A DNA stretch of 64,000 nucleotides, taken from Schmidtea polychroa. Lineage: Eukaryota. The notes beneath the pieces were generated by a model, which was not told the DNA's origin, made no database searches, and saw nothing but the letters and a program-made list of their open reading frames with translations. The stretch lies in assembly GCA_044892525.1 (NCBI GenBank), contig CM097885.1, forward strand, positions 32,738,001 to 32,802,000. The letters run 5' to 3'. This document shows positions 1 through 64,000 of this stretch, piece after piece (within the stretch, counting starts at the first letter, position 1; the number at the start of each line of letters is the position of its first letter). The position numbers were made by a program, and so were the translations under genes.

Positions 1-2037
1 AAAGCCTTTAAATGAAATAGGCACAATAAACTAGCCAAAATAAGAAATCTATCAAATTGTTTTCATTATGAGATGTTAAATATGGAGAAGGATTCTCATC
101 TTATCACATAAATACTTCTGAATAATTTCAATTGAACCAAAAACTGCATTCAGTGAAGGCAAAATAAAAATCTTTACACATTTTCCAAAACCAAACTTGA
201 AGACAAAAGTAAATCGATTTATTTAAAACATCAGTTAGTCATCATAAGGTAACAAGGCTAAGCAACATAATCACAACATTCACAGAAGTTTAACCAAATA
301 TAAAACTGTGTAGGACTCAAAATTCAAAACAAAAATAAAATTACATAATGTCGAAACTAATCAATGTAACGATTTTGGATAATAGAAATTCAACTATGAC
401 TCTAATGGTAAGCCGTTAATAAACTATTATTATAACTTAGATTTACCCAGAGTCAAACCGTTCCAATAACTGTAGCAGTAGTCATTTTCACAACAGCCAT
501 CATTTTCATAATTGTATGTCATATTCTAATAAGAAAAAGACGAAACGTAGTTTTAGTAGATAAAACAGTAAGTATATTATTAAAAATTTTAAATTACTTT
601 TTTTTACTGTCGATTGATTTGTAGAAGTAAGCAAAATAATAGTTTGATTTTACAAAATTCCATTTATAAACTCATTTTCTTTATAACTTTTCATAATATA
701 TGTTTTCTTATCGAATTATTAGTTAACTTTAATTTTCAATATGACTTACACATTTATTTGAATCATAAATTATCAAGTATGATTAATACATTTAAACAAC
801 ATGTACATAGTTATTACATCCTTATGTATTATGAATATAACTTTTTGTCAATAATCGTTTTGTCAAGAGTTTTGGAAAATTTTATTAAATACTTATTTGT
901 AATATGATTTAGTTATTTTCAAAATTGTCTTGTGTAATATTTATCCGACTGTATGAACGTTCTTTTTTTATCAAAATAAATAAATACAAAAGTATCGAAA
1001 CTAAATTTCAATTTAAAACGAATTGATTTGTATTAATATTTTATTAAAAAGAATAATATTAAAATCCAATATATTTTCTGTAAAAAGTAAAACATTTAAT
1101 AACATTCTAATGTATTAGGAGCTAGTTATCATTCACAGAACATCTATTTTCACTGAGCGACCCCCTCCTCCCCTGATGGGAAAAGCTTTTTTGTTTTAGT
1201 TATTTTTGGTACATGATATTATGTATCGGATTTTTGTGGTCTCAAATTCTTGAATAACACACATTTGCTTTAAACAAGCTTTTCATAGTTCAGCCAAGTC
1301 TAAGTGAACAACATTTTCCTCTTATATTCTTGGCATCGTTAACAATGGAAAGGATATTTATTTTAAAGTATCAATGTAAACTATTCAATTTTCCATGCTT
1401 TTCAATTCAATTTTTTGAAAAGTTTCTTAATTCACATATTATTTTAACAATATTTTTTCACGTCATCTGGAATATTCTGACTGCCAACAGTTCCGATGGG
1501 CATTTCGAAAATGTTTTTTAGAGTTGGATACATTTATTTCATTTTCTATTATATTACGTTAAACAAATGAACTTAGATAATGAAATAATAACTTAATATT
1601 TTACTTCTATTTTCGAATATAAAGTTTATCATAAATTATTCAAAGAAAAATTTTGCAGAGAAAAATAAATTAAAACTTTTGAAAAATGAATTTATATAAC
1701 GAAATATTGGAGGCAAGAAATTATTATAGAATTTAATTTTGTCATATATTTTCAATTATTTTTCAATTTCCTAAAATTTTACATATTTTAAATATCTTTT
1801 AATTTTTCTTCTATTTTTAAAGCAATTAATTTTATTTATTTATTCCAATTTTAATTAGGAACTTCAATTTAATTTACTTTAGAAAATCCACCCTATAAAA
1901 AAGAAATCAATTCATCCCAATACATATTCAAGAGTAATTAAACGGGAATTTGCATTTGGAAATTTTGAAAATTTTGAAATTAGAATTTATATATTTTTGT
2001 TGATTAATACCATATTCATATTTGCATTTGTTTGGCG

Positions 2038-2067
2038 AGGTAACCCATAGGGTTACCTGCTTCCTAG
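2038..2067 (+). mobile_element. Probable Helitron 3' terminus (hairpin + CTAG|T)
   Basis: Perfect 9-bp stem AGGTAACCC-ata-GGGTTACCT (2038-2058), then CTAG at 2064-2067 and T; 5' end not identified. Confidence 0.45.
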
Positions 2068-2793
2068 TTCAAACAAAAATGATTATATTGCTTTCAGATT
2101 CACATATACCAACATTCGAATATAATACGCGTATTATATTTGAGTGCGCTGAAAACTTGAATAAAATGCGCGCGTACTATAAGACTGTATTATTATTTAA
2201 CAATGTTTGTTACTTCAGTGTTGAGTTTATTTGTTTTATAAAGGGAAACGAGGCGACAAAAATCATTACTTTCCTGTGGACACTATTTAAAAGCTCCGTA
2301 ACTTTTAAAAAGTTTGTTTGTAAAATATTATTAATTGATTTTAAAAGGTTTATTTATTTTCAAAAATCAAAAGCACATCAGAAATATAAGTACAAAAATG
2401 TTACTACCGTATTTTACTTAAGTTCTCATCACAAAATATTATATATATATATAAATAAATAAATATATATATATATATATATAAAATATATATATATATA
2501 TATATAAATTATTTTAATTTTATAGATTATTATAAAATTAAAGCACTTATTTTCATTAAGGAAAAAGAAATACTAGAAGATCAATCTTCATCAGAAAACC
2601 AATCCAGAACATCTTAGAATTATATCAAAATTAATTAATTATATTTTCCGAAAAAAACAAATCTGTGTATCTCTTTTGATTTTTAAATCAGTTATCATAT
2701 TAATATAGAAATGATTTATGTAAATATAAATTTCTTATTTCAACTATTTTAGTTAATAAATATTTTTATGAAATCTGTTTTTATAAACTTTTG

Positions 2794-2940
<147 letters not shown>

Positions 2941-3625
2941 TTTAAATATTAAAAGTTCTCTCCAAGTAATTTGATGCTTATTTTAATTAGAAAATCATAA
3001 ATTGCTTTTAACATTAAAAATTGATATCAATTCAAATATGTCGAAATATTTCAAATATAATACTATAATAAATTATCGTTAATTAGTCAAATAGATTAGT
3101 TTGTTTAAAATATAAAAATTAAATTGTAATTAGTTATCGTGTATTTTTAGAAAATAAGTCATTAAACAATATAAATTTACAATTTAATCTAATAATATTT
3201 ATTAAATTGATATTGAATATATAAATTATGAATCAGTTTTTTCATCTCCACAACAATTACTAAAAACAAATTTTCTTTCGACATTAAAAAAATCGGTCCA
3301 TCCGTCAAAGAACTGACATATGTGAACACTTTTTAATATTTTCCCTTATTTAATCAAAAAGTATTCGAATATTTCAAAATTATAATAAGTTGCAAATAAA
3401 CATACGTATCCCCATATTTACAAGGTAGGTTGGTGCCTTAGAATTCTGTGTAAATCGGTACAAAGACATAGTGCATTTCTAGGGATTGGTTCCAACATTC
3501 TAATAAACTGGAAAACATGACATAGAAATCAATGGAAACTAAAACATTGAGTAAAGACAGCTTAAATGTAAAAAAACGCAAAATTTATAATAAATTAAAA
3601 AATGTATAATTCATTTTACAAAACA

Positions 3626-4071
3626 CTAGCTTACTCGTAATTTTTATTGAAACTTATTCACTTTAATATGGAAAATATTTCCAAGTGTCGTTTTAATTCT
3701 ATTTATTTATTCAAGTGTTTGTGGATATACGATATTGTTTGTTTTCCGTCAAGTACGTACACGAAAAAATCAGAAGGTTTTCCGATACATGAGCTAGCCA
3801 CATACAATTTTCACGTGAGAAGCACAAATTCTCAAAATATAGTTCACACATTTGCACCGATAGTCCTTGTAGTTTTTTGATGGTCATTGCAAAAGCGAGT
3901 CGTACCGAAAACTGTTAATGAATTGGAATGAGATCATTGGAATACAAAGTCAATATCTTTATATGTCGCCATAGAACTCATGATCTGAGAAATGCATTAA
4001 GTTCATCAGCCGGTGTTGAACGTGGTATAACTGGCAGAGTTTGTGGAAAATCACCAACCAATAAAATGAAA
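3626..4071 (-). mobile_element. Internally deleted Helitron remnant (PIF1-type helicase C-terminal part plus 3' CTAG)
   Basis: Minus strand reads LLVGDFPQTLPVIPRSTPADELNAFLRS*VLWRHIKILTL, then RLAFAMTIKKLQGLS and LYVASSCIGKPSDFFVY...NIVYPQTLE, matching Helitron helicase motifs (GDFRQTLPV, AFAMTINKSQG, LYVACSRV); CTAG|T at 3626-3629. Confidence 0.85.
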
Positions 4072-4159
4072 TTTATAGTCTTGATTTATAGTCTTCAAGC
4101 TCTCTTTTTAATAAATTCAATGGAAAAATGATCAGTGGTAAAATTGGAAAAAAAAGTTC

Positions 4160-4163
<4 letters not shown>

Positions 4164-4255
<92 letters not shown>
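4164..4255. repeat. (TA)n microsatellite, left flank of MITE
   Basis: Pure TA run; partner run at 5064-5105. Confidence 0.95.
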
Positions 4256-4258
<3 letters not shown>

Positions 4259-5059
4259 TGCTCGAAGTGAGGCAGGATAGCCGGGATATTATCCCGGCAT
4301 TGATTATGTGGGCGGAATTGCATCCCGGCACTTCATTTCATATAATCTATAGGTTTATCCCGGTACTTATTTCATTTTATAGGCACACAAATACTGCAAT
4401 TAAGGTCACACATAGTACATCCATATATGTATGTATATATATATTCTTGCAGACGAAAAGAACTGCCTATCGCGAATTGTCCGTGATGATCCCGTTAGCG
4501 AAACATCAATGTACTCTCTGCAAGTTATGAGGGTTTGTTAGTGTTATTCCCACTCTGTTGACGATATGTTCTCAACATGTTTGACAGCATTTAGTGCTAC
4601 CAGTTCTTTAATATATTTTACTGTAATTAAATGTTGAATAAAAGCACGTAGAAAGTTAAGTGAATTTGCAGTTTTTTTGAGGTAATGTGAGAAAATGGGC
4701 TATTACCAAAAGGACTATCAGAGTAAGACGTTGACGCTTTATATTTGAAACAAAATTTCCGATTATTTATCAGACAAATTTACACATGCAAAAAATCTCT
4801 GTCATTTTGCTTGGTTAAAAATGAGAATCCCGCAGGGATTTACCCACCCCCAAAATTGTTTGACACCCCCCCCCCCCACATTAAAACAGGTACACCCCCT
4901 GAAACTTATGATTAAATGGGTGGACACCCCTCCCCCCAAAATTGGTTGGACACCCCCCAAAGTTTTGCAACACCCCCAACTGAAAATTTCTGCATAAAAG
5001 CCTGGAATCCCGGGTGCCACAGCATGCCTATCCCGGCACATATTTTGTTCCACTTCGAG

Positions 5060-5063
<4 letters not shown>
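4256..5063. mobile_element. Non-autonomous TIR element (Tc1/mariner-type CAGTG end) inserted in (TA)n
   Basis: TIRs CAGTGCTCGAAGTG (4256) and CACTTCGAGCACT (5051-5063); TA arrays on both sides; repeated subterminal ATCCCGG motifs; no transposase ORF. Confidence 0.8.
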
Positions 5064-5107
<44 letters not shown>

Positions 5108-5402
5108 CTGAATTTTAATCATCAGAATAGTCAATATTCTGCCTTCTCTTTAGAAATGGAATAATTTCACTTTCCTTGTTTGAAATTGATATTTCTAAAT
5201 CATTTTTAGACTGTGCAGGAGCTCCTTGTGGTATTATTTGTAACAAAATCTGTTATTAACTGTTGAGTTCTATTTTTGGTCAAATCTTTATAGATTTCTT
5301 GAAATTTTACCAAATATTGATTGAATTCTTGTTGAAATTAAGTAACAGGTTATGATAATTCTCGAAAAATGTGTGTTTATATTCAAAATAATAAGTTTTA
5401 CT

Positions 5403-5804
5403 TAGTGCTTTTTTATGGAAAAAGGTGCCGGAACGTATCTGTACTATCCTTTATATGCAAAAAATGACGCTGAAATTTGCTAACAAATAAAATATATTGA
5501 TTATTTTACAATGTGAATTTACAACGCCGACGACAGGAAACGATTTTAATGATGTAGTATATTAATGGCGTATATTTACAGTAAGCGTGTTTTATATAAT
5601 AGTAATAACACATAGGAAGCACGGAGTTATGAAATACTCACTTTGGCGTACGACTACTACTTTCAATTTGATTGTAATTGACTATTTGAAATTTCAGAAA
5701 TAGAAATATGACAAAAAACCAAAATATGTCAATTTTTTAAAATCATTCAGCGAAAAAAGGTACCGGAACGCCGTTCCGGAGTGTTCCGTCAGAAAAAAGT
5801 ACTA
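5403..5804. mobile_element. hAT-type MITE
   Basis: TIRs TAGTGCTTTTTT / AAAAAAGTACTA; exact 8-bp direct repeat GTTTTACT at 5395-5402 and 5805-5812; subterminal AAAAAGGT(G/A)CCGGAACG at both ends. Confidence 0.85.
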
Positions 5805-6139
5805 GTTTTACTTAATACAAATCTACTGCAATTGTATCAATAAAATATCGATTAAATAATTTCAACAATGACCTGGAATATTTAATCCGGGAATTCGCTG
5901 TTTATGCATATTTGTACTTTTTAATATTTATCAGTATTGATATAAATGTTGCTAGAAGTGAAAAAGTATTAAATGCAACCAATTTATGAAACCAAATGTC
6001 CAAAAAATTAAAAAAAAATTATAGCTTTTGAAACCGCGTAAAAGCGAAAACTTGTAAAAAATTACTTTGTAAATAGGTTTACTATTGAACAATTGATAAA
6101 ATGTGATTAAATAAGTAAAAAAATTGACATAAAACGAAA

Positions 6140-6330
6140 TCAATGATTACTACCTTTGTCGGACAGATGCGATGATGAGGTTGATGGAATGGAAAAAACA
6201 ACTGGCACCTGATCATAATTTGAAACTGGTGCAATTGATGACGGAATATCGCAATATGTTAGCTTCGATCTATCCGTAATTTTCTTATATCTTGATATAT
6301 CGAACATAAAGAAGTAGGTAGAAGTGAGCC
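6140..6330 (-). pseudogene. Chapaev3/CMC-like transposase N-terminal fragment
   Basis: YFFMFDISRYKKITDRSKLTYCDIPSSIAPVSNYDQVPV resembles the CYFC...YPDLPSAxRPVPH...PVP segment of Chapaev3 transposases; truncated at the 6345 repeat array. Confidence 0.5.
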
Positions 6331-6344
6331 CACGGTGACTCATC

Positions 6345-6800
6345 GTTAAGGTCAACTTTAGGGCATAGAAAATTTTGAGGCCAATTTAAGGTCAAATTTT
6401 AAGGTCAATGCCACTTTCAGGACAATTTAAGGTCAATTTAAGCCATTTTAAGGTAAAATTCTGAGGTTAAAGTCGATTTTAGACCATTTTAAGGTCAAGT
6501 CTTGAAGTAAGAGTCGATTTTAGGCTATTTTAAGGTCAACATTTGAGGCCAAAGTCTAATTTTTCCAAATTTAAGGTCATAGAAAATTTTAAGGTCAACC
6601 CCCTACCCCCTACCCCTATTTTTAAGGTCAGAGAAAATTTTGAGGTCATAGAAAATTTTAAGGTCAACCCTCTACCCCTATTTTTAAGGTCACAGAAAAT
6701 TTTAAGGTCATGGGAAATTTTAAGGTCATAGAAAATTTTATGGTCATAGAAAATTTTAAGGTCAACCCCCTACCCCTAATTTTAAGGTCAAATTGAGGTC
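6345..6800. repeat. Imperfect tandem array of (T)TTAAGGTCA units; candidate terminal/subterminal array of the large element
   Basis: Many TTTAAGGTCA / AGAAAATTTTAAGGTCA units with CCCCTACCCC inserts; reverse complement recurs at 11055-11157. Confidence 0.9.
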
Positions 6801-7539
6801 AAAAATTAAAAATTTTAAAATTTTTCTAAGTCCATTTAACGAATTACTTTATAGAAAATTTTCAAAGTCAAAACACGTTTCAATACTACGTTTGCAAATG
6901 TCTGTTACACATGCATTTGCAAATGTCTTTGTTACTCATGCATTTGCATTGCATATGTCTTTGTATTACACACCTTAAGGATAGAAAAATATTTCTAAGC
7001 GAGATCTAAAGTGAATGTGTGTAAAGGGCAATAAATAAGGGTAAAATCAAAATTTTTTAAGAAAATACATGTAATTTGATTAAAATTTATGAAAACTATA
7101 TATATATATGTTTTATTTTGGGCAGATAATCTATGTGTGTCTGTATATGAAAACATTGATAAGGAGCAATAAATATCAAATCAAATCTCTTATGTTTTAC
7201 ATATAAATATATTAACCAATCAGAATCATAACCAGTATTAGTATAAATAAAACAGAATATTTAAAATTAATGTACAATGTCAAAATCAAATTTTGCAGAA
7301 AACATCTTAAAAGGTTTGGTTAATGAGAATATCGCACAAAGCCTCAGTTTCCTAGTTAAACAAACTGAGAAAATCATTGAGGGAAACCATGTCGACTACC
7401 AAACCATGCTTGATATAGAATGCCTGGAGACGAAGAAATTTTATTTCAATAGGATTTTCGACTGTCTATTCGACGACCAAATGAGTGGACCAGAATAATC
7501 ATAGGTTTTACCTATATGAAGATTATTATAGAAAAAAGT
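6740..7539. repeat. Left arm of ~0.8-kb inverted repeat (partner 10277-11157)
   Basis: Near-identical reverse complement; same peptides appear on opposite strands (MRSKIKNF..., CLETKKFYFNRIF...). Confidence 0.95.
7277..7539 (+). pseudogene. 5' part of Bcl-2-like gene A (frameshifted, truncated copy)
   Basis: Copy of exon 1 of 10018-10540; has CAA at codon 42 but a 1-bp deletion (ATGAGTGG vs ATGAAGTGG) before the BH1-like motif, and ends at the IR boundary. Confidence 0.75.
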
Positions 7540-7654
7540 AATTTCATTTTTTAAATTTAAACTACATAATTATTGTTTATATTGATAATTCAAATGAACT
7601 CCGTTTTAAAATAACTATATATATATATCTGAGTTTTATAATTATTTCATTAAA

Positions 7655-8119
7655 ATGCTTTCAAATATAAATTACAGAGCAAAAGCTGATGTATCAAAAA
7701 TGGTATTTCCAATGGAGAAACCACAATAACTTATCAATAGAAGTAAAAAATATCCCATAATATATTTCAAAACTGGTAAATGTAGAATTATGGGGTGTAA
7801 GGAAATAATCAAAGCTAGTGAATATAATGTTTATGATTTAGAAATACAATCGATGACCGTAACTTCCGATATGGGTTTTTCTTGTAATTTAAATGAATTG
7901 GCTAAATTAATACCATGTGTTTACGAACCAGAATTATTTCCAGCTTTGAGATATATAAAATATAACCCTATGTGTGTAAATATATTCGCTAGTGGTAAGA
8001 TAGTAATTCTTGGAATAAAAAATATTGATTACAAATGTATAGTTGATAATATCATATCTGAAATTAAATCAATAATTGAAGGAAAAGAATTTTTAGATTT
8101 TTTATTATCACTTAATTAA
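7655..8119 (+). pseudogene. Divergent intronless TATA-binding-protein-like gene with one in-frame TAA
   Basis: Frame from ATG 7655 gives both TBP pseudo-repeats (IIYFKTGKCRIMG and VNIFASGKIVILG) plus YEPELFPAL; TAA at codon 25 (7727-7729); listed ORF 7790-8119 is the downstream part. Confidence 0.85.
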
Positions 8120-8241
8120 TTATTTAAAAAATCATGTGATTGCAAATTCGATGCAACTGAAATGCATGATTCTGATTGGTCGAAATCTAATTAGCTGAAG
8201 ATGTTTTGGGTTTAGTTTTCATTTATTAATTATCATTTACC

Positions 8242-8659
8242 ATGTACAATAATCAAAGTTCAGCTATAGCTGCCATGAAAGAACATGAACATAATGGTAA
8301 ATTTAAATTTTTTAATATTAATTGTATTTATCATATTATTATTATTTACAGATGAATATCATGCAATAATACTGGAAAGATTGTATTTTTATTACCCGCA
8401 ATTGTATGATATTCTCAAAGATCGAGATGTTGCAATAATCCCAGATTTAGTTTACAATGAAACCAGAATCTGGATTTTCGATATTATCAATACATTTCTC
8501 TGGGATGTGAAGATTGGAAGAACAATGAAGGAAGTGGAAGCAGAATACCCTTGCATTTTGGGATGTAGCTGTTGCAATTTCAGCTACCAGAGATATGTCG
8601 AATGGTCTTTGGTAAAGACACTTCGTAATTATCATTTTTGTCAAACTTTATCCAAATAA
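8242..8659 (+). CDS. Small spliced gene, unknown Cys-containing protein (exons 8242-8296, 8352-8659)
   Basis: 55-nt GTAAAT...TTACAG phase-1 intron (8297-8351) joins MYNNQSSAIAAMKEHEHN in frame to DEYHAIILERLY...CILGCSCC. Confidence 0.65.
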
Positions 8660-8725
8660 ATTTGTATGTTTAACTATTTGTTGTTTTATTTTTTTTTAGT
8701 AAATAGTAATAGAAATATAAATAAG

Positions 8726-8795
<70 letters not shown>

Positions 8796-8972
8796 TTAGT
8801 TTGAAAGTAATAAAAGCAATAATAATAATATGACACATATAAGATATGACAATGCAACATCAATGCATTTTGAATGTAATTAAAACAAAGACATACTGCA
8901 ATTTGATTGGTTTATAAACAATAGTCATAGGTATAAAAACCCTGTACCATTACAATTCAATCATAATTCACG

Positions 8973-9395
8973 ATGACCAAGAAAATATCAAGCACTGAAA
9001 AACCAAAGGTTGTTGTTGCAGAACTTGTACAACCTGTTCAAATGTTCCACAACTACAAAATGTATTTTTTAAAAGAAGAAATCAATATGAAATTGGTGTC
9101 ACCGATCAAGCTAATTTCTATTCAATTTCAATTCTTATCCGGCACACTTTCAATGATAGATGTTAAATCTATTGATGAGGTTTTCAAACGGTTGGATGCG
9201 AATCTCTCATGTAATCAACATGCATGGTTCAACAACCGATATTCAAGATTTTATGATTCCTTTGATGAAATCAGCTTTAAAGAAAACGAAAATTGGTATA
9301 TAACAATAGCAATCCAGGGATATAAAGTTGATAATAATGATGTGTATTCTCCAATTTGGAAAATTATGTCTGCTAGACTTTCACAGCTATTTTAA
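8973..9395 (+). CDS. 140-aa hypothetical protein, possibly viral OB-fold ssDNA-binding protein
   Basis: Intact ORF with TATA-like TATAAAA upstream and AATAAA at the stop; C-terminal YITIAIQGYKV...YSPIWKIMSARL resembles the terminal beta strands of DUF2738/gp2.5-type SSBs (by eye). Confidence 0.55.
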   Translation: MTKKISSTEKPKVVVAELVQPVQMFHNYKMYFLKEEINMKLVSPIKLISIQFQFLSGTLSMIDVKSIDEVFKRLDANLSCNQHAWFNNRYSRFYDSFDEISFKENENWYITIAIQGYKVDNNDVYSPIWKIMSARLSQLF

Positions 9396-9553
9396 TAAAT
9401 ATTGCTATATTTATTGTTTTTAATAAATGTCTTTGGTCCTATTTGTTTTTCATTTACTTAACCAGGAAATTGCAATATCAATGCAAAATACATGCAAACT
9501 TTTAAAAAGACATTCTATAAACAAACTTACATTATAGTTTTAAAGTGTTAATA

Positions 9554-9975
9554 ATGACGTTAGAAAAAGGTTAATATGGTTAGTTAATGATTGAATTATT
9601 TATTGTTTAGAACATTTAATCAACTTTTTGTTGGCAAAATTAGCAGAAATATCTGTTGTAAAAATGGAGGATATATTATCTATTTCAAATGCATTAAATA
9701 TAGACTGGGTAGCCGAGAGTGAAGATTCAAGATTTGATGAAACTGATGAGGAAATAACAGAACAAATTAATGAAGGAAACACACAAGAAGATGACGAGGA
9801 AATCATTCAAGAAATTGATGAACCTATTGATGAACCTAAGGAGGAATTTACGGATTATATAAGTGAAAATATTAAGTATACCGAACCGCGTGTATATAAC
9901 GATTGTATAGATCATATCGTTGAAAATGTTATGAAATGCGGAGATGATGAATGTGAATGTGTTAATAAATTTTAG
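9554..9975 (+). CDS. Small spliced acidic (D/E-rich) protein (exons 9554-9569, 9611-9975)
   Basis: 41-nt GT...TTTAG phase-1 intron joins MTLEK in frame to EHLINFLLAKLAE; the listed ORF has only a TTG start. Confidence 0.6.
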
Positions 9976-10017
9976 TTTGAGTGTATATTCAAAGTATAAT
10001 ATTTATAAATAACAACA

Positions 10018-10540
10018 TTAACTTTTATTTAAATATTTAAACATTACATATAATACAACAACTCCCAAGGCTAATCGCATATAACTTTTGACTTTTGCGT
10101 TGGCTTGCTCTATTTCTTGTGCGTTCTGGGCAAGTTCGACTAGTGTGTGCCATCCACCATTGGCATCGATCCATGGCGAAAACTTGGATTTGACTATCTA
10201 CAAATTAATATTAATAATAATAATAATAATAATTTACTTCTTGAGACCACAGATAATAATGGTCAACATCGTATAGACTTTTTTCTATAATAATCTTCAT
10301 ATAGGTAAAACCTATGATTATTCTGGTCCACTTCATTTGGTCGTCGAATAGACAGTCGAAAATCCTATTGAAATAAAATTTCTTCGTCTCCAGGCATTCT
10401 ATAACAAGCATGGTTTAGTAGTCGACATGGTTTCCCTCAATGATTTTCTCAGTTTGTTTAACTAGGAAACTGAGGCTTTGTGCGATATTCTCATTAACCA
10501 AACCTTTTAAGATGTTTTCTGCAAAATTTGATTTTGACAT
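10018..10540 (-). pseudogene. Bcl-2-family gene A (exons 10540-10238, 10197-10018; 160 aa; one premature TAA)
   Basis: BH1-like LFDDQMKWTRIIIGFTY, BH2 SPWIDANGGWHTLV, tail anchor MRLALGVVVLYVMFKYL; 40-nt GTAAAT...TTGTAG phase-0 intron; TAA at 10415-10417 is CAA in the left-arm copy. Confidence 0.85.
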
Positions 10541-10703
10541 TGTACAATAATTTTAAATATTCTGTTTTATTTATACTAATACTGGTTATGATTCTGATTG
10601 GTTAATATATTTATATGTAAAACATAAGAGATTTGATTTGATATTTATTGCTCCTTATCAATGTTTTCATATACAGACACACATAGATTATCTGCCCAAA
10701 AAA

Positions 10704-10760
<57 letters not shown>

Positions 10761-11157
10761 TTCATAAATTTTAATCAAATTACATGTATTTTCTTAAAAA
10801 TTTTTGATTTTACCCTTATTTATTGCCCTTTACACACATTCACTTTAGATCTCGCTTAGAAATATTTTTCTATCCTTAAGGTGTGTAATACAAAGACATA
10901 TGCAATACAAATGCATGAGTAACAAAGACATTTGCAAATGCATGTTTAACAAAGACATTTGCAAACGTAGTATTGAAACGTGTTTTGACTTTGAAAATTT
11001 TCTATAAAGTAATTCGTTAAATGGACTTAGAAAAATTTTAAAATTTTTAATTTTTGACCTCAATTTGACCTAAAAATTAGGGATAGGGGGGTTGACCTTA
11101 AAATTTTCTATGACCTTAACATTAGGGGTAGGGGGGTTGACCTTAAAATTTTCTATG
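10277..11157. repeat. Right arm of inverted repeat (partner 6740-7539)
   Basis: Reverse complement of the left arm, ending in TGACCTTAAAA array units. Confidence 0.95.
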
Positions 11158-11630
11158 CTATTGTTTATCATCAATCAACACGATTTAGTCCCTTTATACA
11201 CAAGTTTTCTTTATAAAATCAACTCAATTTAATAATATAATTTCTGTTGTTACTTTGCTGTCAAAAATATTTATTTATTTATCAAACTGGATAATTAATT
11301 GTGTAGTTTTTCAAAATTCATTAATTTGTATTTTTACGATTTCTCCTTTTAGGGTCCCCGATCAATTGGAAATTATTTGATACATGTTTGTTTTATTATG
11401 TGCAATCGATTTTCATTTCCCCCAAATTATATATTTATTGTTTTAATCGCAATTCAATCAATTAATTATTAATTAATTTACACAAATCTTACAAGTGTAT
11501 AAAAGAGATATTAAGGAAATAAAATATAAAATACAAATATTTCATTCGAGTTAGAAATTTGCGGAATAATTATTAAATCATTAAATTTATTGTTTAAATT
11601 TCCATTTATTCTTCATTACCATAAGTTCAC

Positions 11631-12596
11631 ATGATGGAAAATAAAGATATATTTGCAGATTCTAATGAAGATTTCTTCAAATACTTTGAAAAGACATTCG
11701 ATAAACATATGATGACTCCTGAATTACTGAAATGTGGATTCGAAGAAGCATTCTTGAAAACTCTTGCGAATGGAGCGAGGACTATGAAGCCATTCATCAT
11801 TTATATGCATGATTCTAATAACGACAATCATGAGATATTTTTCATGAAAAATGTTTGCAATGAAATCATTTGTGAATATCTTCTTGAAGAAAATTGGCCT
11901 ATTTGGCCTATAGATATTTCTGATATTAAAACAAAAAATGAATTTTTCAATTTAATTGATAGTCGATTATATACAAATAGAATGTTTTCATACAAATTAC
12001 CAATGTTGTTGATGTGTACCAAACAAGGAATATGTGAATTCATTCAAACATATATGTGTAGTGAGGATCCCATGATAATTGTTGGACAAATTTTCGATGC
12101 TGGGGGAGAATTCAAAATTGAAAAAGAATTGCAAATTTCAATTGCAAATTCTAGAAGAGATAAATCTCTTTTAATGAAAAAAAAGAAACAGGCTATATTA
12201 GAAAAAGAAAGAGAAAGTCAAATACTTCAACAAAATATCATGTTGGAAGAACAAAAAAGGATAGAAAGAGAAAATCAAAGATTGATCGAAGAATCAAATC
12301 GAAATAATCTTATTGAATTTGCAAAGAATCAAATTGTGGACGTTTCTCCTTCATCGAATAATTTCACGTTTAGAATACGTTTACCAAACCAACAGACAAT
12401 TGTGCGAGAATTCGGAGAATCACAAACTGTGAATGACTTACTCTACTTTATTGAATCGAATAATTATTTGAGATCGGAAGTCAAAGTTATGTTTTCTTAT
12501 CCGACCAGAAACATGTGCGAGATCGGTGACGTTTCGATCAAATTGAAAGATTCAGGAGCAAACAGACGAGAAGTCATCAACATTCTCAAGCTCTAG
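11631..12596 (+). CDS. FAF1/FAF2-like UAS-coiled-coil-UBX protein (p97/Cdc48 adaptor), intronless, no N-terminal UBA/UBL; copy 1
   Basis: UAS-like KPFIIYMH...VCNEIICEYL...WPIWPID; E/K/Q/R coiled coil; UBX FRIRLPN...VREF...TVNDL...YPTR. Confidence 0.9.
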   Translation: MMENKDIFADSNEDFFKYFEKTFDKHMMTPELLKCGFEEAFLKTLANGARTMKPFIIYMHDSNNDNHEIFFMKNVCNEIICEYLLEENWPIWPIDISDIKTKNEFFNLIDSRLYTNRMFSYKLPMLLMCTKQGICEFIQTYMCSEDPMIIVGQIFDAGGEFKIEKELQISIANSRRDKSLLMKKKKQAILEKERESQILQQNIMLEEQKRIERENQRLIEESNRNNLIEFAKNQIVDVSPSSNNFTFRIRLPNQQTIVREFGESQTVNDLLYFIESNNYLRSEVKVMFSYPTRNMCEIGDVSIKLKDSGANRREVINILKL

Positions 12597-13038
12597 TAAT
12601 GTTCATTTTCAATAATTGTTCGCAAATATTTTTCTTTGAAAGAAAAGCTTAACTATTATTCCCATTAATTAAGATTATAATTTATAAAACTTTACTTTTT
12701 CAAAATAATTTCCTTGAAATTTTGTTAATTTGTTATCATTAATTATGATTATAATTCAGTTTAAAATAAGTAGTTAGTGGCCTTGCTCCTTCTCTGGGGA
12801 AATCAGTGTCAATGTGTAACACTGATTATAGTGAGTGGGTATTATGGTCTTATGAGTACGGGGATATGAGCCCACTGGGCCAACTCCCCGGATGATTTTT
12901 GCTTTTTTCCTAAAAATTATTATTTTTATTTATTTTTAAAGAATTTTTATTTAATTTTTTATGTAAGTCAATCCAATTTAAAACAAAAAAAAAATATTAG
13001 AATAAAACAATATATTTTATAAAAACAATTTAAAACAA

Positions 13039-13368
13039 TTATTTACAAAACAATAATACAGTAATCAATACTCCGGTACCACATAATGTCAACTTTAAAA
13101 TATTGGTTAGAGTTTCTTCTGCTTTTCGTGCATCTTCATCGTTCTTGCGATGATCTTTTACCGTTTACCAATTTCCATTTTGATGAACCAATGAGCATAT
13201 TTTATTTCTAATAATCTAAAAATAATAATTAATATTATATAGATAATTGTTAAATCAATTACTTCGACTGACAATTTGAAATAATTCTGATAGAAAAAAT
13301 TGAGATTTGAAAGGAATCTGCTTCGTATACATTTAAGCCACTATGACGCATCTCCAGTTCATAACTGA
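13039..13368 (-). pseudogene. 3' half of Bcl-2-like gene B (truncated at tandem junction)
   Basis: Reverse complement of 32553-32881, with intron, WVHQNGNW motif and TM tail. Confidence 0.75.
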
Positions 13369-13394
13369 ATGATTTTCCGATTGCTGCGGAAAAG

Positions 13395-14468
13395 ATGTGC
13401 CCACCAAATTCTAAAGTTGAGAAGCTGATGCTCACGCATTGGCCGAAGAAGAACCATGTTCTTCATTGGCGACTTCTCAAGTTGTATATAGAATTGGGGG
13501 CTATTATTAAAAATGTACATAGAGCAATTATATTTAAGCATGCACCCATTTTTAAATCGTACATAGACAAAAACACTAATTTGAGAGCCAATTCTACATG
13601 CGAGCTGCAAAGAGATTTATATAAATTATTTAATAATAGTCTGTATGGGAAATCCGTGGAAAACCTTAAAAAACGGATGAATTTGAGGCTATGCAATTCA
13701 GCTGAAAAGATGATTGTATATGCTTCAAAACATACTTTCAGAAAATCTATCAAAATTGATGATGACTTGATAGCCGCCCATCTGGATAAAGATTCAATAT
13801 GTTTAGACAGGCCTAGCTATATTGGTCAAACAGTGTTAGATTTGTCTAAACTGAGGATGTATCAACTACAATATGTGGAATTGGCCAAGTACAGGTCTGA
13901 ATTTATTTGTGATATAAATATCGTTGCCGGTGACACTGACTCCTTTTTCTTAGAGATAAAGCATTGTAAGCTTGACACTCTTTTGCCGGCAATGATTCGT
14001 GACAATCTTTTAGATACTAGCAACTATGACCCAACACATCCCTTATACTTGAGAAACCTTGATTCTGTGATAAGGAAGTTTAAATGTGAAAGTAAAGGTC
14101 TCGGGTATAAGGAGTGGTTTTTCTTAAGACCCAAGTGCTATAGTTTGTTAGGGGCTAAAGATCATTTAAAAGCAAAGGGAGTCAAATTGATAGGGACAAA
14201 GATAGGGCACCAATCTTATTTAAACTGCTACAACAACAGCGTAGTATATACGGTGCCACAAACTAGAATAGGGACGCGTAACCACCAGCTTCTTACGTTT
14301 AAAAATACCAAGATTGCATTGTCAAACAACGATGACAAACGATTATGGGCGAGGAAAAATTTCAGTCTCGCATATGGACATTATTTAGGAGTCGATGTTC
14401 CAGATGTTGATCAAGTAATTTCAGAAATTCGTCTACTATTAGAAGGTCTAAGTCCAGATTTCAATTAG
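13395..14468 (+). pseudogene. polB: Protein-primed DNA polymerase B, C-terminal fragment (Polinton-type)
   Basis: Motifs KLFNNSLYGK, GDTDS, LRPKCY, KAKGV; lacks exonuclease and motif A because of the junction at 13365. Confidence 0.92.
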
Positions 14469-14574
14469 GCCAATGATGACAATGATATTGATATAGATGA
14501 CGTATTGTTATCGAATTGATCTGTGATTTAATATATCTTTTAATGTCTTAATTTATTATTATTTTTATGAAAAC

Positions 14575-14630
14575 TAATAATAATTTTGTATATCTCAGTA
14601 ATAATAATAATAATAATATAAATAATGATG

Positions 14631-14710
<80 letters not shown>

Positions 14711-14733
14711 TAATGATAATAATAATAGTAATT

Positions 14734-14810
<77 letters not shown>
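14575..14810. repeat. (AAT)n microsatellite (also ~23626-23870 and inverted ~38107-38440)
   Basis: AAT runs whose length varies among copies. Confidence 0.95.
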
Positions 14811-14812
<2 letters not shown>

Positions 14813-15102
14813 CCTTGCGAGTTGTTGAGTGTGACCAGTACCTTTGTGAGCAATACCCATAGGGGACAGAATATCTTGTAGGATAAACTCAGAGTATATA
14901 TAATAATAATCCCTGTGTTTCAAAGACCTTTATTTTCAAATAATAATATCTCTTGTCGGGAACTCTCGAATTTCAAATTAAAAAAAATGAACTTTACATT
15001 AAAAAATATGACCTTGAAAAGAATTTTAAAATTTTCCCCTAAAGGGGGGGGGGTTGTGATCCAGCGGAGTCCTGATCTAGCGGTGCCCTATCTATCTACT
15101 TA

Positions 15103-15168
15103 TTCGTAATGATAAAATAATAATAATAACAATAATAATAAAAAATAATAATATTAATATTAATAATG

Positions 15169-15207
<39 letters not shown>

Positions 15208-16657
15208 TTCGTAATGATAAAATAATAATAATAACAATTATAATAAAAAATAATAATATTAATATTAATAATGATAATAGTAATAATAATAATAAAAATA
15301 ATAATAATATTTCAACAATCAGTTATTAACAACCAGCTACTAATTATTTTTAACTAGGTGCTAACAAATAAATAACAAATACTTACAACATGATACCATG
15401 TAATAACTAACTCTCAACCAACCAAGTAAAAACAACCAAGTACTAACAACCAACTAAGTATTCTTTATTGTATTTTATCAAATGATTTTTAAATTAATTT
15501 TTTATCTGTCTTCAAAAATATTTTTAATTACAATCAGTAGAAAAACCTTAATTATTGACAAGAAGAGCTTTAAATTCAAGTCATTAATTAATTTTTTTGA
15601 TATTTATTATGAGTAATTTAAATTTTTACAATTATTTAATCAATCTTTACCAAGTTATTGATGCTTTGAGTTCAATTAATTTTTCATCCAATTTTTTCAA
15701 GTGAAGAGCATTTTCTTTTAAAGATCAATTTGTTAGTACATAGTTGTTGGTTGTAAGTACTTGGTATCTAGTTGAAAATACGTATTCGTAAGTTACTGGT
15801 TCGATGATACTAAGTTGTTGGTATCTAGTACTTGGTACGATGTTGTTAACTGATTGTAATTACATAGATGTAGGTTGATATTTGTTAATTTCTCGATGGG
15901 TTTTTACTTGGTTGTTAGTACATGGTACTTGGTATCTGGTTGTTAGTACATGGTAGCTAGTGAATTGGGTATGTGGGGGTTGAGTGTTACCAATACCCTT
16001 ACGACTAATACCATTACGACCAGTACTCTTATGACCAGTATCCTTAGGGGGTCAAAACATCCTGTCGGATAAACTCCGAGTATATATAATAAAATGAATC
16101 AATAATAACTATTTATTGAATGCAATTTTTACATTGCAATAATAGGTCAGTAGTAATCAATTAAAAGAAGAATGTTTTCTGAATAAAAATTAGAATTCAA
16201 TAGTTTTTAATTGTAATTTTATCTTCAATTCCGCGTAGTGTTTTAAAGTAGTTGAGTTGACAATTATTTATTTTTGATGAAAATCATCATTTTTGTTAAA
16301 TTTAGACATTTAGAAAAGGTTTTTCTACTGATTGTAATTAAAAATATTTTTGAAGACAGATAAAAAATTAATTTAAAAATCATTTGATAAAATACAATAA
16401 AGAATACTTAGTTGGTTGTTAGTACTTGGTTGTTTTTACTTGGTTGGTTGAGAGTTAGTTATTACATGGTATCATGTTGTAAGTATTTGTTATTTATTTG
16501 TTAGCACCTAGTTAAAAATAATTAGTAGCTAGTTGTTGATAACTGATTGTTGAAATATTATTATTATTTTTATTACTATTATTACTATTATCATTATTAA
16601 TATTAATATTATTATTTTTTATTATAATTGTTATTATTATTATTTTATCATTACGAA

Positions 16658-16690
<33 letters not shown>

Positions 16691-16779
16691 CATTATTATT
16701 ATTATTATTATTATTAGTATTTTTTCATTACAATTATAATTTTTATTATTGTTATTATTATTATTTTATCATTACGAAT
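15103..16779. repeat. Internal inverted repeat, ~450-bp arms (15103-15549 / 16316-16779); also ~24161-25836 and ~36236-37811
   Basis: TTCGTAATGATAAAA...TTACAATCAGTAGAAAAACCTT and its reverse complement flank a ~770-bp spacer. Confidence 0.92.
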
Positions 16780-19489
16780 ATTATTATTATCATTGAAATT
16801 TGCCTCTAAATTTATCTTTAAAAATTATTCCATAAAAATTATCTTAAAAATATTTTAATTCTCAAACACAAAAAAATTTAAAAATCTTACTTTAATTTAC
16901 TTATTACATTACTTTACTTATTTAAAAATTATTACTTTAATTTACTTATTTAACTTTAATTTAAAATTTTGAACCCAATAATTTACTTATTTAAAATTTT
17001 TAACTTTAATTTACTTATCTTTAATTTTCCTAATTATCCTTTATTACATAATTTTACACCATAATTTACTTAACAACCAAATATAATCCTTATTTTCATA
17101 TTTAACCAATAATTTCATGTGGTCATTGATTAATTGATGAAGATTTGCATCTAAAATTAACATTGAAAATCCCAGAAAAACTTTCATCTTAAATTGACTT
17201 TAATTTTAATATTTTAGATCATTGATTACTTAATTTAAAAATTAAACATTAATTTAAAAATTAAACCAATATTTTCATGAGGTCACCTGGTATTTAGTTG
17301 ACAGTGCTCAATATTATGTATCTTGAACTTGGTTGATAAATCTAAGTACCTGGTTGTTGTCGGTTGTAAGTACTTGATATCTGATACCTAGTTGCTGCTT
17401 GTTTTTGGTTGTTAGTACTTGGTATCTGGTAACTGGTTGTTAGTATCTAGTTATAGGTATCTGGTTGTAAATACATGTTCGTATATTACTGGTTGATGAC
17501 ACTAAGTTGTTGGTATCTTGTACTTGGTAGTTAGTATCTGATTGTTGGTTTGTTGTTGAATTATTATTATTAAATATAATTATTAAAATTTGACTTTGAA
17601 AAAATATTTCATAAAAATTTCTTTTTAAAATTCACTTTAAAAAATATTTCATTAAAATTTTTATTAAAAATTATCTTAAAAACTTATTTCATAAAAATTT
17701 TCATTAAAATTTATCTTAAAAAATTTTATTTCTCAGAAGCTGTTGGTTATTCAAACTTTTTGTTAAAAAATTTGAAAATCTTACTTTAATATACTCATTT
17801 AAAAATTATTACTTTAATTTACTTATTTAACTTTATTAAAAATTTTTGACCATTGGTTACTTAATTTTAAAATTTGAAAATTAATTAACTTTAATTTAAC
17901 TTTAACTTCCCATCTAATCCAATAAATAAAAAAAATACTGATCATTCAAGTTAATATAAATCAACTAAGATAATAAATTAATAAGAACTAGTAAATAAAT
18001 GGTTTAGATTGAATAAATTAATTGAAATAAATTAATTTAAACTATTTTTTAAGACACATGTATACTCAAGTTGATTGAGTGATTGATCAAATTATTCATT
18101 TACAATTATCAAATTTAACATTATCTTAGAAATAAATATCAAAAGAGACTGACTGATAACTAATGATAGCATCTAATAAATCAGTAAAATCTTTTAAATG
18201 ACAATAATTGGTATAAGCGAATTTTCCAGTAAAATCATCTAAAAGCATCAAATTTCCCTGAAATAAATCTAACTTTAAAGATTAGTTTTTATCGATAAAT
18301 ACCCTTAAAAGGTTATATATTTCCCTCAGACTAATAAGATTCCATAAAATCCCATTAAATGAATATAATTATATCTTTAATTCCTATTATCACACATATT
18401 TCACTAAAATCATCAAAAATCATTAACTCTAAACAATTTATAAAATCTAATGATAAAACTAGTTATAATTAAAAATAATTAAATTTTTGTTCTACTCGAA
18501 ATTAAAAAAAATTACATTTTCCCATCAAAACCCATCCCTCATTAAACCCAACCGACTAAATTCTCCCTTAACAAACATATATTCCCATCTTAACCGATTC
18601 CTCATTAAATCAAACCGACTATATCATCCTTAAAGATTCTAAATTCCCATCTAAACTGATCTCTCATTAAATATTTTTACTTTTAAACATCAATATACAT
18701 CCTTAATGTCCTTAAAGATTCCATCCACTTGAGCCCTTTAATATATCAATTCTCTAAAATCCATAGAAAATTCTTCAAAAATATGAATTTTATTTAATTG
18801 TTACAGACACCAAATATTCTTACATTGAAATAATTTAGTAGCTATGTAGTAAAAGACCAATATTATTATTACTTTAATTTTCTTATTTAACTTTTATTTT
18901 AAAATTTGAAACTTAATTAACTTTAATTTAATTTTTTAGAACCTTAATTTACTATAATTCAAATATTTTAGACCATTGATTACTTGAATTAACTTATTTA
19001 GACCATAATTAACTCATTTGAACCCATTGATTATTTTAATTCAATTATTAGACCCATCATTTACTTTAATTTAAAATTTGAACCTTAAATTACTTATTTG
19101 AGCCAATTCATTAGTTTAATTTTAAATCTTAGACCTTGATCTACTTTAATTTAATTTTTTAGACCATAATTTACTGTAATTCAAAAATTTACCATGCTTT
19201 TTAGTGTAGACCCCTCTTTTTGTATTGAAAATCCCAGGACCAAGGAGACCCCCTCACTATAGTCTGAATAATTCCATGCTTTTTTAGCGAGAACCCTTTT
19301 TTGTATTAAAATTCTTAGGTTCCGTCGAGAGCTCCTCACTATAGTCTGAAAAAAATTTATTTGTATTGAAAATCCCAGAAAAAAACATTGGAGCGTACGG
19401 CAGCAATTATGTAATCAAAAGTTGCAACAATTTTACCCCCCCCCCCCCCCCCTCCCGGTAATTGTTGCCGTAAACTCCTAACTACCTGC

Positions 19490-20010
19490 TTTAAAGTATT
19501 CAAAGTTTTGACAGCTTTAGCTAAAGAATCATTCACAAATCGATGAGAACCAATGAATTTTAAACTAATTTTCCCTAAATGAGCTATCAATGAAATAAAT
19601 TTTTCGGTTGTAATTGGAATACAACCTTAAGAACGGTTCTTAAATTTATTTAATCCATATTTAAGGATATGATGCATATCGTATCCTTTCAGGTTATGCA
19701 ATACAATAGGTGTAATTTTATATGTTTTTCTATTTACATTACACGTGCTACAAGAAGCACCCAAATATTCCCCTGTAAAATGATCATGATTTCTAACAGG
19801 ATCAACGATACTTTTCATACAAAGCTAGCAAAGAGTAGCACTATCATATTGCTGTTGCTCAATATTAGTCAAATTTTTAATAGGGTTCCTAATAATTTTA
19901 TAATAATAAGGTAGTACTTTATGTAAGGCAATATATCCTCTACAGCACTTAAACAATTTTCGACGCAATCTAAACCTATAAACTGCTGATAAGATTTAGA
20001 TCCATCGAAA
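19490..20010 (-). pseudogene. Fragment of a second, divergent protein-primed PolB (endonuclease VII insert + ExoII region)
   Basis: YQQFIGLDCV...VRNHDHFTGEYLGASCSTCN...LHNLKGYDMHHILKYG...TTEKFISLIA...SLAKAVKTL; homologous to but clearly different from the same region of ORF 39830-41521. Confidence 0.85.
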
Positions 20011-20681
20011 TTATTTAATTTAATTTTTTAATTTAAATTGTAATAAATTCAATAAAATATCTGATTTAACAATCACACAAAGATTGAATTCCTTACGACA
20101 GTTACATTATCTTCCTAAAGTTTCACAACTAGAGAAATCTGCCTTAGTGAATGGCGCAAAAATGTATTTTCATTCGCATAAAATAGACATATCTGTCGCT
20201 TTTCTATGCTATTGTTTATCATCAATCAACACGATTTAGTCCCTTTATACACAAGTTTTCTTTATAAAATCAACTCAATTTAATAATATAATTTCTGTTG
20301 TTACTTTGCTGTCAAAAATATTTATTTATTTATCAAACTGGATAATTAATTGTGTACTTTTTCAAAATTCATTAATTTGTATTTTTACGATTTCTCCTTT
20401 TAGGGTCCCCGATCAATTGGAAATTATTTGATACATGTTTGTTTTATTATGTGCAATCGATTTTCATTTCCCCCAAATTATATATTTATTGTTTTAATCG
20501 CAATTCAATCAATTAATTATTAATTAATTTACACAAATCTTACAAGTGTATAAAAGAGATATTAAGGAAATAAAATATAAAATACAAATATTTCATTCGA
20601 GTTAGAAATTTGCGGAATAATTATTAAATCATTAAATTTATTGTTTAAATTTCCATTTATTCTTCATTACCATAAGTTCAC

Positions 20682-21647
20682 ATGATGGAAAATAAAGATA
20701 TATTTGCAGATTCTAATGAAGATTTCTTCAAATACTTTGAAAAGACATTCGATAAACATATGATGACTCCTGAATTACTGAAATGTGGATTCGAAGAAGC
20801 ATTCTTGAAAACTCTTGCGAATGGAGCGAGGACTATGAAGCCATTCATCATTTATATGCATGATTCTAATAACGACAATCATGAGATATTTTTCATGAAA
20901 AATGTTTGCAATGAAATCATTTGTGAATATCTTCTTGAAGAAAATTGGCCTATTTGGCCTATAGATATTTCTGATATTAAAACAAAAAATGAATTTTTCA
21001 ATTTAATTGATAGTCGATTATATACAAATAGAATGTTTTCATACAAATTACCAATGTTGTTGATGTGTACCAAACAAGGAATATGTGAATTCATTCAAAC
21101 ATATATGTGTAGTGAGGATCCCATGATAATTGTTGGACAAATTTTCGATGCTGGGGGAGAATTCAAAATTGAAAAAGAATTGCAAATTTCAATTGCAAAT
21201 TCTAGAAGAGATAAATCTCTTTTAATGAAAAAAAAGAAACAGGCTATATTAGAAAAAGAAAGAGAAAGTCAAATACTTCAACAAAATATCATGTTGGAAG
21301 AACAAAAAAGGATAGAAAGAGAAAATCAAAGATTGATCGAAGAATCAAATCGAAATAATCTTATTGAATTTGCAAAGAATCAAATTGTGGACGTTTCTCC
21401 TTCATCGAATAATTTCACGTTTAGAATACGTTTACCAAACCAACAGACAATTGTGCGAGAATTCGGAGAATCACAAACTGTGAATGACTTACTCTACTTT
21501 ATTGAATCGAATAATTATTTGAGATCGGAAGTCAAAGTTATGTTTTCTTATCCGACCAGAAACATGTGCGAGATCGGTGACGTTTCGATCAAATTGAAAG
21601 ATTCAGGAGCAAACAGACGAGAAGTCATCAACATTCTCAAGCTCTAG
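20682..21647 (+). CDS. FAF1-like UAS-UBX protein, copy 2
   Basis: Protein identical to 11631-12596. Confidence 0.9.
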   Translation: MMENKDIFADSNEDFFKYFEKTFDKHMMTPELLKCGFEEAFLKTLANGARTMKPFIIYMHDSNNDNHEIFFMKNVCNEIICEYLLEENWPIWPIDISDIKTKNEFFNLIDSRLYTNRMFSYKLPMLLMCTKQGICEFIQTYMCSEDPMIIVGQIFDAGGEFKIEKELQISIANSRRDKSLLMKKKKQAILEKERESQILQQNIMLEEQKRIERENQRLIEESNRNNLIEFAKNQIVDVSPSSNNFTFRIRLPNQQTIVREFGESQTVNDLLYFIESNNYLRSEVKVMFSYPTRNMCEIGDVSIKLKDSGANRREVINILKL

Positions 21648-22089
21648 TAATGTTCATTTTCAATAATTGTTCGCAAATATTTTTCTTTGAAAGAAAAGCT
21701 TAACTATTATTCCCATTAATTAAGATTATAATTTATAAAACTTTACTTTTTCAAAATAATTTCCTTGAAATTTTGTTAATTTGTTATCATTAATTATGAT
21801 TATAATTCAGTTTAAAATAAGTAGTTAGTGGCCTTGCTCCTTCTCTGGGGAAATCAGTGTCAATGTGTAACACTGATTATAGTGAGTGGGTATTATGGTC
21901 TTATGAGTACGGGGATATGAGCCCACTGGGCCAACTCCCCGGATGATTTTTGCTTTTTTCCTAAAAATTATTATTTTTATTTATTTTTAAAGAATTTTTA
22001 TTTAATTTTTTATGTAAGTCAATCCAATTTAAAACAAAAAAAAAATATTAGAATAAAACAATATATTTTATAAAAACAATTTAAAACAA

Positions 22090-22419
22090 TTATTTACAAA
22101 ACAATAATACAGTAATCAATACTCCGGTACCACATAATGTCAACTTTAAAATATTGGTTAGAGTTTCTTCTGCTTTTCGTGCATCTTCATCGTTCTTGCG
22201 ATGATCTTTTACCGTTTACCAATTTCCATTTTGATGAACCAATGAGCATATTTTATTTCTAATAATCTAAAAATAATAATTAATATTATATAGATAATTG
22301 TTAAATCAATTACTTCGACTGACAATTTGAAATAATTCTGATAGAAAAAATTGAGATTTGAAAGGAATCTGCTTCGTATACATTTAAGCCACTATGACGC
22401 ATCTCCAGTTCATAACTGA
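22090..22419 (-). pseudogene. 3' half of Bcl-2-like gene B, unit 2
   Basis: Same as 13039-13368. Confidence 0.75.
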
Positions 22420-22445
22420 ATGATTTTCCGATTGCTGCGGAAAAG

Positions 22446-23519
22446 ATGTGCCCACCAAATTCTAAAGTTGAGAAGCTGATGCTCACGCATTGGCCGAAGA
22501 AGAACCATGTTCTTCATTGGCGACTTCTCAAGTTGTATATAGAATTGGGGGCTATTATTAAAAATGTACATAGAGCAATTATATTTAAGCATGCACCCAT
22601 TTTAAAATCGTACATAGACAAAAACACTAATTTGAGAGCCAATTCTACATGCGAGCTGCAAAGAGATTTATATAAATTATTTAATAATAGTCTGTATGGG
22701 AAATCCGTGGAAAACCTTAAAAAACGGATGAATTTGAGGCTATGCAATTCAGCTGAAAAGATGATTGTATATGCTTCAAAACATACTTTCAGAAAATATA
22801 TCAAAATTGATGATGACTTGATAGCCGCCCATCTGGATAAAGATTCAATATGTTTAGACAGGCCTAGCTATATTGGTCAAACAGTGTTAGATTTGTCTAA
22901 ACTGAGGATGTATCAACTACAATATGTGGAATTGGCCAAGTACAGGTCTGAATTTAATTGTGATATAAATATCGTTGCCGGTGACACTGACTCCTTTTTC
23001 TTAGAGATAAAGCATTGTAAGCTTGACACTCTTTTGCCGGCAATGATTCGTGACAATCTTTTAGATACTAGCAACTATGACCCAACACATCCCTTATACT
23101 CGAGAAACCTTGATTCTGTGATAAGGAAGTTTAAATGTGAAAGTAAAGGTCTCGGGTATAAGGAGTGGTTTTTCTTAAGACCCAAGTGCTATAGTTTGTT
23201 AGGGGCTAAAGATCATTTAAAAGCAAAGGGAGTCAAATTGATAGGGACAAAGATAGGGCACCAATCTTATTTAAACTGCTACAACAACAGCGTAGTATAT
23301 ACGGTGCCACAAACTAGAATAGGGACGCGTAACCACCAGCTTCTTACGTTTAAAAATACCAAGATTGCATTGTCAAACAACGATGACAAACGATTATGGG
23401 CGAGGAAAAATTTCAGTCTCGCATATGGACATTATTTAGGAGTCGATGTTCCAGATGTTGATCAAGTAATTTCAGAAATTCGTCTACTATTAGAAGGTCT
23501 AAGTCCAGATTTCAATTAG
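22446..23519 (+). pseudogene. polB: Protein-primed PolB C-terminal fragment, unit 2
   Basis: Same motifs as 13395-14468; four amino-acid differences (F/L, S/Y, I/N, L/S). Confidence 0.92.
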
Positions 23520-23681
23520 GCCAATGATGACAATGATATTGATATAGATGACGTATTGTTATCGAATTGATCTGTGATTTAATATATCTTTTAATGTCTT
23601 AATTTATTATTATTTTTATGAAAACTAATAATAATTTTGTATATCTCAGTAATAATAATAATAATAATATAAATAATGATG

Positions 23682-23758
<77 letters not shown>

Positions 23759-23781
23759 TAATGATAATAATAATAGTAATT

Positions 23782-23872
<91 letters not shown>

Positions 23873-25713
23873 CCTTGCGAGTTGTTGAGTGTGACCAGTA
23901 CCTTTGTGAGCAATACCCATAGGGGACAGAATATCTTGTAGGATAAACTCAGAGTATATATAATAATAATCCCTGTGTTTCAAAGACCTTTATTTTCAAA
24001 TAATAATATCTCTTGTCGGGAACTCTCGAATTTCAAATTAAAAAAAATGAACTTTACATTAAAAAATATGACCTTGAAAAGAATTTTAAAATTTTCCCCT
24101 AAAGGGGGGGGGTTGTGATCCAGCGGAGTCCTGATCTAGCGGTGCCCTATCTATCTACTTATTCGTAATGATAAAATAATAATAATAACAATAATAATAA
24201 AAAATAATAATATTAATATTAATAATGATAATAATAATAATAATAATAATAATAATATTAATATTCGTAATGATAAAATAATAATAATAACAATTATAAT
24301 AAAAAATAATAATATTAATATTAATAATGATAATAGTAATAATAATAATAAAAATAATAATAATATTTCAACAATCAGTTATTAACAACCAGCTACTAAT
24401 TATTTTTAACTAGGTGCTAACAAATAAATAACAAATACTTACAACATGATACCATGTAATAACTAACTCTCAACCAACCAAGTAAAAACAACCAAGTACT
24501 AACAACCAACTAAGTATTCTTTATTGTATTTTATCAAATGATTTTTAAATTAATTTTTTATCTGTCTTCAAAAATATTTTTAATTACAATCAGTAGAAAA
24601 ACCTTAATTATTGACAAGAAGAGCTTTAAATTCAAGTCATTAATTAATTTTTTTGATATTTATTATGAGTAATTTAAATTTTTACAATTATTTAATCAAT
24701 CTTTACCAAGTTATTGATGCTTTGAGTTCAATTAATTTTTCATCCAATTTTTTCAAGTGAAGAGCATTTTCTTTTAAAGATCAATTTGTTAGTACATAGT
24801 TGTTGGTTGTAAGTACTTGGTATCTAGTTGAAAATACGTATTCGTAAGTTACTGGTTCGATGATACTAAGTTGTTGGTATCTAGTACTTGGTACGATGTT
24901 GTTAACTGATTGTAATTACATAGATGTAGGTTGATATTTGTTAATTTCTCGATGGGTTTTTACTTGGTTGTTAGTACATGGTACTTGGTATCTGGTTGTT
25001 AGTACATGGTAGCTAGTGAATTGGGTATGTGGGGGTTGAGTGTTACCAATACCCTTACGACTAATACCATTACGACCAGTACTCTTATGACCAGTATCCT
25101 TAGGGGGTCAAAACATCCTGTCGGATAAACTCCGAGTATATATAATAAAATGAATCAATAATAACTATTTATTGAATGCAATTTTTACATTGCAATAATA
25201 GGTCAGTAGTAATCAATTAAAAGAAGAATGTTTTCTGAATAAAAATTAGAATTCAATAGTTTTTAATTGTAATTTTATCTTCAATTCCGCGTAGTGTTTT
25301 AAAGTAGTTGAGTTGACAATTATTTATTTTTGATGAAAATCATCATTTTTGTTAAATTTAGACATTTAGAAAAGGTTTTTCTACTGATTGTAATTAAAAA
25401 TATTTTTGAAGACAGATAAAAAATTAATTTAAAAATCATTTGATAAAATACAATAAAGAATACTTAGTTGGTTGTTAGTACTTGGTTGTTTTTACTTGGT
25501 TGGTTGAGAGTTAGTTATTACATGGTATCATGTTGTAAGTATTTGTTATTTATTTGTTAGCACCTAGTTAAAAATAATTAGTAGCTAGTTGTTGATAACT
25601 GATTGTTGAAATATTATTATTATTTTTATTACTATTATTACTATTATCATTATTAATATTAATATTATTATTTTTTATTATAATTGTTATTATTATTATT
25701 TTATCATTACGAA

Positions 25714-25746
<33 letters not shown>

Positions 25747-28527
25747 CATTATTATTATTATTATTATTATTAGTATTTTTTCATTACAATTATAATTTTT
25801 ATTATTGTTATTATTATTATTTTATCATTACGAATATTATTATTATCATTGAAATTTGCCTCTAAATTTATCTTTAAAAATTATTCCATAAAAATTATCT
25901 TAAAAATATTTTAATTCTCAAACACAAAAAAATTTAAAAATCTTACTTTAATTTACTTATTACATTACTTTACTTATTTAAAAATTATTACTTTAATTTA
26001 CTTATTTAACTTTAATTTAAAATTTTGAACCCAATAATTTACTTATTTAAAATTTTTAACTTTAATTTACTTATCTTTAATTTTCCTAATTATCCTTTAT
26101 TACATAATTTTACACCATAATTTACTTAACAACCAAATATAATCCTTATTTTCATATTTAACCAATAATTTCATGTGGTCATTGATTAATTGATGAAGAT
26201 TTGCATCTAAAATTAACATTGAAAATCCCAGAAAAACTTTCATCTTAAATTGACTTTAATTTTAATATTTTAGATCATTGATTACTTAATTTAAAAATTA
26301 AACATTAATTTAAAAATTAAACCAATATTTTCATGAGGTCACCTGGTATTTAGTTGACAGTGCTCAATATTATGTATCTTGAACTTGGTTGATAAATCTT
26401 AGTACCTGGTTGTTGTCGGTTGTAAGTACTTGATATCTGATACCTAGTTGCTGCTTGTTTTTGGTTGTTAGTACTTGGTATCTGGTAACTGGTTGTTAGT
26501 ATCTAGTTATAGGTATCTGGTTGTAAATACATGTTCGTATATTACTGGTTGATGACACTAAGTTGTTGGTATCTTGTACTTGGTAGTTAGTATCTGATTG
26601 TTGGTTTGTTGTTGAATTATTATTATTAAATATAATTATTAAAATTTGACTTTGAAAAAATATTTCATAAAAATTTCTTTTTAAAATTCACTTTAAAAAA
26701 TATTTCATTAAAATTTTTATTAAAAATTATCTTAAAAACTTATTTCATAAAAATTTTCATTAAAATTTATCTTAAAAAATTTTATTTCTCAGAAGCTGTT
26801 GGTTATTCAAACTTTTTGTTAAAAAATTTGAAAATCTTACTTTAATATACTCATTTAAAAATTATTACTTTAATTTACTTATTTAACTTTATTAAAAATT
26901 TTTGACCATTGGTTACTTAATTTTAAAATTTGAAAATTAATTAACTTTAATTTAACTTTAACTTCCCATCTAATCCAATAAATAAAAAAAATACTGATCA
27001 TTCAAGTTAATATAAATCAACTAAGATAATAAATTAATAAGAACTAGTAAATAAATGGTTTAGATTGAATAAATTAATTGAAATAAATTAATTTAAACTA
27101 TTTTTTAAGACACATGTATACTCAAGTTGATTGAGTGATTGATCAAATTATTCATTTACAATTATCAAATTTAACATTATCTTAGAAATAAATATCAAAA
27201 GAGACTGACTGATAACTAATGATAGCATCTAATAAATCAGTAAAATCTTTTAAATGACAATAATTGGTATAAGCGAATTTTCCAGTAAAATCATCTAAAA
27301 GCATCAAATTTCCCTGAAATAAATCTAACTTTAAAGATTAGTTTTTATCGATAAATACCCTTAAAAGGTTATATATTTCCCTCAGACTAATAAGATTCCA
27401 TAAAATCCCATTAAATGAATATAATTATATCTTTAATTCCTATTATCACACATATTTCACTAAAATCATCAAAAATCATTAACTCTAAACAATTTATAAA
27501 ATCTAATGATAAAACTAGTTATAATTAAAAATAATTAAATTTTTGTTCTACTCGAAATTAAAAAAAATTACATTTTCCCATCAAAACCCATCCCTCATTA
27601 AACCCAACCGACTAAATTCTCCCTTAACAAACATATATTCCCATCTTAACCGATTCCTCATTAAATCAAACCGACTATATCATCCTTAAAGATTCTAAAT
27701 TCCCATCTAAACTGATCTCTCATTAAATATTTTTACTTTTAAACATCAATATACATCCTTAATGTCCTTAAAGATTCCATCCACTTGAGCCCTTTAATAT
27801 ATCAATTCTCTAAAATCCATAGAAAATTCTTCAAAAATATGAATTTTATTTAATTGTTACAGACACCAAATATTCTTACATTGAAATAATTTAGTAGCTA
27901 TGTAGTAAAAGACCAATATTATTATTACTTTAATTTTCTTATTTAACTTTTATTTTAAAATTTGAAACTTAATTAACTTTAATTTAATTTTTTAGAACCT
28001 TAATTTACTATAATTCAAATATTTTAGACCATTGATTACTTGAATTAACTTATTTAGACCATAATTAACTCATTTGAACCCATTGATTATTTTAATTCAA
28101 TTATTAGACCCATCATTTACTTTAATTTAAAATTTGAACCTTAAATTACTTATTTGAGCCAATTCATTAGTTTAATTTTAAATCTTAGACCTTGATCTAC
28201 TTTAATTTAATTTTTTAGACCATAATTTACTGTAATTCAAAAATTTACCATGCTTTTTTAGCGAGAACCCTTTTTTGTATTAAAATTCTTAGGTTCCGTC
28301 GAGAGCTCCTCACTATAGTCTGAAAAAAATTTATTTGTATTGAAAAAAAAATTTTGTATTGAAAATCCCAGAAAAAAACATTGGAGCGTACGGCAACAAT
28401 TATGTAATCAAAAAAGCAAAAATGTCTACGGCAGCAATTATGTAATCAAAAGTTGCAACAATTTTACCCCCCCCCCCCCCCCCCCCCCCCTCCCGGTAAT
28501 TGTTGCCGTAAACTCCTAACTACCTGC

Positions 28528-29048
28528 TTTAAAGTATTCAAAGTTTTGACAGCTTTAGCTAAAGAATCATTCACAAATCGATGAGAACCAATGAATTTTA
28601 AACTAATTTTCCCTAAATGAGCTATCAATGAAATAAATTTTTCGGTTGTAATTGGAATACAACCTTAAGAACGGTTCTTAAATTTATTTAATCCATATTT
28701 AAGGATATGATGCATATCGTATCCTTTCAGGTTATGCAATACAATAGGTGTAATTTTATATGTTTTTCTATTTACATTACACGTGCTACAAGAAGCACCC
28801 AAATATTCCCCTGTAAAATGATCATGATTTCTAACAGGATCAACGATACTTTTCATACAAAGCTAGCAAAGAGTAGCACTATCATATTGCTGTTGCTCAA
28901 TATTAGTCAAATTTTTAATAGGGTTCCTAATAATTTTATAATAATAAGGTAGTACTTTATGTAAGGCAATATATCCTCTACAGCACTTAAACAATTTTCG
29001 ACGCAATCTAAACCTATAAACTGCTGATAAGATTTAGATCCATCGAAA
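28528..29048 (-). pseudogene. Second-lineage PolB fragment, unit 2
   Basis: Same as 19490-20010. Confidence 0.85.
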
Positions 29049-29237
29049 TTATTTAATTTAATTTTTTAATTTAAATTGTAATAAATTCAATAAAATATCT
29101 GATTTAACAATCACACAAAGATTGAATTCCTTACGACAGTTACATTATCTTCCTAAAGTTTCACAACTAGAGAAATCTGCCTTAGTGAATGGCGCAAAAA
29201 TGTATTTTCATTCGCATAAAATAGACATATCTGTCGC

Positions 29238-31001
29238 TTTTCTATGCTATTGTTTATCATCAATCAACACGATTTAGTCCCTTTATACACAAGTTTTCTT
29301 TATAAAATCAACTCAATTTAATAATATAATTTCTGTTGTTACTTTGCTGTCAAAAATATTTATTTATTTATCAAACTGGATAATTAATTGTGTACTTTTT
29401 CAAAATTCATTAATTTGTATTTTTACGATTTCTCCTTTTAGGGTCCCCGATCAATTGGAAATTATTTGATACATGTTTGTTTTATTATGTGCAATCGATT
29501 TTCATTTCCCCCAAATTATATATTTATTGTTTTAATCGCAATTCAATCAATTAATTATTAATTAATTTACACAAATCTTACAAGTGTATAAAAGAGATAT
29601 TAAGGAAATAAAATATAAAATACAAATATTTCATTCGAGTTAGAAATTTGCGGAATAATTATTAAATCATTAAATTTATTGTTTAAATTTCCATTTATTC
29701 TTCATTACCATAAGTTCACATGATGGAAAATAAAGATATATTTGCAGATTCTAATGAAGATTTCTTCAAATACTTTGAAAAGACATTCGATAAACATATG
29801 ATGACTCCTGAATTACTGAAATGTGGATTCGAAGAAGCATTCTTGAAAACTCTTGCGAATGGAGCGAGGACTATGAAGCCATTCATCATTTATATGCATG
29901 ATTCTAATAACGACAATCATGAGATATTTTTCATGAAAAATGTTTGCAATGAAATCATTTGTGAATATCTTCTTGAAGAAAATTGGCCTATTTGGCCTAT
30001 AGATATTTCTGATATTAAAACAAAAAATGAATTTTTCAATTTAATTGATAGTCGATTATATACAAATAGAATGTTTTCATACAAATTACCAATGTTGTTG
30101 ATGTGTACCAAACAAGGAATATGTGAATTCATTCAAACATATATGTGTAGTGAGGATCCCATGATAATTGTTGGACAAATTTTCGATGCTGGGGGAGAAT
30201 TCAAAATTGAAAAAGAATTGCAAATTTCAATTGCAAATTCTAGAAGAGATAAATCTCTTTTAATGAAAAAAAAGAAACAGGCTATATTAGAAAAAGAAAG
30301 AGAAAGTCAAATACTTCAACAAAATATCATGTTGGAAGAACAAAAAAGGATAGAAAGAGAAAATCAAAGATTGATCGAAGAATCAAATCGAAATAATCTT
30401 ATTGAATTTGCAAAGAATCAAATTGTGGACGTTTCTCCTTCATCGAATAATTTCACGTTTAGAATACGTTTACCAAACCAACAGACAATTGTGCGAGAAT
30501 TCGGAGAATCACAAACTGTGAATGACTTACTCTACTTTATTGAATCGAATAATTATTTGAGATCGGAAGTCAAAGTTATGTTTTCTTATCCGACCAGAAA
30601 CATGTGCGAGATCGGTGACGTTTCGATCAAATTGAAAGATTCAGGAGCAAACAGACGAGAAGTCATCAACATTCTCAAGCTCTAGTAATGTTCATTTTCA
30701 ATAATTGTTCGCAAATATTTTTCTTTGAAAGAAAAGCTTAACTATTATTCCCATTAATTAAGATTATAATTTATAAAACTTTACTTTTTCAAAATAATTT
30801 CCTTGAAATTTTGTTAATTTGTTATCATTAATTATGATTATAATTCAGTTTAAAATAAGTAGTTAGTGGCCTTGCTCCTTCTCTGGGGAAATCAGTGTCA
30901 ATGTGTAACACTGATTATAGTGAGTGGGTATTATGGTCTTATGAGTACGGGGATATGAGCCCACTGGGCCAACTCCCCGGATGATTTTTGCTTTTTTCCT
31001 A
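29238..31001 (+). repeat. Partial tandem unit 3
   Basis: Matches the unit start through GCTTTTTTCCTA, then diverges. Confidence 0.95.
29720..30685 (+). CDS. FAF1-like UAS-UBX protein, copy 3
   Basis: Identical protein. Confidence 0.9.
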   Translation: MMENKDIFADSNEDFFKYFEKTFDKHMMTPELLKCGFEEAFLKTLANGARTMKPFIIYMHDSNNDNHEIFFMKNVCNEIICEYLLEENWPIWPIDISDIKTKNEFFNLIDSRLYTNRMFSYKLPMLLMCTKQGICEFIQTYMCSEDPMIIVGQIFDAGGEFKIEKELQISIANSRRDKSLLMKKKKQAILEKERESQILQQNIMLEEQKRIERENQRLIEESNRNNLIEFAKNQIVDVSPSSNNFTFRIRLPNQQTIVREFGESQTVNDLLYFIESNNYLRSEVKVMFSYPTRNMCEIGDVSIKLKDSGANRREVINILKL

Positions 31002-31126
31002 GAAAACTGAGGATTTTTTGTAAGTCAATCCCATTTGTTTATTTTGTAAAATCGACTATAAAACTATGGATCCGCGAGGACAAAGACTTATTTTTATAGT
31101 TAACTATAGAGGTAAAATACACACAC

Positions 31127-31184
<58 letters not shown>

Positions 31185-32191
31185 AAATTTATCGAATATA
31201 AAAACAGCTCTCCACTGTATCAAAATTTGATTATTGAAAGTTCTTGACACTATATTTTTGCGAACAATCTCTCATTTTGAAGGGTTTTACTCAGGGTATC
31301 CGAATGTTTATTGTTGTGATCAATGGTAATTAAAGGTATGGCAAGGGTCATTTTTAAGTTTTTTTTGGATGGTCAAAATCAAAAAATAATATTTTTTAAA
31401 TTAAAGTCATGTCGAAAGAGGAATAAATTGTTGATGTGTAGTTAGAGTTGTGTTAGTTAGAGTTGCTCTACAATATGGTGCTATGAAGACCTTGAAGGTT
31501 CCACCATGGGTTAAAAATTTTGATTTTATTAAACATACCTTACCTAACCCTACAAGGTTTCACCAGGGTCGAAGGTCACCAAGTTCAAAATTCCAAAAAC
31601 TTAAAATTCTTAGAAATTTTTTCTGCACATTTTAATTTTAATTTTTAAAAAATTTTAAATGTTTTAAAAACTTATTAAAATAGTCATATTAGGTTCTAAT
31701 ATTATCATCCGATATGTCAGGTGAAAGAGGAGAATGATATCTATCGAATAACATATAAATCAATGTATTGTTATTTATATTAAAAAAAAATCAAAGAACA
31801 ATAAAATATATTTTCAAATTTAATAAACTTGACAAACCATTCAAATCATGTACAGTTATATATCGTTGAAAAGAGGAAGCAAAATCTATCGAATGACATA
31901 TTATTGTATGCATTATCATATACATTGAACAATATATTAAAATTAAAATTTTTAAAAATTTTAAAAATAAAGTTTTGATATGTGGTAGAGAATCAGAAAA
32001 CGAATATTTTTAATTAATAAAATTAATAAATTAAATTAATAAAAATTAATAAAAATTAAGAATTAATAAAAAAGTATATATTTTAATGTCCTTATTAATC
32101 ATGTTTTCGTTAATTATGCATTTATAATAGGCAACTTTATTATTCATGTACTTGTATTGCACGTGCCTTTATTATTCATACCTTAACACTC

Positions 32192-32304
<113 letters not shown>

Positions 32305-32354
32305 TACATTATTTGTATAAATGATGATTTATTATCAATATTTTTTTTATTTAA

Positions 32355-32881
32355 ATGAACTAAACCAATTTTATTATAAGTTTACTCAATGGAGTACTTT
32401 CAAATGAAGAAGAAAATAAAATGATTACAAGATTACAAACCGTGGTATCCTAAGCTGAGAAGATAACAAAAGAAAACCCTATTGATTTGTCTTATACTTT
32501 AAATCAGAAATCGATCGGATCAATGAAACTGGTACTTTCTTCTCTTTTCGAATCAGTTATGAACTGGACATGCGTCATAGTGGCTTAAATGTATATGAAG
32601 CAGATTCCCTTCAAATCTCAATTTTTTTATCAGAATTATTTCAAACTGTCATTCGAAGTAATTGATTTAACAATTATCTATATAATATTAATTATTATTT
32701 TTAGATTTTTAGAAATAAAATATGCTCATGGGTTCATCAAAATGGAAATTGGTAAACGGTAAAAGATCATCGCAAGAACGATGAAGATGCACGAAAAGCA
32801 GAAGAAACTCTAACCAATATTTTAAAGTTGACATTATGTGGTACCGGAGTATTGATTACTGTATTATTGTTTTGTAAATAA
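32355..32881 (+). pseudogene. Bcl-2-family gene B (exons 32355-32657, 32705-32881; four in-frame TAA, no frameshift)
   Basis: MN*TNFIISLLNG...LFESVMNWTCVIVA*MYMKQ (BH1-like)...FE|IFRNKICSWVHQNGNW*TV (BH2)...LKLTLCGTGVLITVLLFCK (TM); 47-nt phase-0 intron after codon 101, as in gene A. Confidence 0.8.
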
Positions 32882-35800
32882 TTGTTTTAAATTGTTTTTA
32901 TAAAATATATTGTTTTATTCTAATATTTTTTTTTGTTTTAAATTGGATTGACCTACATAAAAAATTAAATAAAAATTCTTTAAAAATAAATAAAAATAAT
33001 AATTTTTAGGAAAAAAGCAAACATCATCCGGGGAGTTGGCCCAGTGGGCTCATATCCCCGTACTCATAAGACCATAATACCCACTCACTATAATCAGTGT
33101 TACACATTGACACTGATTTCCCCAGAGAAGGAGCAAGGCCACTAACTACTTATTTTAAACTGAATTATAATCATAATTAATGATAACAAATTAACAAAAT
33201 TTCAAGGAAATTATTTTGAAAAAGTAAAGTTTTATAAATTATAATCATAATTAATGGGAATAATAGTTAAGCTTTTCTTTCAAAGAAAAATATTTGCGAA
33301 CAATTATTGAAAATGAACATTACTAGAGCTTGAGAATGTTGATGACTTCTCGTCTGTTTGCTCCTGAATCTTTCAATTTGATCGAAACGTCACCGATCTC
33401 GCACATGTTTCTGGTCGGATAAGAAAACATAACTTTGACTTCCGATCTCAAATAATTATTCGATTCAATAAAGTAGAGTAAGTCATTCACAGTTTGTGAT
33501 TCTCCGAATTCTCGCACAATTGTCTGTTGGTTTGGTAAACGTATTCTAAACGTGAAATTATTCGATGAAGGAGAAACGTCCACAATTTGATTCTTTGCAA
33601 ATTCAATAAGATTGTTTCGATTTGATTCTTCGATCAATCTTTGATTTTCTCTTTCTATCCTTTTTTGTTCTTCCAACATGATATTTTGTTGAAGTATTTG
33701 ACTTTCTCTTTCTTTTTCTAATATAGCCTGTTTCTTTTTTTTCATTAAAAGAGATTTATCTCTTCTAGAATTTGCAATTGAAATTTGCAATTCTTTTTCA
33801 ATTTTGAATTCTCCCCCAGCATCGAAAATTTGTCCAACAATTATCATGGGATCCTCACTACACATATATGTTTGAATGAATTCACATATTCCTTGTTTGG
33901 TACACATCAACAACATTGGTAATTTGTATGAAAACATTCTATTTGTATATAATCGACTATCAATTAAATTGAAAAATTCATTTTTTGTTTTAATATCAGA
34001 AATATCTATAGGCCAAATAGGCCAATTTTCTTCAAGAAGATATTCACAAATGATTTCATTGCAAACATTTTTCATGAAAAATATCTCATGATTGTCGTTA
34101 TTAGAATCATGCATATAAATGATGAATGGCTTCATAGTCCTCGCTCCATTCGCAAGAGTTTTCAAGAATGCTTCTTCGAATCCACATTTCAGTAATTCAG
34201 GAGTCATCATATGTTTATCGAATGTCTTTTCAAAGTATTTGAAGAAATCTTCATTAGAATCTGCAAATATATCTTTATTTTCCATCATGTGAACTTATGG
34301 TAATGAAGAATAAATGGAAATTTAAACAATAAATTTAATGATTTAATAATTATTCCGCAAATTTCTAACTCGAATGAAATATTTGTATTTTATATTTTAT
34401 TTCCTTAATATCTCTTTTATACACTTGTAAGATTTGTGTAAATTAATTAATAATTAATTGATTGAATTGCGATTAAAACAATAAATATATAATTTGGAGG
34501 AAATAAAAATCGATTGCACATAATAAAACAAACATGTATCAAATAATTTCCAATTGATCGGGGACCCTAAAAGGAGAAATCGTAAAAATACAAATTAATG
34601 AATTTTGAAAAAGTACACAATTAATTATCCAGTTTGATAAATAAATAAATATTTTTGACAGCAAAGTAACAACAGAAATTATATTATTAAATTGAGTTGA
34701 TTTTATAAAGAAAACTTGTGTATAAAGGGACTAAATCGTGTTGATTGATGATAAACAATAGCATAGAAAAGCGACAGATATGTCTATTTTATGCGAATGA
34801 AAATATATTTTTGCGCCATTCACTAAGGCAGATTTCTCTAGTTGTGAAACTTTAGGAAGATAATGTAACTGTCGTAAGGAATTCAATCTTTGTGTGATTG
34901 TTAAATCAGATATTTTATTGAATTTATTACAATTTAAATTAAAAAATTAAATTAAATAATTTCGATGGATCTAAATCTTATCAGCAGTTTATAGGTTTAG
35001 ATTGCGTCGAAAATTGTTTAAGTGCTGTAGAGGATATATTGCCTTACATAAAGTACTACCTTATTATTATAAAATTATTAGGAACCCTATTTATTGGATT
35101 AGATGGGAAGTTAAAGTTAAATTAAAGTTAATTAATTTTCAAATTTTAAAATTAAGTAACCAATGGTCAAAAATTTTTAATAAAGTTAAATAAGTAAATT
35201 AAAGTAATAATTTTTAAATGAGTATATTAAAGTAAGATTTTCAAATTTTTTAACAAAAAGTTTGAATAACCAACAGCTTCTGAGAAATAAAATTTTTTAA
35301 GATAAATTTTAATGAAAATTTTTATGAAATAAGTTTTTAAGATAATTTTTAATAAAAATTTTAATGAAATATTTTTTAAAGTGAATTTTAAAAAGAAATT
35401 TTTATGAAATATTTTTTCAAAGTCAAATTTTAATAATTATATTTAATAATAATAATTCAACAACAAACCAACAATCAGATACTAACTACCAAGTACAAGA
35501 TACCAACAACTTAGTGTCATCAACCAGTAATATACGAACATGTATTTACAACCAGATACCTATAACTAGATACTAACAACCAGTTACCAGATACCAAGTA
35601 CTAACAACCAAAAACAAGCAGCAACTAGGTATCAGATATCAAGTACTTACAACCGACAACAACCAGGTACTAAGATTTATCAACCAAGTTCAAGATACAT
35701 AATATTGAGCACTGTCAACTAAATACCAGGTGACCTCATGAAAATATTGGTTTAATTTTTAAATTAATGTTTAATTTTTAAATTAAGTAATCAATGATCT

Positions 35801-36319
35801 AAAATATTAAAATTAAAGTCAATTTAAGATGAAAGTTTTTCTGGGATTTTCAATGTTAATTTTAGATGCAAATCTTCATCAATTAATCAATGACCACATG
35901 AAATTATTGGTTAAATATGAAAATAAGGATTATATTTGGTTGTTAAGTAAATTATGGTGTAAAATTATGTAATAAAGGATAATTAGGAAAATTAAAGATA
36001 AGTAAATTAAAGTTAAAAATTTTAAATAAGTGAATTATTGGGTTCAAAATTTTAATTTAAAGTTAAATAAGTAAATTAAAGTAATAATTTTTAAATAAGT
36101 AAAGTAATGTAATAAGTAAATTAAAGTAAGATTTTTAAATTTTTTTGTGTTTGAGAATAAAAATATTTTTAAGATAATTTTTATGGAATAATTTTAAAAG
36201 ATAAATTTAGATGCAAATTTCAATGATAATAATAATATTCGTAATGATAAAATAATAATAATAACAATAATAAAAATTATAATTGTAATGAAAAAATACT
36301 AATAATAATAATAATAATG

Positions 36320-36352
<33 letters not shown>

Positions 36353-38150
36353 TTCGTAATGATAAAATAATAATAATAACAATTATAATAAAAAATAATA
36401 ATATTAATATTAATAATGATAATAGTAATAATAATAATAAAAATAATAATAATATTTCAACAATCAGTTATCAACAACCAGCTACTAATTATTTTTAACT
36501 AGGTGCTAACAAATAAATAACAAATACTTACAACATGATACCATGTAATAACTAACTCTCAACCAACCAAGTAAAAACAACCAAGTACTAACAACCAACT
36601 AAGTATTCTTTATTGTATTTTATCAAATGATTTTTAAAATAATTTTTTAACTGTCTTCAAAAATATTTTTAATTACAATCAGTAGAAAAACCTTTTCTAA
36701 ATGTCTAAATTTAACAAAAATGATGATTTTCATCAAAAATAAATAATTGTCAACTCAACTACTTTAAAACACTACGCGGAATTGAAGATAAAATTACAAT
36801 TAAAAACTATTGAATTCTAATTTTTATTCAGAAAACATTCTTCTTTTAATTGATTACTACTGACCTATTATTGCAATGTAAAAATTGCATTCAATAAATA
36901 GTTATTATTGATTCATTTTATTATATATACTCGGAGTTTATCCGACAGGATGTTTTGACCCCCTAAGGATACTGGTCATAAGAGTACTGGTCGTAATGGT
37001 ATTAGTCGTAAGGGTATTGGTAACACTCAACCCCCACATACCAAATTCACTAGCTACCATGTACTAACAACCAGATACCAAGTACCATGTACTAACAACC
37101 AAGTAAAAACCCATCGAGAAATTAACAAATATCAACCTACATCTATGTAATTACAATCAGTTAACAACATCGTACCAAGTACTAGATACCAACCACTTAG
37201 TATCATCGAACCAGTAACTTACGAATACGTATTTTCAACTAGATACCAAGTACTTACAACCAACAACTATGTACTAACAAATTGATCTTTAAAAGAAAAT
37301 GCTCTTCACTTGAAAAAATTGGATGAAAAATTAATTGAACTCAAGGCATCAATAACTTGGTAAAGATTGAATAAATAATTGTAAAAATTTAAATTACTCA
37401 AAATAAATATCAAAAGAATTAATTAATGACTTGAATTTAAAGCTCTTCTTGTCATTAATTAAGGTTTTTCTACTGATTGTAATTAAAAATATTTTTGAAG
37501 ACAGATAAAAAATTAATTTAAAAATCATTTGATAAAATACAATAAAGAATACTTAGTTGGTTGTTAGTACTTGGTTGTTTTTACTTGGTTGGTTGAGAGT
37601 TAGTTATTACATGGTATCATGTTGTAAGTATTTGTTATTTATTTGTTAGCACCTAGTTAAAAATAATTAGTAGCTGGTTGTTGATAACAGATTGTTGAAA
37701 TATTATTATTATTATTATTTTTATTTATTTATTATTACTATTATCATTATTAATATTAATATTATTATTTTTTATTATTATTGTTATTATTATTATTTTA
37801 TCATTACGAATAAGTAGATAGATAGGGCACCGCTAGATCAGGATTCCGCTGGATCACAACCCCCCCCCCCCCCTTAGGGGAAAATTTTAAAATTCTTTTC
37901 AAGGTCATATTTTTTAATGTAAAGTTCATTTTTTTTTAATTTGAAATTCGAGAGTTCCCGACAAGAGATATTATTATTTGAAAATAAAGGTCTTTGAAAC
38001 ACAGGGATTATTATTATATATACTCTGAGTTTATCCGACAAGAAATTCTGTCCCCTATGGGTATTGCTCACAAAGGTACTGGTCGCACTCAACAACTCGC
38101 AAGGGTATTATTATTATTATTATTATTATAATTATTATTAATATTATTAC

Positions 38151-38231
<81 letters not shown>

Positions 38232-38251
38232 AATTACTATTATTATTATCA

Positions 38252-38343
<92 letters not shown>

Positions 38344-38372
38344 TAATATTGTTATTATCATTATTTTTTTTT

Positions 38373-38440
<68 letters not shown>

Positions 38441-39673
38441 TGAGATATACAAAATTATTATTAGTTTTCATAAAAATAATAATAAATTAAGACATTAAAA
38501 GATATATTAAATCACAGATCAATTCGATAACAATACGTCATCTATATCAATATCATTGTCATCATTGGCCTCATTGAAATCTGGACTTAGACCTCCTAAT
38601 AGTGGACGAATTTCTGAAATTACTTGATCAACATCTGGAACATCGACTCCTAAATAATGTCCATATGCGAGACTGAAATTTTTCCTCACCCATAATCGTT
38701 TGTCATCGTTGTTTGACAATGCAATCTTGGTATTTTTAAACGTAAGATGCTGGTGGTTACGCGTCTCTATTCTAGTTTGTGGCACCGTATATACTACGCT
38801 GTTGTTGTAGCAGTCTAAATAAGACTGGTGCCCTATCTCTGTCCCTATCAATTTGACTCCCTTTGCTTTTAAATGATCTTTAGCCCCTAACAAATTATAG
38901 CACTTGGGTCTTAAGAAAACCCACTCCTTATACCCGAGACCTTTACTTTCACATTTAAACTTCCTTATCACAGAATCAAGGTTTCTCGAGTATAAGGGAT
39001 GTGTTGGGTCATAGTTGCTAGTATCTAAAAGATTGTCACGAATCATTGCCGGCAAAAGAGTGTCAAGCTTACAATGCTTTATCTCTAAGAAAAAGGAGTC
39101 AGTGTCACCGGCAACGACATTTATATCACTATTAAATTCAGACCTGTACTTGGCCAATTCCACATATTGTAGTTGATACATCCTCAGTTTAGACAAATCT
39201 AACACTGTTTGACCAATATAGCTAGGCCTGTCTAAACATATTGAATCTTTATCCAGATGGGCGGCTATCAAGTCATCATCAATTTTGATAGATTTTCTGA
39301 AAGTATGTTTTGAAGCATATACAATCATCTTTTCAGCTGAATTGCATAGCCTCAAATTCATCCGTTTTTTAAGGTTTTCCACGGATTTCCCATACAGACT
39401 ATTATTAAATAATTTATATAAATCTCTGTGCAGCTCGCATGTAGAATTGGCTCTCAAATTAGTGTTTTTGTCTATGTACGATTTAAAAATGGGTGCATGC
39501 TTAAATATAATTGCTCTATGTACATTTTTAATAATAGCCCCCAATTCTATATACAACTTGAGAAGTCGCCAATGAAGAACATGGTTCTTCTTCGGCCAAT
39601 GCGTGAGCATCAGCTTCTCAACTTTAGAATTTGGTGGTCACATCTTTTCTGGAGCAATCGGAAAATCATTCAG
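32553..39673 (-). repeat. Inverted copy of the tandem-unit sequence with a ~1.95-kb internal deletion (junction ~35088-35091)
   Basis: Reverse complement of unit segments; here Bcl-2 B and PolB both continue beyond the points where the tandem units break. Confidence 0.95.
33323..34288 (-). CDS. FAF1-like UAS-UBX protein, copy 4 (inverted)
   Basis: Identical protein; one synonymous AAT/AAC difference near 33614. Confidence 0.9.
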   Translation of the reverse strand: MMENKDIFADSNEDFFKYFEKTFDKHMMTPELLKCGFEEAFLKTLANGARTMKPFIIYMHDSNNDNHEIFFMKNVCNEIICEYLLEENWPIWPIDISDIKTKNEFFNLIDSRLYTNRMFSYKLPMLLMCTKQGICEFIQTYMCSEDPMIIVGQIFDAGGEFKIEKELQISIANSRRDKSLLMKKKKQAILEKERESQILQQNIMLEEQKRIERENQRLIEESNRNNLIEFAKNQIVDVSPSSNNFTFRIRLPNQQTIVREFGESQTVNDLLYFIESNNYLRSEVKVMFSYPTRNMCEIGDVSIKLKDSGANRREVINILKL

Positions 39674-42494
39674 AAACTCATGCAAACAATCAGGTATATC
39701 AATATCAACCTCCATAGTATAGCCATATGGAAGGATTTCAATATTTTCATTCATAAATTCATTCAAGACAGAATCAAGATCATCATACACCCATTCAAAG
39801 TCAGCATAAGGCAGATTTTGGCTTAAGGCTCAACCATACAAGTTATTAATATCAATATACAAGAGTTCTGTGCCTTCAGAACTTACAACATAATGTTTGT
39901 TAACAAATGTTAACCCACCCCGTATCCATCCTTCATAGAAATTAAACATTTCCATGTTCTGCAAAAGTTCTATAGGTTCCGTTAATGTCATAAGCGCAGA
40001 GGCCCATGACATACCGGGAATGCCATAGAAATTAAGAGGCTCAAGACCATTATATGCAATGGCCTTTTCATGGAATTGTTGAAAATAGTCTGCGAGGAGA
40101 AACACGTCTAATTTAAGGTAGATTAACATGTAATCTAACATGTTGTTGCAGTTTTGCTGAGTCCAAATAACTTGGGCTAATGCATACTCATCATTAGACA
40201 CAGAATCCCAGATCGGAGGTAGTTCAAGAGTCGATTTCAGAACCTCAAGCGATGTAGCAAAGTCATAAGGAAAGATACCTTTGGATCGAACAATTGCGCC
40301 ATCAAAAACAGAAGAAGTTAAAGGCAGATCGGAAAGAGTCTTAACCGCTTTTGCTAAAGATGAATTAACAAACTGCATGCTGTCAATAAAACGAACAAGC
40401 AATTTGTTAATGTACGCGATGAGGGAGATGAATTTCTCAGTAGTGGTCGGAATAATATTTAATTCCCAAGAAGGAAAATTATTCAAACCGTACTTCAAAA
40501 TATGATGGAGATCATACCCCCTCAAATTGTGAAAAACAACAGATAACTGTTTCTGAATTCGCCGAGACACATTACATTTCCTACAAGCAGCACCGAGATA
40601 CTTACCTGTGAAGTGGCAATGGTCTCTAACTCTATCTCTAATGAATTTTTTACAAAGGTAACAGGTTCTGGAATCTCTATATGCCCGCTGTTGAACGAAA
40701 GACAAGGTTTGCATGGGCTTTTTCCCATTAATTTCGTAATATGGCAGGACAATTGTGACAGCAATTTCTTCCACCTTACGCAAGAAAGACAACACACAAT
40801 CATCACCTACAAACTCATAATAAAATCTAGTGTTATTATAATTATTAATTAATAACATGCCTGCTGTTATTGGTAAGTGCTTTTGATGGTGTATTATATC
40901 CTCGGGTAAAATTGCCTCAAAATCGGCATATATCACGAATGGCGGGGTGATTGTCTTCGCATAATTTTGAAAAATTAAATTTTTCTCTTTAGGTAGGGTA
41001 TATAAAGTAGTACCTATCTGGTTCTTACTGCATAGTGCAACATGTACGTTAAATGCTTTTTCATGTCGAAAACCATTGAGAAAATGGGGACACCAGTTCA
41101 CTCTAATCCAAAGGCTGCAGGAGCTACTGGGATGTGAGTTCATTAATTTTTGTAAGTTAAAAACTGCGGTATAATGAAAATTATCACCTTCTTCCAATAA
41201 AAGTAAGTATATGGGTTCACCACCTATAACCTTAGATCGGTGAATAATATCTAAATGAGGATGATGTGGAATATAATTATCATCAATTACATTTTCATAA
41301 GGCTTACCTGGAGTCTTTTTATAAATTAAAACATTTATTGATAAATTTAAATCCTTATTTTTCCTTTCAAATTTAGGGATATCACATAATTTCATTGGGC
41401 AATCGGAAATGGGGTCAAAATTTAACTCGTCAAGATAATTTTCATAGGAACTAACTCTATTTCTATTTATATGTACAACATTACGTTTTAAAAGTGCTAA
41501 AATACTATATATAAAGCACATATCGTCGGTGTTTTAGACGTTTACTATTGCTTTTTTTGAATTTAAAGCCGCTGGGGTGGGGATATAACTATGTTCAGCT
41601 AACCTATTCATATGGGTAAATTTTATTAATATAAAATCTATCTCTTTGATTTTAACCACCCGCCATCCGCTACCCAAATATGTGAATTTTTCTATTTTCT
41701 CATTTAACTTAGTGATACCCTCTACTAGAAAATTATCTGAAAAAACCTCTGCATTATTAGAGAAAAAATTATCTCTAATTTCCCCATCTTTCTCAAACTG
41801 GATTAAAACGGTGAACTGAATTTTAACTGTGTCCATACCGTTTAGTTCGGTAATTAATTTATTTGTCATCTTATTTGTAATGAAAACTTGTACCAAGTTA
41901 TCCATATTCCATATTAAATCATAAATTCTTTCTAGTCCCCTTAAAATCTATCTCAATTTCAGGTTCATCGTCTATATCGATCGAACCGCCTATCTTATTA
42001 TTTACTGAACCACCTATTTGAATATTATTTAAATCACTTATTTGATCTATTTTTGTAATTTTAGAGGGGACACAAGACCCAAAACTAACAGCAGGCTATT
42101 TATTATTATTTAGAATATTATTTATTTTTGTATTTTGATTCGTATTTAGATTAGTATTATTTACATTATTATTTACATGTTTTGTATTATAATTATAATT
42201 TATAGGTTTTGTATTTATGTGTTTTGTAGTATTATGTATTGATTGTTGTATTTTGATAAACAATTTCTTTTTATTTAAAGAAAACAGATTTAAATGTGAT
42301 TTGTGAATATTATAAAACTCTATATATTTAATGCTGTGGGAAGTCTCGCATATTGGACATATAAAGTAGTTGATGCCATTGAATCTATGACCGTAGTATT
42401 TTTTCATATTTTTATGGCATATATTTGTGTGATCATTTGATGACATGCAGTAGCGTGGGTATAATTTACCTGATAAATTATAAATATATATCAA
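38519..42494 (-). pseudogene. polB: Full-length Polinton/Maverick-type protein-primed DNA polymerase B, disrupted
   Basis: ORFs 41534-41905, 39830-41521 and 38519-39610 share a frame, separated by stops at 41534, 39830 and ~39638; ORF 42096-42494 joins via two stops and a frameshift near 41905. Motifs GSGW, IYADFE, DHCHFTG (endonuclease VII), FHNLRGYD, YLKLDV, YIDINNLYG, KLFNNSLYGK, GDTDS. Confidence 0.95.
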
Positions 42495-42696
42495 ATATAT
42501 TAATAGATTTAAATATTAATAGTTAATTGCATTTATATTTAATGTCTTTATTAACAATTCTTAAGCCGTTTTTATCGCATAATAATTATAAAACGGAATA
42601 ATAATCGGAATACATATATAATTTATTTTAATATAATTTTTATCAGAGGTATAAAATATGGGAGGTATGAAATCATAAATATTATTATCATTGTTA

Positions 42697-42780
<84 letters not shown>

Positions 42781-42884
42781 TTAATATTACTTTTTTTTTA
42801 ATATTATTATTAGAGAGAGTAGTTGCGTGCTCAACGCAAACTATGTTTGACAATTAATATTTTTAAAGTATTATTTCTATTCAT

Positions 42885-43310
42885 TTATTATTTTCATAAC
42901 AACTTATTAATTTCAACATCATTTTCAGGAACATATTCATATTTGTCATAATTTTCAGATTTTTCATAATTATTTTCAGAAAACTTTCATAATTTTCAGG
43001 AACATTTCATGATTTTCAACCTTTTCATAATTATTTTCATAAACATTTTCATATTTTTCATAATTTCAAACATTTTCATTATAATTTCAGTAACATCTTC
43101 ATAATTTTCAGATTTTTCATAATTAATTTCAGAGACATTTTCATAATTTATACGTGGTTATCATCATTTTCAATATTTTCAACATTTTCATAATTTTTTT
43201 CAGAAAACCTTTCATATTTTTCAACATTTTCATAATAATTTCAGGAACATTTTCATCATTTTCAGCATTTTCATAATTATTTCCAGAAACATTTTCATAA
43301 TTTATACGTT
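42885..43310. repeat. Degenerate ATTTTCAT/TATGAAAAT minisatellite
   Basis: Many imperfect ~9-bp units; minus strand reads NYENV-like repeats with frameshifts. Confidence 0.85.
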
Positions 43311-43377
43311 GTTATTAAACAAAATTAATTATCAAACACAATTTTTAATTAATTTTAAAAATAATAATAAAATATAA

Positions 43378-43875
43378 CTAACATTTTGATTCTATATCGG
43401 AATCATCCTCAGATTCATCTCCATAAGAAACGGAGGCATGATTAATTTCCTCCTCAATAGACGTGAGGGCATATTCATCAGAAACAACATTAATATTTGG
43501 GGCATATTCAACATTTGAGGTATCATCACCTTAAGTTTTTGTAATTCATTAATTAAATAAAATAAATTTACCCATTGATTCCATGATAATATCTCGGGTA
43601 TTGTCCTCAATAACATTTTCACCGTCATTAATATGCTGATCAACTAAATAATTTTATTTTCAATAAAATTTTAAAAAGAAATTTACTTAATAAAAGATCT
43701 TCTTCATCGTCACTAATAATAATTGGCAGATCTTGATTATAGTTGTCGGCCTCGGTGACTTCATACCATAAATTCTCTAAAATAATAAATAATAATAATA
43801 ATAATAAAAATAAAATAATTTACCGTTTTCTCCTGCCAACATGGCGCGTAAAATATTATCTAATTCACTGTCCAT
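43378..43875 (-). CDS. Four-exon small acidic protein gene (exons 43875-43824, 43776-43687, 43643-43572, 43529-43378)
   Basis: Three GTAAAT...AG introns of 47, 43 and 42 nt, all phase 1, keep one open frame MDSELDNILRAMLAGENENLWYEV...DESEDDSDIESKC*. Confidence 0.75.
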
Positions 43876-44179
43876 TTTTAATCGAAAGTTTTTAGTCGAA
43901 AATTTGTAAAATTTAAAAATAATTGTGACGATTTTGGAAATTGTAACTGCTTATAAAGAAAATGATTATTTTACGGTCCAATCAAAATCAAAGAAAGGAT
44001 AGGAAAAAGAATAAATACATTACGTTGCGGTATTTTAAAACTTAAATATATTTTAAAAACACATTTTGACACTAAAGTTGACTTATTTAAAATTTTCAAA
44101 ATCGTCACAATTATTTTCAATATTTTCATGATTTTCAATATTTTCATGATTGTTTTCTTCAAAATCTTATTTTATTTAC

Positions 44180-44181
44180 AA

Positions 44182-44220
<39 letters not shown>

Positions 44221-44289
44221 ATTATTATTATTTTTATTTTTTATATTATTATTATTATTTTATTATTATTATTAATACTATTAATATTA

Positions 44290-44327
<38 letters not shown>

Positions 44328-44524
44328 TTTATTTTTATTATTTATAATCTTATTATTATTATTTTAATTATTTATATTATTATTATTATTTTATTATTAT
44401 TATTATTAATATTATTAATATTATTTTTATTATTATCATTATTTTTATTTTATTTTTTTTATTATTTCTATTTTTATTATCATTATTATTATTTTTATTA
44501 TTATTATTTTTATTATTATTTTTA
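44180..44524. repeat. Degenerate (TAT)n tract
   Basis: Low-complexity run. Confidence 0.93.
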
Positions 44525-45073
44525 TTAGGGATATCACATAATTTCATTGGGCAATAGGAAATGGGGTCAAAATTTAACTCGTCAAGATAATTTTCATAGG
44601 AATTAACTCTATTTCTATTTATATGTACAACATTACGTTTTAAAAGTGCTAAAATACTATATATAAAGCACATATCGTCGGTGTTTTTGACGTTTACTAT
44701 TGCTTTTTTAGAATTTAAAGCCGCTGGGGTGGGGATATAACTATGTTCAGCTAACCTATTCATATGGGTAAATTTTATTAATATAAAATCTATCTCTTTG
44801 ATTTTAACCACCCGCCATCCGCTACCCAAATATGTGAATTTTTCTATTTTCTCATTTAACTTAGTGATACCCTCTACTAGAAAATTATCTGAAAAAACCT
44901 CTGCATTATTAGAGAAAAAATTATCTCTAATTTCCCCATCTTTTTCAAACTGGATTAAAACGGTGAACTGAATTTTAACTGTGTCATCTTATTTGTAATG
45001 AAAACTTGTACCAAGTTATCTTTTTCCATATTAAATCATAAATTCTTTCTAGTCCCCTTAAAATCTATCTCAA
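44525..45073 (-). pseudogene. Duplicated N-terminal PolB fragment
   Basis: Copy of ~41373-41955 with a small deletion; reads NVKNTDDMCF where the main copy has a stop. Confidence 0.9.
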
Positions 45074-45516
45074 CAGACAATTGTGCGAGAATTCGGAGAA
45101 TCACAAACTGTGAATGACTTACTCTACTTTATTGAATCGAATAATTATTTGAGATCGGAAGTCAAAGTTGTTTTCTTATCCGACCAGAAACATGTGCGAG
45201 ATCGGTGACGTTTCGATCAAATTGAAAAATTCAGGAGCAAACAGACGAGAAGTCATCAACATTCTCAAGCTCTAGTAATGTTCATTTTCAATAATTGTTC
45301 GCAAATATTTTTCTTTGAAAGAAAAGCTTAACTATTATTCCCATTAATTATGATTATAATTTATAAAACTTTACTTTTTCAAAATAATTTCCTTGAAATT
45401 TTGTTAATTTGTTATCATTAATTATGATTATAATTCAGTTTAAAATAAGTAGTTAGTGGTCTTGCCCCTTCTCTGGGGAAATCAGTGTCAATGTATAACA
45501 CTGATTATAGTGAGTG
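45071..45516 (+). pseudogene. 3' fragment of the UBX gene and its downstream flank
   Basis: Matches from ~12391 onward, with a 2-bp deletion in the coding part. Confidence 0.9.
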
Positions 45517-47883
45517 ATCAGAAAGATGTTCTAAATTCGTTACTTCACTTTGGGAGAGTTATCTTTCTCACGATATAAGTTACCTTACCATCTCACCTTC
45601 TCAATCACAAATTGTGAACCGAGAATATATAAAGTGAACCCAAACAACAAAAATTTCCAGATTTGACTGAAAATAGTCGAGTGCAAATTTAATATTTAGT
45701 AATCATACTCCATGTTGGTTAATTATCCTTGTGACGACTTAACCTAATCTTGTATAAAATTATGGAATTCAACATTTTTCATTACATTTAGATATAAAAA
45801 AAAGATTTAAAACTTTTATTGTAAAACAATATTTTTGAAGATTGCTCTTAAATTTAAAAAGCATTTTATTTTTTTTAAATTTCCATTTTTTTTAAAAGCT
45901 TTCCTAATCTGAGTTTGAAAAAGCCTGTCTGACCGCAACTTCCGGTTTGGCTGATGAATTTGTCACCGAAATTACCATTGATCTCAACAAACTTATTTAA
46001 TAATATTTATAATTTGAAAAAAGTATAAAAGTTTAAAAGTTTATCTTACAAAACCGATCTGAATTATTTTGTTTTAATGTTGATGCAATACTTTTCTCCT
46101 CAAATTTTACATTTACAAATAGATCTTAAATGTATTGAAATATTTAATTAGGCCTTTGTCAAAAATAATTGCTCATTTTTGTAGAATTAAACAGTTGGAC
46201 AAAAGTCTTGGGTGAAAGTATTTTGTTTAATATAAAGAATAGTAAAACAAAAACAAAAACAAAAATCAATTTTCAAAAATTAATTTTTTCCGATTTTATA
46301 AATAAATGCCGAGTTATAAATTTTATTTTTAATTATAAATTACTTTACGGTAGATTATAAATTTTATTGTTTTACTATTCTTTATTTATTTCATTCTTTT
46401 TACTGTCCAGTAAAACATCGATGCATTATCAAAATTAATTTAATATATATTAGCAATTATCATAAATGGCTTCTTATAGTAATCCTCCTTTTTTGCAAAG
46501 TAAAATTTATATCCAGATTTGCTTTTCAATACAAGATTAAAACAGAATTAAAATGGTATTTGAAATGTTAAAAAACTATTCCGCTCTTTATATTCATTCT
46601 AAAATCTCCATATAAACCATTAATTTATAGAGTTGAACATGTCCATTTATATATAGAAAACTTTTTATTTTCCTTAGATATCTTTAATAAACATTTTTAG
46701 AAGAAAATTGAATTTTATTCATAAGATGTTCCAAATATATATTATTAAGATAAAAAAATTTCCAAATAATATATGTGGAGAATTTAATTAAATATAAATA
46801 ATATCTTGAACAATATTATCATTCAGATTTAACATACCACAAACATTCAAATATCTAAATATTTATAAATACATTTTACATAATTATTGGACAATAAATT
46901 TGCATTATCTTTAACTACAAAAAACACAAAAGTTGGCTGCTCGAGCTTATCAATATTTTTAAATTTCTTGAATGGAAATTGAATGGAAAAGTGAATTTGC
47001 ATCACATTCACAATAAAGAGTTCATAAAAATTCTAAATGGATCAGATATGAAAAAGAGTAAGAAAAGGAAGAATGAAAGGAGGATTTTTAAAATACAGAA
47101 AAATTTAGAAAAGAATTTCAAGAACCTTTTCCAACACGATTGAAAAATCATATAATTATAATTTTCTCTGTATAAAATCATGAAAGAATAAAATAGAAAT
47201 ATCTTTGTTCGAACTGTCAGCCTTTCACAATAATGAATTTTTTCAAAATTTATTTGTAAATAAAAAAAAGTATTTTAAGGCTTTTGCCTGGTTAAAGAAA
47301 TTTGTAAAATTTTGATATTTACATTTATAACGATTTCTGTTTTTGTTAAAAATCTCAGTTAATTTCAATTTTCGTCATAGACTAAGTTTGAATTTCTTGT
47401 TACAAGTTGTAACTTACAACCTTAACAAGAATACTTTGAAACATTATGATAACATAGGAATATCTATTCTATAAAACACAATATTTGACCATGTCAAGTT
47501 GTCAGAAAAATTTTTAAATAATTATTTATTTATTTTATTTCAAGAATTATACGTCTTTCATCGTAACTATGGAAATTCATAAATCTGAGAAAAATTTATT
47601 TACTTACAAATAATATAAAAAATATCAATTATTTTCATTTTAATTATAAATCAATGTTTACAACTATTTCCCACAAACTTTTGTCACTGGCTATCTCAAA
47701 TAACACTTGAAAAAAGCAACTTCAAAAATATAGAAAAAAACCATTGCCTTAATTTTAAAATAAAAATAAATGAAATTTGAAAAGAACTTAAAAACAAATT
47801 ATCCTCATCATCAGTCTACCATAAAGTTCTATGTAAACAGTTAAGTACAAAAACAATAATAATGTAATAGTTATGATTTAATG

Positions 47884-48132
47884 CAGTGGTTCTTAACCTG
47901 GGGTCCATGGACCCCCAGGGGGTCCGCGAACGGGTTCCAAGTGGTCCGCGGCACTATTTACAAAAAACCTTTATTATTTTTGTTTGAAGCTGAATAAACA
48001 AATTTATAAATAATTATTAAAAAATGTTTGTGTTTTACTATCAATTTATTAATTTTTTAACATTTCAGGGGTCCGTCGGTACCAATTATATATTTATGGG
48101 GTCCATAAGTTTGAAAAGGTTAAGAACCCCTG
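47884..48132. mobile_element. hAT-type MITE, 249 bp
   Basis: TIRs CAGTGGTTCTTAACCT / AGGTTAAGAACCCCTG; 8-bp TSD ATTTAATG (47876-47883, 48133-48140); subterminal GGGGTCC repeats. Confidence 0.93.
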
Positions 48133-48175
48133 ATTTAATGAATTAATTAAATAATCTCAATACATTCGCTGCTGA

Positions 48176-48427
48176 TTGAATGTTAATTGTGGGGATTGCG
48201 AACACAGCCGATTAAAAGGTGTGAGTCACATTATTGAGCATAGGGAAATGTGTGAAGGGAAAACTAACTTAAATTTTATTTTAAACTTTAATAATAAATG
48301 GGAACGAATTTTATGTGAAGCATTGGTGATTAAATCACAATCACCCACAATTAACATGCAATCAGCAACAAATTTATTGAAATTATTTAACTCATTAAAT
48401 CATAATTATTTTTTTTTCGATATTTAA
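48176..48427 (+). pseudogene. Penelope-like retroelement GIY-YIG endonuclease C-terminal fragment
   Basis: EHSR...SHIIEHREMC...FIL...ERILCEALVIKSQSPTINMQ fits the EH...S.I..H...R.I.EAL.I...P.IN pattern. Confidence 0.7.
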
Positions 48428-48753
48428 AAAGCAAATTGATTATATAATTATTATTAGTTATTAATTATATTTTTAATATAAAGTTTTCCACATGTTTTAT
48501 ATATAAAAATTTGAATATAAAAATAGCTTTTAAGAATAGAATTATGTGTTTTGATTTATAAACTGATAGGACATAAAGATAACTAATTACACTGCCTGAC
48601 ATAAAACTCTTTTCTTGATTGAAACTAAGATTAATAAGTAGAACTTGGTTCAAGGATCAAGAAAATATATGGTTTCGATAATCCCGGACATCTTGTTATT
48701 GAGATATTTAAAAAATGTGATTTATTTAAATTAAGTATATACTTAAATATATA

Positions 48754-49489
48754 CATGATAAAAAACTATATTGTAAAATAAAAAAACTATTATATAAAAT
48801 AAAAATCTAATTTATAAAATAAAAAAACTATTTTATAAAATATAAATACTATTATATATAGACTTAATTCCACCTATCTATATAATGCAACAATCAAAAC
48901 TAACTTTTAAAAGTTTTTGTGTAAACACCAATAAATGAATTTTCAAAATAATATTTTTCTTTTTTTAAAAATGGTAATATTTTAAATTATTTTTCATTGA
49001 CTTAAAATTAATATGTTTAAAAACAGAGTTTTGATTGCATAAAATATTTTGAAAAAATATAAATTTAATTTAGTAAATTAAATTAAACATTTTTATCAAA
49101 AATTAAAATAAGTTTAATCATAAAATATCCTTTATAATTCGCTCCAATAATAACTACGGTTTTTTAAATATATAAATTTATAATTATTTTTTGGATTTTA
49201 TTAACCACAAAAAACAATAACACAATTTTATAGAATCTCTTTTTTATTTATTTATATAAACATAATATTTTTAATATCAAAAAATTAAAAAACTTTTTGT
49301 TAATTTGTTATGTAACTTCAACTTATACGATAAAAAGGATTTAATGATGTGGGTATTAAAGTGTAATTATTTTTTTATATCAATTATATTATAATCCATG
49401 TTTCTCCAATTTAGTTTTTTATTTATAAAATAGTTTTTTTTATTTTATAAAATAGTTTTTTTATTTTACAAAATAGTTTTTTTATCATG
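48754..49489. mobile_element. Foldback-like element with tandemly repetitive inverted arms
   Basis: CATGAT followed by ~20-bp AAAATAAAAAAACTATTTTAT-type units at 48754-48845; reverse complement at 49420-49489; no TSD found. Confidence 0.55.
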
Positions 49490-51056
49490 GAAATTTTATC
49501 ATATACATTATTTGAATTTCGAAAGTTGACAATATATGCTTTGCTAAACTGTGCATCAAATGAGTCGTTATATGTCAATTTGTTACCATAAAATCGGTAT
49601 TGTTTGTGGTGATTTTTAAAATCAGAATAAATATTATTAATATAAATTGAAACAAATGAAGGGGATACTTCAAATAAAAACAATACACGTTTGTCTTTGG
49701 TTGGTAAGAAACAATTGGTAATAAAGAATAGTCTATTGTAACTAAATCCCTTCCGCCACAACACCTTAATCCATTTCTTAGAAATCTTGGTATTCCCAAA
49801 ACTGGGGCAATGCTAATAGGATCAATGTTACGTGATTTTGGCGTCTTTGATACAAATTTCTATTCACAAGACCCATAAATAAAGAATTCATGAAATTCTT
49901 CAACCTAGATGTCATTCATGAAATAAACTGGTAGGTGTTTGTAGACGGGAGTGTTTCTAGCATCAAAGCAGCTTAAAATCTACATCCATTCATGTGGTAT
50001 ATTCACGAAATATTAAGAAGAGACATGAAAACCACCGAATTAAAACGGAACAACTTTTCAACACTAAATTAGATCTCTGAAAGTTTCATAATAATTAATT
50101 CGAACAAGTGAAATATTTCTAAAAATGAAATTAAATTTTTGACTTAAATTGACAAATTCGAAATTTCCTTATTTGCAAAAATTTGTTTTAAATAATAAAA
50201 GATTAAAACAATGTTTTTCTTAATCATAAATCAAAACATTAAAGTTTGAAAATTCGATTTAATTTTACAAATAGACAATTAATATAATTAGAAAAGAAAA
50301 GAATTCCAAAAGAAATCCAAATGGGAAATGTTTTCTGTGAATTTAAATCTCAAAAATGTTAATATTATAAGTGGGAAAATTTCTTGTTTTGCATATTTTC
50401 ATTTGATTTCTACTCTACTGTAAAAAAAACTGAGAATGCAATCCAAAGATTTTAAATAAATATTTAATTATTTAAACAAAATTGGTTATCCTAGACAGTT
50501 GGATTTGAATTTTTTATTATCACTAACATACAATTTGTTATATTTACACAATTGAGTATAAATAGTCCTTAGCAGTTCATATTTCTTTTCTCATTTGTTT
50601 GTTTCTCTATTTGTTTATCATCTATAAAGTTATAATGTAAATATAACTTTTTATTGGTTAGTAGTTTCATTTTATTTAATTTTCTAATTTTCAGTGCTTA
50701 TAACAATTAAATTTTTCTATAATTTTTTATGTTAACATTTGTGTTTTTTACATTATGTCAAATGTAATGATTTTAAATAATTTGTTTAGACAATTAATAA
50801 ATTTATTGCACTAGTTCATGTTGAATAATCTGCTATATTGTATGGTTGACTATTTTACTGAGAAGGATAAGTAGAAGGGAAAATATTTTTTGGGGTGGTA
50901 CAAAAACCATTCTTTTAATTATTTCAATATTAAGCATCAATAATTTATTAATTTTTTGACTTCCATTTAAAAAATTCCTTAATTTATTTTGAAGGAACAA
51001 AGGTCTTTTTTTACACTAAAATGTTTGACATATATTTAATATTTTAAACAACAACC

Positions 51057-51298
<242 letters not shown>

Positions 51299-52834
51299 AC
51301 ATAAATACACACAAGATCTATTGTCATTAAAATATTTATATGAAAATTATTGAATTAAAAAAAAGATTAAAGGTGAAACAAAAAGAAAAGTAAAACTATG
51401 CTTTAGTCAATGAATTTTGTCACAAACCCTTGAATTTTTGAGTATTTATCCATAGGAAATGGATTCCTAATAACACTGAGTTAATAAATTATCCCATGCC
51501 CATTAAATTTTTATCTCTAAAATTTATCACAGTTTTATTTGTTGACTTAGATATAACGACCTGAATTAACTCTGCCAGCCAAATTTTCGATTCTTTTTTG
51601 ACAAAAAACTTTACATAAAAGTTTGTGACTTTGTCTTGGATGGTAATTGCTTTTTCAGTTCTTCCTATCGCGTAAAATTGTACGTGAAAAGACAGTAAAA
51701 AAAGTTCTTATAATATTTATATATTTCCGAGAAACTCTATATATTTTTAATTAATTTTTTCTGCATTGACCCCTACGCGATTTTATGATTGTGTTTCATA
51801 GAATCAAAAACATTTTTTACTTTCCAAAGATGCTTGCTTAGTAATTTATTTTACCAAGTATATTTGAATCCAAAAAGGCAATCTGGAAGATATACCAAAG
51901 TCATCATACTTGATATCAGAGTTTCCGATTGAGTCTGAAACTGAAGCAAGAAAGATTCTAATTACCTTTGTTATATAAAAAAAATTATATTCGTTACATC
52001 ATAATCCAATATCATCATTATTGTCATAAGAAATAATGAATTCTAATAAAAAGTAATAAAGAAATAATGCATTTTATTGGGACCCGTGTATTCAATTGCG
52101 CTTCCTATTATGAGCTTCGAATCATAGACAATTAATTTTCTTTTAAATTGTATCAAATTCGTGTCAATTGACATAGCCATTTCAATTATAAAGCCATTTA
52201 ATTTATTAATTAAAGATGTGGAAACGTCAACAGATTTTAAATTTAAATGAGAAACATTTATTTTAACTATTGCGTGCGATTTATTTGAATCAAAATTAAC
52301 AATAGGTGCAATCGATCCATCATATTGATTAACCCTACACTGCATGACTTTTTATATTTGATAGGAAAGTACTTTGTACACTTTCACTTAAACTGTAAGA
52401 CGTTTTAAAAATTGATTTGGTAATACAAAACTATTGAGAAATACATTACGGTTTTTTTGTATTATATTGCAAATATAGCCAATACAATGTAATATGAGAG
52501 AACATTTACCGAGTACAAGAGCGAGATAATTGTGTATCACCAGTGATACAATATGCAGTGTAGGGTTAATAATAGGTATATCCGAATGAGAGATGTTAGA
52601 AATTTCATTGTTATTTTGTAATAAATTATCATCAGAGTCAGAAAGAATTTCAACCGAATTATCATCAGAAATGTAGATAACTTCATTTAATTTTGCAGTT
52701 TTAGAAGGATGAGAGTTACTGATATTATTATTTTTTATTATTATTATTCTTCCTCATTTTGCATTTATCTAAGTAAGCCACCGATATGACTGAAATTGTT
52801 TCAATTAATGGTTTGTGTGCAGACGAGTCTTTGA

Positions 52835-53145
52835 TCATTCGATTATGGTAGAATTAAAAATTAATTCAGCGTCTTTAAAAAGAGTTTGAAAAAAGAAATT
52901 GTCTGCAGTTACGTCATCATTATCGATATTTTCACCCAAGTTGTTTAAAACTTTCAACTGAAGATAGAATAAAGTATCATTCAAATCTATATATTCTATT
53001 TGCGACTCGTTAATGTAAAATTAAATCTAAGGGTACCAGCATCGGTAATTGAATTCATTGGATAAATATTTTCAAATGCACAATGCTCAATTACTGCTTG
53101 ATGAGATGGCCTATCAAAGTGACATAATTCGGATTTAACTACTAC
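52835..53145 (-). pseudogene. Polinton major capsid protein (PY/hexon) N-terminal fragment
   Basis: VVKSELCHFDRPSHQAVIEHCAFENIYPMNSI...EYIDLNDTLFYLQLKV...VTADNFF/QTLFKDAELIFNS fits the KSELxxF...YIDLxxT.LY...N.FxxSLF pattern; frameshifted. Confidence 0.8.
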
Positions 53146-53229
53146 TTAGAGCAGATGTTGAATAACTTCAGGTAATGAATCTTTAATTTCAGATATTACA
53201 TTTGATTTCGTTTTCGAAGGTTTTCGAAT

Positions 53230-53335
53230 TATTATTACATCATTTGCGATTTTCGTCTAAGCATCGGTAGAGCAAACCGACCGTTTGTCTTTGACTGTTT
53301 ATCTACAAAATAAGGTAATTCCCACCAGAATGGCT
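53230..53335 (-). pseudogene. Small Polinton core-like protein remnant between penton and hexon
   Basis: SGG/LPYFVDKQ...GRFALPMLRR.../IANDVI resembles the small basic GG-motif protein usually at this position; frameshifted. Confidence 0.45.
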
Positions 53336-53344
53336 ACTACTATA

Positions 53345-53578
53345 AAAATTTAATGTCAAAATTAATCATTTATTTTACGAAAATTTTCCACTATCGTCAC
53401 GAATATTAATTTCTATATTACTCATATATGAAGACAAAATAGGCAAATACTTGGGATTTTTCTCAATAATTTGAACTGTCATCTTTTCTAGGTTTTTTAC
53501 CCATATACTTTTCCATAAAGGAACCAAAGTATTACCAACAAGAGCTTATTCAATGATATTTGTTTATATCATCATTTT
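53345..53578 (-). pseudogene. Polinton minor capsid protein (PX/penton) C-terminal fragment
   Basis: MI*TNIIE*ALVGNTLVPLWKSI...NPKYLPILSSYMSNIEINIRDDSGK...LILTLNF matches IYxDII...VGxxxxPLL...PxYxP...IEIxIRDxxG...LTLHF. Confidence 0.85.
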
Positions 53579-54699
53579 TAGATTATGCTGCCTTATTTCT
53601 GGTTCACGTACTCCCACAATAATTTTATCGGTATACACTTCTTCTGTATACGGTTCCAAAACTATGAGCCACCCGTTCACTAAATTGAACTTTAGTGACA
53701 TCAACCTCCAATACAATTTTAACTATATATCCTTTTAGAATTTCACAAGATTTAAATCGACGAGAATAAAAGGTTAATTTATTTGAGAAAAATTTGTAAT
53801 AATTGGTGGGTTACTGGTGGTTGATTAATTACGATTTTATGCTGTTACCAACGTAACCCAGAATACAACATTGTTTTCCACTTGGTACCCGTTGAGTAAT
53901 CAACGTTGGTACTGTACCAAGGGATTGAGTACTCGCAAAAAGTGAGCGCATCAAGGCACTATAATTGTCGAGTACTCTATGGGTTCACGGACTACCGTTA
54001 GAAGGTTTGTGTCCGATTTCCTCAGGTCCCTTATCAAAATTGTTTTCCCAACCTTACGCACAAACTCTCATTCCTCAGGCAAACATATAATAAAATATAT
54101 CGTGTATTATTTAATACTACCATAATATACAAAACACACTACAAAAATATACAAAACAAAATAAAGGTTCAAATCAGCTTGTTGGTAGGGCTGGTTTGTA
54201 ATGTGGTTCTAATTTAGAAAATTTTCATCTAAGTCATTTGGTATTAATAAAAATGAAGTAGTTATGATTGATATGCCTTTGCCTACTTTAATTGAATTTA
54301 TAAAGAAGTTGTATGTTTGAATTTTCGTTCGGGATTTCCGGGTCAGATTGCATAGTTGCTCATAAACCCTCACCCATATCCTCCGGTGACTTGAATCATG
54401 GTAATATTTTCCTAGGAGGGGGGGTGTTACTAAAAATCACTTTCAAAAAGTTTTGATCCTTCTGATTGGATCAGGGGGTTAACTCTAATTTTAACTTTTT
54501 AGAGAAATCTCTAAATCGATATTGGATTTATTTTTGTAATTAATAATTACTGATGAATAATAACAATATATAATTAGTATTTATAGGTTTAATAATATAT
54601 TCCTCAATGACTGAAGATATATATACAATATCTATAACTAAATTACATGCACTAAGTACAATATTGATAATAATAATTAAGCTATACATAACCAATAAT

Positions 54700-54838
<139 letters not shown>

Positions 54839-57294
54839 GAGCAATACTGCTAATAATGATGATAATGATTAATTGTAAATCTTTATAATTTACTTTTATA
54901 CCTGTTTGAAAATTATATAAGTATTTATAGTTAATATTTAGGGGTATGTCATATACAACTAAATATAATTTATAATTTTATGTTTTACAATTTATACTTT
55001 TATATTTTATACTTTATAATTTTATATTTTATAATTTATGATTCTATATTCTACAATTTATAATTTTATATTTTATAAAATATAATTTTATATTTTATGA
55101 TTTATAATTTTATAGTCGACTTGATATACCTCTTTATAGTTTCCCTTTTATGATCAATACTGTTTTCCAGATTACTTACAGATTTCTTGGTACTATTTGT
55201 GAGTTATAATTTCAGAGTTATAGTGCATCTATAGTCTATATATAACTAGTTCTAAGTTGACTGACTTTTTGTACTAAAATTTATTTACTACCATTACTGA
55301 TCTATAATTTATAATCCGAATTTCTCCATTACTAATTTATATTTTTAGGATCAATATAATTTGTACCTACAATACCATAATGGTTTATAACTTGTAGCCT
55401 TATAATTAACAAAAAAAAATATTACAACTAAGTGCTTATATATTTATAAATATTTTAAGCGGGAATCCGTAATTTAATCTTTTGGATTTAGAATATCTAC
55501 ATTTACATTGAATTAATTCCAAGACCTATCTAGATTAAGTTATACTTATACGTATGCCGAATATCTTTCTCATTTCCATTACTTTATCATAAACTCCTAT
55601 TACAAAAATCTAATTCGGCATATGTCTAAGCATAACTGAAATTACTATTACTGATCAACCAGCTACATTAATGTGATTGCAGAATTGTGTAAGTTTAGGT
55701 ATGAGTTCTACTCAAATTATGACCTTAGTGTAGAGTTGTTGTCCATGATTTTTAATGTTGATTTTTATTGCATAATACGTAAAAGGTCGGGAAGAATTAT
55801 TGCTTTCGTAGCCCCACTGGGACCACTAGGACAAACCTTAATGTTGTATAGTAAGTCAACCATTTACGGCTGACCCTTAATAAATACGAAGAGTCAGACG
55901 GAGGGTTTGCTCGACTTAACTCCATGGCAGGACCATGAAGTGGTTCGACCTCCGAAGGACCCAAACAAAAAGAACCATATAATATGATATCAATATAATA
56001 GCGATAATGCATGTCTGCATGCCATCTTATAAAAGTTTAACTAAATTGGATGCAGGACTGAACAGCGACGCAGGAATACCAGTACGCCGCGGATCACTCG
56101 TACATCACTCGAAAATTTTCAAAAAACAAAATGCAAAACCACTTTAATTTTAACATAAATAAATCATTGATAGATATATAATACAAAAACAAATTTAATC
56201 ATTAGTACTCACTATTTACGTTGAAAAAATCTTGATCAAAATTTGGCATAAAGGGATTAAACTGTGACCGAAACGTGTCGGTATATATACCTATTTTTGT
56301 GTGTGCAAGTACACGTATATGTGTTGATGCATTAAAACATACTCGAATTCTTTTTATTCTAGAATTTTCTATTTTGCGATTTTGATATTTTTAATGGCAA
56401 TTTTTGTGCCATAATTTTTGTTTTTATTTTTAAATTATTTTTCGTTAATTTTACGTCCATGATGGATTTGGAACGGTTCCAGAACATTCCATGTTAATTT
56501 TAATTTTATTTTAACTGATGTTTCATGAATTTCTTTTTAAGATTTTTTATTTTTATTACTAACTTATTTATTTTATTATTCTAGATGGCTTTTGTGATGG
56601 TCATCGCCATTTTTATGGAATGTTCCGGGTTTTTCTGGAATTTTTTACTGTTTTTACCGTCTTTTAAGTTATTCGAGTCTGTTTTTGTAACTCTATGTTT
56701 ATTTGGTTATTTTTGAGTTCGATTTTGCATAACTTCTTGCTTTTGGTATAATTTTATTTAATTTCTGTGTTTATTTTTTGTTATTTTCTCCTTTAATTAC
56801 CATTGTTTATTCGGTGTATTTTTAATATTTAACTATACTTTTTGCTTTTTGCATGTTATGTACCTACACCTTTCAGTCACAATTAGAAGTTTGGGTCTAG
56901 AAATCAGTTCTAGCCCAACATAAAACACTCGGGGGCCCATAAAATTGCGACCCGCAATTTAAATCAGAAGATGAATAAGATTATTTTTCAGAATACTTGC
57001 ACTATATTACAAGTGCCTACATGCAAATTGGGTCCACGAGCTACAGGGTCGTGACCTCAATACCCAATACCTCAAAACTGTCTCTACTATTACACTACAT
57101 TTTACAGATGGGTTGAAAGATGAAGAAAAAGAACGACCGAGGTCGGTCCACATAAAATTAAATTATCATGCTCAGTTTCAAGAATCAATGTTATTAATCA
57201 TAATCAGTCTCAGTCCTTGAAATCACAATTGTTTGATCAGAATGATTTATTGTTTTATATTGTTACGAAATGTTTATACTGTCGTGTTGTCACA

Positions 57295-58287
57295 TTAATA
57301 GAATTCGGTTGTTCGGGATCTCGTCTCGATGACGGCTCTGGTTTCAATGTTTGGGGAAGATTTGAAGTATCTTGGTTGGTTCGTGGTTTGGACTAGCTGT
57401 TCTTCCATTGGGATACGAATACTTCGTGATTGTTCTTTTAGTTTGAGGGTTTTGTTTCTTTCTTTACTGGAATTGGGTTTGAGTGCAATCAGGCTCAGTA
57501 TGGTGATGTTTACCATTAGGCTTGCCGCTAATAGGATTAATATTGTGAGGGGTTCAGACTCTCTTGGTTCTATTACTTTGGGTTTGTTCATAGTTTCTCT
57601 CAATTGGGTTATATCTGCAATTTCCGATTTTTCGGGTTTGTTGAGTTTGTTTTCTTCCGAGGTGACAACTTTCTTTATTTCCTCTAGGGTTTTAATCATC
57701 TTCTCGGAGTTCATCGGGTTTTTGTTTATGGTAGTTAGGATTTCTCTTGTCATTTCTTTCAAGGTTATCGTTACTTCATTTTTATTGTTGGGTTCTTCTT
57801 TGATGATGGAAGTTATTTTTCCTTTCATTTCCTCTAAAGATTTCACTACCATTTCGCAATTGCTTGAACGTCCATTTGCGGCTGTTATTACTTGTTGTTT
57901 TATTTCCTCTAATGTTTTTACCATCATTCTAATTTGGGTTGCGGCTGGATCTGTTTGGGATTCTCTCTTTGATTTCTGGCTTTGACATTGTTTGGCTAAT
58001 GTCGCTATCTGGATTCTGATAACTTTCATTTCTTGTTCCAAGCTTGTTTTTATTGTCTGAGCCATTTGCACTTCCATCGAATTTTCTGTTGTTTGTGGAC
58101 ATTGCGAACATTGCAACTTGATTTGTTCGCATTCCGCATTGGGGTTTTCGCAGATCGATTTAAAGCTACTACATGTGCTATCTTCTCTTCGATATGGGTA
58201 TTCTTTCTGGCATCTGATCATTGATTCCTCAGCTTGCAGGATTCTTAGCATTATCATTATAATCATCACCACAATTAGGCTTCTCAT
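57295..58287 (-). CDS. Type I membrane protein, TNF-receptor-like (signal peptide, one Cys-rich domain, helical repeats, TM, tail with PMEE)
   Basis: N-terminal hydrophobic MRSLIVVMIIMIMLRILQA; six Cys in CQKEYPY...CSSFKSIC...C...CSQC; four ~24-aa KTLEEIK-type repeats; TM LTILILLAASLMVNITILSLIAL. Confidence 0.7.
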   Translation of the reverse strand: MRSLIVVMIIMIMLRILQAEESMIRCQKEYPYRREDSTCSSFKSICENPNAECEQIKLQCSQCPQTTENSMEVQMAQTIKTSLEQEMKVIRIQIATLAKQCQSQKSKRESQTDPAATQIRMMVKTLEEIKQQVITAANGRSSNCEMVVKSLEEMKGKITSIIKEEPNNKNEVTITLKEMTREILTTINKNPMNSEKMIKTLEEIKKVVTSEENKLNKPEKSEIADITQLRETMNKPKVIEPRESEPLTILILLAASLMVNITILSLIALKPNSSKERNKTLKLKEQSRSIRIPMEEQLVQTTNQPRYFKSSPNIETRAVIETRSRTTEFY

Positions 58288-58363
58288 CTTTACATATACA
58301 TATACGTTAGTAATAATTACTTGGCTTTATTTACAATTTATTTACACGGTTATTTTGTCTCAT

Positions 58364-59131
58364 TTATTGGGAGTCACCGACCTCATCCCTTAATTTTACG
58401 GGAGGTTCGGGTGCTCGCGTTTTACTCAATTCGTTCATTCTTATTACTTCGAGTTGCGTTGCTACCAATTGTTTCTTTAATTCTGGTATTTCTTGTAGTT
58501 GCTTCTCTTTACTTTTCCATTTTCTCTGCTTGATGGTCATTGTCGTCTGCAGTGTTTGCATGCTTCGTCGTTTTTGATTTAAAATTCTCTGGTAATTTTC
58601 CTTCAACTTCCATTGTTTTTCTGTTTCCTCTCTTTGTTCCTTGATCTCTTCCTTGAGTTTTACCTTTCTATTCTCGACTTTTTTACTTTCTCGCATTCTC
58701 GTTTTTGCATAAGCATATTGTGCTTCTAACTGTTCGATATAAACTTGGTCGATATTCACAATCTTTTTCAACTTCCTTGTTTCTGATTTCCAATAGTCTT
58801 CGATTACTGCCTGAGCTCTCAACTCTACTATCTCCTGTCTCAGGTTTTTATTTTCCGTCTCTTTTCGTCTCGATTCATTTGTTTCCCTCAAAATTTCCTG
58901 CTTGACAGTGTTTATAAATCGTCTTGATTGAACAACTTGCTGTCTCAATCTCGTAATCTCTACATTTTGATTTGCAATCTTTGTTTTGAACAAATTCTTG
59001 CTGACTCTCCATTTATTACTATAATATTTCATCGGTTCTTGTTTGGTTGGTATCGTATTCTGGCTTTGTTCAGGTTGGTCGTTTGACCTTCTTTCGTTAC
59101 TCGTGGATTCTCTTTCTTTTAAATAATTCAT
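58364..59131 (-). CDS. Coiled-coil protein (255 aa from ATG 59131)
   Basis: Intact E/K/Q/R-rich ORF; first ATG at 59131, just after an AG acceptor. Confidence 0.75.
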   Translation of the reverse strand: MNYLKERESTSNERRSNDQPEQSQNTIPTKQEPMKYYSNKWRVSKNLFKTKIANQNVEITRLRQQVVQSRRFINTVKQEILRETNESRRKETENKNLRQEIVELRAQAVIEDYWKSETRKLKKIVNIDQVYIEQLEAQYAYAKTRMRESKKVENRKVKLKEEIKEQREETEKQWKLKENYQRILNQKRRSMQTLQTTMTIKQRKWKSKEKQLQEIPELKKQLVATQLEVIRMNELSKTRAPEPPVKLRDEVGDSQ

Positions 59132-59223
59132 ATCTACAAAAATATACACATCATATTTCCTTTCGTCTTCTTTTTATTTTGAATTTTTTTTTATTCTTAT
59201 TTACAGTCAACATCTCTCTTCGA

Positions 59224-60819
59224 CTAAATCCATGTTGCGTTAGTTTGTTCGTCATTTTCTTCGAAGCCTTCATCTGTTGCGACTTTGGCAGGCTGTGGCA
59301 CTTGCAACGGGAACGGGTAGAGCGGCATTAATAATATTGGTGGTTGTCTCCTTAACCGATCTACTTCCTCCCGCAATTCCGTTGAGATGTTTATTTCTTC
59401 ATCCAACAAAAACGTTAATCTACTTTCGTTTTCTATCATTTCGTCCAATTCCTCTTCCAATCGTTGGGTCCTTTCAAGCGTTTTCAACTTCTCGATTTCT
59501 GCTCTCAGATTCGCTTCATTTTCTTCGAAGCATCGTTTTATTATCTCGGTTTCTTGTTTGGCTTGTTGAATTGCCTTATCGCACTCCTCTCTACATTTCG
59601 CGTTAAGCTCAAGCTGATGTTTCCAATTCACATCCCTTTGGGTGTACATACCTTTATGTCCGTTCATCTCTTGATTGGCTTCCTCCACTTCTGTTTGTAA
59701 TTGTCGGATCTGCCGATCTTGGTCGGTCAATTGTTTTTCCCATCTCTTTTCCTGGTATTCATACCTTCTTATCTCTCGAGTCTGTTTCTTTATGACTCTC
59801 CGTCTACCGTCGCTGGTCCGCGTCTTGATTCTATGTTCTCTACTTAATCGGCTAATCTCTTCCCTTTGGTTTTCTATCATTTCCCACATTTTAAATTTGT
59901 CTCTTTCCATCAGTTTCATTGGCAATTGTCTTAACTCCTCTTTGGTCTCTTTCCAATTCTTTTTCCATTTTCGGGCTTGATGCTTGAGACACCTTTCGAT
60001 TTCCTCAAATTTCTGTTGTCGTTTTCTCCACTCTACTTCTTCTTCTCGATGTGTAGCCCTTGTTTCGTAAAATTCTTGGTCTGCTTTTCGTAATCTCAGT
60101 TGTTCCTTGCTACTGATTTTCTAATAAAGCACTTGAGTTTGGCTTCCTAGATATTTATACTTCCATTTCTGAGCTTGTGTTTTTATTTGTTTGTTAATTC
60201 GCTCTAGTACATTATCTTTAACGATTGGTTCTTTATGCTGTGTTTTCCTCCCTTGCCCTCTGACTTCGTTTAGGGTCTTTTTGCATCTTTCCCATTTTTC
60301 TTTCATCATTGAGCATTTGCCCTTTACTTCCTCTAGTTCTGCCTTATAGCCTCGTATTTGATATTCGTGACTATTGTTCTGCCTCGTTTGGAGTGTTTCG
60401 TATTTTCGCTTCCATTGTTGCGCTTGTAGTTTTATTCGTTCCGTTTTACGCTGCTCCTCCTCGTATTGCTCCCTTGCTTCTCTAAGTTGTTCTTTTTGCA
60501 TTATTATCTCTCCACATCACCCAACTATCTCCATGATCCGCTGAGTTCGTAAATTCGAGAGCTCTTCCTCCAATTCTTGGTATGTTGAGGTATTTCTCAC
60601 ATCTTCGGTTAATTCCTCTACCTGTTTCATCCACTTCTCTTTTGTTGCTAGCGCTTCCGCCTTCTCCACTTCTAACTCTTGTTGCTTTTTCTCATACATG
60701 GTTTTGTACATTTTTATTTCTCTCTTTACTCTTTCTGCTTCGTAGGCTTGTATGATGGATTTGTACTGTTCGAGTTGTTGCATCTCGGTTTCCACATAGG
60801 TTTGTGATTCTTTATTCAT
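59224..60819 (-). pseudogene. Long coiled-coil protein (~531 codons) broken by two in-frame stops
   Basis: ORFs 60517-60819, 60121-60501 and 59224-59925 share one frame, open except TGA 60517-60519 and TAG 60121-60123; Pro-rich C-terminus. Confidence 0.8.
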
Positions 60820-60901
60820 TGTCTAAATAATTACACTATTACTACTACTATTATTTCATACATTTATTATCTACACTTTATACACGGAGTTTTAATTTTT
60901 G

Positions 60902-62080
60902 TTATTGATCGGCGTAGCGAAATCCTTTGATTCGCTGCGCAATCCTTTGTCTACACATTGGACATTACTTTACTTTTCTACTACACGTGGCACATGCGAT
61001 CAAATGTCCTCATGGCATATGAATAACTTCTACGCTCATCTCCCAACACATAGTACGTTTGATATCTCGCAAGATAGCTGCTTTGACCATTGATTCTTCT
61101 TTTATTTTTGTTTCTGGTTTTTCTCTATACTGGGTTATCGCTCTGATCATATCGTACGTTGTTGTTGGTATATGTACGTTTTTCTGTAGTCTCTCTCTAA
61201 TCATTTTCTTTGCTCTTGTCGTGCCTATTCCGGCTGATTTTAACGCTCTGCACATGTTAGGCTTGTCTACAACTTCGTCAACCTCTTCTTCTGTTACTAG
61301 TACTTCTGGATACTCGGTTTCTTGTTCGTTGTGATATAGGCACCATGCTTGATGTCTAATTTCTAGTATGCCTTCTTCCGGTAATCTCTGTTGGCTTTCG
61401 CATCTTTCACACTTGAATATTTGCTTTTCTGTTAGATAGAACCCTCTTATTGCTAGTTCAGGTCCTCTCGTATCATCTCCGAACGTTTTCATTCTGTTAT
61501 CTGCTATTTGCGTGAGGAATTCACCTTCACAAGTTGGGACATATTCATCAACGATTCTGGTTATCGCGATTGTCATTTTCCCTCCTTTTTCGTCTTCAGT
61601 TTTCAATCTCTCCAAGGCTTCGTATTTTATTTCCGGTTTGTTGTGTACATCAAATCCCATTACGAATGGACAAGTTGGAAATCGTTTACGATGTTCTTCC
61701 TTTGGGTGTTCTCCTTTTTTCCATTCTGCTAATTTCCCATTACAGAAGCGACATGTTACTTGATCAGGTATCTCTGGTTTTCCGGTGAAGAAAAATCCGT
61801 TGAGTGCCAGCGCTCGGCTCTGTTCCTTGGTGAAAATGGTCTGGTGTTCAAATGACAGGTATCTCTGGTTCTCACATCTGAATTGCTCATTACTCCCCTG
61901 CTTCAAATTTCCATGTACTAAACTATAATCATTTCCCATTCTTCGATAATACGCGAAACCACTTGGTTTTGTTTCGCTGACTTCCGCATCTCTCACTCTT
62001 TCTCTAGATGGCGTATCGTCCTCTCCCTCTCTCATTGTGATCGTTTTCTTTCGGATATTCGGTCTTTCTTGATTAATCAT
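60902..62080 (-). pseudogene. Inhibitor-of-apoptosis protein (BIR, degenerate BIR, C-terminal RING with two stops); 356-aa BIR part still open
   Basis: BIR RYLSF...LALNGFFFTG...DQVTCRFCNGKLAEWKKGEHPKEEHRKRFPTCPFV; past TGA 61010 the frame reads GHLIACATCSRKVK*CPMCRQRI, an IAP-type RING. Confidence 0.92.
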
Positions 62081-62222
62081 CTATAATAAATTTCATCATT
62101 TCTTTTTGCATTTTTTCTTTTTCTAGTTTTTATGGTTTTGGTGAGTTACTTTACTTTATACAATAACTTTATAATTACTTTACATCGTTTTTACAAAATA
62201 TTTACAATTTCCCTCCATCCGC

Positions 62223-63646
62223 CTATCGTATTTCTATTGTTAGTCCTTCCTCCGCTAGTTCGATTAGGAAGAATATAGTGTCCTTGTCTATGTAGGAACC
62301 TTCATTGAACTGATATAGCTGTATAAACTCTCCTGCTCCTACCGCGGTATTAACCTCTGTAGTTGGTTTGTTCCATGCTGGACTTAATGCTCGACAGTAT
62401 GTTATGTGTGTCCGTTCTCTTCCTAAGAGAGATATTTATAATTTATGTCGAAATGGCCAGACTATTAGGTCATCGAAGTCTCCTTTACAGATTTGCATAA
62501 ATAAGGACATGTACCGATCTTTAAAATTTCCCTCGCCATTTGGAAACCATCTCAATTTCATCTTGTATCCATGTTTCTTGACGTAGAATGGTTTGCTCAC
62601 TATCGTTGTCTGGGTTCCTTGCTTTGCTCGCTCCATTATTTCTGCTATCCCTTGAATTTTCCACATGTATGGTAATATTGGTAGTTCCTCTGTTGTCAGT
62701 TCCCTTCCAGCCCATTTGGTTTGTAGTTTAGTTACTTCGACTAGTTTGTCGTCTAACTTCAACATTCTTTGTATTACGGCTTCTCTCGTAGTTTCGAAGC
62801 TTTCCTGTGAACTCAGCATTTCTTTTATCATGATTTTATGTGATTTGAGTTCGTCTTTGACGTCTTCGACTGCCCTTGCCGTTAACTCTATTGCTCTCAT
62901 CATCTTTTGCATGTGCTCTAATGTATTCTCTTCCACATGTTTCTTCATTTCTTCTGCTGGTAATTGTACTTTACAATCGAATGTCACCATTGGGCATTTT
63001 ATCGCTTTTCTCGTTCATATCTCCCAATGCTCTTTTAGTCTGACGTTGTTAATTTCTCCACACTCGTTTGGGCATCCCCTGTGTATTCATCGCAAATCCG
63101 TCTTTCTACTGCGTTTCGATGTTCTATTTCGATCTCTCTCCAATTAGCAGTTTCTCCGCAAAATTCACATTTCTCCGTTCGCACTTCGCATTCTTTTTTA
63201 TGTTTGGTTTTCTCTTTTCGTAAAAGCTTTACCGTACATGCTTCGCATTCCAATTCTAAATATTCGCATACGTCTGTATGGGCTCTTAACTCCTTTACTC
63301 GACCTGTCCATTCGCATGACCTTTGAGGACATCTTATTTTCACTTCTCTGATTTCTCGGTTCATTGCTCTATCCAATATCGTACCAGTGGGAACCAACTT
63401 AAATGCTTCTCCACACCCTGGACAAGTTTCTCGCTTTAGCTTGGCTAATCTTATATCACACTCTCGGCACAATCTACAACCGCATCGAGTTTGACTTGCT
63501 CCAATTAATAATCTTCTACATGCTGTATCGGCACATAATAGTCTTTCTTCGAACTCATCCGGCTTGGCTTGATATTTTCTCATCAACTCATAGTTAATCT
63601 TTTGTTCCTCTGCTTCTCTCCGGTTTTCTTCCGCTTTGTTTTGCAT
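62223..63646 (-). pseudogene. TRAF-family protein (RING, TRAF zinc fingers, coiled coil, MATH), intronless; one frameshift and two stops
   Basis: RING C...QTRCGCRLCREC...CPGC; DRAMNREI...CEWTGRVKELRAH; frameshift at the G run ~63078; MATH YMWKI...SKPFY...GYKMKLRWFPNG...SLFMQICKGDFDDLIVWPF, continuing past TAA 62436 to WNKPTTEVN...YIDKDTIFF. Confidence 0.95.
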
Positions 63647-63735
63647 TCTACAATGATAACTTTTTAATCTTGGAATTCTACTTGGTTATAACTCTATTTA
63701 TTTACAAGATTATTTACATTTTACTCCTTTCTCTC

Positions 63736-64000
63736 CTATACATCTACCGTCGAGTCCGCTTCTCCAGTTCCTGGTAGCCCGGTCATCCACTCGACTAAAC
63801 TGGCAATATCGTCATGTTGTCGATTTTCATGCAACCTTCTAATTTCTTCCGCTTGCCATCTGATTTGGCTTATTAACTGATTGTTATTATATTCTAGTTG
63901 CGCGATTATTTGGTGTTGTTCCTCTATTTTTGTAATGTATATTGCATTTCTATTAATACTCTCTATCAACGCCGTTTGATTTCGTACCCAATGTTCTTGA
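63736..64000 (-). CDS. 3' end of a coiled-coil-like ORF entering from beyond the window
   Basis: Frame appears open to the window edge; same strand and spacer style as the cassette. Confidence 0.55.
   Translation of the reverse strand, partial: QEHWVRNQTALIESINRNAIYITKIEEQHQIIAQLEYNNNQLISQIRWQAEEIRRLHENRQHDDIASLVEWMTGLPGTGEADSTVDV

Follow-up and report, generated by a model that had tools for sequence, protein, structure and literature searches.

A decayed Bcl-2-like gene of Schmidtea polychroa, probably cargo of a second Maverick/Polinton lineage, and its diverged counterpart in the same window

Two Bcl-2-like genes, here called gene A and gene B, lie in a 64,000-nucleotide stretch of Schmidtea polychroa DNA (contig CM097885.1; hereafter, the window). 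The window, eukaryotic in character and AT-rich, contains large duplications, both tandem and inverted. Both genes follow the same predicted two-exon plan at low sequence identity, and gene B raises two questions: whether it is still a gene in working order, and whether it arose from gene A within one mobile element, was captured separately from the host, or is the counterpart of gene A in another lineage of elements. The features under discussion are collected in Table 1.

Gene B, a broken homologue of gene A

The preliminary description of this DNA had presented gene B as a second, strongly diverged paralogue of gene A with an equal exon structure. It had overlooked four in-frame TAA stops, three of them in exon 1 (codons 3, 33, and 78, at 32361, 32451, and 32586) and one in exon 2 (codon 118, at 32753). 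Because of these stops, gene B lacks the open frame of a functional Bcl-2 gene and cannot encode the protein; it is a pseudogene. Gene A, which also has an exon 1 of 101 codons, carries a single in-frame TAA, at codon 42.

Random change of 10 to 15% on gene B codons predicts 2.8 to 4.2 stops, and four were seen. Most other copies of the gene differ from gene B at 28 sites, and these sites, picked from the 40 best-supported of 272 rows of family contigs, were distributed over first, second, and third codon positions as 10, 10, and 8. To judge from this pattern, the stops are ordinary damage resulting from neutral decay, which would inflate the distance of gene B from gene A.

All five breaks in genes A and B are TAA, which could suggest that TAA is decoded here as an amino acid, or that the stops are assembly errors, and that gene B is intact after all. 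Both genes, however, terminate in TAA, and both partial duplicates of the 3′ part of gene B carry its stops at codons 78 and 118. A sequencing-run contig over 32388-32822 spans three of the stops with only two differing letters (this run may be the source sample). Furthermore, the broken polymerase gene of the window carries one TAA and two TGA breaks, and where one copy in the window has TAA, sister copies are open; on these last two observations, TAA as a sense codon was rejected. Against this evidence, an intact gene B is hardly conceivable.

By alignment score, gene B is homologous to gene A. The spliced readings, aligned with X at stop positions, were identical at 45 of 167 columns, and none of 3000 shuffles scored as high (z 15.8 for global and 28.9 for local alignment). 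Compared exon by exon with BLASTP, the two genes were identical at 31 of 105 positions in exon 1 (E 1e-9) and at 14 of 56 in exon 2 (E 2e-9). The earlier claim that gene B aligns end to end with gene A is thus borne out: the alignment is significant, and all six motifs named in support of it are present.

Table 1. Positions of genes A and B, their partial copies, and associated features in the window
Feature	Position	Strand	Remarks
Gene B, exon 1	32355..32657	+	101 codons; BH1-like segment; ATG at 32355
Gene B, predicted intron	32658..32704	+	phase 0, GT..AG, 47 nt
Gene B, exon 2	32705..32881	+	BH2-like W-x3-NG-x-W; hydrophobic C-terminal tail; terminal stop
GTATAAAT box	32315..32322	+	TATA-like; 40 nt before the gene B ATG
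Gene B upstream segment	32101..32186	+	non-coding; homologous to the region upstream of gene A; probable sub-terminal (left-end) part of an element
Gene A	10018..10540	-	exon 1, 10540-10238; predicted 40-nt GT..AG intron, 10237-10198; exon 2, 10197-10018
Gene A upstream segment	10876..10958	-	matches the gene B upstream segment
Inverted partial copy of gene A	7277..7539	+	exon 1 and upstream region; frameshifted near codon 70
Partial duplicate of gene B 3′ part	13039..13368	-	from 32553 on; truncated by a DNA polymerase fragment; same stops (codons 78 and 118); further frameshift
Second partial duplicate of gene B 3′ part	22090..22419	-	identical to the first
FAF1/UBX gene	33323..34288	-	intact, intronless; convergent with gene B; neighbor, probably outside the element of gene B

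Bcl-2 membership and relatives

When the exons were scanned separately, those of gene B gave no match to the Pfam Bcl-2 family (PF00452), and exon 1 of gene A scored 17.6 bits, below the cut-off of 31.4. The link of gene B to Bcl-2 runs through relatives. These were environmental proteins from contigs of 0.5 to 1.6 kb, namely, seven exon-1-only ENA proteins (P0004-6 and P0008-11) and two intronless JGI proteins (P0007 and P0012). All share with A and B the subfamily signature W[TS], YM, and Y-x-x-W-S. The match of the ENA proteins ends at the exon boundary of A and B. Four aligned ENA proteins were 64 to 69% identical to A and 27 to 33% identical to B, and the JGI pair was 23 to 28% identical to both.

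P0007 passes the Pfam Bcl-2 cut-off (45.3 bits, E 1e-11). In a set of 10 sequences, a profile of the two independent proteins P0007 and P0012 scored spliced gene B at E 2e-17, better than both a cellular Bcl-2 and a herpesvirus vBcl-2. Profile-profile comparison (hhalign) gave a probability of 98.2% (E 6e-14). Sequence matches of the A/B/ENA profile in the PDB belonged to the Bcl-2 family in 30 of 31 cases, including A1 and Bak (best E 0.006), and for P0005, one of the ENA proteins, the Atlas gave Bcl-2 clusters at 0.93, which is a lead only. On these profile comparisons, gene B is a Bcl-2 homologue; its altered BH1 motif sets it apart from the canonical members of the family.

Genes A and B have in common with cellular multi-motif Bcl-2 proteins (PF00452; Bcl-xL, A1/Bfl-1, and Bak) a BH1-like segment, a BH2-like segment, and a hydrophobic tail. 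They differ in that the BH1 motif NWGR, intact in the cellular proteins, is [KN]WT in A and B, and in that gene B is broken and matches no Pfam model. In A, B, and the ENA proteins, Thr takes the place of the conserved Gly of BH1; the JGI pair has Ser there. Loss of this Gly abolishes pro-survival activity in Bcl-2 and in KSHV Bcl-2, according to a passage of PMC2836074. An intact protein of this family, with its BH1 Gly missing, may thus bind its partners differently from Bcl-2 and Bcl-xL. The BH2 segment W-x3-NG-x-W is present in both genes, with Asn in place of the second Gly in gene B. The best 19-residue hydropathy, as expected of a C-terminal membrane anchor, was 2.17 in gene B versus 1.42 in gene A.

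The N-terminal half, where BH3 and BH4 motifs would lie, aligned weakly to A1 and was modeled with low confidence in both structure models. The model of gene B exon 1 (pLDDT 49) was too poor and matched nothing. The P0007 model (pLDDT 58), whose alignment held two known-type Bcl-2 rows, matched Bcl-xL and Bcl-2 (best E 6e-4, TM 0.44 to 0.51). It also matched viral Bcl-2 proteins weakly, including the adintovirus Bcl2 A0A5H3CWZ2 (BFVD) at E 0.08.

The A/B/ENA alignment gave no relatives among 75 candidate stretches of viral contigs or 141 of metagenome contigs, and none were found in viral contigs for the TBP and polymerase of the window. With P0007 as query, the viral contigs yielded only a herpesvirus vBcl-2 (1 of 64 candidates; the same contig again, 1 of 53), and the phages yielded nothing. 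One unrelated cellular Bcl-2 was present among the matches listed for P0007 (596 candidates).

Predicted intron, upstream segment, and origin of the two genes

In both genes, the predicted intron is a phase-0 GT..AG intron with similar donor and acceptor context and a length not divisible by three. Joining the predicted exons puts the BH2 Trp at the 12-residue spacing seen in the intronless P0007 and P0012. All seven exon-1-only ENA proteins cease to match at the end of the exon; the next residue is Val in six of them, consistent with a GT donor, and Gly in one. Among the contigs of four sequencing runs (16 listed), no spliced joint was seen, and one contig of run X8, the RNA status of which is a guess, crosses the gene B intron unspliced. 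A weak joint, 32376-34331, which had 22 letters on one side, was set aside.

A conserved intron boundary of Bcl-2 genes, found from sponges to mouse, falls at the Trp of the BH2 GGW motif, as described in a passage of PMC8998228. This intron is absent in A and B, where BH2 runs on unbroken and the predicted intron lies 16 codons upstream. The predicted introns of A and B share this non-canonical site, at the same aligned column. The phase-0 position eight residues before the first BH2 Trp, reported in the preliminary description, is true of both genes. Its placement of the intron after codon 101 in both requires a qualification: the alignment column is the same, but the shared number is partly a coincidence produced by two offsetting 4-residue gaps.

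The two genes also share non-coding DNA. The segment at 32101-32186 matched 10958-10876 at 62 of 86 positions and scored 55.2 bits, compared with a maximum of 26.0 bits in 500 shuffles and 28.7 bits for the best unrelated tile among 252. Under the same composition-aware scoring, the coding DNA of A and B was at background (24 bits), as were the other upstream matches (19 to 23 bits). Only this scoring separated the segment; with plain +2/-3 scoring, the upstream regions did not stand out from AT-rich controls (42 versus 32 to 59). The GTATAAAT box likewise precedes gene A (10569-10576, minus strand) and the inverted partial copy of gene A (7241). It occurs eight times in the window, and three of these occurrences are the ones before A, the inverted copy, and B. 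The shared upstream segment consists of a TGCAT-rich 27-nt repeat, which we take to be reminiscent of the octamer (POU) sites in adenovirus origins.

Gene A lies at the end of a gene cluster that includes a TBP-like gene and adjoins repeats resembling an element end. Its flank is cut at 11149 and joined there to a copy of the UBX segment, a rearrangement junction. For gene B, 41.9-57 kb yielded no matching right-hand element end, and 31.0-32.3 kb lacked AGTAGT.

Taken together, the shared intron site, the BH1 change, the upstream segment, and the box are most simply explained by one capture followed by divergence of element families. With a probability of roughly 0.7, we consider gene B to be the decayed Bcl-2-like cargo of a second Maverick/Polinton lineage and the positional counterpart of gene A, both genes going back to one old capture.

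The preliminary description had proposed an old duplication within the element family. Its old common origin agrees with the shared intron site, the BH1 change, the 86-nt segment, and GTATAAAT. A duplication within one element fits less well than divergence of two lineages, since each gene lies behind its own left-end segment, and this arrangement, together with the cut flank of gene A, argues against two paralogues in a single element. A joint duplication of gene and promoter long ago, for instance to the two ends of one element, would also yield the shared upstream segment and box, and the window does show a left end duplicated with part of gene A. That duplication, however, left near-identical arms (A and its inverted copy are 97 to 99% alike), whereas A and B are ~27% identical. 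Moreover, A and B are 22 kb apart, with rearrangement junctions between them, and the flank of gene A ends at the junction with the UBX segment copy. We regard true paralogues in one element as unlikely.

If A and B had been captured independently, from related host genes with the intron already in place, the shared features would come from the host family. The intron is short, AT-rich, and GT-AG, that is, of cellular type, and intact vertebrate Mavericks are reported to be without introns in a passage of PMC8097293. The position of gene B in the tree is also weakly supported. In this tree of ten sequences, which was built without host genes, with two long branches as outgroups and with P0009-P0011 omitted as near-copies of P0004/P0008, the A, B, ENA, and JGI proteins formed a group with support of 97/93, apart from the herpesvirus vBcl-2 and one cellular Bcl-2; support for A, ENA, and B together was 56/61, and a grouping of B with the JGI pair was not rejected (p-AU 0.38). 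On the other hand, the shared non-coding segment adjoins the left-end repeats of gene A and is better conserved than the coding DNA, and the canonical cellular GGW intron described in PMC8998228 is missing from both genes. In addition, no named cellular or host protein was among the matches of the word-index searches (2, 3, and 5 matches) or of the full profile search (2 among 1.84 billion representatives). Separate captures appear to us about as improbable as paralogues within one element.

Under the single capture that we favor, an old Bcl-2 gene would have entered the left end of an ancestral element once. The element would then have diverged into families, the Bcl-2 genes of which are now ~27% identical and would have retained the intron site, the upstream segment, and the TATA-like box. 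The gene B copy would have inserted, or been stranded, at its present site, with loss of the rest of the element and neutral decay. Local inverted and tandem duplications would later have copied the 3′ part of gene B twice and left gene B facing UBX. In intact family members, the gene would be transcribed by host Pol II from the left-end promoter, and the short intron would be removed by the host spliceosome. Their product would be a tail-anchored protein of ~160 residues with a Bcl-2 fold, which, by analogy with viral Bcl-2, may restrain apoptosis where the element replicates.

Tentatively, and with distinctly less confidence, this could be extended to an old Bcl-2 subfamily peculiar to flatworm Mavericks. 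In such a subfamily, the BH2 intron would have been lost through an RNA step, a new spliceosomal intron would have been gained within the element, the BH1 Gly would have been replaced, and the intron and promoter segment would have been kept as the element split into families that are only ~27% identical.

Bcl-2 cargo in Mavericks and adintoviruses is already known. Bcl2 accessory homologues are stated for adintoviruses and animal Mavericks-Polintons in part of Starrett et al. 2021 (PMC8502044), where three labels of the supplementary maps read Bcl2, and anti-apoptotic homologues are reported in a passage of PMC11071296. Like A and B on the reading favored here, the adintovirus Bcl2 (passages of PMC8502044; A0A5H3CWZ2, from Branchiostoma) is a small Bcl-2-like accessory gene in a PolB-type virus-like animal element. 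Unlike it, A and B have a predicted spliceosomal intron and lack the BH1 Gly, two types that are ~27% identical occur in one genome, and gene B is dead. The main text of PMC8502044, as far as it was covered, has no passage on splicing of adintovirus Bcl2 genes, and we found no account of an intron-bearing Maverick Bcl-2 in the portion of the open-licence literature covered. An expansion of Mavericks in Dugesia is described in part of a preprint (10.64898/2025.12.11.693146). What is new here is a second, deeply diverged type of probable Bcl-2 cargo with the same non-canonical predicted intron, preserved in a dead copy.

The gene B locus itself carries little weight, because the copy is dead and Bcl-2 cargo is known. 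The shared intron and upstream segment would make both the capture and the intron older than the divergence of the element families. If host genes lack the intron site, this would amount to intron gain and long retention in a class of elements that, in vertebrates, is reported as intronless (a passage of PMC8097293). If the flatworm-Maverick subfamily is real, an intron-bearing, functionally rewired anti-death gene would have been kept by virus-like elements otherwise reported to be intronless. The second type would also offer a way to test how cell death is limited by abundant Mavericks in a host that probably depends on regenerating stem cells.

Copies, duplications, and neighbors of gene B

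Gene B is one decayed member of a multicopy family. Three DNA-like runs had 242, 578, and 354 contigs on 32320-34400, most of them less than 95% alike and 80 to 99% alike overall. Summed depth in run X1, which is a rough guide and not a copy number, was 723 to 1326 over exon 1 and 3632 to 11151 over exon 2, versus 47 for the window's own allele. By the same rough guide, summed depth over gene B was far above that over most of the UBX gene.

Gene B adjoins no Maverick core gene. The closest polymerase gene lies past UBX and other repeats, with its end 5.6 kb from gene B. Gene B could thus belong to a multicopy family of host pseudogenes or to a non-Maverick repeat that acquired the gene, and a small repeat with only the 3′ part could account for depth being far higher over exon 2 than over exon 1. 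The upstream region of gene B, however, is homologous to the element end at gene A, and the contigs of the sequencing runs show that the whole gene, exon 1 included, is multicopy. We consider a host or non-Maverick origin quite unlikely, more so than either of the alternatives above, and retain the second Maverick/Polinton lineage as the probable source of the family.

Contig depth at 32740-32879 in exon 2 exceeded that over exon 1 by several-fold to more than 40-fold in three runs. The excess reflects either a very abundant family that matches only there or a derivative that carries only this part of exon 2.

About 440 nt separate the end of gene B from the stop codon of UBX, which is on the minus strand. 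The convergence of the two genes pointed out in the preliminary description is accurate as geometry but does not look like a trait of the family, since the family contigs diverge behind 32919; depth falls after ~32950. The position of gene B facing UBX looks like a local accident.

Several duplications surround this site. Gene B is located in the 2-kb spacer of a 2.1-kb inverted repeat (28917-31006 and 33003-35091, with 6 mismatches). The region 11149-31006 consists of ~9-kb tandem units built largely from an inverted copy of 32553-39673. Depths in run X2, again a rough guide, rose from ~186 over the one-copy part to ~583 over the three-copy part and ~768 over the four-copy part, as expected if the duplication at 11149-31006 is real.

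The FAF1/UBX gene is present in four copies (11631-12596, 20682-21647, 29720-30685, and 33323-34288), all intact and intronless, and as a fragment at 45071-45516. The four copies differ by 0 to 1 of 966 nt, whereas the 500 nt just outside the arm show nine substitutions and two gaps relative to the duplicates. This near-identity suggests homogenization of the arms or selection on UBX. Extra contig depth over two conserved stretches suggests that further diverged UBX copies exist in the genome; the UBX family is either a host family or the cargo of another element.

At 6334-11157, the TBP-like gene and three small ORFs lie between inverted copies of the element end and of the 5′ part of gene A, and AAGGTCA repeats occur at 6348-6790 and 11093-11144. 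The broken polymerase gene (38519-41905, minus strand) is PolB-like, with ~1128 codons, three in-frame stops, and weak Pfam matches. Partial copies of it are present at 13365-14811, 22416-23871, and 44525-44985. Another polymerase is represented by a fragment at 19339-19818 and 28446-28856.

Giant LTR retrotransposons of planarians, named Burro, are described in a passage of PMC6431247 as carrying a BCL2-like module together with TRAF and BIR domains. Burro resembles the present case as a planarian mobile element with a Bcl-2-like module, and the window has TRAF and BIR genes at 61-64 kb; a Bcl-2 profile gave nothing better than E 7.8 at 57-64 kb. The two differ in that the BCL2-like domain of Burro is located within a polyprotein, whereas gene B is a free-standing two-exon gene. 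At 57295-63646 (minus strand) lies a series of TRAF (zinc finger, MATH), BIR, and coiled-coil ORFs that lacks introns and is strongly A-rich, and its list of domains overlaps that of the Burro elements.

Follow-up and report, generated by a model that had tools for sequence, protein, structure and literature searches.

The described elements closest to the locus reported here are the giant Ty3/Gypsy elements of planarians, Burro1/GYPSM1 and Burro-2 to Burro-4. In the part of the published account that we draw on, these exceed 30 kb and have long LTRs, a high copy number and accessory open reading frames (ORFs); they encode Gag-CCHC, MATH, an env-like fusion protein between gag and pol, PR-RT-RH-IN and ankyrin, and their already published cargo includes MATH_TRAF_C, BIR and Smc-like coiled-coil products (PMC6431247). 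Burro elements have already been suspected, from domain lists alone, of meddling with apoptosis and ubiquitination. Other systems offer partial parallels. The Epstein–Barr virus membrane protein LMP1, a precedent for ligand-independent viral recruitment of TRAF, forms oligomers by way of its transmembrane domains and uses a short motif to bind host TRAF2 (PMC4440769). Flatworms possess trans-splicing of a spliced leader (SL) as well as short-spaced operons (PMC12582326, PMC8629364), and the Caenorhabditis elegans Ty3/Gypsy element Cer1 yields a spliced, SL1-bearing mRNA (PMC3315495).

All of these Burro features recur in the element family of a locus that we analysed in a 64,000-nt stretch of Schmidtea polychroa DNA (the window), in which every feature discussed below lies on the minus strand. 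As the first-pass annotation had described, one end of the window holds six head-to-tail ORFs with short spacers, namely ORF A, TRAF, IAP, coiled-coil 1, coiled-coil 2 and a membrane protein, separated in this order by 89, 142, 82, 92 and 76 nt; a further 147 nt lie between the stop of a polyprotein and ORF A. The cassette is also more GC-rich than the rest of the window (38.2% versus 25.8%), again as described. A Burro element had been named as candidate carrier, and extension past position 64,000 bears this out: the gag/env/pol region of such an element adjoins the window, which itself contains an LTR. Just past the edge we found a fusion protein (PF24664, Pfam E 3e-57), protease, RNase H, integrase and ankyrin; the fusion protein is env-like and sits upstream of the protease, between gag and protease. 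A second copy, colinear with the window copy over 18.6 kb at 93.5% identity, contributes a capsid-like domain (weak, E 0.02), CCHC (E 5e-9), MATH, reverse transcriptase (E 5e-37) and a 5' LTR. The domain order 5' of the cassette is capsid-CCHC-MATH-fusion protein-PR-RT-RH-IN-ankyrin. The carrier is a Burro-like, env-bearing Ty3/Gypsy LTR element of about 32 kb with the Burro/GYPSM1 layout, and the cassette forms its 3' accessory block.

The 3' LTR (53804..56920, about 3.1 kb) reads TG...CA on the minus strand, and its sequence reappears in another copy, where it is the 5' LTR. Many genomic matches end at about 56,920 (query 5520-5524), which sets the right boundary; the left boundary is tentative, a single match beginning at query 2405, or 53,804. 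An untranslated region (56921..57294) with one AATAAA and no clear polypurine tract separates the LTR from the last ORF. The second copy has an internal region of about 25 kb and LTRs of about 3 kb, more than 30 kb in all, and its LTR pair shows 24 mismatches and 95.6% identity over 2,174 columns. The window copy is 5'-truncated, with neither gag nor 5' LTR within the 50 kb searched, and no target-site duplication was recovered from the two copies read, both of which are truncated or interrupted at one end. The element differs from Burro in several respects. The BCL2-like, ubiquitin-like and dUTPase-like domains of the published elements have no Pfam or PDB match here, the published calls having used HHpred. 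Unlike Burro as presented in the portion of the description used here, this element carries a full-length TRAF and an IAP as separate ORFs 3' of pol, in addition to the polyprotein MATH; nor does that portion mention a terminal membrane-protein ORF or a repeated acceptor/3'-end grammar (PMC6431247).

The cassette is multicopy. The genome holds about 300 or more candidate copies, the membrane protein having 346 candidates, of which 150 were scored, and gene order is identical in all ten copies read; objections that the locus is single-copy or its order unconserved fall away. Among the matches listed for the env region elsewhere (n=39), 21 have a cassette gene spaced as in the window (within 250 nt) and 8 a displaced one, and for 10 there is none among the cassette matches listed. 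Selection was estimated from nine related copies, one near-duplicate being left out, with an estimator that ignores transition bias. Variants shared between copies comprised 120 nonsynonymous (N) and 204 synonymous (S) changes, compared with 304 N and 264 S among singletons (Fisher p 2e-6). Shared-variant omega lies between 0.06 and 0.25 for the individual genes, near the 0.13 of the polyprotein end. The two coiled-coil ORFs, neither of which belongs to a family (59224..60819, about 532 codons; 58364..59131, 255 aa), show 25 N / 44 S and 11 N / 20 S shared variants, respectively. All 21 stop variants are singletons. All six ORFs were thus under purifying selection while the element was active. 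Individual copies are nevertheless worn: depending on the gene, 4–8 of 10 copies are open end to end, and the stops noted earlier in TRAF, the IAP RING and one coiled-coil gene of the window copy are present, those of coiled-coil 1 at 60,519 and 60,123. ORF A, coiled-coil-like and 151 aa in full, has its 3' part in the window (63736..64000) and starts at extended coordinate 64,191, 191 nt past the edge.

Two genes of the cassette have clear relatives. The TRAF ORF (62223..63646) is full-length, with a RING-like domain, zinc fingers, coiled coil and MATH (Pfam E 1e-17); it matches TRAF3 structures at E 9e-21 and, with its N-terminal RING/zinc-finger region, TRAF6 at E 2e-10, so that the TRAF assignment stands. 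In the window copy the frame shifts near 63,015-63,055 and is interrupted by a stop at 62,438. Alignment to TRAF3 shows that a serine run and a later serine, which we take to be residues for receptor-peptide binding, are mostly replaced, and the element MATH would retain only part of the receptor-binding surface. Baculovirus-type IAPs have a BIR-BIR-RING architecture, and the IAP ORF (60902..62080) resembles them as a viral-type capture with two BIR-like repeats and a RING; unlike them it has a degenerate second repeat and a retroelement as carrier. Its intact BIR scores E 2e-18 in Pfam and its RING E 4e-12 in another copy, the window copy having two RING stops (61,012 and 60,967). Pfam recognizes a single BIR stretch, the second region being a sub-threshold zf-C3HC with altered His/Cys spacing; the proposed BIR-BIR-RING IAP therefore keeps its identity, one BIR and its RING, and its second BIR is degenerate. 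Against structures, the intact BIR scores better on chains that are presumably XIAP BIR2 (1e-11) than on presumed cIAP BIR1 chains (3e-8 to 8e-8), a weak difference. The genome has 309 BIR candidates; of the 150 best-scored, 122 by hand count are in open frames 387-400 aa long, the length of this IAP.

The terminal ORF (57295..58287) encodes 330 aa that had been read as a single-CRD type I membrane protein. Hydropathy predicts the topology: a hydrophobic, signal-like N-terminus, a transmembrane segment at about residues 247-270 and basic residues after this second segment, followed by a 60-aa tail; a stalk of about 180 residues is modelled as helical. An N-terminal domain of six cysteines (58099..58212; Cys 26/39/46/53/60/63, C-x12-C-x6-C-x6-C-x6-C-x2-C) is present; its identity as a CRD is backed by none of our searches. 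In Pfam and PDB sequence searches it had no TNFR match up to E 10, whereas a 31-aa host exon used as positive control returned 19 matches, all TNFR-family or TNFR-like, and the domain has no similarity to the CRD of that exon. Element copies were not among the matches listed in genome scans with TNFR_c6 and TACI-CRD2. Low-depth AlphaFold models are helical (pLDDT 69 and 65), with two helices predicted to span Cys39-Cys60 and no N-terminal beta-hairpin, and fold searches gave no meaningful match. Relatives of the whole protein were absent from 1,690 candidates and from 1.84 billion representatives, and there was no usable Atlas match; because TRAF as query in such protein collections also drew blanks (one search with too strict a cut-off), these blanks are no sign of novelty, and the collections say little on animal proteins. 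On these sequence and model comparisons the TNF-receptor nature of the protein is unsupported. It is an orphan surface protein whose Cys domain and tail are conserved, and it may recruit a TRAF.

The junctions of the cassette follow a repeated grammar. The spacer from ORF A to TRAF (63647..63735) holds TGTA, AATAAA and a TAG 1 nt before the ATG; that from TRAF to IAP (62081..62222) has TGTA repeats and a TAG directly before the ATG; that from IAP to coiled-coil 1 (60820..60901) has TGTA, AATAAA and a TAG 3 nt before the ATG; that between the coiled-coil genes (59132..59223) has AATAAA, a T-rich tract and a TAG 2 nt before the ATG; and that from coiled-coil 2 to the membrane protein (58288..58363) has TGTA and AATAAA elements and an AG directly before the ATG. 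An AG 0-3 nt before the ATG occurs in six of six spacers and a YAG in five of six, counts reached in 20 and 2 of 20,000 shuffles, respectively, in a test designed after the pattern had been seen; a comparable YAG precedes 12.5% of the element's 455 other ATGs. The AG is retained in 10/10 copies, and a 5' RING ORF of another copy likewise has TAG directly before its start. TGTA is in excess (22 observed, 10 expected; 0 of 3,000 dinucleotide shuffles), AATAAA is not (7 observed, 5.4 expected; 898 of 3,000 shuffles), polypyrimidine tracts are modest, with a T fraction of 0.40-0.67 over the final 15 nt, and the splice donor GT[AG]AG is absent from the spacers. Like flatworm SL-resolved operons, the genes lie on one strand within the 300-nt spacing limit, with candidate acceptors before the downstream genes (PMC12582326). 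Cer1, likewise a Ty3/Gypsy element, employs splicing and SL addition and has one spliced product; the present element differs in having six consecutive ORFs, each with a candidate acceptor. Assembled contigs from three presumed-RNA runs and one run of unclassified kind covered 30, 28, 26 and 30 of 30 bins. Several contigs cross spacers unbroken, and none of the 20 loose ends listed, with 746 more beyond these, falls at an acceptor; since starts are not visible in contigs and their RNA origin is presumed, this counts neither for nor against use of the acceptors.

The AG and TGTA pattern suggests poly(A)/splice-acceptor junctions, and hence spliced or SL-trans-spliced mRNAs of an operon-like block. 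Judged from sequence, use of the candidate acceptors before the cassette ATGs is likely; joining of the host spliced leader there falls somewhat short of an even chance, and cis-splicing of a common viral leader is on the unlikely side. We consider it probable, overall, that a Burro-like cassette is expressed through separately processed mRNAs and serves as a host-manipulation kit. The cassette is copied together with the element, whose long transcript would probably be resolved into a separate mRNA for each gene: a spacer would provide the gene upstream of it with a 3'-end signal and, immediately ahead of the following ATG, offer a splice acceptor. Either of two leaders could be attached there, the host spliced leader, in the manner of flatworm operons, or a common viral leader through cis-splicing. 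Going by what is known of their families, the products would most likely keep the carrier cell alive and damp stress and innate signalling, the IAP by acting on caspases or IAP antagonists, and TRAF and the polyprotein MATH by acting on host TRAF-TAK1-p38/JNK or TBK1 signalling. In planarians, traf2-1 and xiap have a modulating influence on degeneration that depends on TAK1/p38 (PMC4993586). The first-pass annotation had placed NF-kB signalling downstream; this output is doubtful in planarians, and in one planarian clear NF-kB homologues are reported as not identified (PMC13563047). Our genome scans for TNF and for the Rel domain found no match, but their controls gave none either.

Other readings concern both expression and function. 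The genes could be expressed unspliced, whether the spacers contain internal promoters or translation proceeds by termination-reinitiation, with the AG as mere start-codon context. Short, A-rich spacers and the unremarkable frequency of AATAAA suit this; the YAG adjacency, the TGTA excess and their retention across copies do not, and five reinitiation steps in series would presumably be inefficient. We consider this reading rather unlikely. A view of the ORFs as neutral passengers, or as host retrocopies in decay, that do nothing for the element could draw on the three broken genes of the window copy and the partly closed frames elsewhere; it is very improbable and largely refuted by the selection analysis, given constraint close to that of the polyprotein end, no shared stop and the many full-length IAP frames.

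The membrane protein invites two further alternatives to the host-manipulation kit. TNF receptors recruit TRAF2 through (P/S/A/T)x(Q/E)E, and TRAF2 recruits cIAPs. The tail contains PMEE (57400..57411, residues 293-296), which fits this major TRAF2-binding pattern and is unvarying in 7/7 aligned copies; the motif noted earlier is there, but not beyond chance alone, since its type appears in 32% of shuffled tails. The protein might be a divergent single-CRD TNFR relative or mimic whose stalk oligomerises without ligand and whose tail binds the element's own TRAF, which in turn recruits the IAP, forming an LMP1-like survival signalosome. With Grindelwald, BCMA, TACI and Fn14 it shares a predicted type I topology, one small N-terminal Cys-rich domain and a TRAF-type tail motif, and its Cys spacing may be in partial register with that of TACI/BCMA. 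Within the ORF, conservation is strongest in the Cys domain and the tail (shared omega 0.05 from 1 N / 4 S and 0.09 from 1 N / 3 S, against 0.25 for the stalk; tiny counts), and TRAF and IAP share its block. Single-CRD receptors such as Grindelwald resemble other TNFRs very poorly in sequence and end in a helix-loop-helix module (PMC8024323), to which the two modelled helices may be compared. It departs from these receptors in its lack of any sequence or fold match, its 180-residue helical stalk and its x6-x6-x6 spacing, against the C2 consensus x3-x11-x3 (PMC8024323). The missing hairpin in the models, the replaced MATH serines and the weak preference of the BIR for XIAP BIR2 also count against the receptor module, which we regard as doubtful; with LMP1, a shared mode is possible and no homology is claimed, and this element encodes its own TRAF. 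Alternatively, the membrane and coiled-coil proteins could be particle or cell-surface accessories, for budding, cell-to-cell spread or superinfection exclusion, unrelated to TRAF and IAP and placed beside them simply because the region from pol to LTR holds all cargo. The element's fusion glycoprotein makes such accessories plausible, and a membrane protein without cellular relative and with a TRAF motif at chance level agrees with them; the unvarying tail suggests a cytoplasmic partner, however, and no viral structural match was found. We hold this to be a minority possibility, if a tangible one.

The earlier proposal of an operon-like receptor, adaptor and E3 unit in a mobile carrier survives in its carrier, TRAF and IAP, and the block has a fixed order and was kept by selection; the receptor part has no TNFR match. 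Whereas Burro's suspected role came from domain lists, here whole TRAF and IAP genes, with four orphan genes, form a fixed block under purifying selection. The junction grammar is new here and predicts the start sites of subgenomic mRNAs; if the operon model is true, an animal retroelement would have an operon-like way of expressing its genes. There is also a warning for genome annotation: many 'TRAF' and 'IAP' matches in such genomes are element cargo, as the best-scored BIR matches illustrate. The most far-reaching version, a six-gene operon cut by the host SL machinery and encoding a complete ligand-independent receptor-TRAF-IAP unit with a new Cys-rich receptor mimic, seems to us quite improbable. 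Were it true, cell-death and stress signalling in the stem cells of planarians could be rewired by hundreds of copies, which could also explain part of the reported planarian TRAF expansion.

Six minus-strand open reading frames (ORFs), designated ORF A, TRAF, IAP, coiled-coil ORF 1 (CC1), coiled-coil ORF 2 (CC2) and membrane ORF, occupy positions 57,295–64,000 of the window without overlap. They are separated by spacers of 89, 142, 82, 92 and 76 nt, and the GC content of this cassette region is 38.2%, compared with 25.8% for the remainder of the window, bearing out the head-to-tail, GC-richer arrangement described in the first-pass annotation. Pfam and PDB searches also agree with the TRAF assignment, matching RING-like, zinc-finger and MATH regions. 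For the IAP, originally read as BIR-BIR-RING, the same searches identified one BIR and a RING, but the second repeat is only BIR-like, being degenerate, and obtained no BIR score in Pfam. The interruptions reported for the TRAF, the IAP RING and one coiled-coil gene could be located in the window's copy: the TRAF carries a frameshift near 63,015–63,055 and a stop at 62,438, the IAP has stops at 61,012 and 60,967, and CC1 has stops at 60,519 and 60,123.

The cassette belongs to a giant LTR element. Within the 10 kb that follow the window, on the same strand, we found a Monjiviricetes-type fusion protein (E=3e-57), protease, RNase H, integrase and ankyrin repeats, as anticipated by the proposal of a Burro-type Ty3/Gypsy carrier, and the long polyprotein frame stops 147 nt ahead of ORF A. 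The other end of the element lies inside the window as a minus-strand 3′ LTR running from 56,920 (TG) to ∼53,804 (CA). The window's copy breaks off ∼10.4 kb past the window, and neither gag nor a second LTR was found within 50 kb. A second copy elsewhere in the genome, colinear across 18.6 kb at 93.5% identity, further supplies RT, MATH and the gag-type domains (CCHC and a weak Ty3-capsid match), and its 5′ LTR matches window positions 54,371–56,920. The LTR pair of this copy differs by 24 mismatches and 5 gaps over 2,174 columns, and the element totals ∼32 kb. Its layout is that given for Burro/GYPSM1 in section 7 of PMC6431247, which points to a planarian host. A 22-nt tandem repeat (seven copies) and an AAT microsatellite within the LTR (54,942–55,139) differ between copies. 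The element carries two MATH domains, since the polyprotein contains one (L016:9312–9701, minus strand, in a further stretch of the assembly) with 44% identity over 72 aa to that of the cassette TRAF. Upstream of gag in the second copy is a short IAP-type RING ORF (L017:5379–5858, minus strand), whose start codon directly follows a TAG and which shares 38% identity across 60 aa with the RING end of the cassette IAP.

Window positions 11,149–45,516 hold near-identical units at ∼9.05-kb spacing, plus one inverted copy, containing an intronless FAF1/UBX-like ORF in four copies (11,625, 20,676 and 29,714 on the plus strand; 33,323 on the minus strand) and Polinton-like fragments of protein-primed DNA polymerase B. 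Long inverted repeats of 373 nt and 207 nt (99%) flank a block at 6,903–10,951, in which one of several short ORFs contains a TBP-like domain (7,730–8,119, E=1.5e-15). Just past the giant element's truncation point is a small Ty3/Gypsy element (L012:2417–6996) with 117-nt LTRs that are 99% alike. Further stretches of the assembly contain a 648-aa ORF that we take to resemble a DNA-transposon transposase (L013:2746–4689, minus strand) and a run of ORFs presumably resembling Polinton genes (L014–L015).

The cassette is multicopy and its gene order is conserved. The 6.8-kb block has at least 31 matches besides itself at 91–95% identity (23 of 618 first-look candidates scored), and 150 of 346 genome candidates were scored for the membrane gene and 150 of 309 for the BIR, all of these counts being lower bounds. 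The same six junctions occur in the same order in all ten copies read. Across 39 other env-region matches, a cassette gene lies at the window's spacing in 21 and is displaced in 8; in 10 there was none among the matches listed. By hand count, 122 of the 150 best-scored BIR matches are open frames of 387–400 aa, the length of the element's IAP.

The cassette ORFs show purifying selection. In nine copies, one of two near-identical copies having been left out, variants common to at least two copies comprise 120 non-synonymous and 204 synonymous changes, against 304 and 264 among singletons (Fisher P=2e-6). Shared ω, estimated without transition-bias correction and with few lineages behind it, is 0.06 for ORF A, 0.13 for TRAF, 0.14 for IAP, 0.13 for both CC1 and CC2 and 0.25 for the membrane ORF, compared with 0.13 for the end of the polyprotein. 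None of the 21 stop variants in the cassette ORFs is shared between copies, and 4 to 8 of 10 copies, depending on the gene, are open end to end. This constraint on shared variants, together with the singleton stops, indicates that the six ORFs were useful to the replicating element and that the breaks postdate insertion. Within the membrane ORF, the Cys domain (1 non-synonymous/4 synonymous shared variants) and tail (1/3) look more constrained than the stalk (20/20), on small counts.

Each of the six start codons lies 0–3 nt after an AG (five TAG, one AAG). All ten copies preserve this AG, with one TAG as CAG. In shuffled spacers, 6/6 AG arose in 20 of 20,000 trials and 5/6 YAG in 2 of 20,000, in a test devised only after the pattern had been noticed; YAG occupies such a position at only 12.5% of the element's 455 sense ATGs. 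TGTA, a mark of 3′-end formation, occurs 22 times in the spacers where 10 would be expected, a count that none of 3,000 dinucleotide shuffles reached, and AATAAA is not enriched there (7 observed, 5.4 expected). The simplest reading of these motifs is that every spacer would comprise a 3′-end signal followed by a splice acceptor. SL trans-splicing is present in flatworms including planarians, with candidate operons defined by spacing of ≤300 nt (PMC12582326, PMC8629364), and the C. elegans element Cer1 yields a spliced mRNA bearing SL1 (PMC3315495). The same acceptors would equally serve cis-splicing from a common 5′ leader, which would leave identical sequence signs. Processing of the element's long transcript into single mRNAs at the spacers is likely.

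The membrane ORF has a hydrophobic N-terminus, cysteines at 26, 39, 46, 53, 60 and 63, a predicted transmembrane segment at ∼247–270 and then a 60-residue tail. Its proposed identity as a single-CRD TNFR-like protein is compatible with the six cysteines and the predicted topology, but the Cys domain had no TNFR match in Pfam (E up to 10) or in the PDB, by single sequence or by profile, and the element copies were not among the matches listed when the genome was scanned for TNFR_c6 and TACI-CRD2. As a control, a 31-residue probable host exon that the TNFR_c6 scan had picked up (L019:1299–1391, minus strand), with a classical TNFR cysteine-rich repeat, matched 19 PDB sequences, every one of them TNFR-family or TNFR-like (best match TNFR2, E=2.5e-4); the element's Cys domain does not resemble it. 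True single-CRD receptors such as Grindelwald can elude sequence searches (PMC8024323). The element's x6-x6-x6 spacing is unlike the x3-x11-x3 of the Grindelwald C2 module, which a β-hairpin precedes (PMC8024323), and two low-depth AlphaFold models tentatively predict an all-helical membrane protein with no such hairpin. We consider TNFR ancestry unlikely. The tail's PMEE, put forward as a TRAF2 motif, is present without change in all 7 aligned copies, but a PMEE-type pattern also appears in 32% of shuffled tails (7.6% for the stricter Px[QE]E). When the element's MATH is aligned to TRAF3, the arginine is kept and most serine positions are replaced, at sites that we take to grip receptor peptides. 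The intact BIR scored higher against PDB chains that are presumably XIAP BIR2 than against those of cIAP BIR1, a weak hint that it may bind caspases or antagonists over TRAF. That the membrane protein recruits a TRAF is conceivable but doubtful, and descent from a TNF receptor, or a three-part module linked through PMEE, for which EBV LMP1 offers a comparison (PMC4440769), is improbable. As to the suggested NF-κB output, a planarian study did not identify clear NF-κB homologues (PMC13563047), whereas planarian traf2-1 and xiap work in a TAK1/p38 pathway (PMC4993586).

Neither the element class nor its cargo of TRAF and BIR domains is new: MATH_TRAF_C, BIR, Smc, ankyrin, BCL2-like and env motifs are listed for Burro elements, and their interference with apoptosis has been proposed (PMC6431247). 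In literature surveyed by titles and abstracts we found neither a membrane-protein ORF nor accessory ORFs linked to acceptors described for Burro elements, although the original descriptions, in figures or supplements, may already show these ORFs, and the portions of PMC11410931, PMC13238120 and PMC7958881 consulted contain nothing on this cassette. The cassette TRAF and IAP, identified by their domain matches, would probably have an anti-death and signalling-damping role. BURRO1 RNA is expressed in a planarian and raised upon loss of a PIWI protein (PMC8532177), so knockdown tests are feasible. A TRAF/MATH expansion has been reported for a planarian (PMC6109357). Cargo of this element may lead to overestimates of host IAP and TRAF numbers in genomes like this one.

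Follow-up and report, generated by a model that had tools for sequence, protein, structure and literature searches.

Architecture of the locus

The region studied lies in a window of 64,000 nucleotides of Schmidtea polychroa DNA. It is the cassette of accessory genes in the 3′ part of a giant gypsy element of the Burro type, of which hundreds of copies are present. Read along the minus strand, the cassette comprises the 3′ part of an accessory ORF A (63736..64000; 151 aa, no Pfam match, start beyond the window end), a TRAF-like ORF with zf-TRAF and MATH domains (62223..63646), an IAP-like ORF with BIR and RING matches in Pfam (60902..62080), the coiled-coil ORFs CC1 (59224..60819) and CC2 (58364..59131, 255 aa), and a last accessory ORF of 330 aa (57295..58287) whose N-terminus and one other stretch are hydrophobic as judged by eye. 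In this copy the TRAF-like frame carries a frameshift and a premature stop, the IAP-like frame premature stops and CC1 two in-frame stops; in sister copies these ORFs encode 474, 392 and 532 aa, respectively. BCL2-like, Ubi2/SUMO-like and dUTPase-like motifs gave no Pfam match at E 0.001. The cassette is followed by a 3′ LTR remnant (minus strand, 53790..56920), which aligns with the 4.8-kb LTR of a young sister copy over its first 1.4 kb and its last 0.3 kb but not in between. The copy in the window is 5′-truncated and devoid of gag.

Burro/GYPSM1 elements are giant gypsy-like LTR retrotransposons of planarians, longer than 30 kb, with long LTRs and BIR, TRAF and coiled-coil accessory genes (PMC6431247). 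As judged from length, LTRs, domain order and accessory genes, the element is of this type. In sister copies, paired LTRs of ca. 4.8 kb each are found ca. 30 kb apart, in keeping with the >30 kb and multi-kb LTRs of Burro, and the polyprotein is a single open frame of 4,791 codons with the Pfam order zf-CCHC, MATH, Monjiviricetes_fusion, protease, RT, RH, IN and Ank. Shared with Burro/GYPSM1 are one polyprotein of ca. 4,800 aa with a zinc knuckle, MATH, an in-frame env before the protease, RT, RH, IN and ankyrin repeats, and the BIR, TRAF and coiled-coil accessory genes; the likeness is one of architecture. Searches with the BIR, MATH and env families were each dominated by single families. 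No cassette was found at loci L090–L099, and an Rfam search of L041, L043 and L062 gave no match. Of the 77 candidate frames lying outside the element, 53 were compared with Pfam (14–41 kb repeats omitted); only TBP, DNA polB and two sub-cutoff matches were returned, hence no recognisable spliced host gene. The statement of the earlier note that most predicted introns of the window have GTAAAT as their donor was accordingly not confirmed.

Three lineages of the element were compared, whose cassette proteins are 29–71% identical; the BIR ORF is missing from lineages r1 and r4. Because r1 and r4 are related (28–71%), the 16 spacers available correspond to about 11 independent ones. Except for 38 nt shared by r1 and r4, the LTRs of the three lineages are not alignable, and no conserved leader donor was therefore found. 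A supposed polypurine tract and LTR start were dropped, the real LTR starting with TGTTGG without such a tract.

A motif at a fixed distance behind the stop codons

The five minus-strand spacers of the window each contain a short motif. As stated in the earlier note, exact TGTAAATA occurs six times in four of them: in spacer A-TRAF (63647..63735, 89 nt) at 63711..63718 and, 30 nt after the stop, at 63699..63706; in TRAF-IAP (62081..62222, 142 nt) at 62206–62199; in CC1-CC2 (59132..59223, 92 nt) at 59205–59198; and in CC2-last ORF (58288..58363, 76 nt) at 58346–58339 and, at +29, at 58335–58328. The fifth spacer, IAP-CC1 (60820..60901, 82 nt), has the variant TGTAGATA at 60875–60868. Sites start at the higher coordinate, the positions given earlier being their 3′ ends. 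Elsewhere within 57000–64000 exact TGTAAATA is found on neither strand. Both the motif and the acceptor described below also occur in a sixth spacer, which follows the pol stop (L001 339–192) and lies immediately beyond the window.

With a degenerate fifth position (TGTANATA), the window spacers hold seven sites versus 0.52 expected from 5000 dinucleotide shuffles (P=0.0002), and all 16 spacers of the three lineages are occupied, with 26 sites versus 2.1 in shuffles and two or three sites in seven spacers. In the count in spacers against ORFs and background, which the earlier note had called for, two sense sites were found in 56.8 kb of ORF, and the spacer density of 12.6 per kb compares with a background of 0.24–0.39 per kb per strand. 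The sites are strongly strand-biased (26 sense versus 2 antisense), and when the motif letters are rearranged, none of the 139 other orders exceeds a count of 7, the highest reached. Position 5 is occupied by A (14), T (9), C (2) or G (1) and is swapped between homologous sites of r1 and r4. T is required at position 1 (4 non-T variants observed, 4.1 expected), and variants at positions 6 and 8 are not clearly enriched. TGTA alone is enriched. So is TGTA-N-A-(A/C/G)-A (12 versus 3.4 expected), and the actual motif may therefore be less strict than that of Pumilio. An explanation by chance in an AT-rich genome, which these counts refute, or by a CFIm-type UGUA element upstream of poly(A) sites is extremely improbable. 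The enrichment of TGTA itself and the background frequency of TGTANATA fit these two explanations, but the spacer density and the weight of positions 6 and 8 do not; moreover, planarian poly(A) signals are reported to lack an upstream UGUA, and CFIm59/68 was not found (PMC5068929).

The strongest feature, overlooked in the earlier note, is that the motif keeps a fixed distance to the stop codon. First sites in the window start 18, 17, 27, 19 and 18 nt after the stop, in spacer order, and 14 of the 16 spacers have theirs at 14–27 nt. The standard deviation of the first-site position is 3.4 nt measured from the stop versus 53 nt measured to the next ATG, a result reached in 0 of 100000 random placements. 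In the CC1-CC2 spacer of r1 and r4 the site lies at +155 and +158, adjoining the acceptor. Only one of 134 other ORF stops is followed by a site at +12 to +30; it belongs to a compact relative. Of five compact env-bearing relatives, only one has the exact site in this interval after the pol stop.

This geometry bears on a DNA-level explanation, according to which the motif is a TATA-like (TGTAWAWA) or forkhead (RYAAAYA) site providing an internal promoter for each accessory gene. Only position 2 differs from TATAWAWR, position-7 A variants are enriched (10 versus 2.8 expected) and so is the forkhead pattern (22 versus 12.6). However, the anchor is the upstream stop and not the downstream ATG, the motif is strand-specific, 12 of the 26 sites misfit forkhead and genuine TATA boxes show no enrichment (17 versus 12.4), which makes this explanation very unlikely.

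Tight anchoring to the stop also recalls the stability element of Rous sarcoma virus, which shields a stop from nonsense-mediated decay. Accordingly, Pumilio or another UGUA-binding protein on the motif might guard stops that precede a long downstream region. It would fit that two of three lineages lack the site behind their last ORF, where only a short 3′ UTR follows, and that the looser TGTANANA is enriched; in a young sister copy, no TGTANATA occurs in the 839 nt after the last-ORF stop, and in r1 a site lies 55 nt after the last ORF. A shielding role nevertheless appears rather unlikely to us, since the motif exactly matches the consensus of a known repressor, extra sites lie far from stops, and the site is absent after the upstream RING ORF despite its very long downstream region.

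Conservation among copies, a further check proposed earlier, was assessed in 30 copies of the family to which the window belongs. Motif columns differ by 0.66% versus 4.2% for other spacer columns. Variants shared between copies affect 2 of 64 motif columns versus 64 of 545 others (P=0.033; 0.073 without C columns; 30 copies). The IAP-CC1 site is identical in 30 of 30 copies, the motif of the CC2-last ORF spacer is kept although its flanks are unalignable, and in spacer A-TRAF the motif and acceptor blocks are invariant among five aligned copies from three lineages.

Acceptor-like sites and RNA evidence

As claimed, the ATGs at 63646, 62080, 60819, 59131 and 58287 are preceded by an AG at a distance of 1, 0, 3, 2 and 0 nt, respectively, the first of these AGs being 63648..63649. 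An AG 0–6 nt before the ATG is present in all 16 spacers versus 6.7 expected (P<0.001), where in four the ATG behind the AG was taken over an upstream in-frame ATG. Twelve have YAG versus 2.5 expected (P<0.001) and the remaining four AAG, TAG and CAG being exchanged between copies. The preceding run is T-rich (77 of 160 T versus 45 expected, P<0.001), while the branch-point pattern TRAY is not significant (11 of 16 versus 7.9, P=0.10).

No run recorded as RNA was listed for the stretch, and the RNA data consist of assembled contigs of five presumed-RNA runs, which drop rare forms. The part of the LTR holding canonical-looking donors (LTR positions 2931 and 3082) was outside this comparison, and leader joints would be visible only as loose ends. 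No GT..AG splice joint at the spacers is among the joints listed, and presumed-RNA contigs cross three of the five window spacers unspliced and ungapped; unbroken passage through the acceptors argues against abundant splicing in those samples. In the DNA run X6 no GT..AG deletion at spacers is among the joints listed. The suggestion that a common leader or SL RNA is spliced to each ORF has the acceptor signal in its favour, but no spliced or leader-bearing contig is among those listed. The earlier note had regarded the lack of such reads, together with a lack of motif enrichment and conservation in other copies, as speaking against its readings; the listed contigs include none of this kind, but the motif is enriched and conserved.

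A different view was that T/GTAAAT (the slash marking the junction) is a 5′ splice donor, the spacer being an intron or the ORF an internal exon that is spliced to a last exon common to all, with a junction <50 nt from the stop. The distance between site and stop does agree with the 50-nt rule of nonsense-mediated decay, and the would-be introns, 47–142 nt long in the family of the window, are in line with the 57-nt mode of planarian introns (PMC4978528). The donor-like character ascribed to TGTAAATA could not be upheld, though: T is fixed at −1, and the donor types are not enriched (GGTAA 1 versus 4.6 expected, GTRAG 2 versus 4.9). Homologous sites read GTATAT, GTACAT or GTAGAT, and the three legible donors of the host Pumilio gene (a tiny sample of three introns) are G/GTAAAA, C/GTAAGT and A/GTAAGT. 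The proposed intercistronic intron, bringing stop and start close for reinitiation, is likewise not supported, with TGTATATA in relatives, would-be introns of only 28, 41 and 13 nt in r1 and r4, and unspliced contigs. We consider a donor function improbable. The free fifth position, the required T at position 1 and the lack of donor-type enrichment instead fit the Pumilio element UGUANAUA.

Alternatively, the cassette might be processed like an operon, with cleavage and polyadenylation in each spacer and addition of an SL RNA at the next AG, every mRNA then ending within its own spacer and for that reason needing its own sites. This would explain sites in every spacer beyond the last UTR and is compatible with Pumilio binding, differing in how the mRNAs arise. 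In its co-directional ORFs, separated by ca. 100 nt and each with an acceptor ahead of its ATG, the cassette resembles SL-resolved operons of flatworms and nematodes, and the spacers of 57–218 nt are comparable to Macrostomum operon gaps of ca. 100 nt (PMC8629364) and to the planarian median 3′ UTR of 176 nt (PMC5068929). Such operons, however, consist of host genes, whereas the cassette belongs to a mobile element. Of the 16 spacers, 13 contain AATAAA, but its counts do not rise above shuffles (7 versus 6.7, 7 versus 5.7 and 5 versus 5.5). The only poly(A) loose ends among those listed, a weak hint, map to LTR positions ca. 350–390 (run X5) and none to spacers, and no SL-like loose end is listed. 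Operon-like processing is accordingly doubtful.

A predicted Pumilio element as part of a spacer module

The reading of the motif as the canonical Pumilio/PUF element, also raised in the earlier note, gained most from the analysis. TGTA-N-ATA with a free fifth base recurs across deep lineages, specific to the sense strand and stop-anchored, and the 26 sites agree with the UGUANAUA consensus with its degenerate position 5, for which an effect of site clustering and a link to CCR4-NOT are described (PMC11182014). The host Pumilio gene (G000:C4:75.195–75.209 Mb) encodes the recognition motifs SRFIQ, NYVIQ, CRVIQ, NHVVQ, CRVIQ, NYVIQ, SNVVE and NYVIQ, all eight matching PUM1/2 and fly Pum, which gives the host protein the canonical code. 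Exact consensus, free fifth base, AU-rich context and multiple sites per spacer likewise correspond to a Pumilio response element. Host elements lie anywhere in 3′ UTRs (PMC11182014, PMC5855632), whereas in this polycistronic mobile element nearly all stops are followed by one at a distance of 14–27 nt. The predicted unpaired probability is 0.41 for the sites versus 0.58 for other spacer bases, the sites lying outside ORFs on the sense strand. Among the three readings proposed, a predicted Pumilio element is the best supported, leader splicing appears plausible and an intercistronic intron unlikely.

On these sequence grounds we rather favour, with some reserve, that each spacer is a two-part module, consisting of UGUANAUA behind the stop, likely bound by Pumilio, and a U-rich AG before the ATG, likely a 3′ splice site. 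A 5′ leader, coming either from the 5′ end of the element itself or from an SL RNA, would be spliced to one acceptor and thereby make that ORF the first cistron. The site would then stand at the start of the 3′ UTR of that mRNA, just clear of the terminating ribosome. Pumilio, which planarian stem cells express, might recruit CCR4-NOT and damp or time the production of each accessory protein (TRAF, IAP, coiled-coil). In the unspliced genomic RNA the cassette would form a single long 3′ UTR that holds about eight sites. As to the sign of the effect, the data fit repression and protection alike.

Splicing of one leader to many acceptors is a strategy of complex retroviruses, foamy viruses and the late genes of adenovirus. 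The cassette shares with them one acceptor directly before each accessory ORF, the leader donor being putative here; we know of no Pumilio module per gene in complex retroviruses, foamy virus or adenovirus. The long noncoding RNA NORAD acts as a Pumilio decoy and resembles the element in having many Pumilio sites (predicted here) on one abundant RNA, and the Rous sarcoma virus RNA stability element in having a protein-binding element (predicted here) directly behind a stop codon. To our knowledge, neither unites the two features in a module that recurs at gene junctions. With a Pumilio site and an acceptor at every junction, the anti-apoptotic and signalling cargo might come under the stem-cell regulator Pumilio, and the genomic RNA, with at least eight sites per molecule and hundreds of copies, might act as a NORAD-like sink or be routed by Pumilio into granules for packaging; this we put forward as a tentative possibility.

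Implications

In the Burro review (PMC6431247, section 7), accessory-ORF expression and spacer signals go unmentioned. The literature searched, which excludes the 2026 Burro1 paper (Lee et al.), contains no description of the spacer module that we found, nor does it address the expression of the six genes behind the pol stop of the 30-kb element. Burro1 is reported to aid planarian stem-cell survival via its IAP (Lee et al. 2026, cited in PMC13465017); DjPum is present in neoblasts, and Pumilio is essential for planarian stem cells (PMC5855632). The spacer module bears on two points, the expression of genes behind the pol stop and Pumilio control in stem cells. If true, this would be one of few cases in which a mobile element repeats the same unit of host post-transcriptional control at each of its cistrons.

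The element carrying the spacers

Read on the minus strand, the last 10 kb of the window belong to an LTR element, of which they form the 3′ end; the element runs on for 10.4 kb past the window before breaking off. In the 781-Mb genome, a family search yielded 325 candidate places, and the 40 scored are, the window itself apart, 93–96% identical. Young sister copies contain paired LTRs (~4.8 kb each) ~30 kb apart, a frame of 4,791 codons and, in the order found by Pfam, zinc knuckle, MATH, viral fusion glycoprotein, protease, RT, RNase H, integrase and ankyrin domains. The large frame is followed by a cassette of six ORFs, namely A (151 aa), TRAF (474 aa), IAP (392 aa), CC1 (532 aa), CC2 (255–261 aa) and a last ORF (328 aa); the copy in the window has stops or frameshifts interrupting TRAF, IAP, CC1 and pol. 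Planarian Burro/GYPSM1 elements share this layout (PMC6431247, section 7), by which the window element is classified as Burro/GYPSM1-type, an already known type; the layout also suggests a planarian host.

Two further giant lineages, r1 and r4, served for comparison. For the A, TRAF and CC1 proteins, identity is 29–33% to the window's family and 66–71% between r1 and r4 (RT core 92.5%). The last ORF and the CC2 end have diverged much more rapidly than the rest of the cassette (r1 and r4 share 28% identity over 74 aa), while the motif described below is kept (loci L113–L115, r4). After the 5′ LTR, a primer-binding-like sequence, which resembles a tRNA-Pro site, is nearly identical in all three lineages (locus L043, 2080–2100; r1, r4), while the LTRs are unalignable. 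Upstream of the truncation point, the window extension (76.4–80.9 and 86.7–88.7 kb) contains pieces of an unrelated gypsy element and a DNA transposase-like frame of 648 codons. Tandem and inverted blocks, 99% identical, at window positions 7730–14468 with repeats to about 44760 hold four copies of FAF1/UBX-like ORFs, a TBP-like ORF and fragments of protein-primed DNA polymerase B, and resemble a Polinton-like element that has captured genes.

A stop-anchored motif

All motif and AG positions that the earlier note had reported for the spacers between consecutive cassette ORFs were found in place. The motif TGTANATA, degenerate at its fifth base, is present in all five window spacers (7 sites versus 0.52 in shuffles), and a sixth spacer outside the window contains both the motif and an acceptor-like AG. 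Across 16 spacers (6+5+5; window's family, r1 and r4) it occurs 26 times versus 2.1 expected and in every spacer, whereas other orderings of these letters reach 7 at most; five further r1-type copies show the same pattern. The count of spacers against ORFs proposed in the earlier note confirmed this enrichment, as only 2 sense sites are found in 56.8 kb of ORF; antisense sites in the 16 spacers also number 2. The fifth base is A in 14, T in 9, C in 2 and G in 1 of the 26 sites, and A and T are exchanged between homologous sites of r1 and r4.

Measured from the stop, the first site begins between +14 and +27 in 14 of the 16 spacers, with a standard deviation of 3.4 nt versus 53 nt when measured to the next ATG, an anchoring reproduced by random placement in 0 of 100,000 trials. 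The lack of sites before +14 is weakly significant (P=0.025; P=0.075 on 11 spacers of two lineages). Exceptions are the CC1–CC2 spacers of r1 and r4, where the site adjoins the acceptor; these spacers, lacking a stop-proximal site, carry a short GGGA...TCCC inverted repeat with variable loop ~30 nt after the stop (L062, 5075–5088; L112–L116; r4). Among 134 other ORF stops from the fetched DNA, a lenient control including many fragment ends, one has a site at +12 to +30 and belongs to a compact relative; this relative is also the only one of five compact env-bearing lineages with an exact site behind pol, another showing a near miss.

The suggested conservation check likewise supported the motif: across 30 copies belonging to the window's family, its columns differ from the reference copy by 0.66% versus 4.2% for other spacer columns, the codon positions differing by 2.6–2.7% (first/second) and 7.3% (third). 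Because the copies are related, columns with shared variants provide the fairer count (2/64 versus 64/545; P=0.033, or 0.073 without C columns). When five A–TRAF spacers are aligned, both the motif and the acceptor fall in blocks without variation. The CC1–CC2 spacer contains a poly(A) run varying in length between near-identical copies (L041, 5296–5385; sister copies).

Acceptor-like AGs before each ATG

An AG is found ≤6 nt before the ATG in 16/16 spacers (6.7 expected), the ATG behind the AG having been chosen despite an upstream in-frame ATG in four of them (those preceding CC2 in each of the three lineages and the last ORF in r1). It is a YAG in 12/16 (2.5 expected), TAG and CAG alternating between copies, and follows a T-rich run (77/160 versus 45) in otherwise A-rich spacers; branch-point enrichment was not significant in the 16 spacers. 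Each junction carries a two-signal module, under constraint, stop-anchored and on the sense strand. As the CC2 acceptor and start spell TGTAGATA (window 59138–59131), and TGTACATA, TGTAAATA or TGTATATA stand 7–17 nt before two acceptors in r1 and r4, some of the motif sites may share bases with splice signals. Two canonical-looking donors, G|GTAAGC, at L043 positions 241 and 392 (LTR positions 2931 and 3082) precede two LTR-internal ORFs with T-rich acceptors.

Splice donor or Pumilio element

5′ splice donors tend to have G at −1 and GTRAG. The earlier note's proposal of intercistronic introns with the motif as donor is made unlikely by a required T at −1 (other bases 4 versus 4.1 expected), by the scarcity of donor-type strings in the spacers (GGTAA 1 versus 4.6 expected; GTRAG 2 versus 4.9) and by would-be introns of 28, 41 and 13 nt in r1 and r4; those of the window's family fit the planarian mode of 57 nt (PMC4978528). 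As to the GTAAAT donors which the earlier note ascribes to most predicted introns of the window, no recognisable spliced host gene was detected there among the candidate frames scanned with Pfam.

The alternative Pumilio reading is upheld at the level of sequence: the motif matches the consensus UGUANAUA (PMC11182014), and the host genome encodes a Pumilio protein with eight recognition motifs that agree with those of solved human, mouse and fly proteins, the spacer sites thereby being predicted Pumilio elements. DjPum is expressed in neoblasts and needed by them (PMC5855632). Position-7 variants are also enriched (12 versus 3.4) and pairing is predicted to be higher at the sites than around them, both of which count against a strict Pumilio reading. 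A CFIm element fits poorly, since UGUA is reportedly lacking ahead of poly(A) signals in planarians (PMC5068929). A Pumilio exon is present in two additional, partial copies in this genome (G000:C4, 88412964 and 88553481).

RNA evidence

Two stretches, with the candidate leader region outside both, were compared with assembled contigs of five runs guessed to be RNA. The A–TRAF and IAP–CC1 spacers are bridged ungapped by contigs from three studies and the CC2–last ORF spacer in one run; no GT..AG joint is among the joints listed for the five runs. Provided that the runs are RNA, this shows these spacers to be read through unspliced; rare spliced forms may exist as well. Among the poly(A) loose ends listed, all are in the LTR (run X5), ~350–390 nt into it and near several AATAAA (L041, 7966–8005), possibly marking where the cassette is polyadenylated, well before the LTR end.

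Proposed mechanism

In the proposed scenario, splicing to each acceptor would render each ORF translatable, and Pumilio would bind behind the stop, just outside the path of the ribosome, whose shadow is put at ~15 nt by microRNA work, and damp the mRNA via CCR4-NOT. A purely distal repressor could work from a single group of sites placed behind the last ORF; the presence of own sites in every spacer therefore suggests either that they serve internal 3′ ends or that they act stop-proximally, the two main rivals. Listings of literature on Burro, planarians and Pumilio contained no description of these spacer signals, and PMC8532177 treats Burro expression without splicing; transcript structure may be treated in Lee et al. 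2026 and Grohme et al. 2018. The spacer signals are real and constrained, and their component parts are known.
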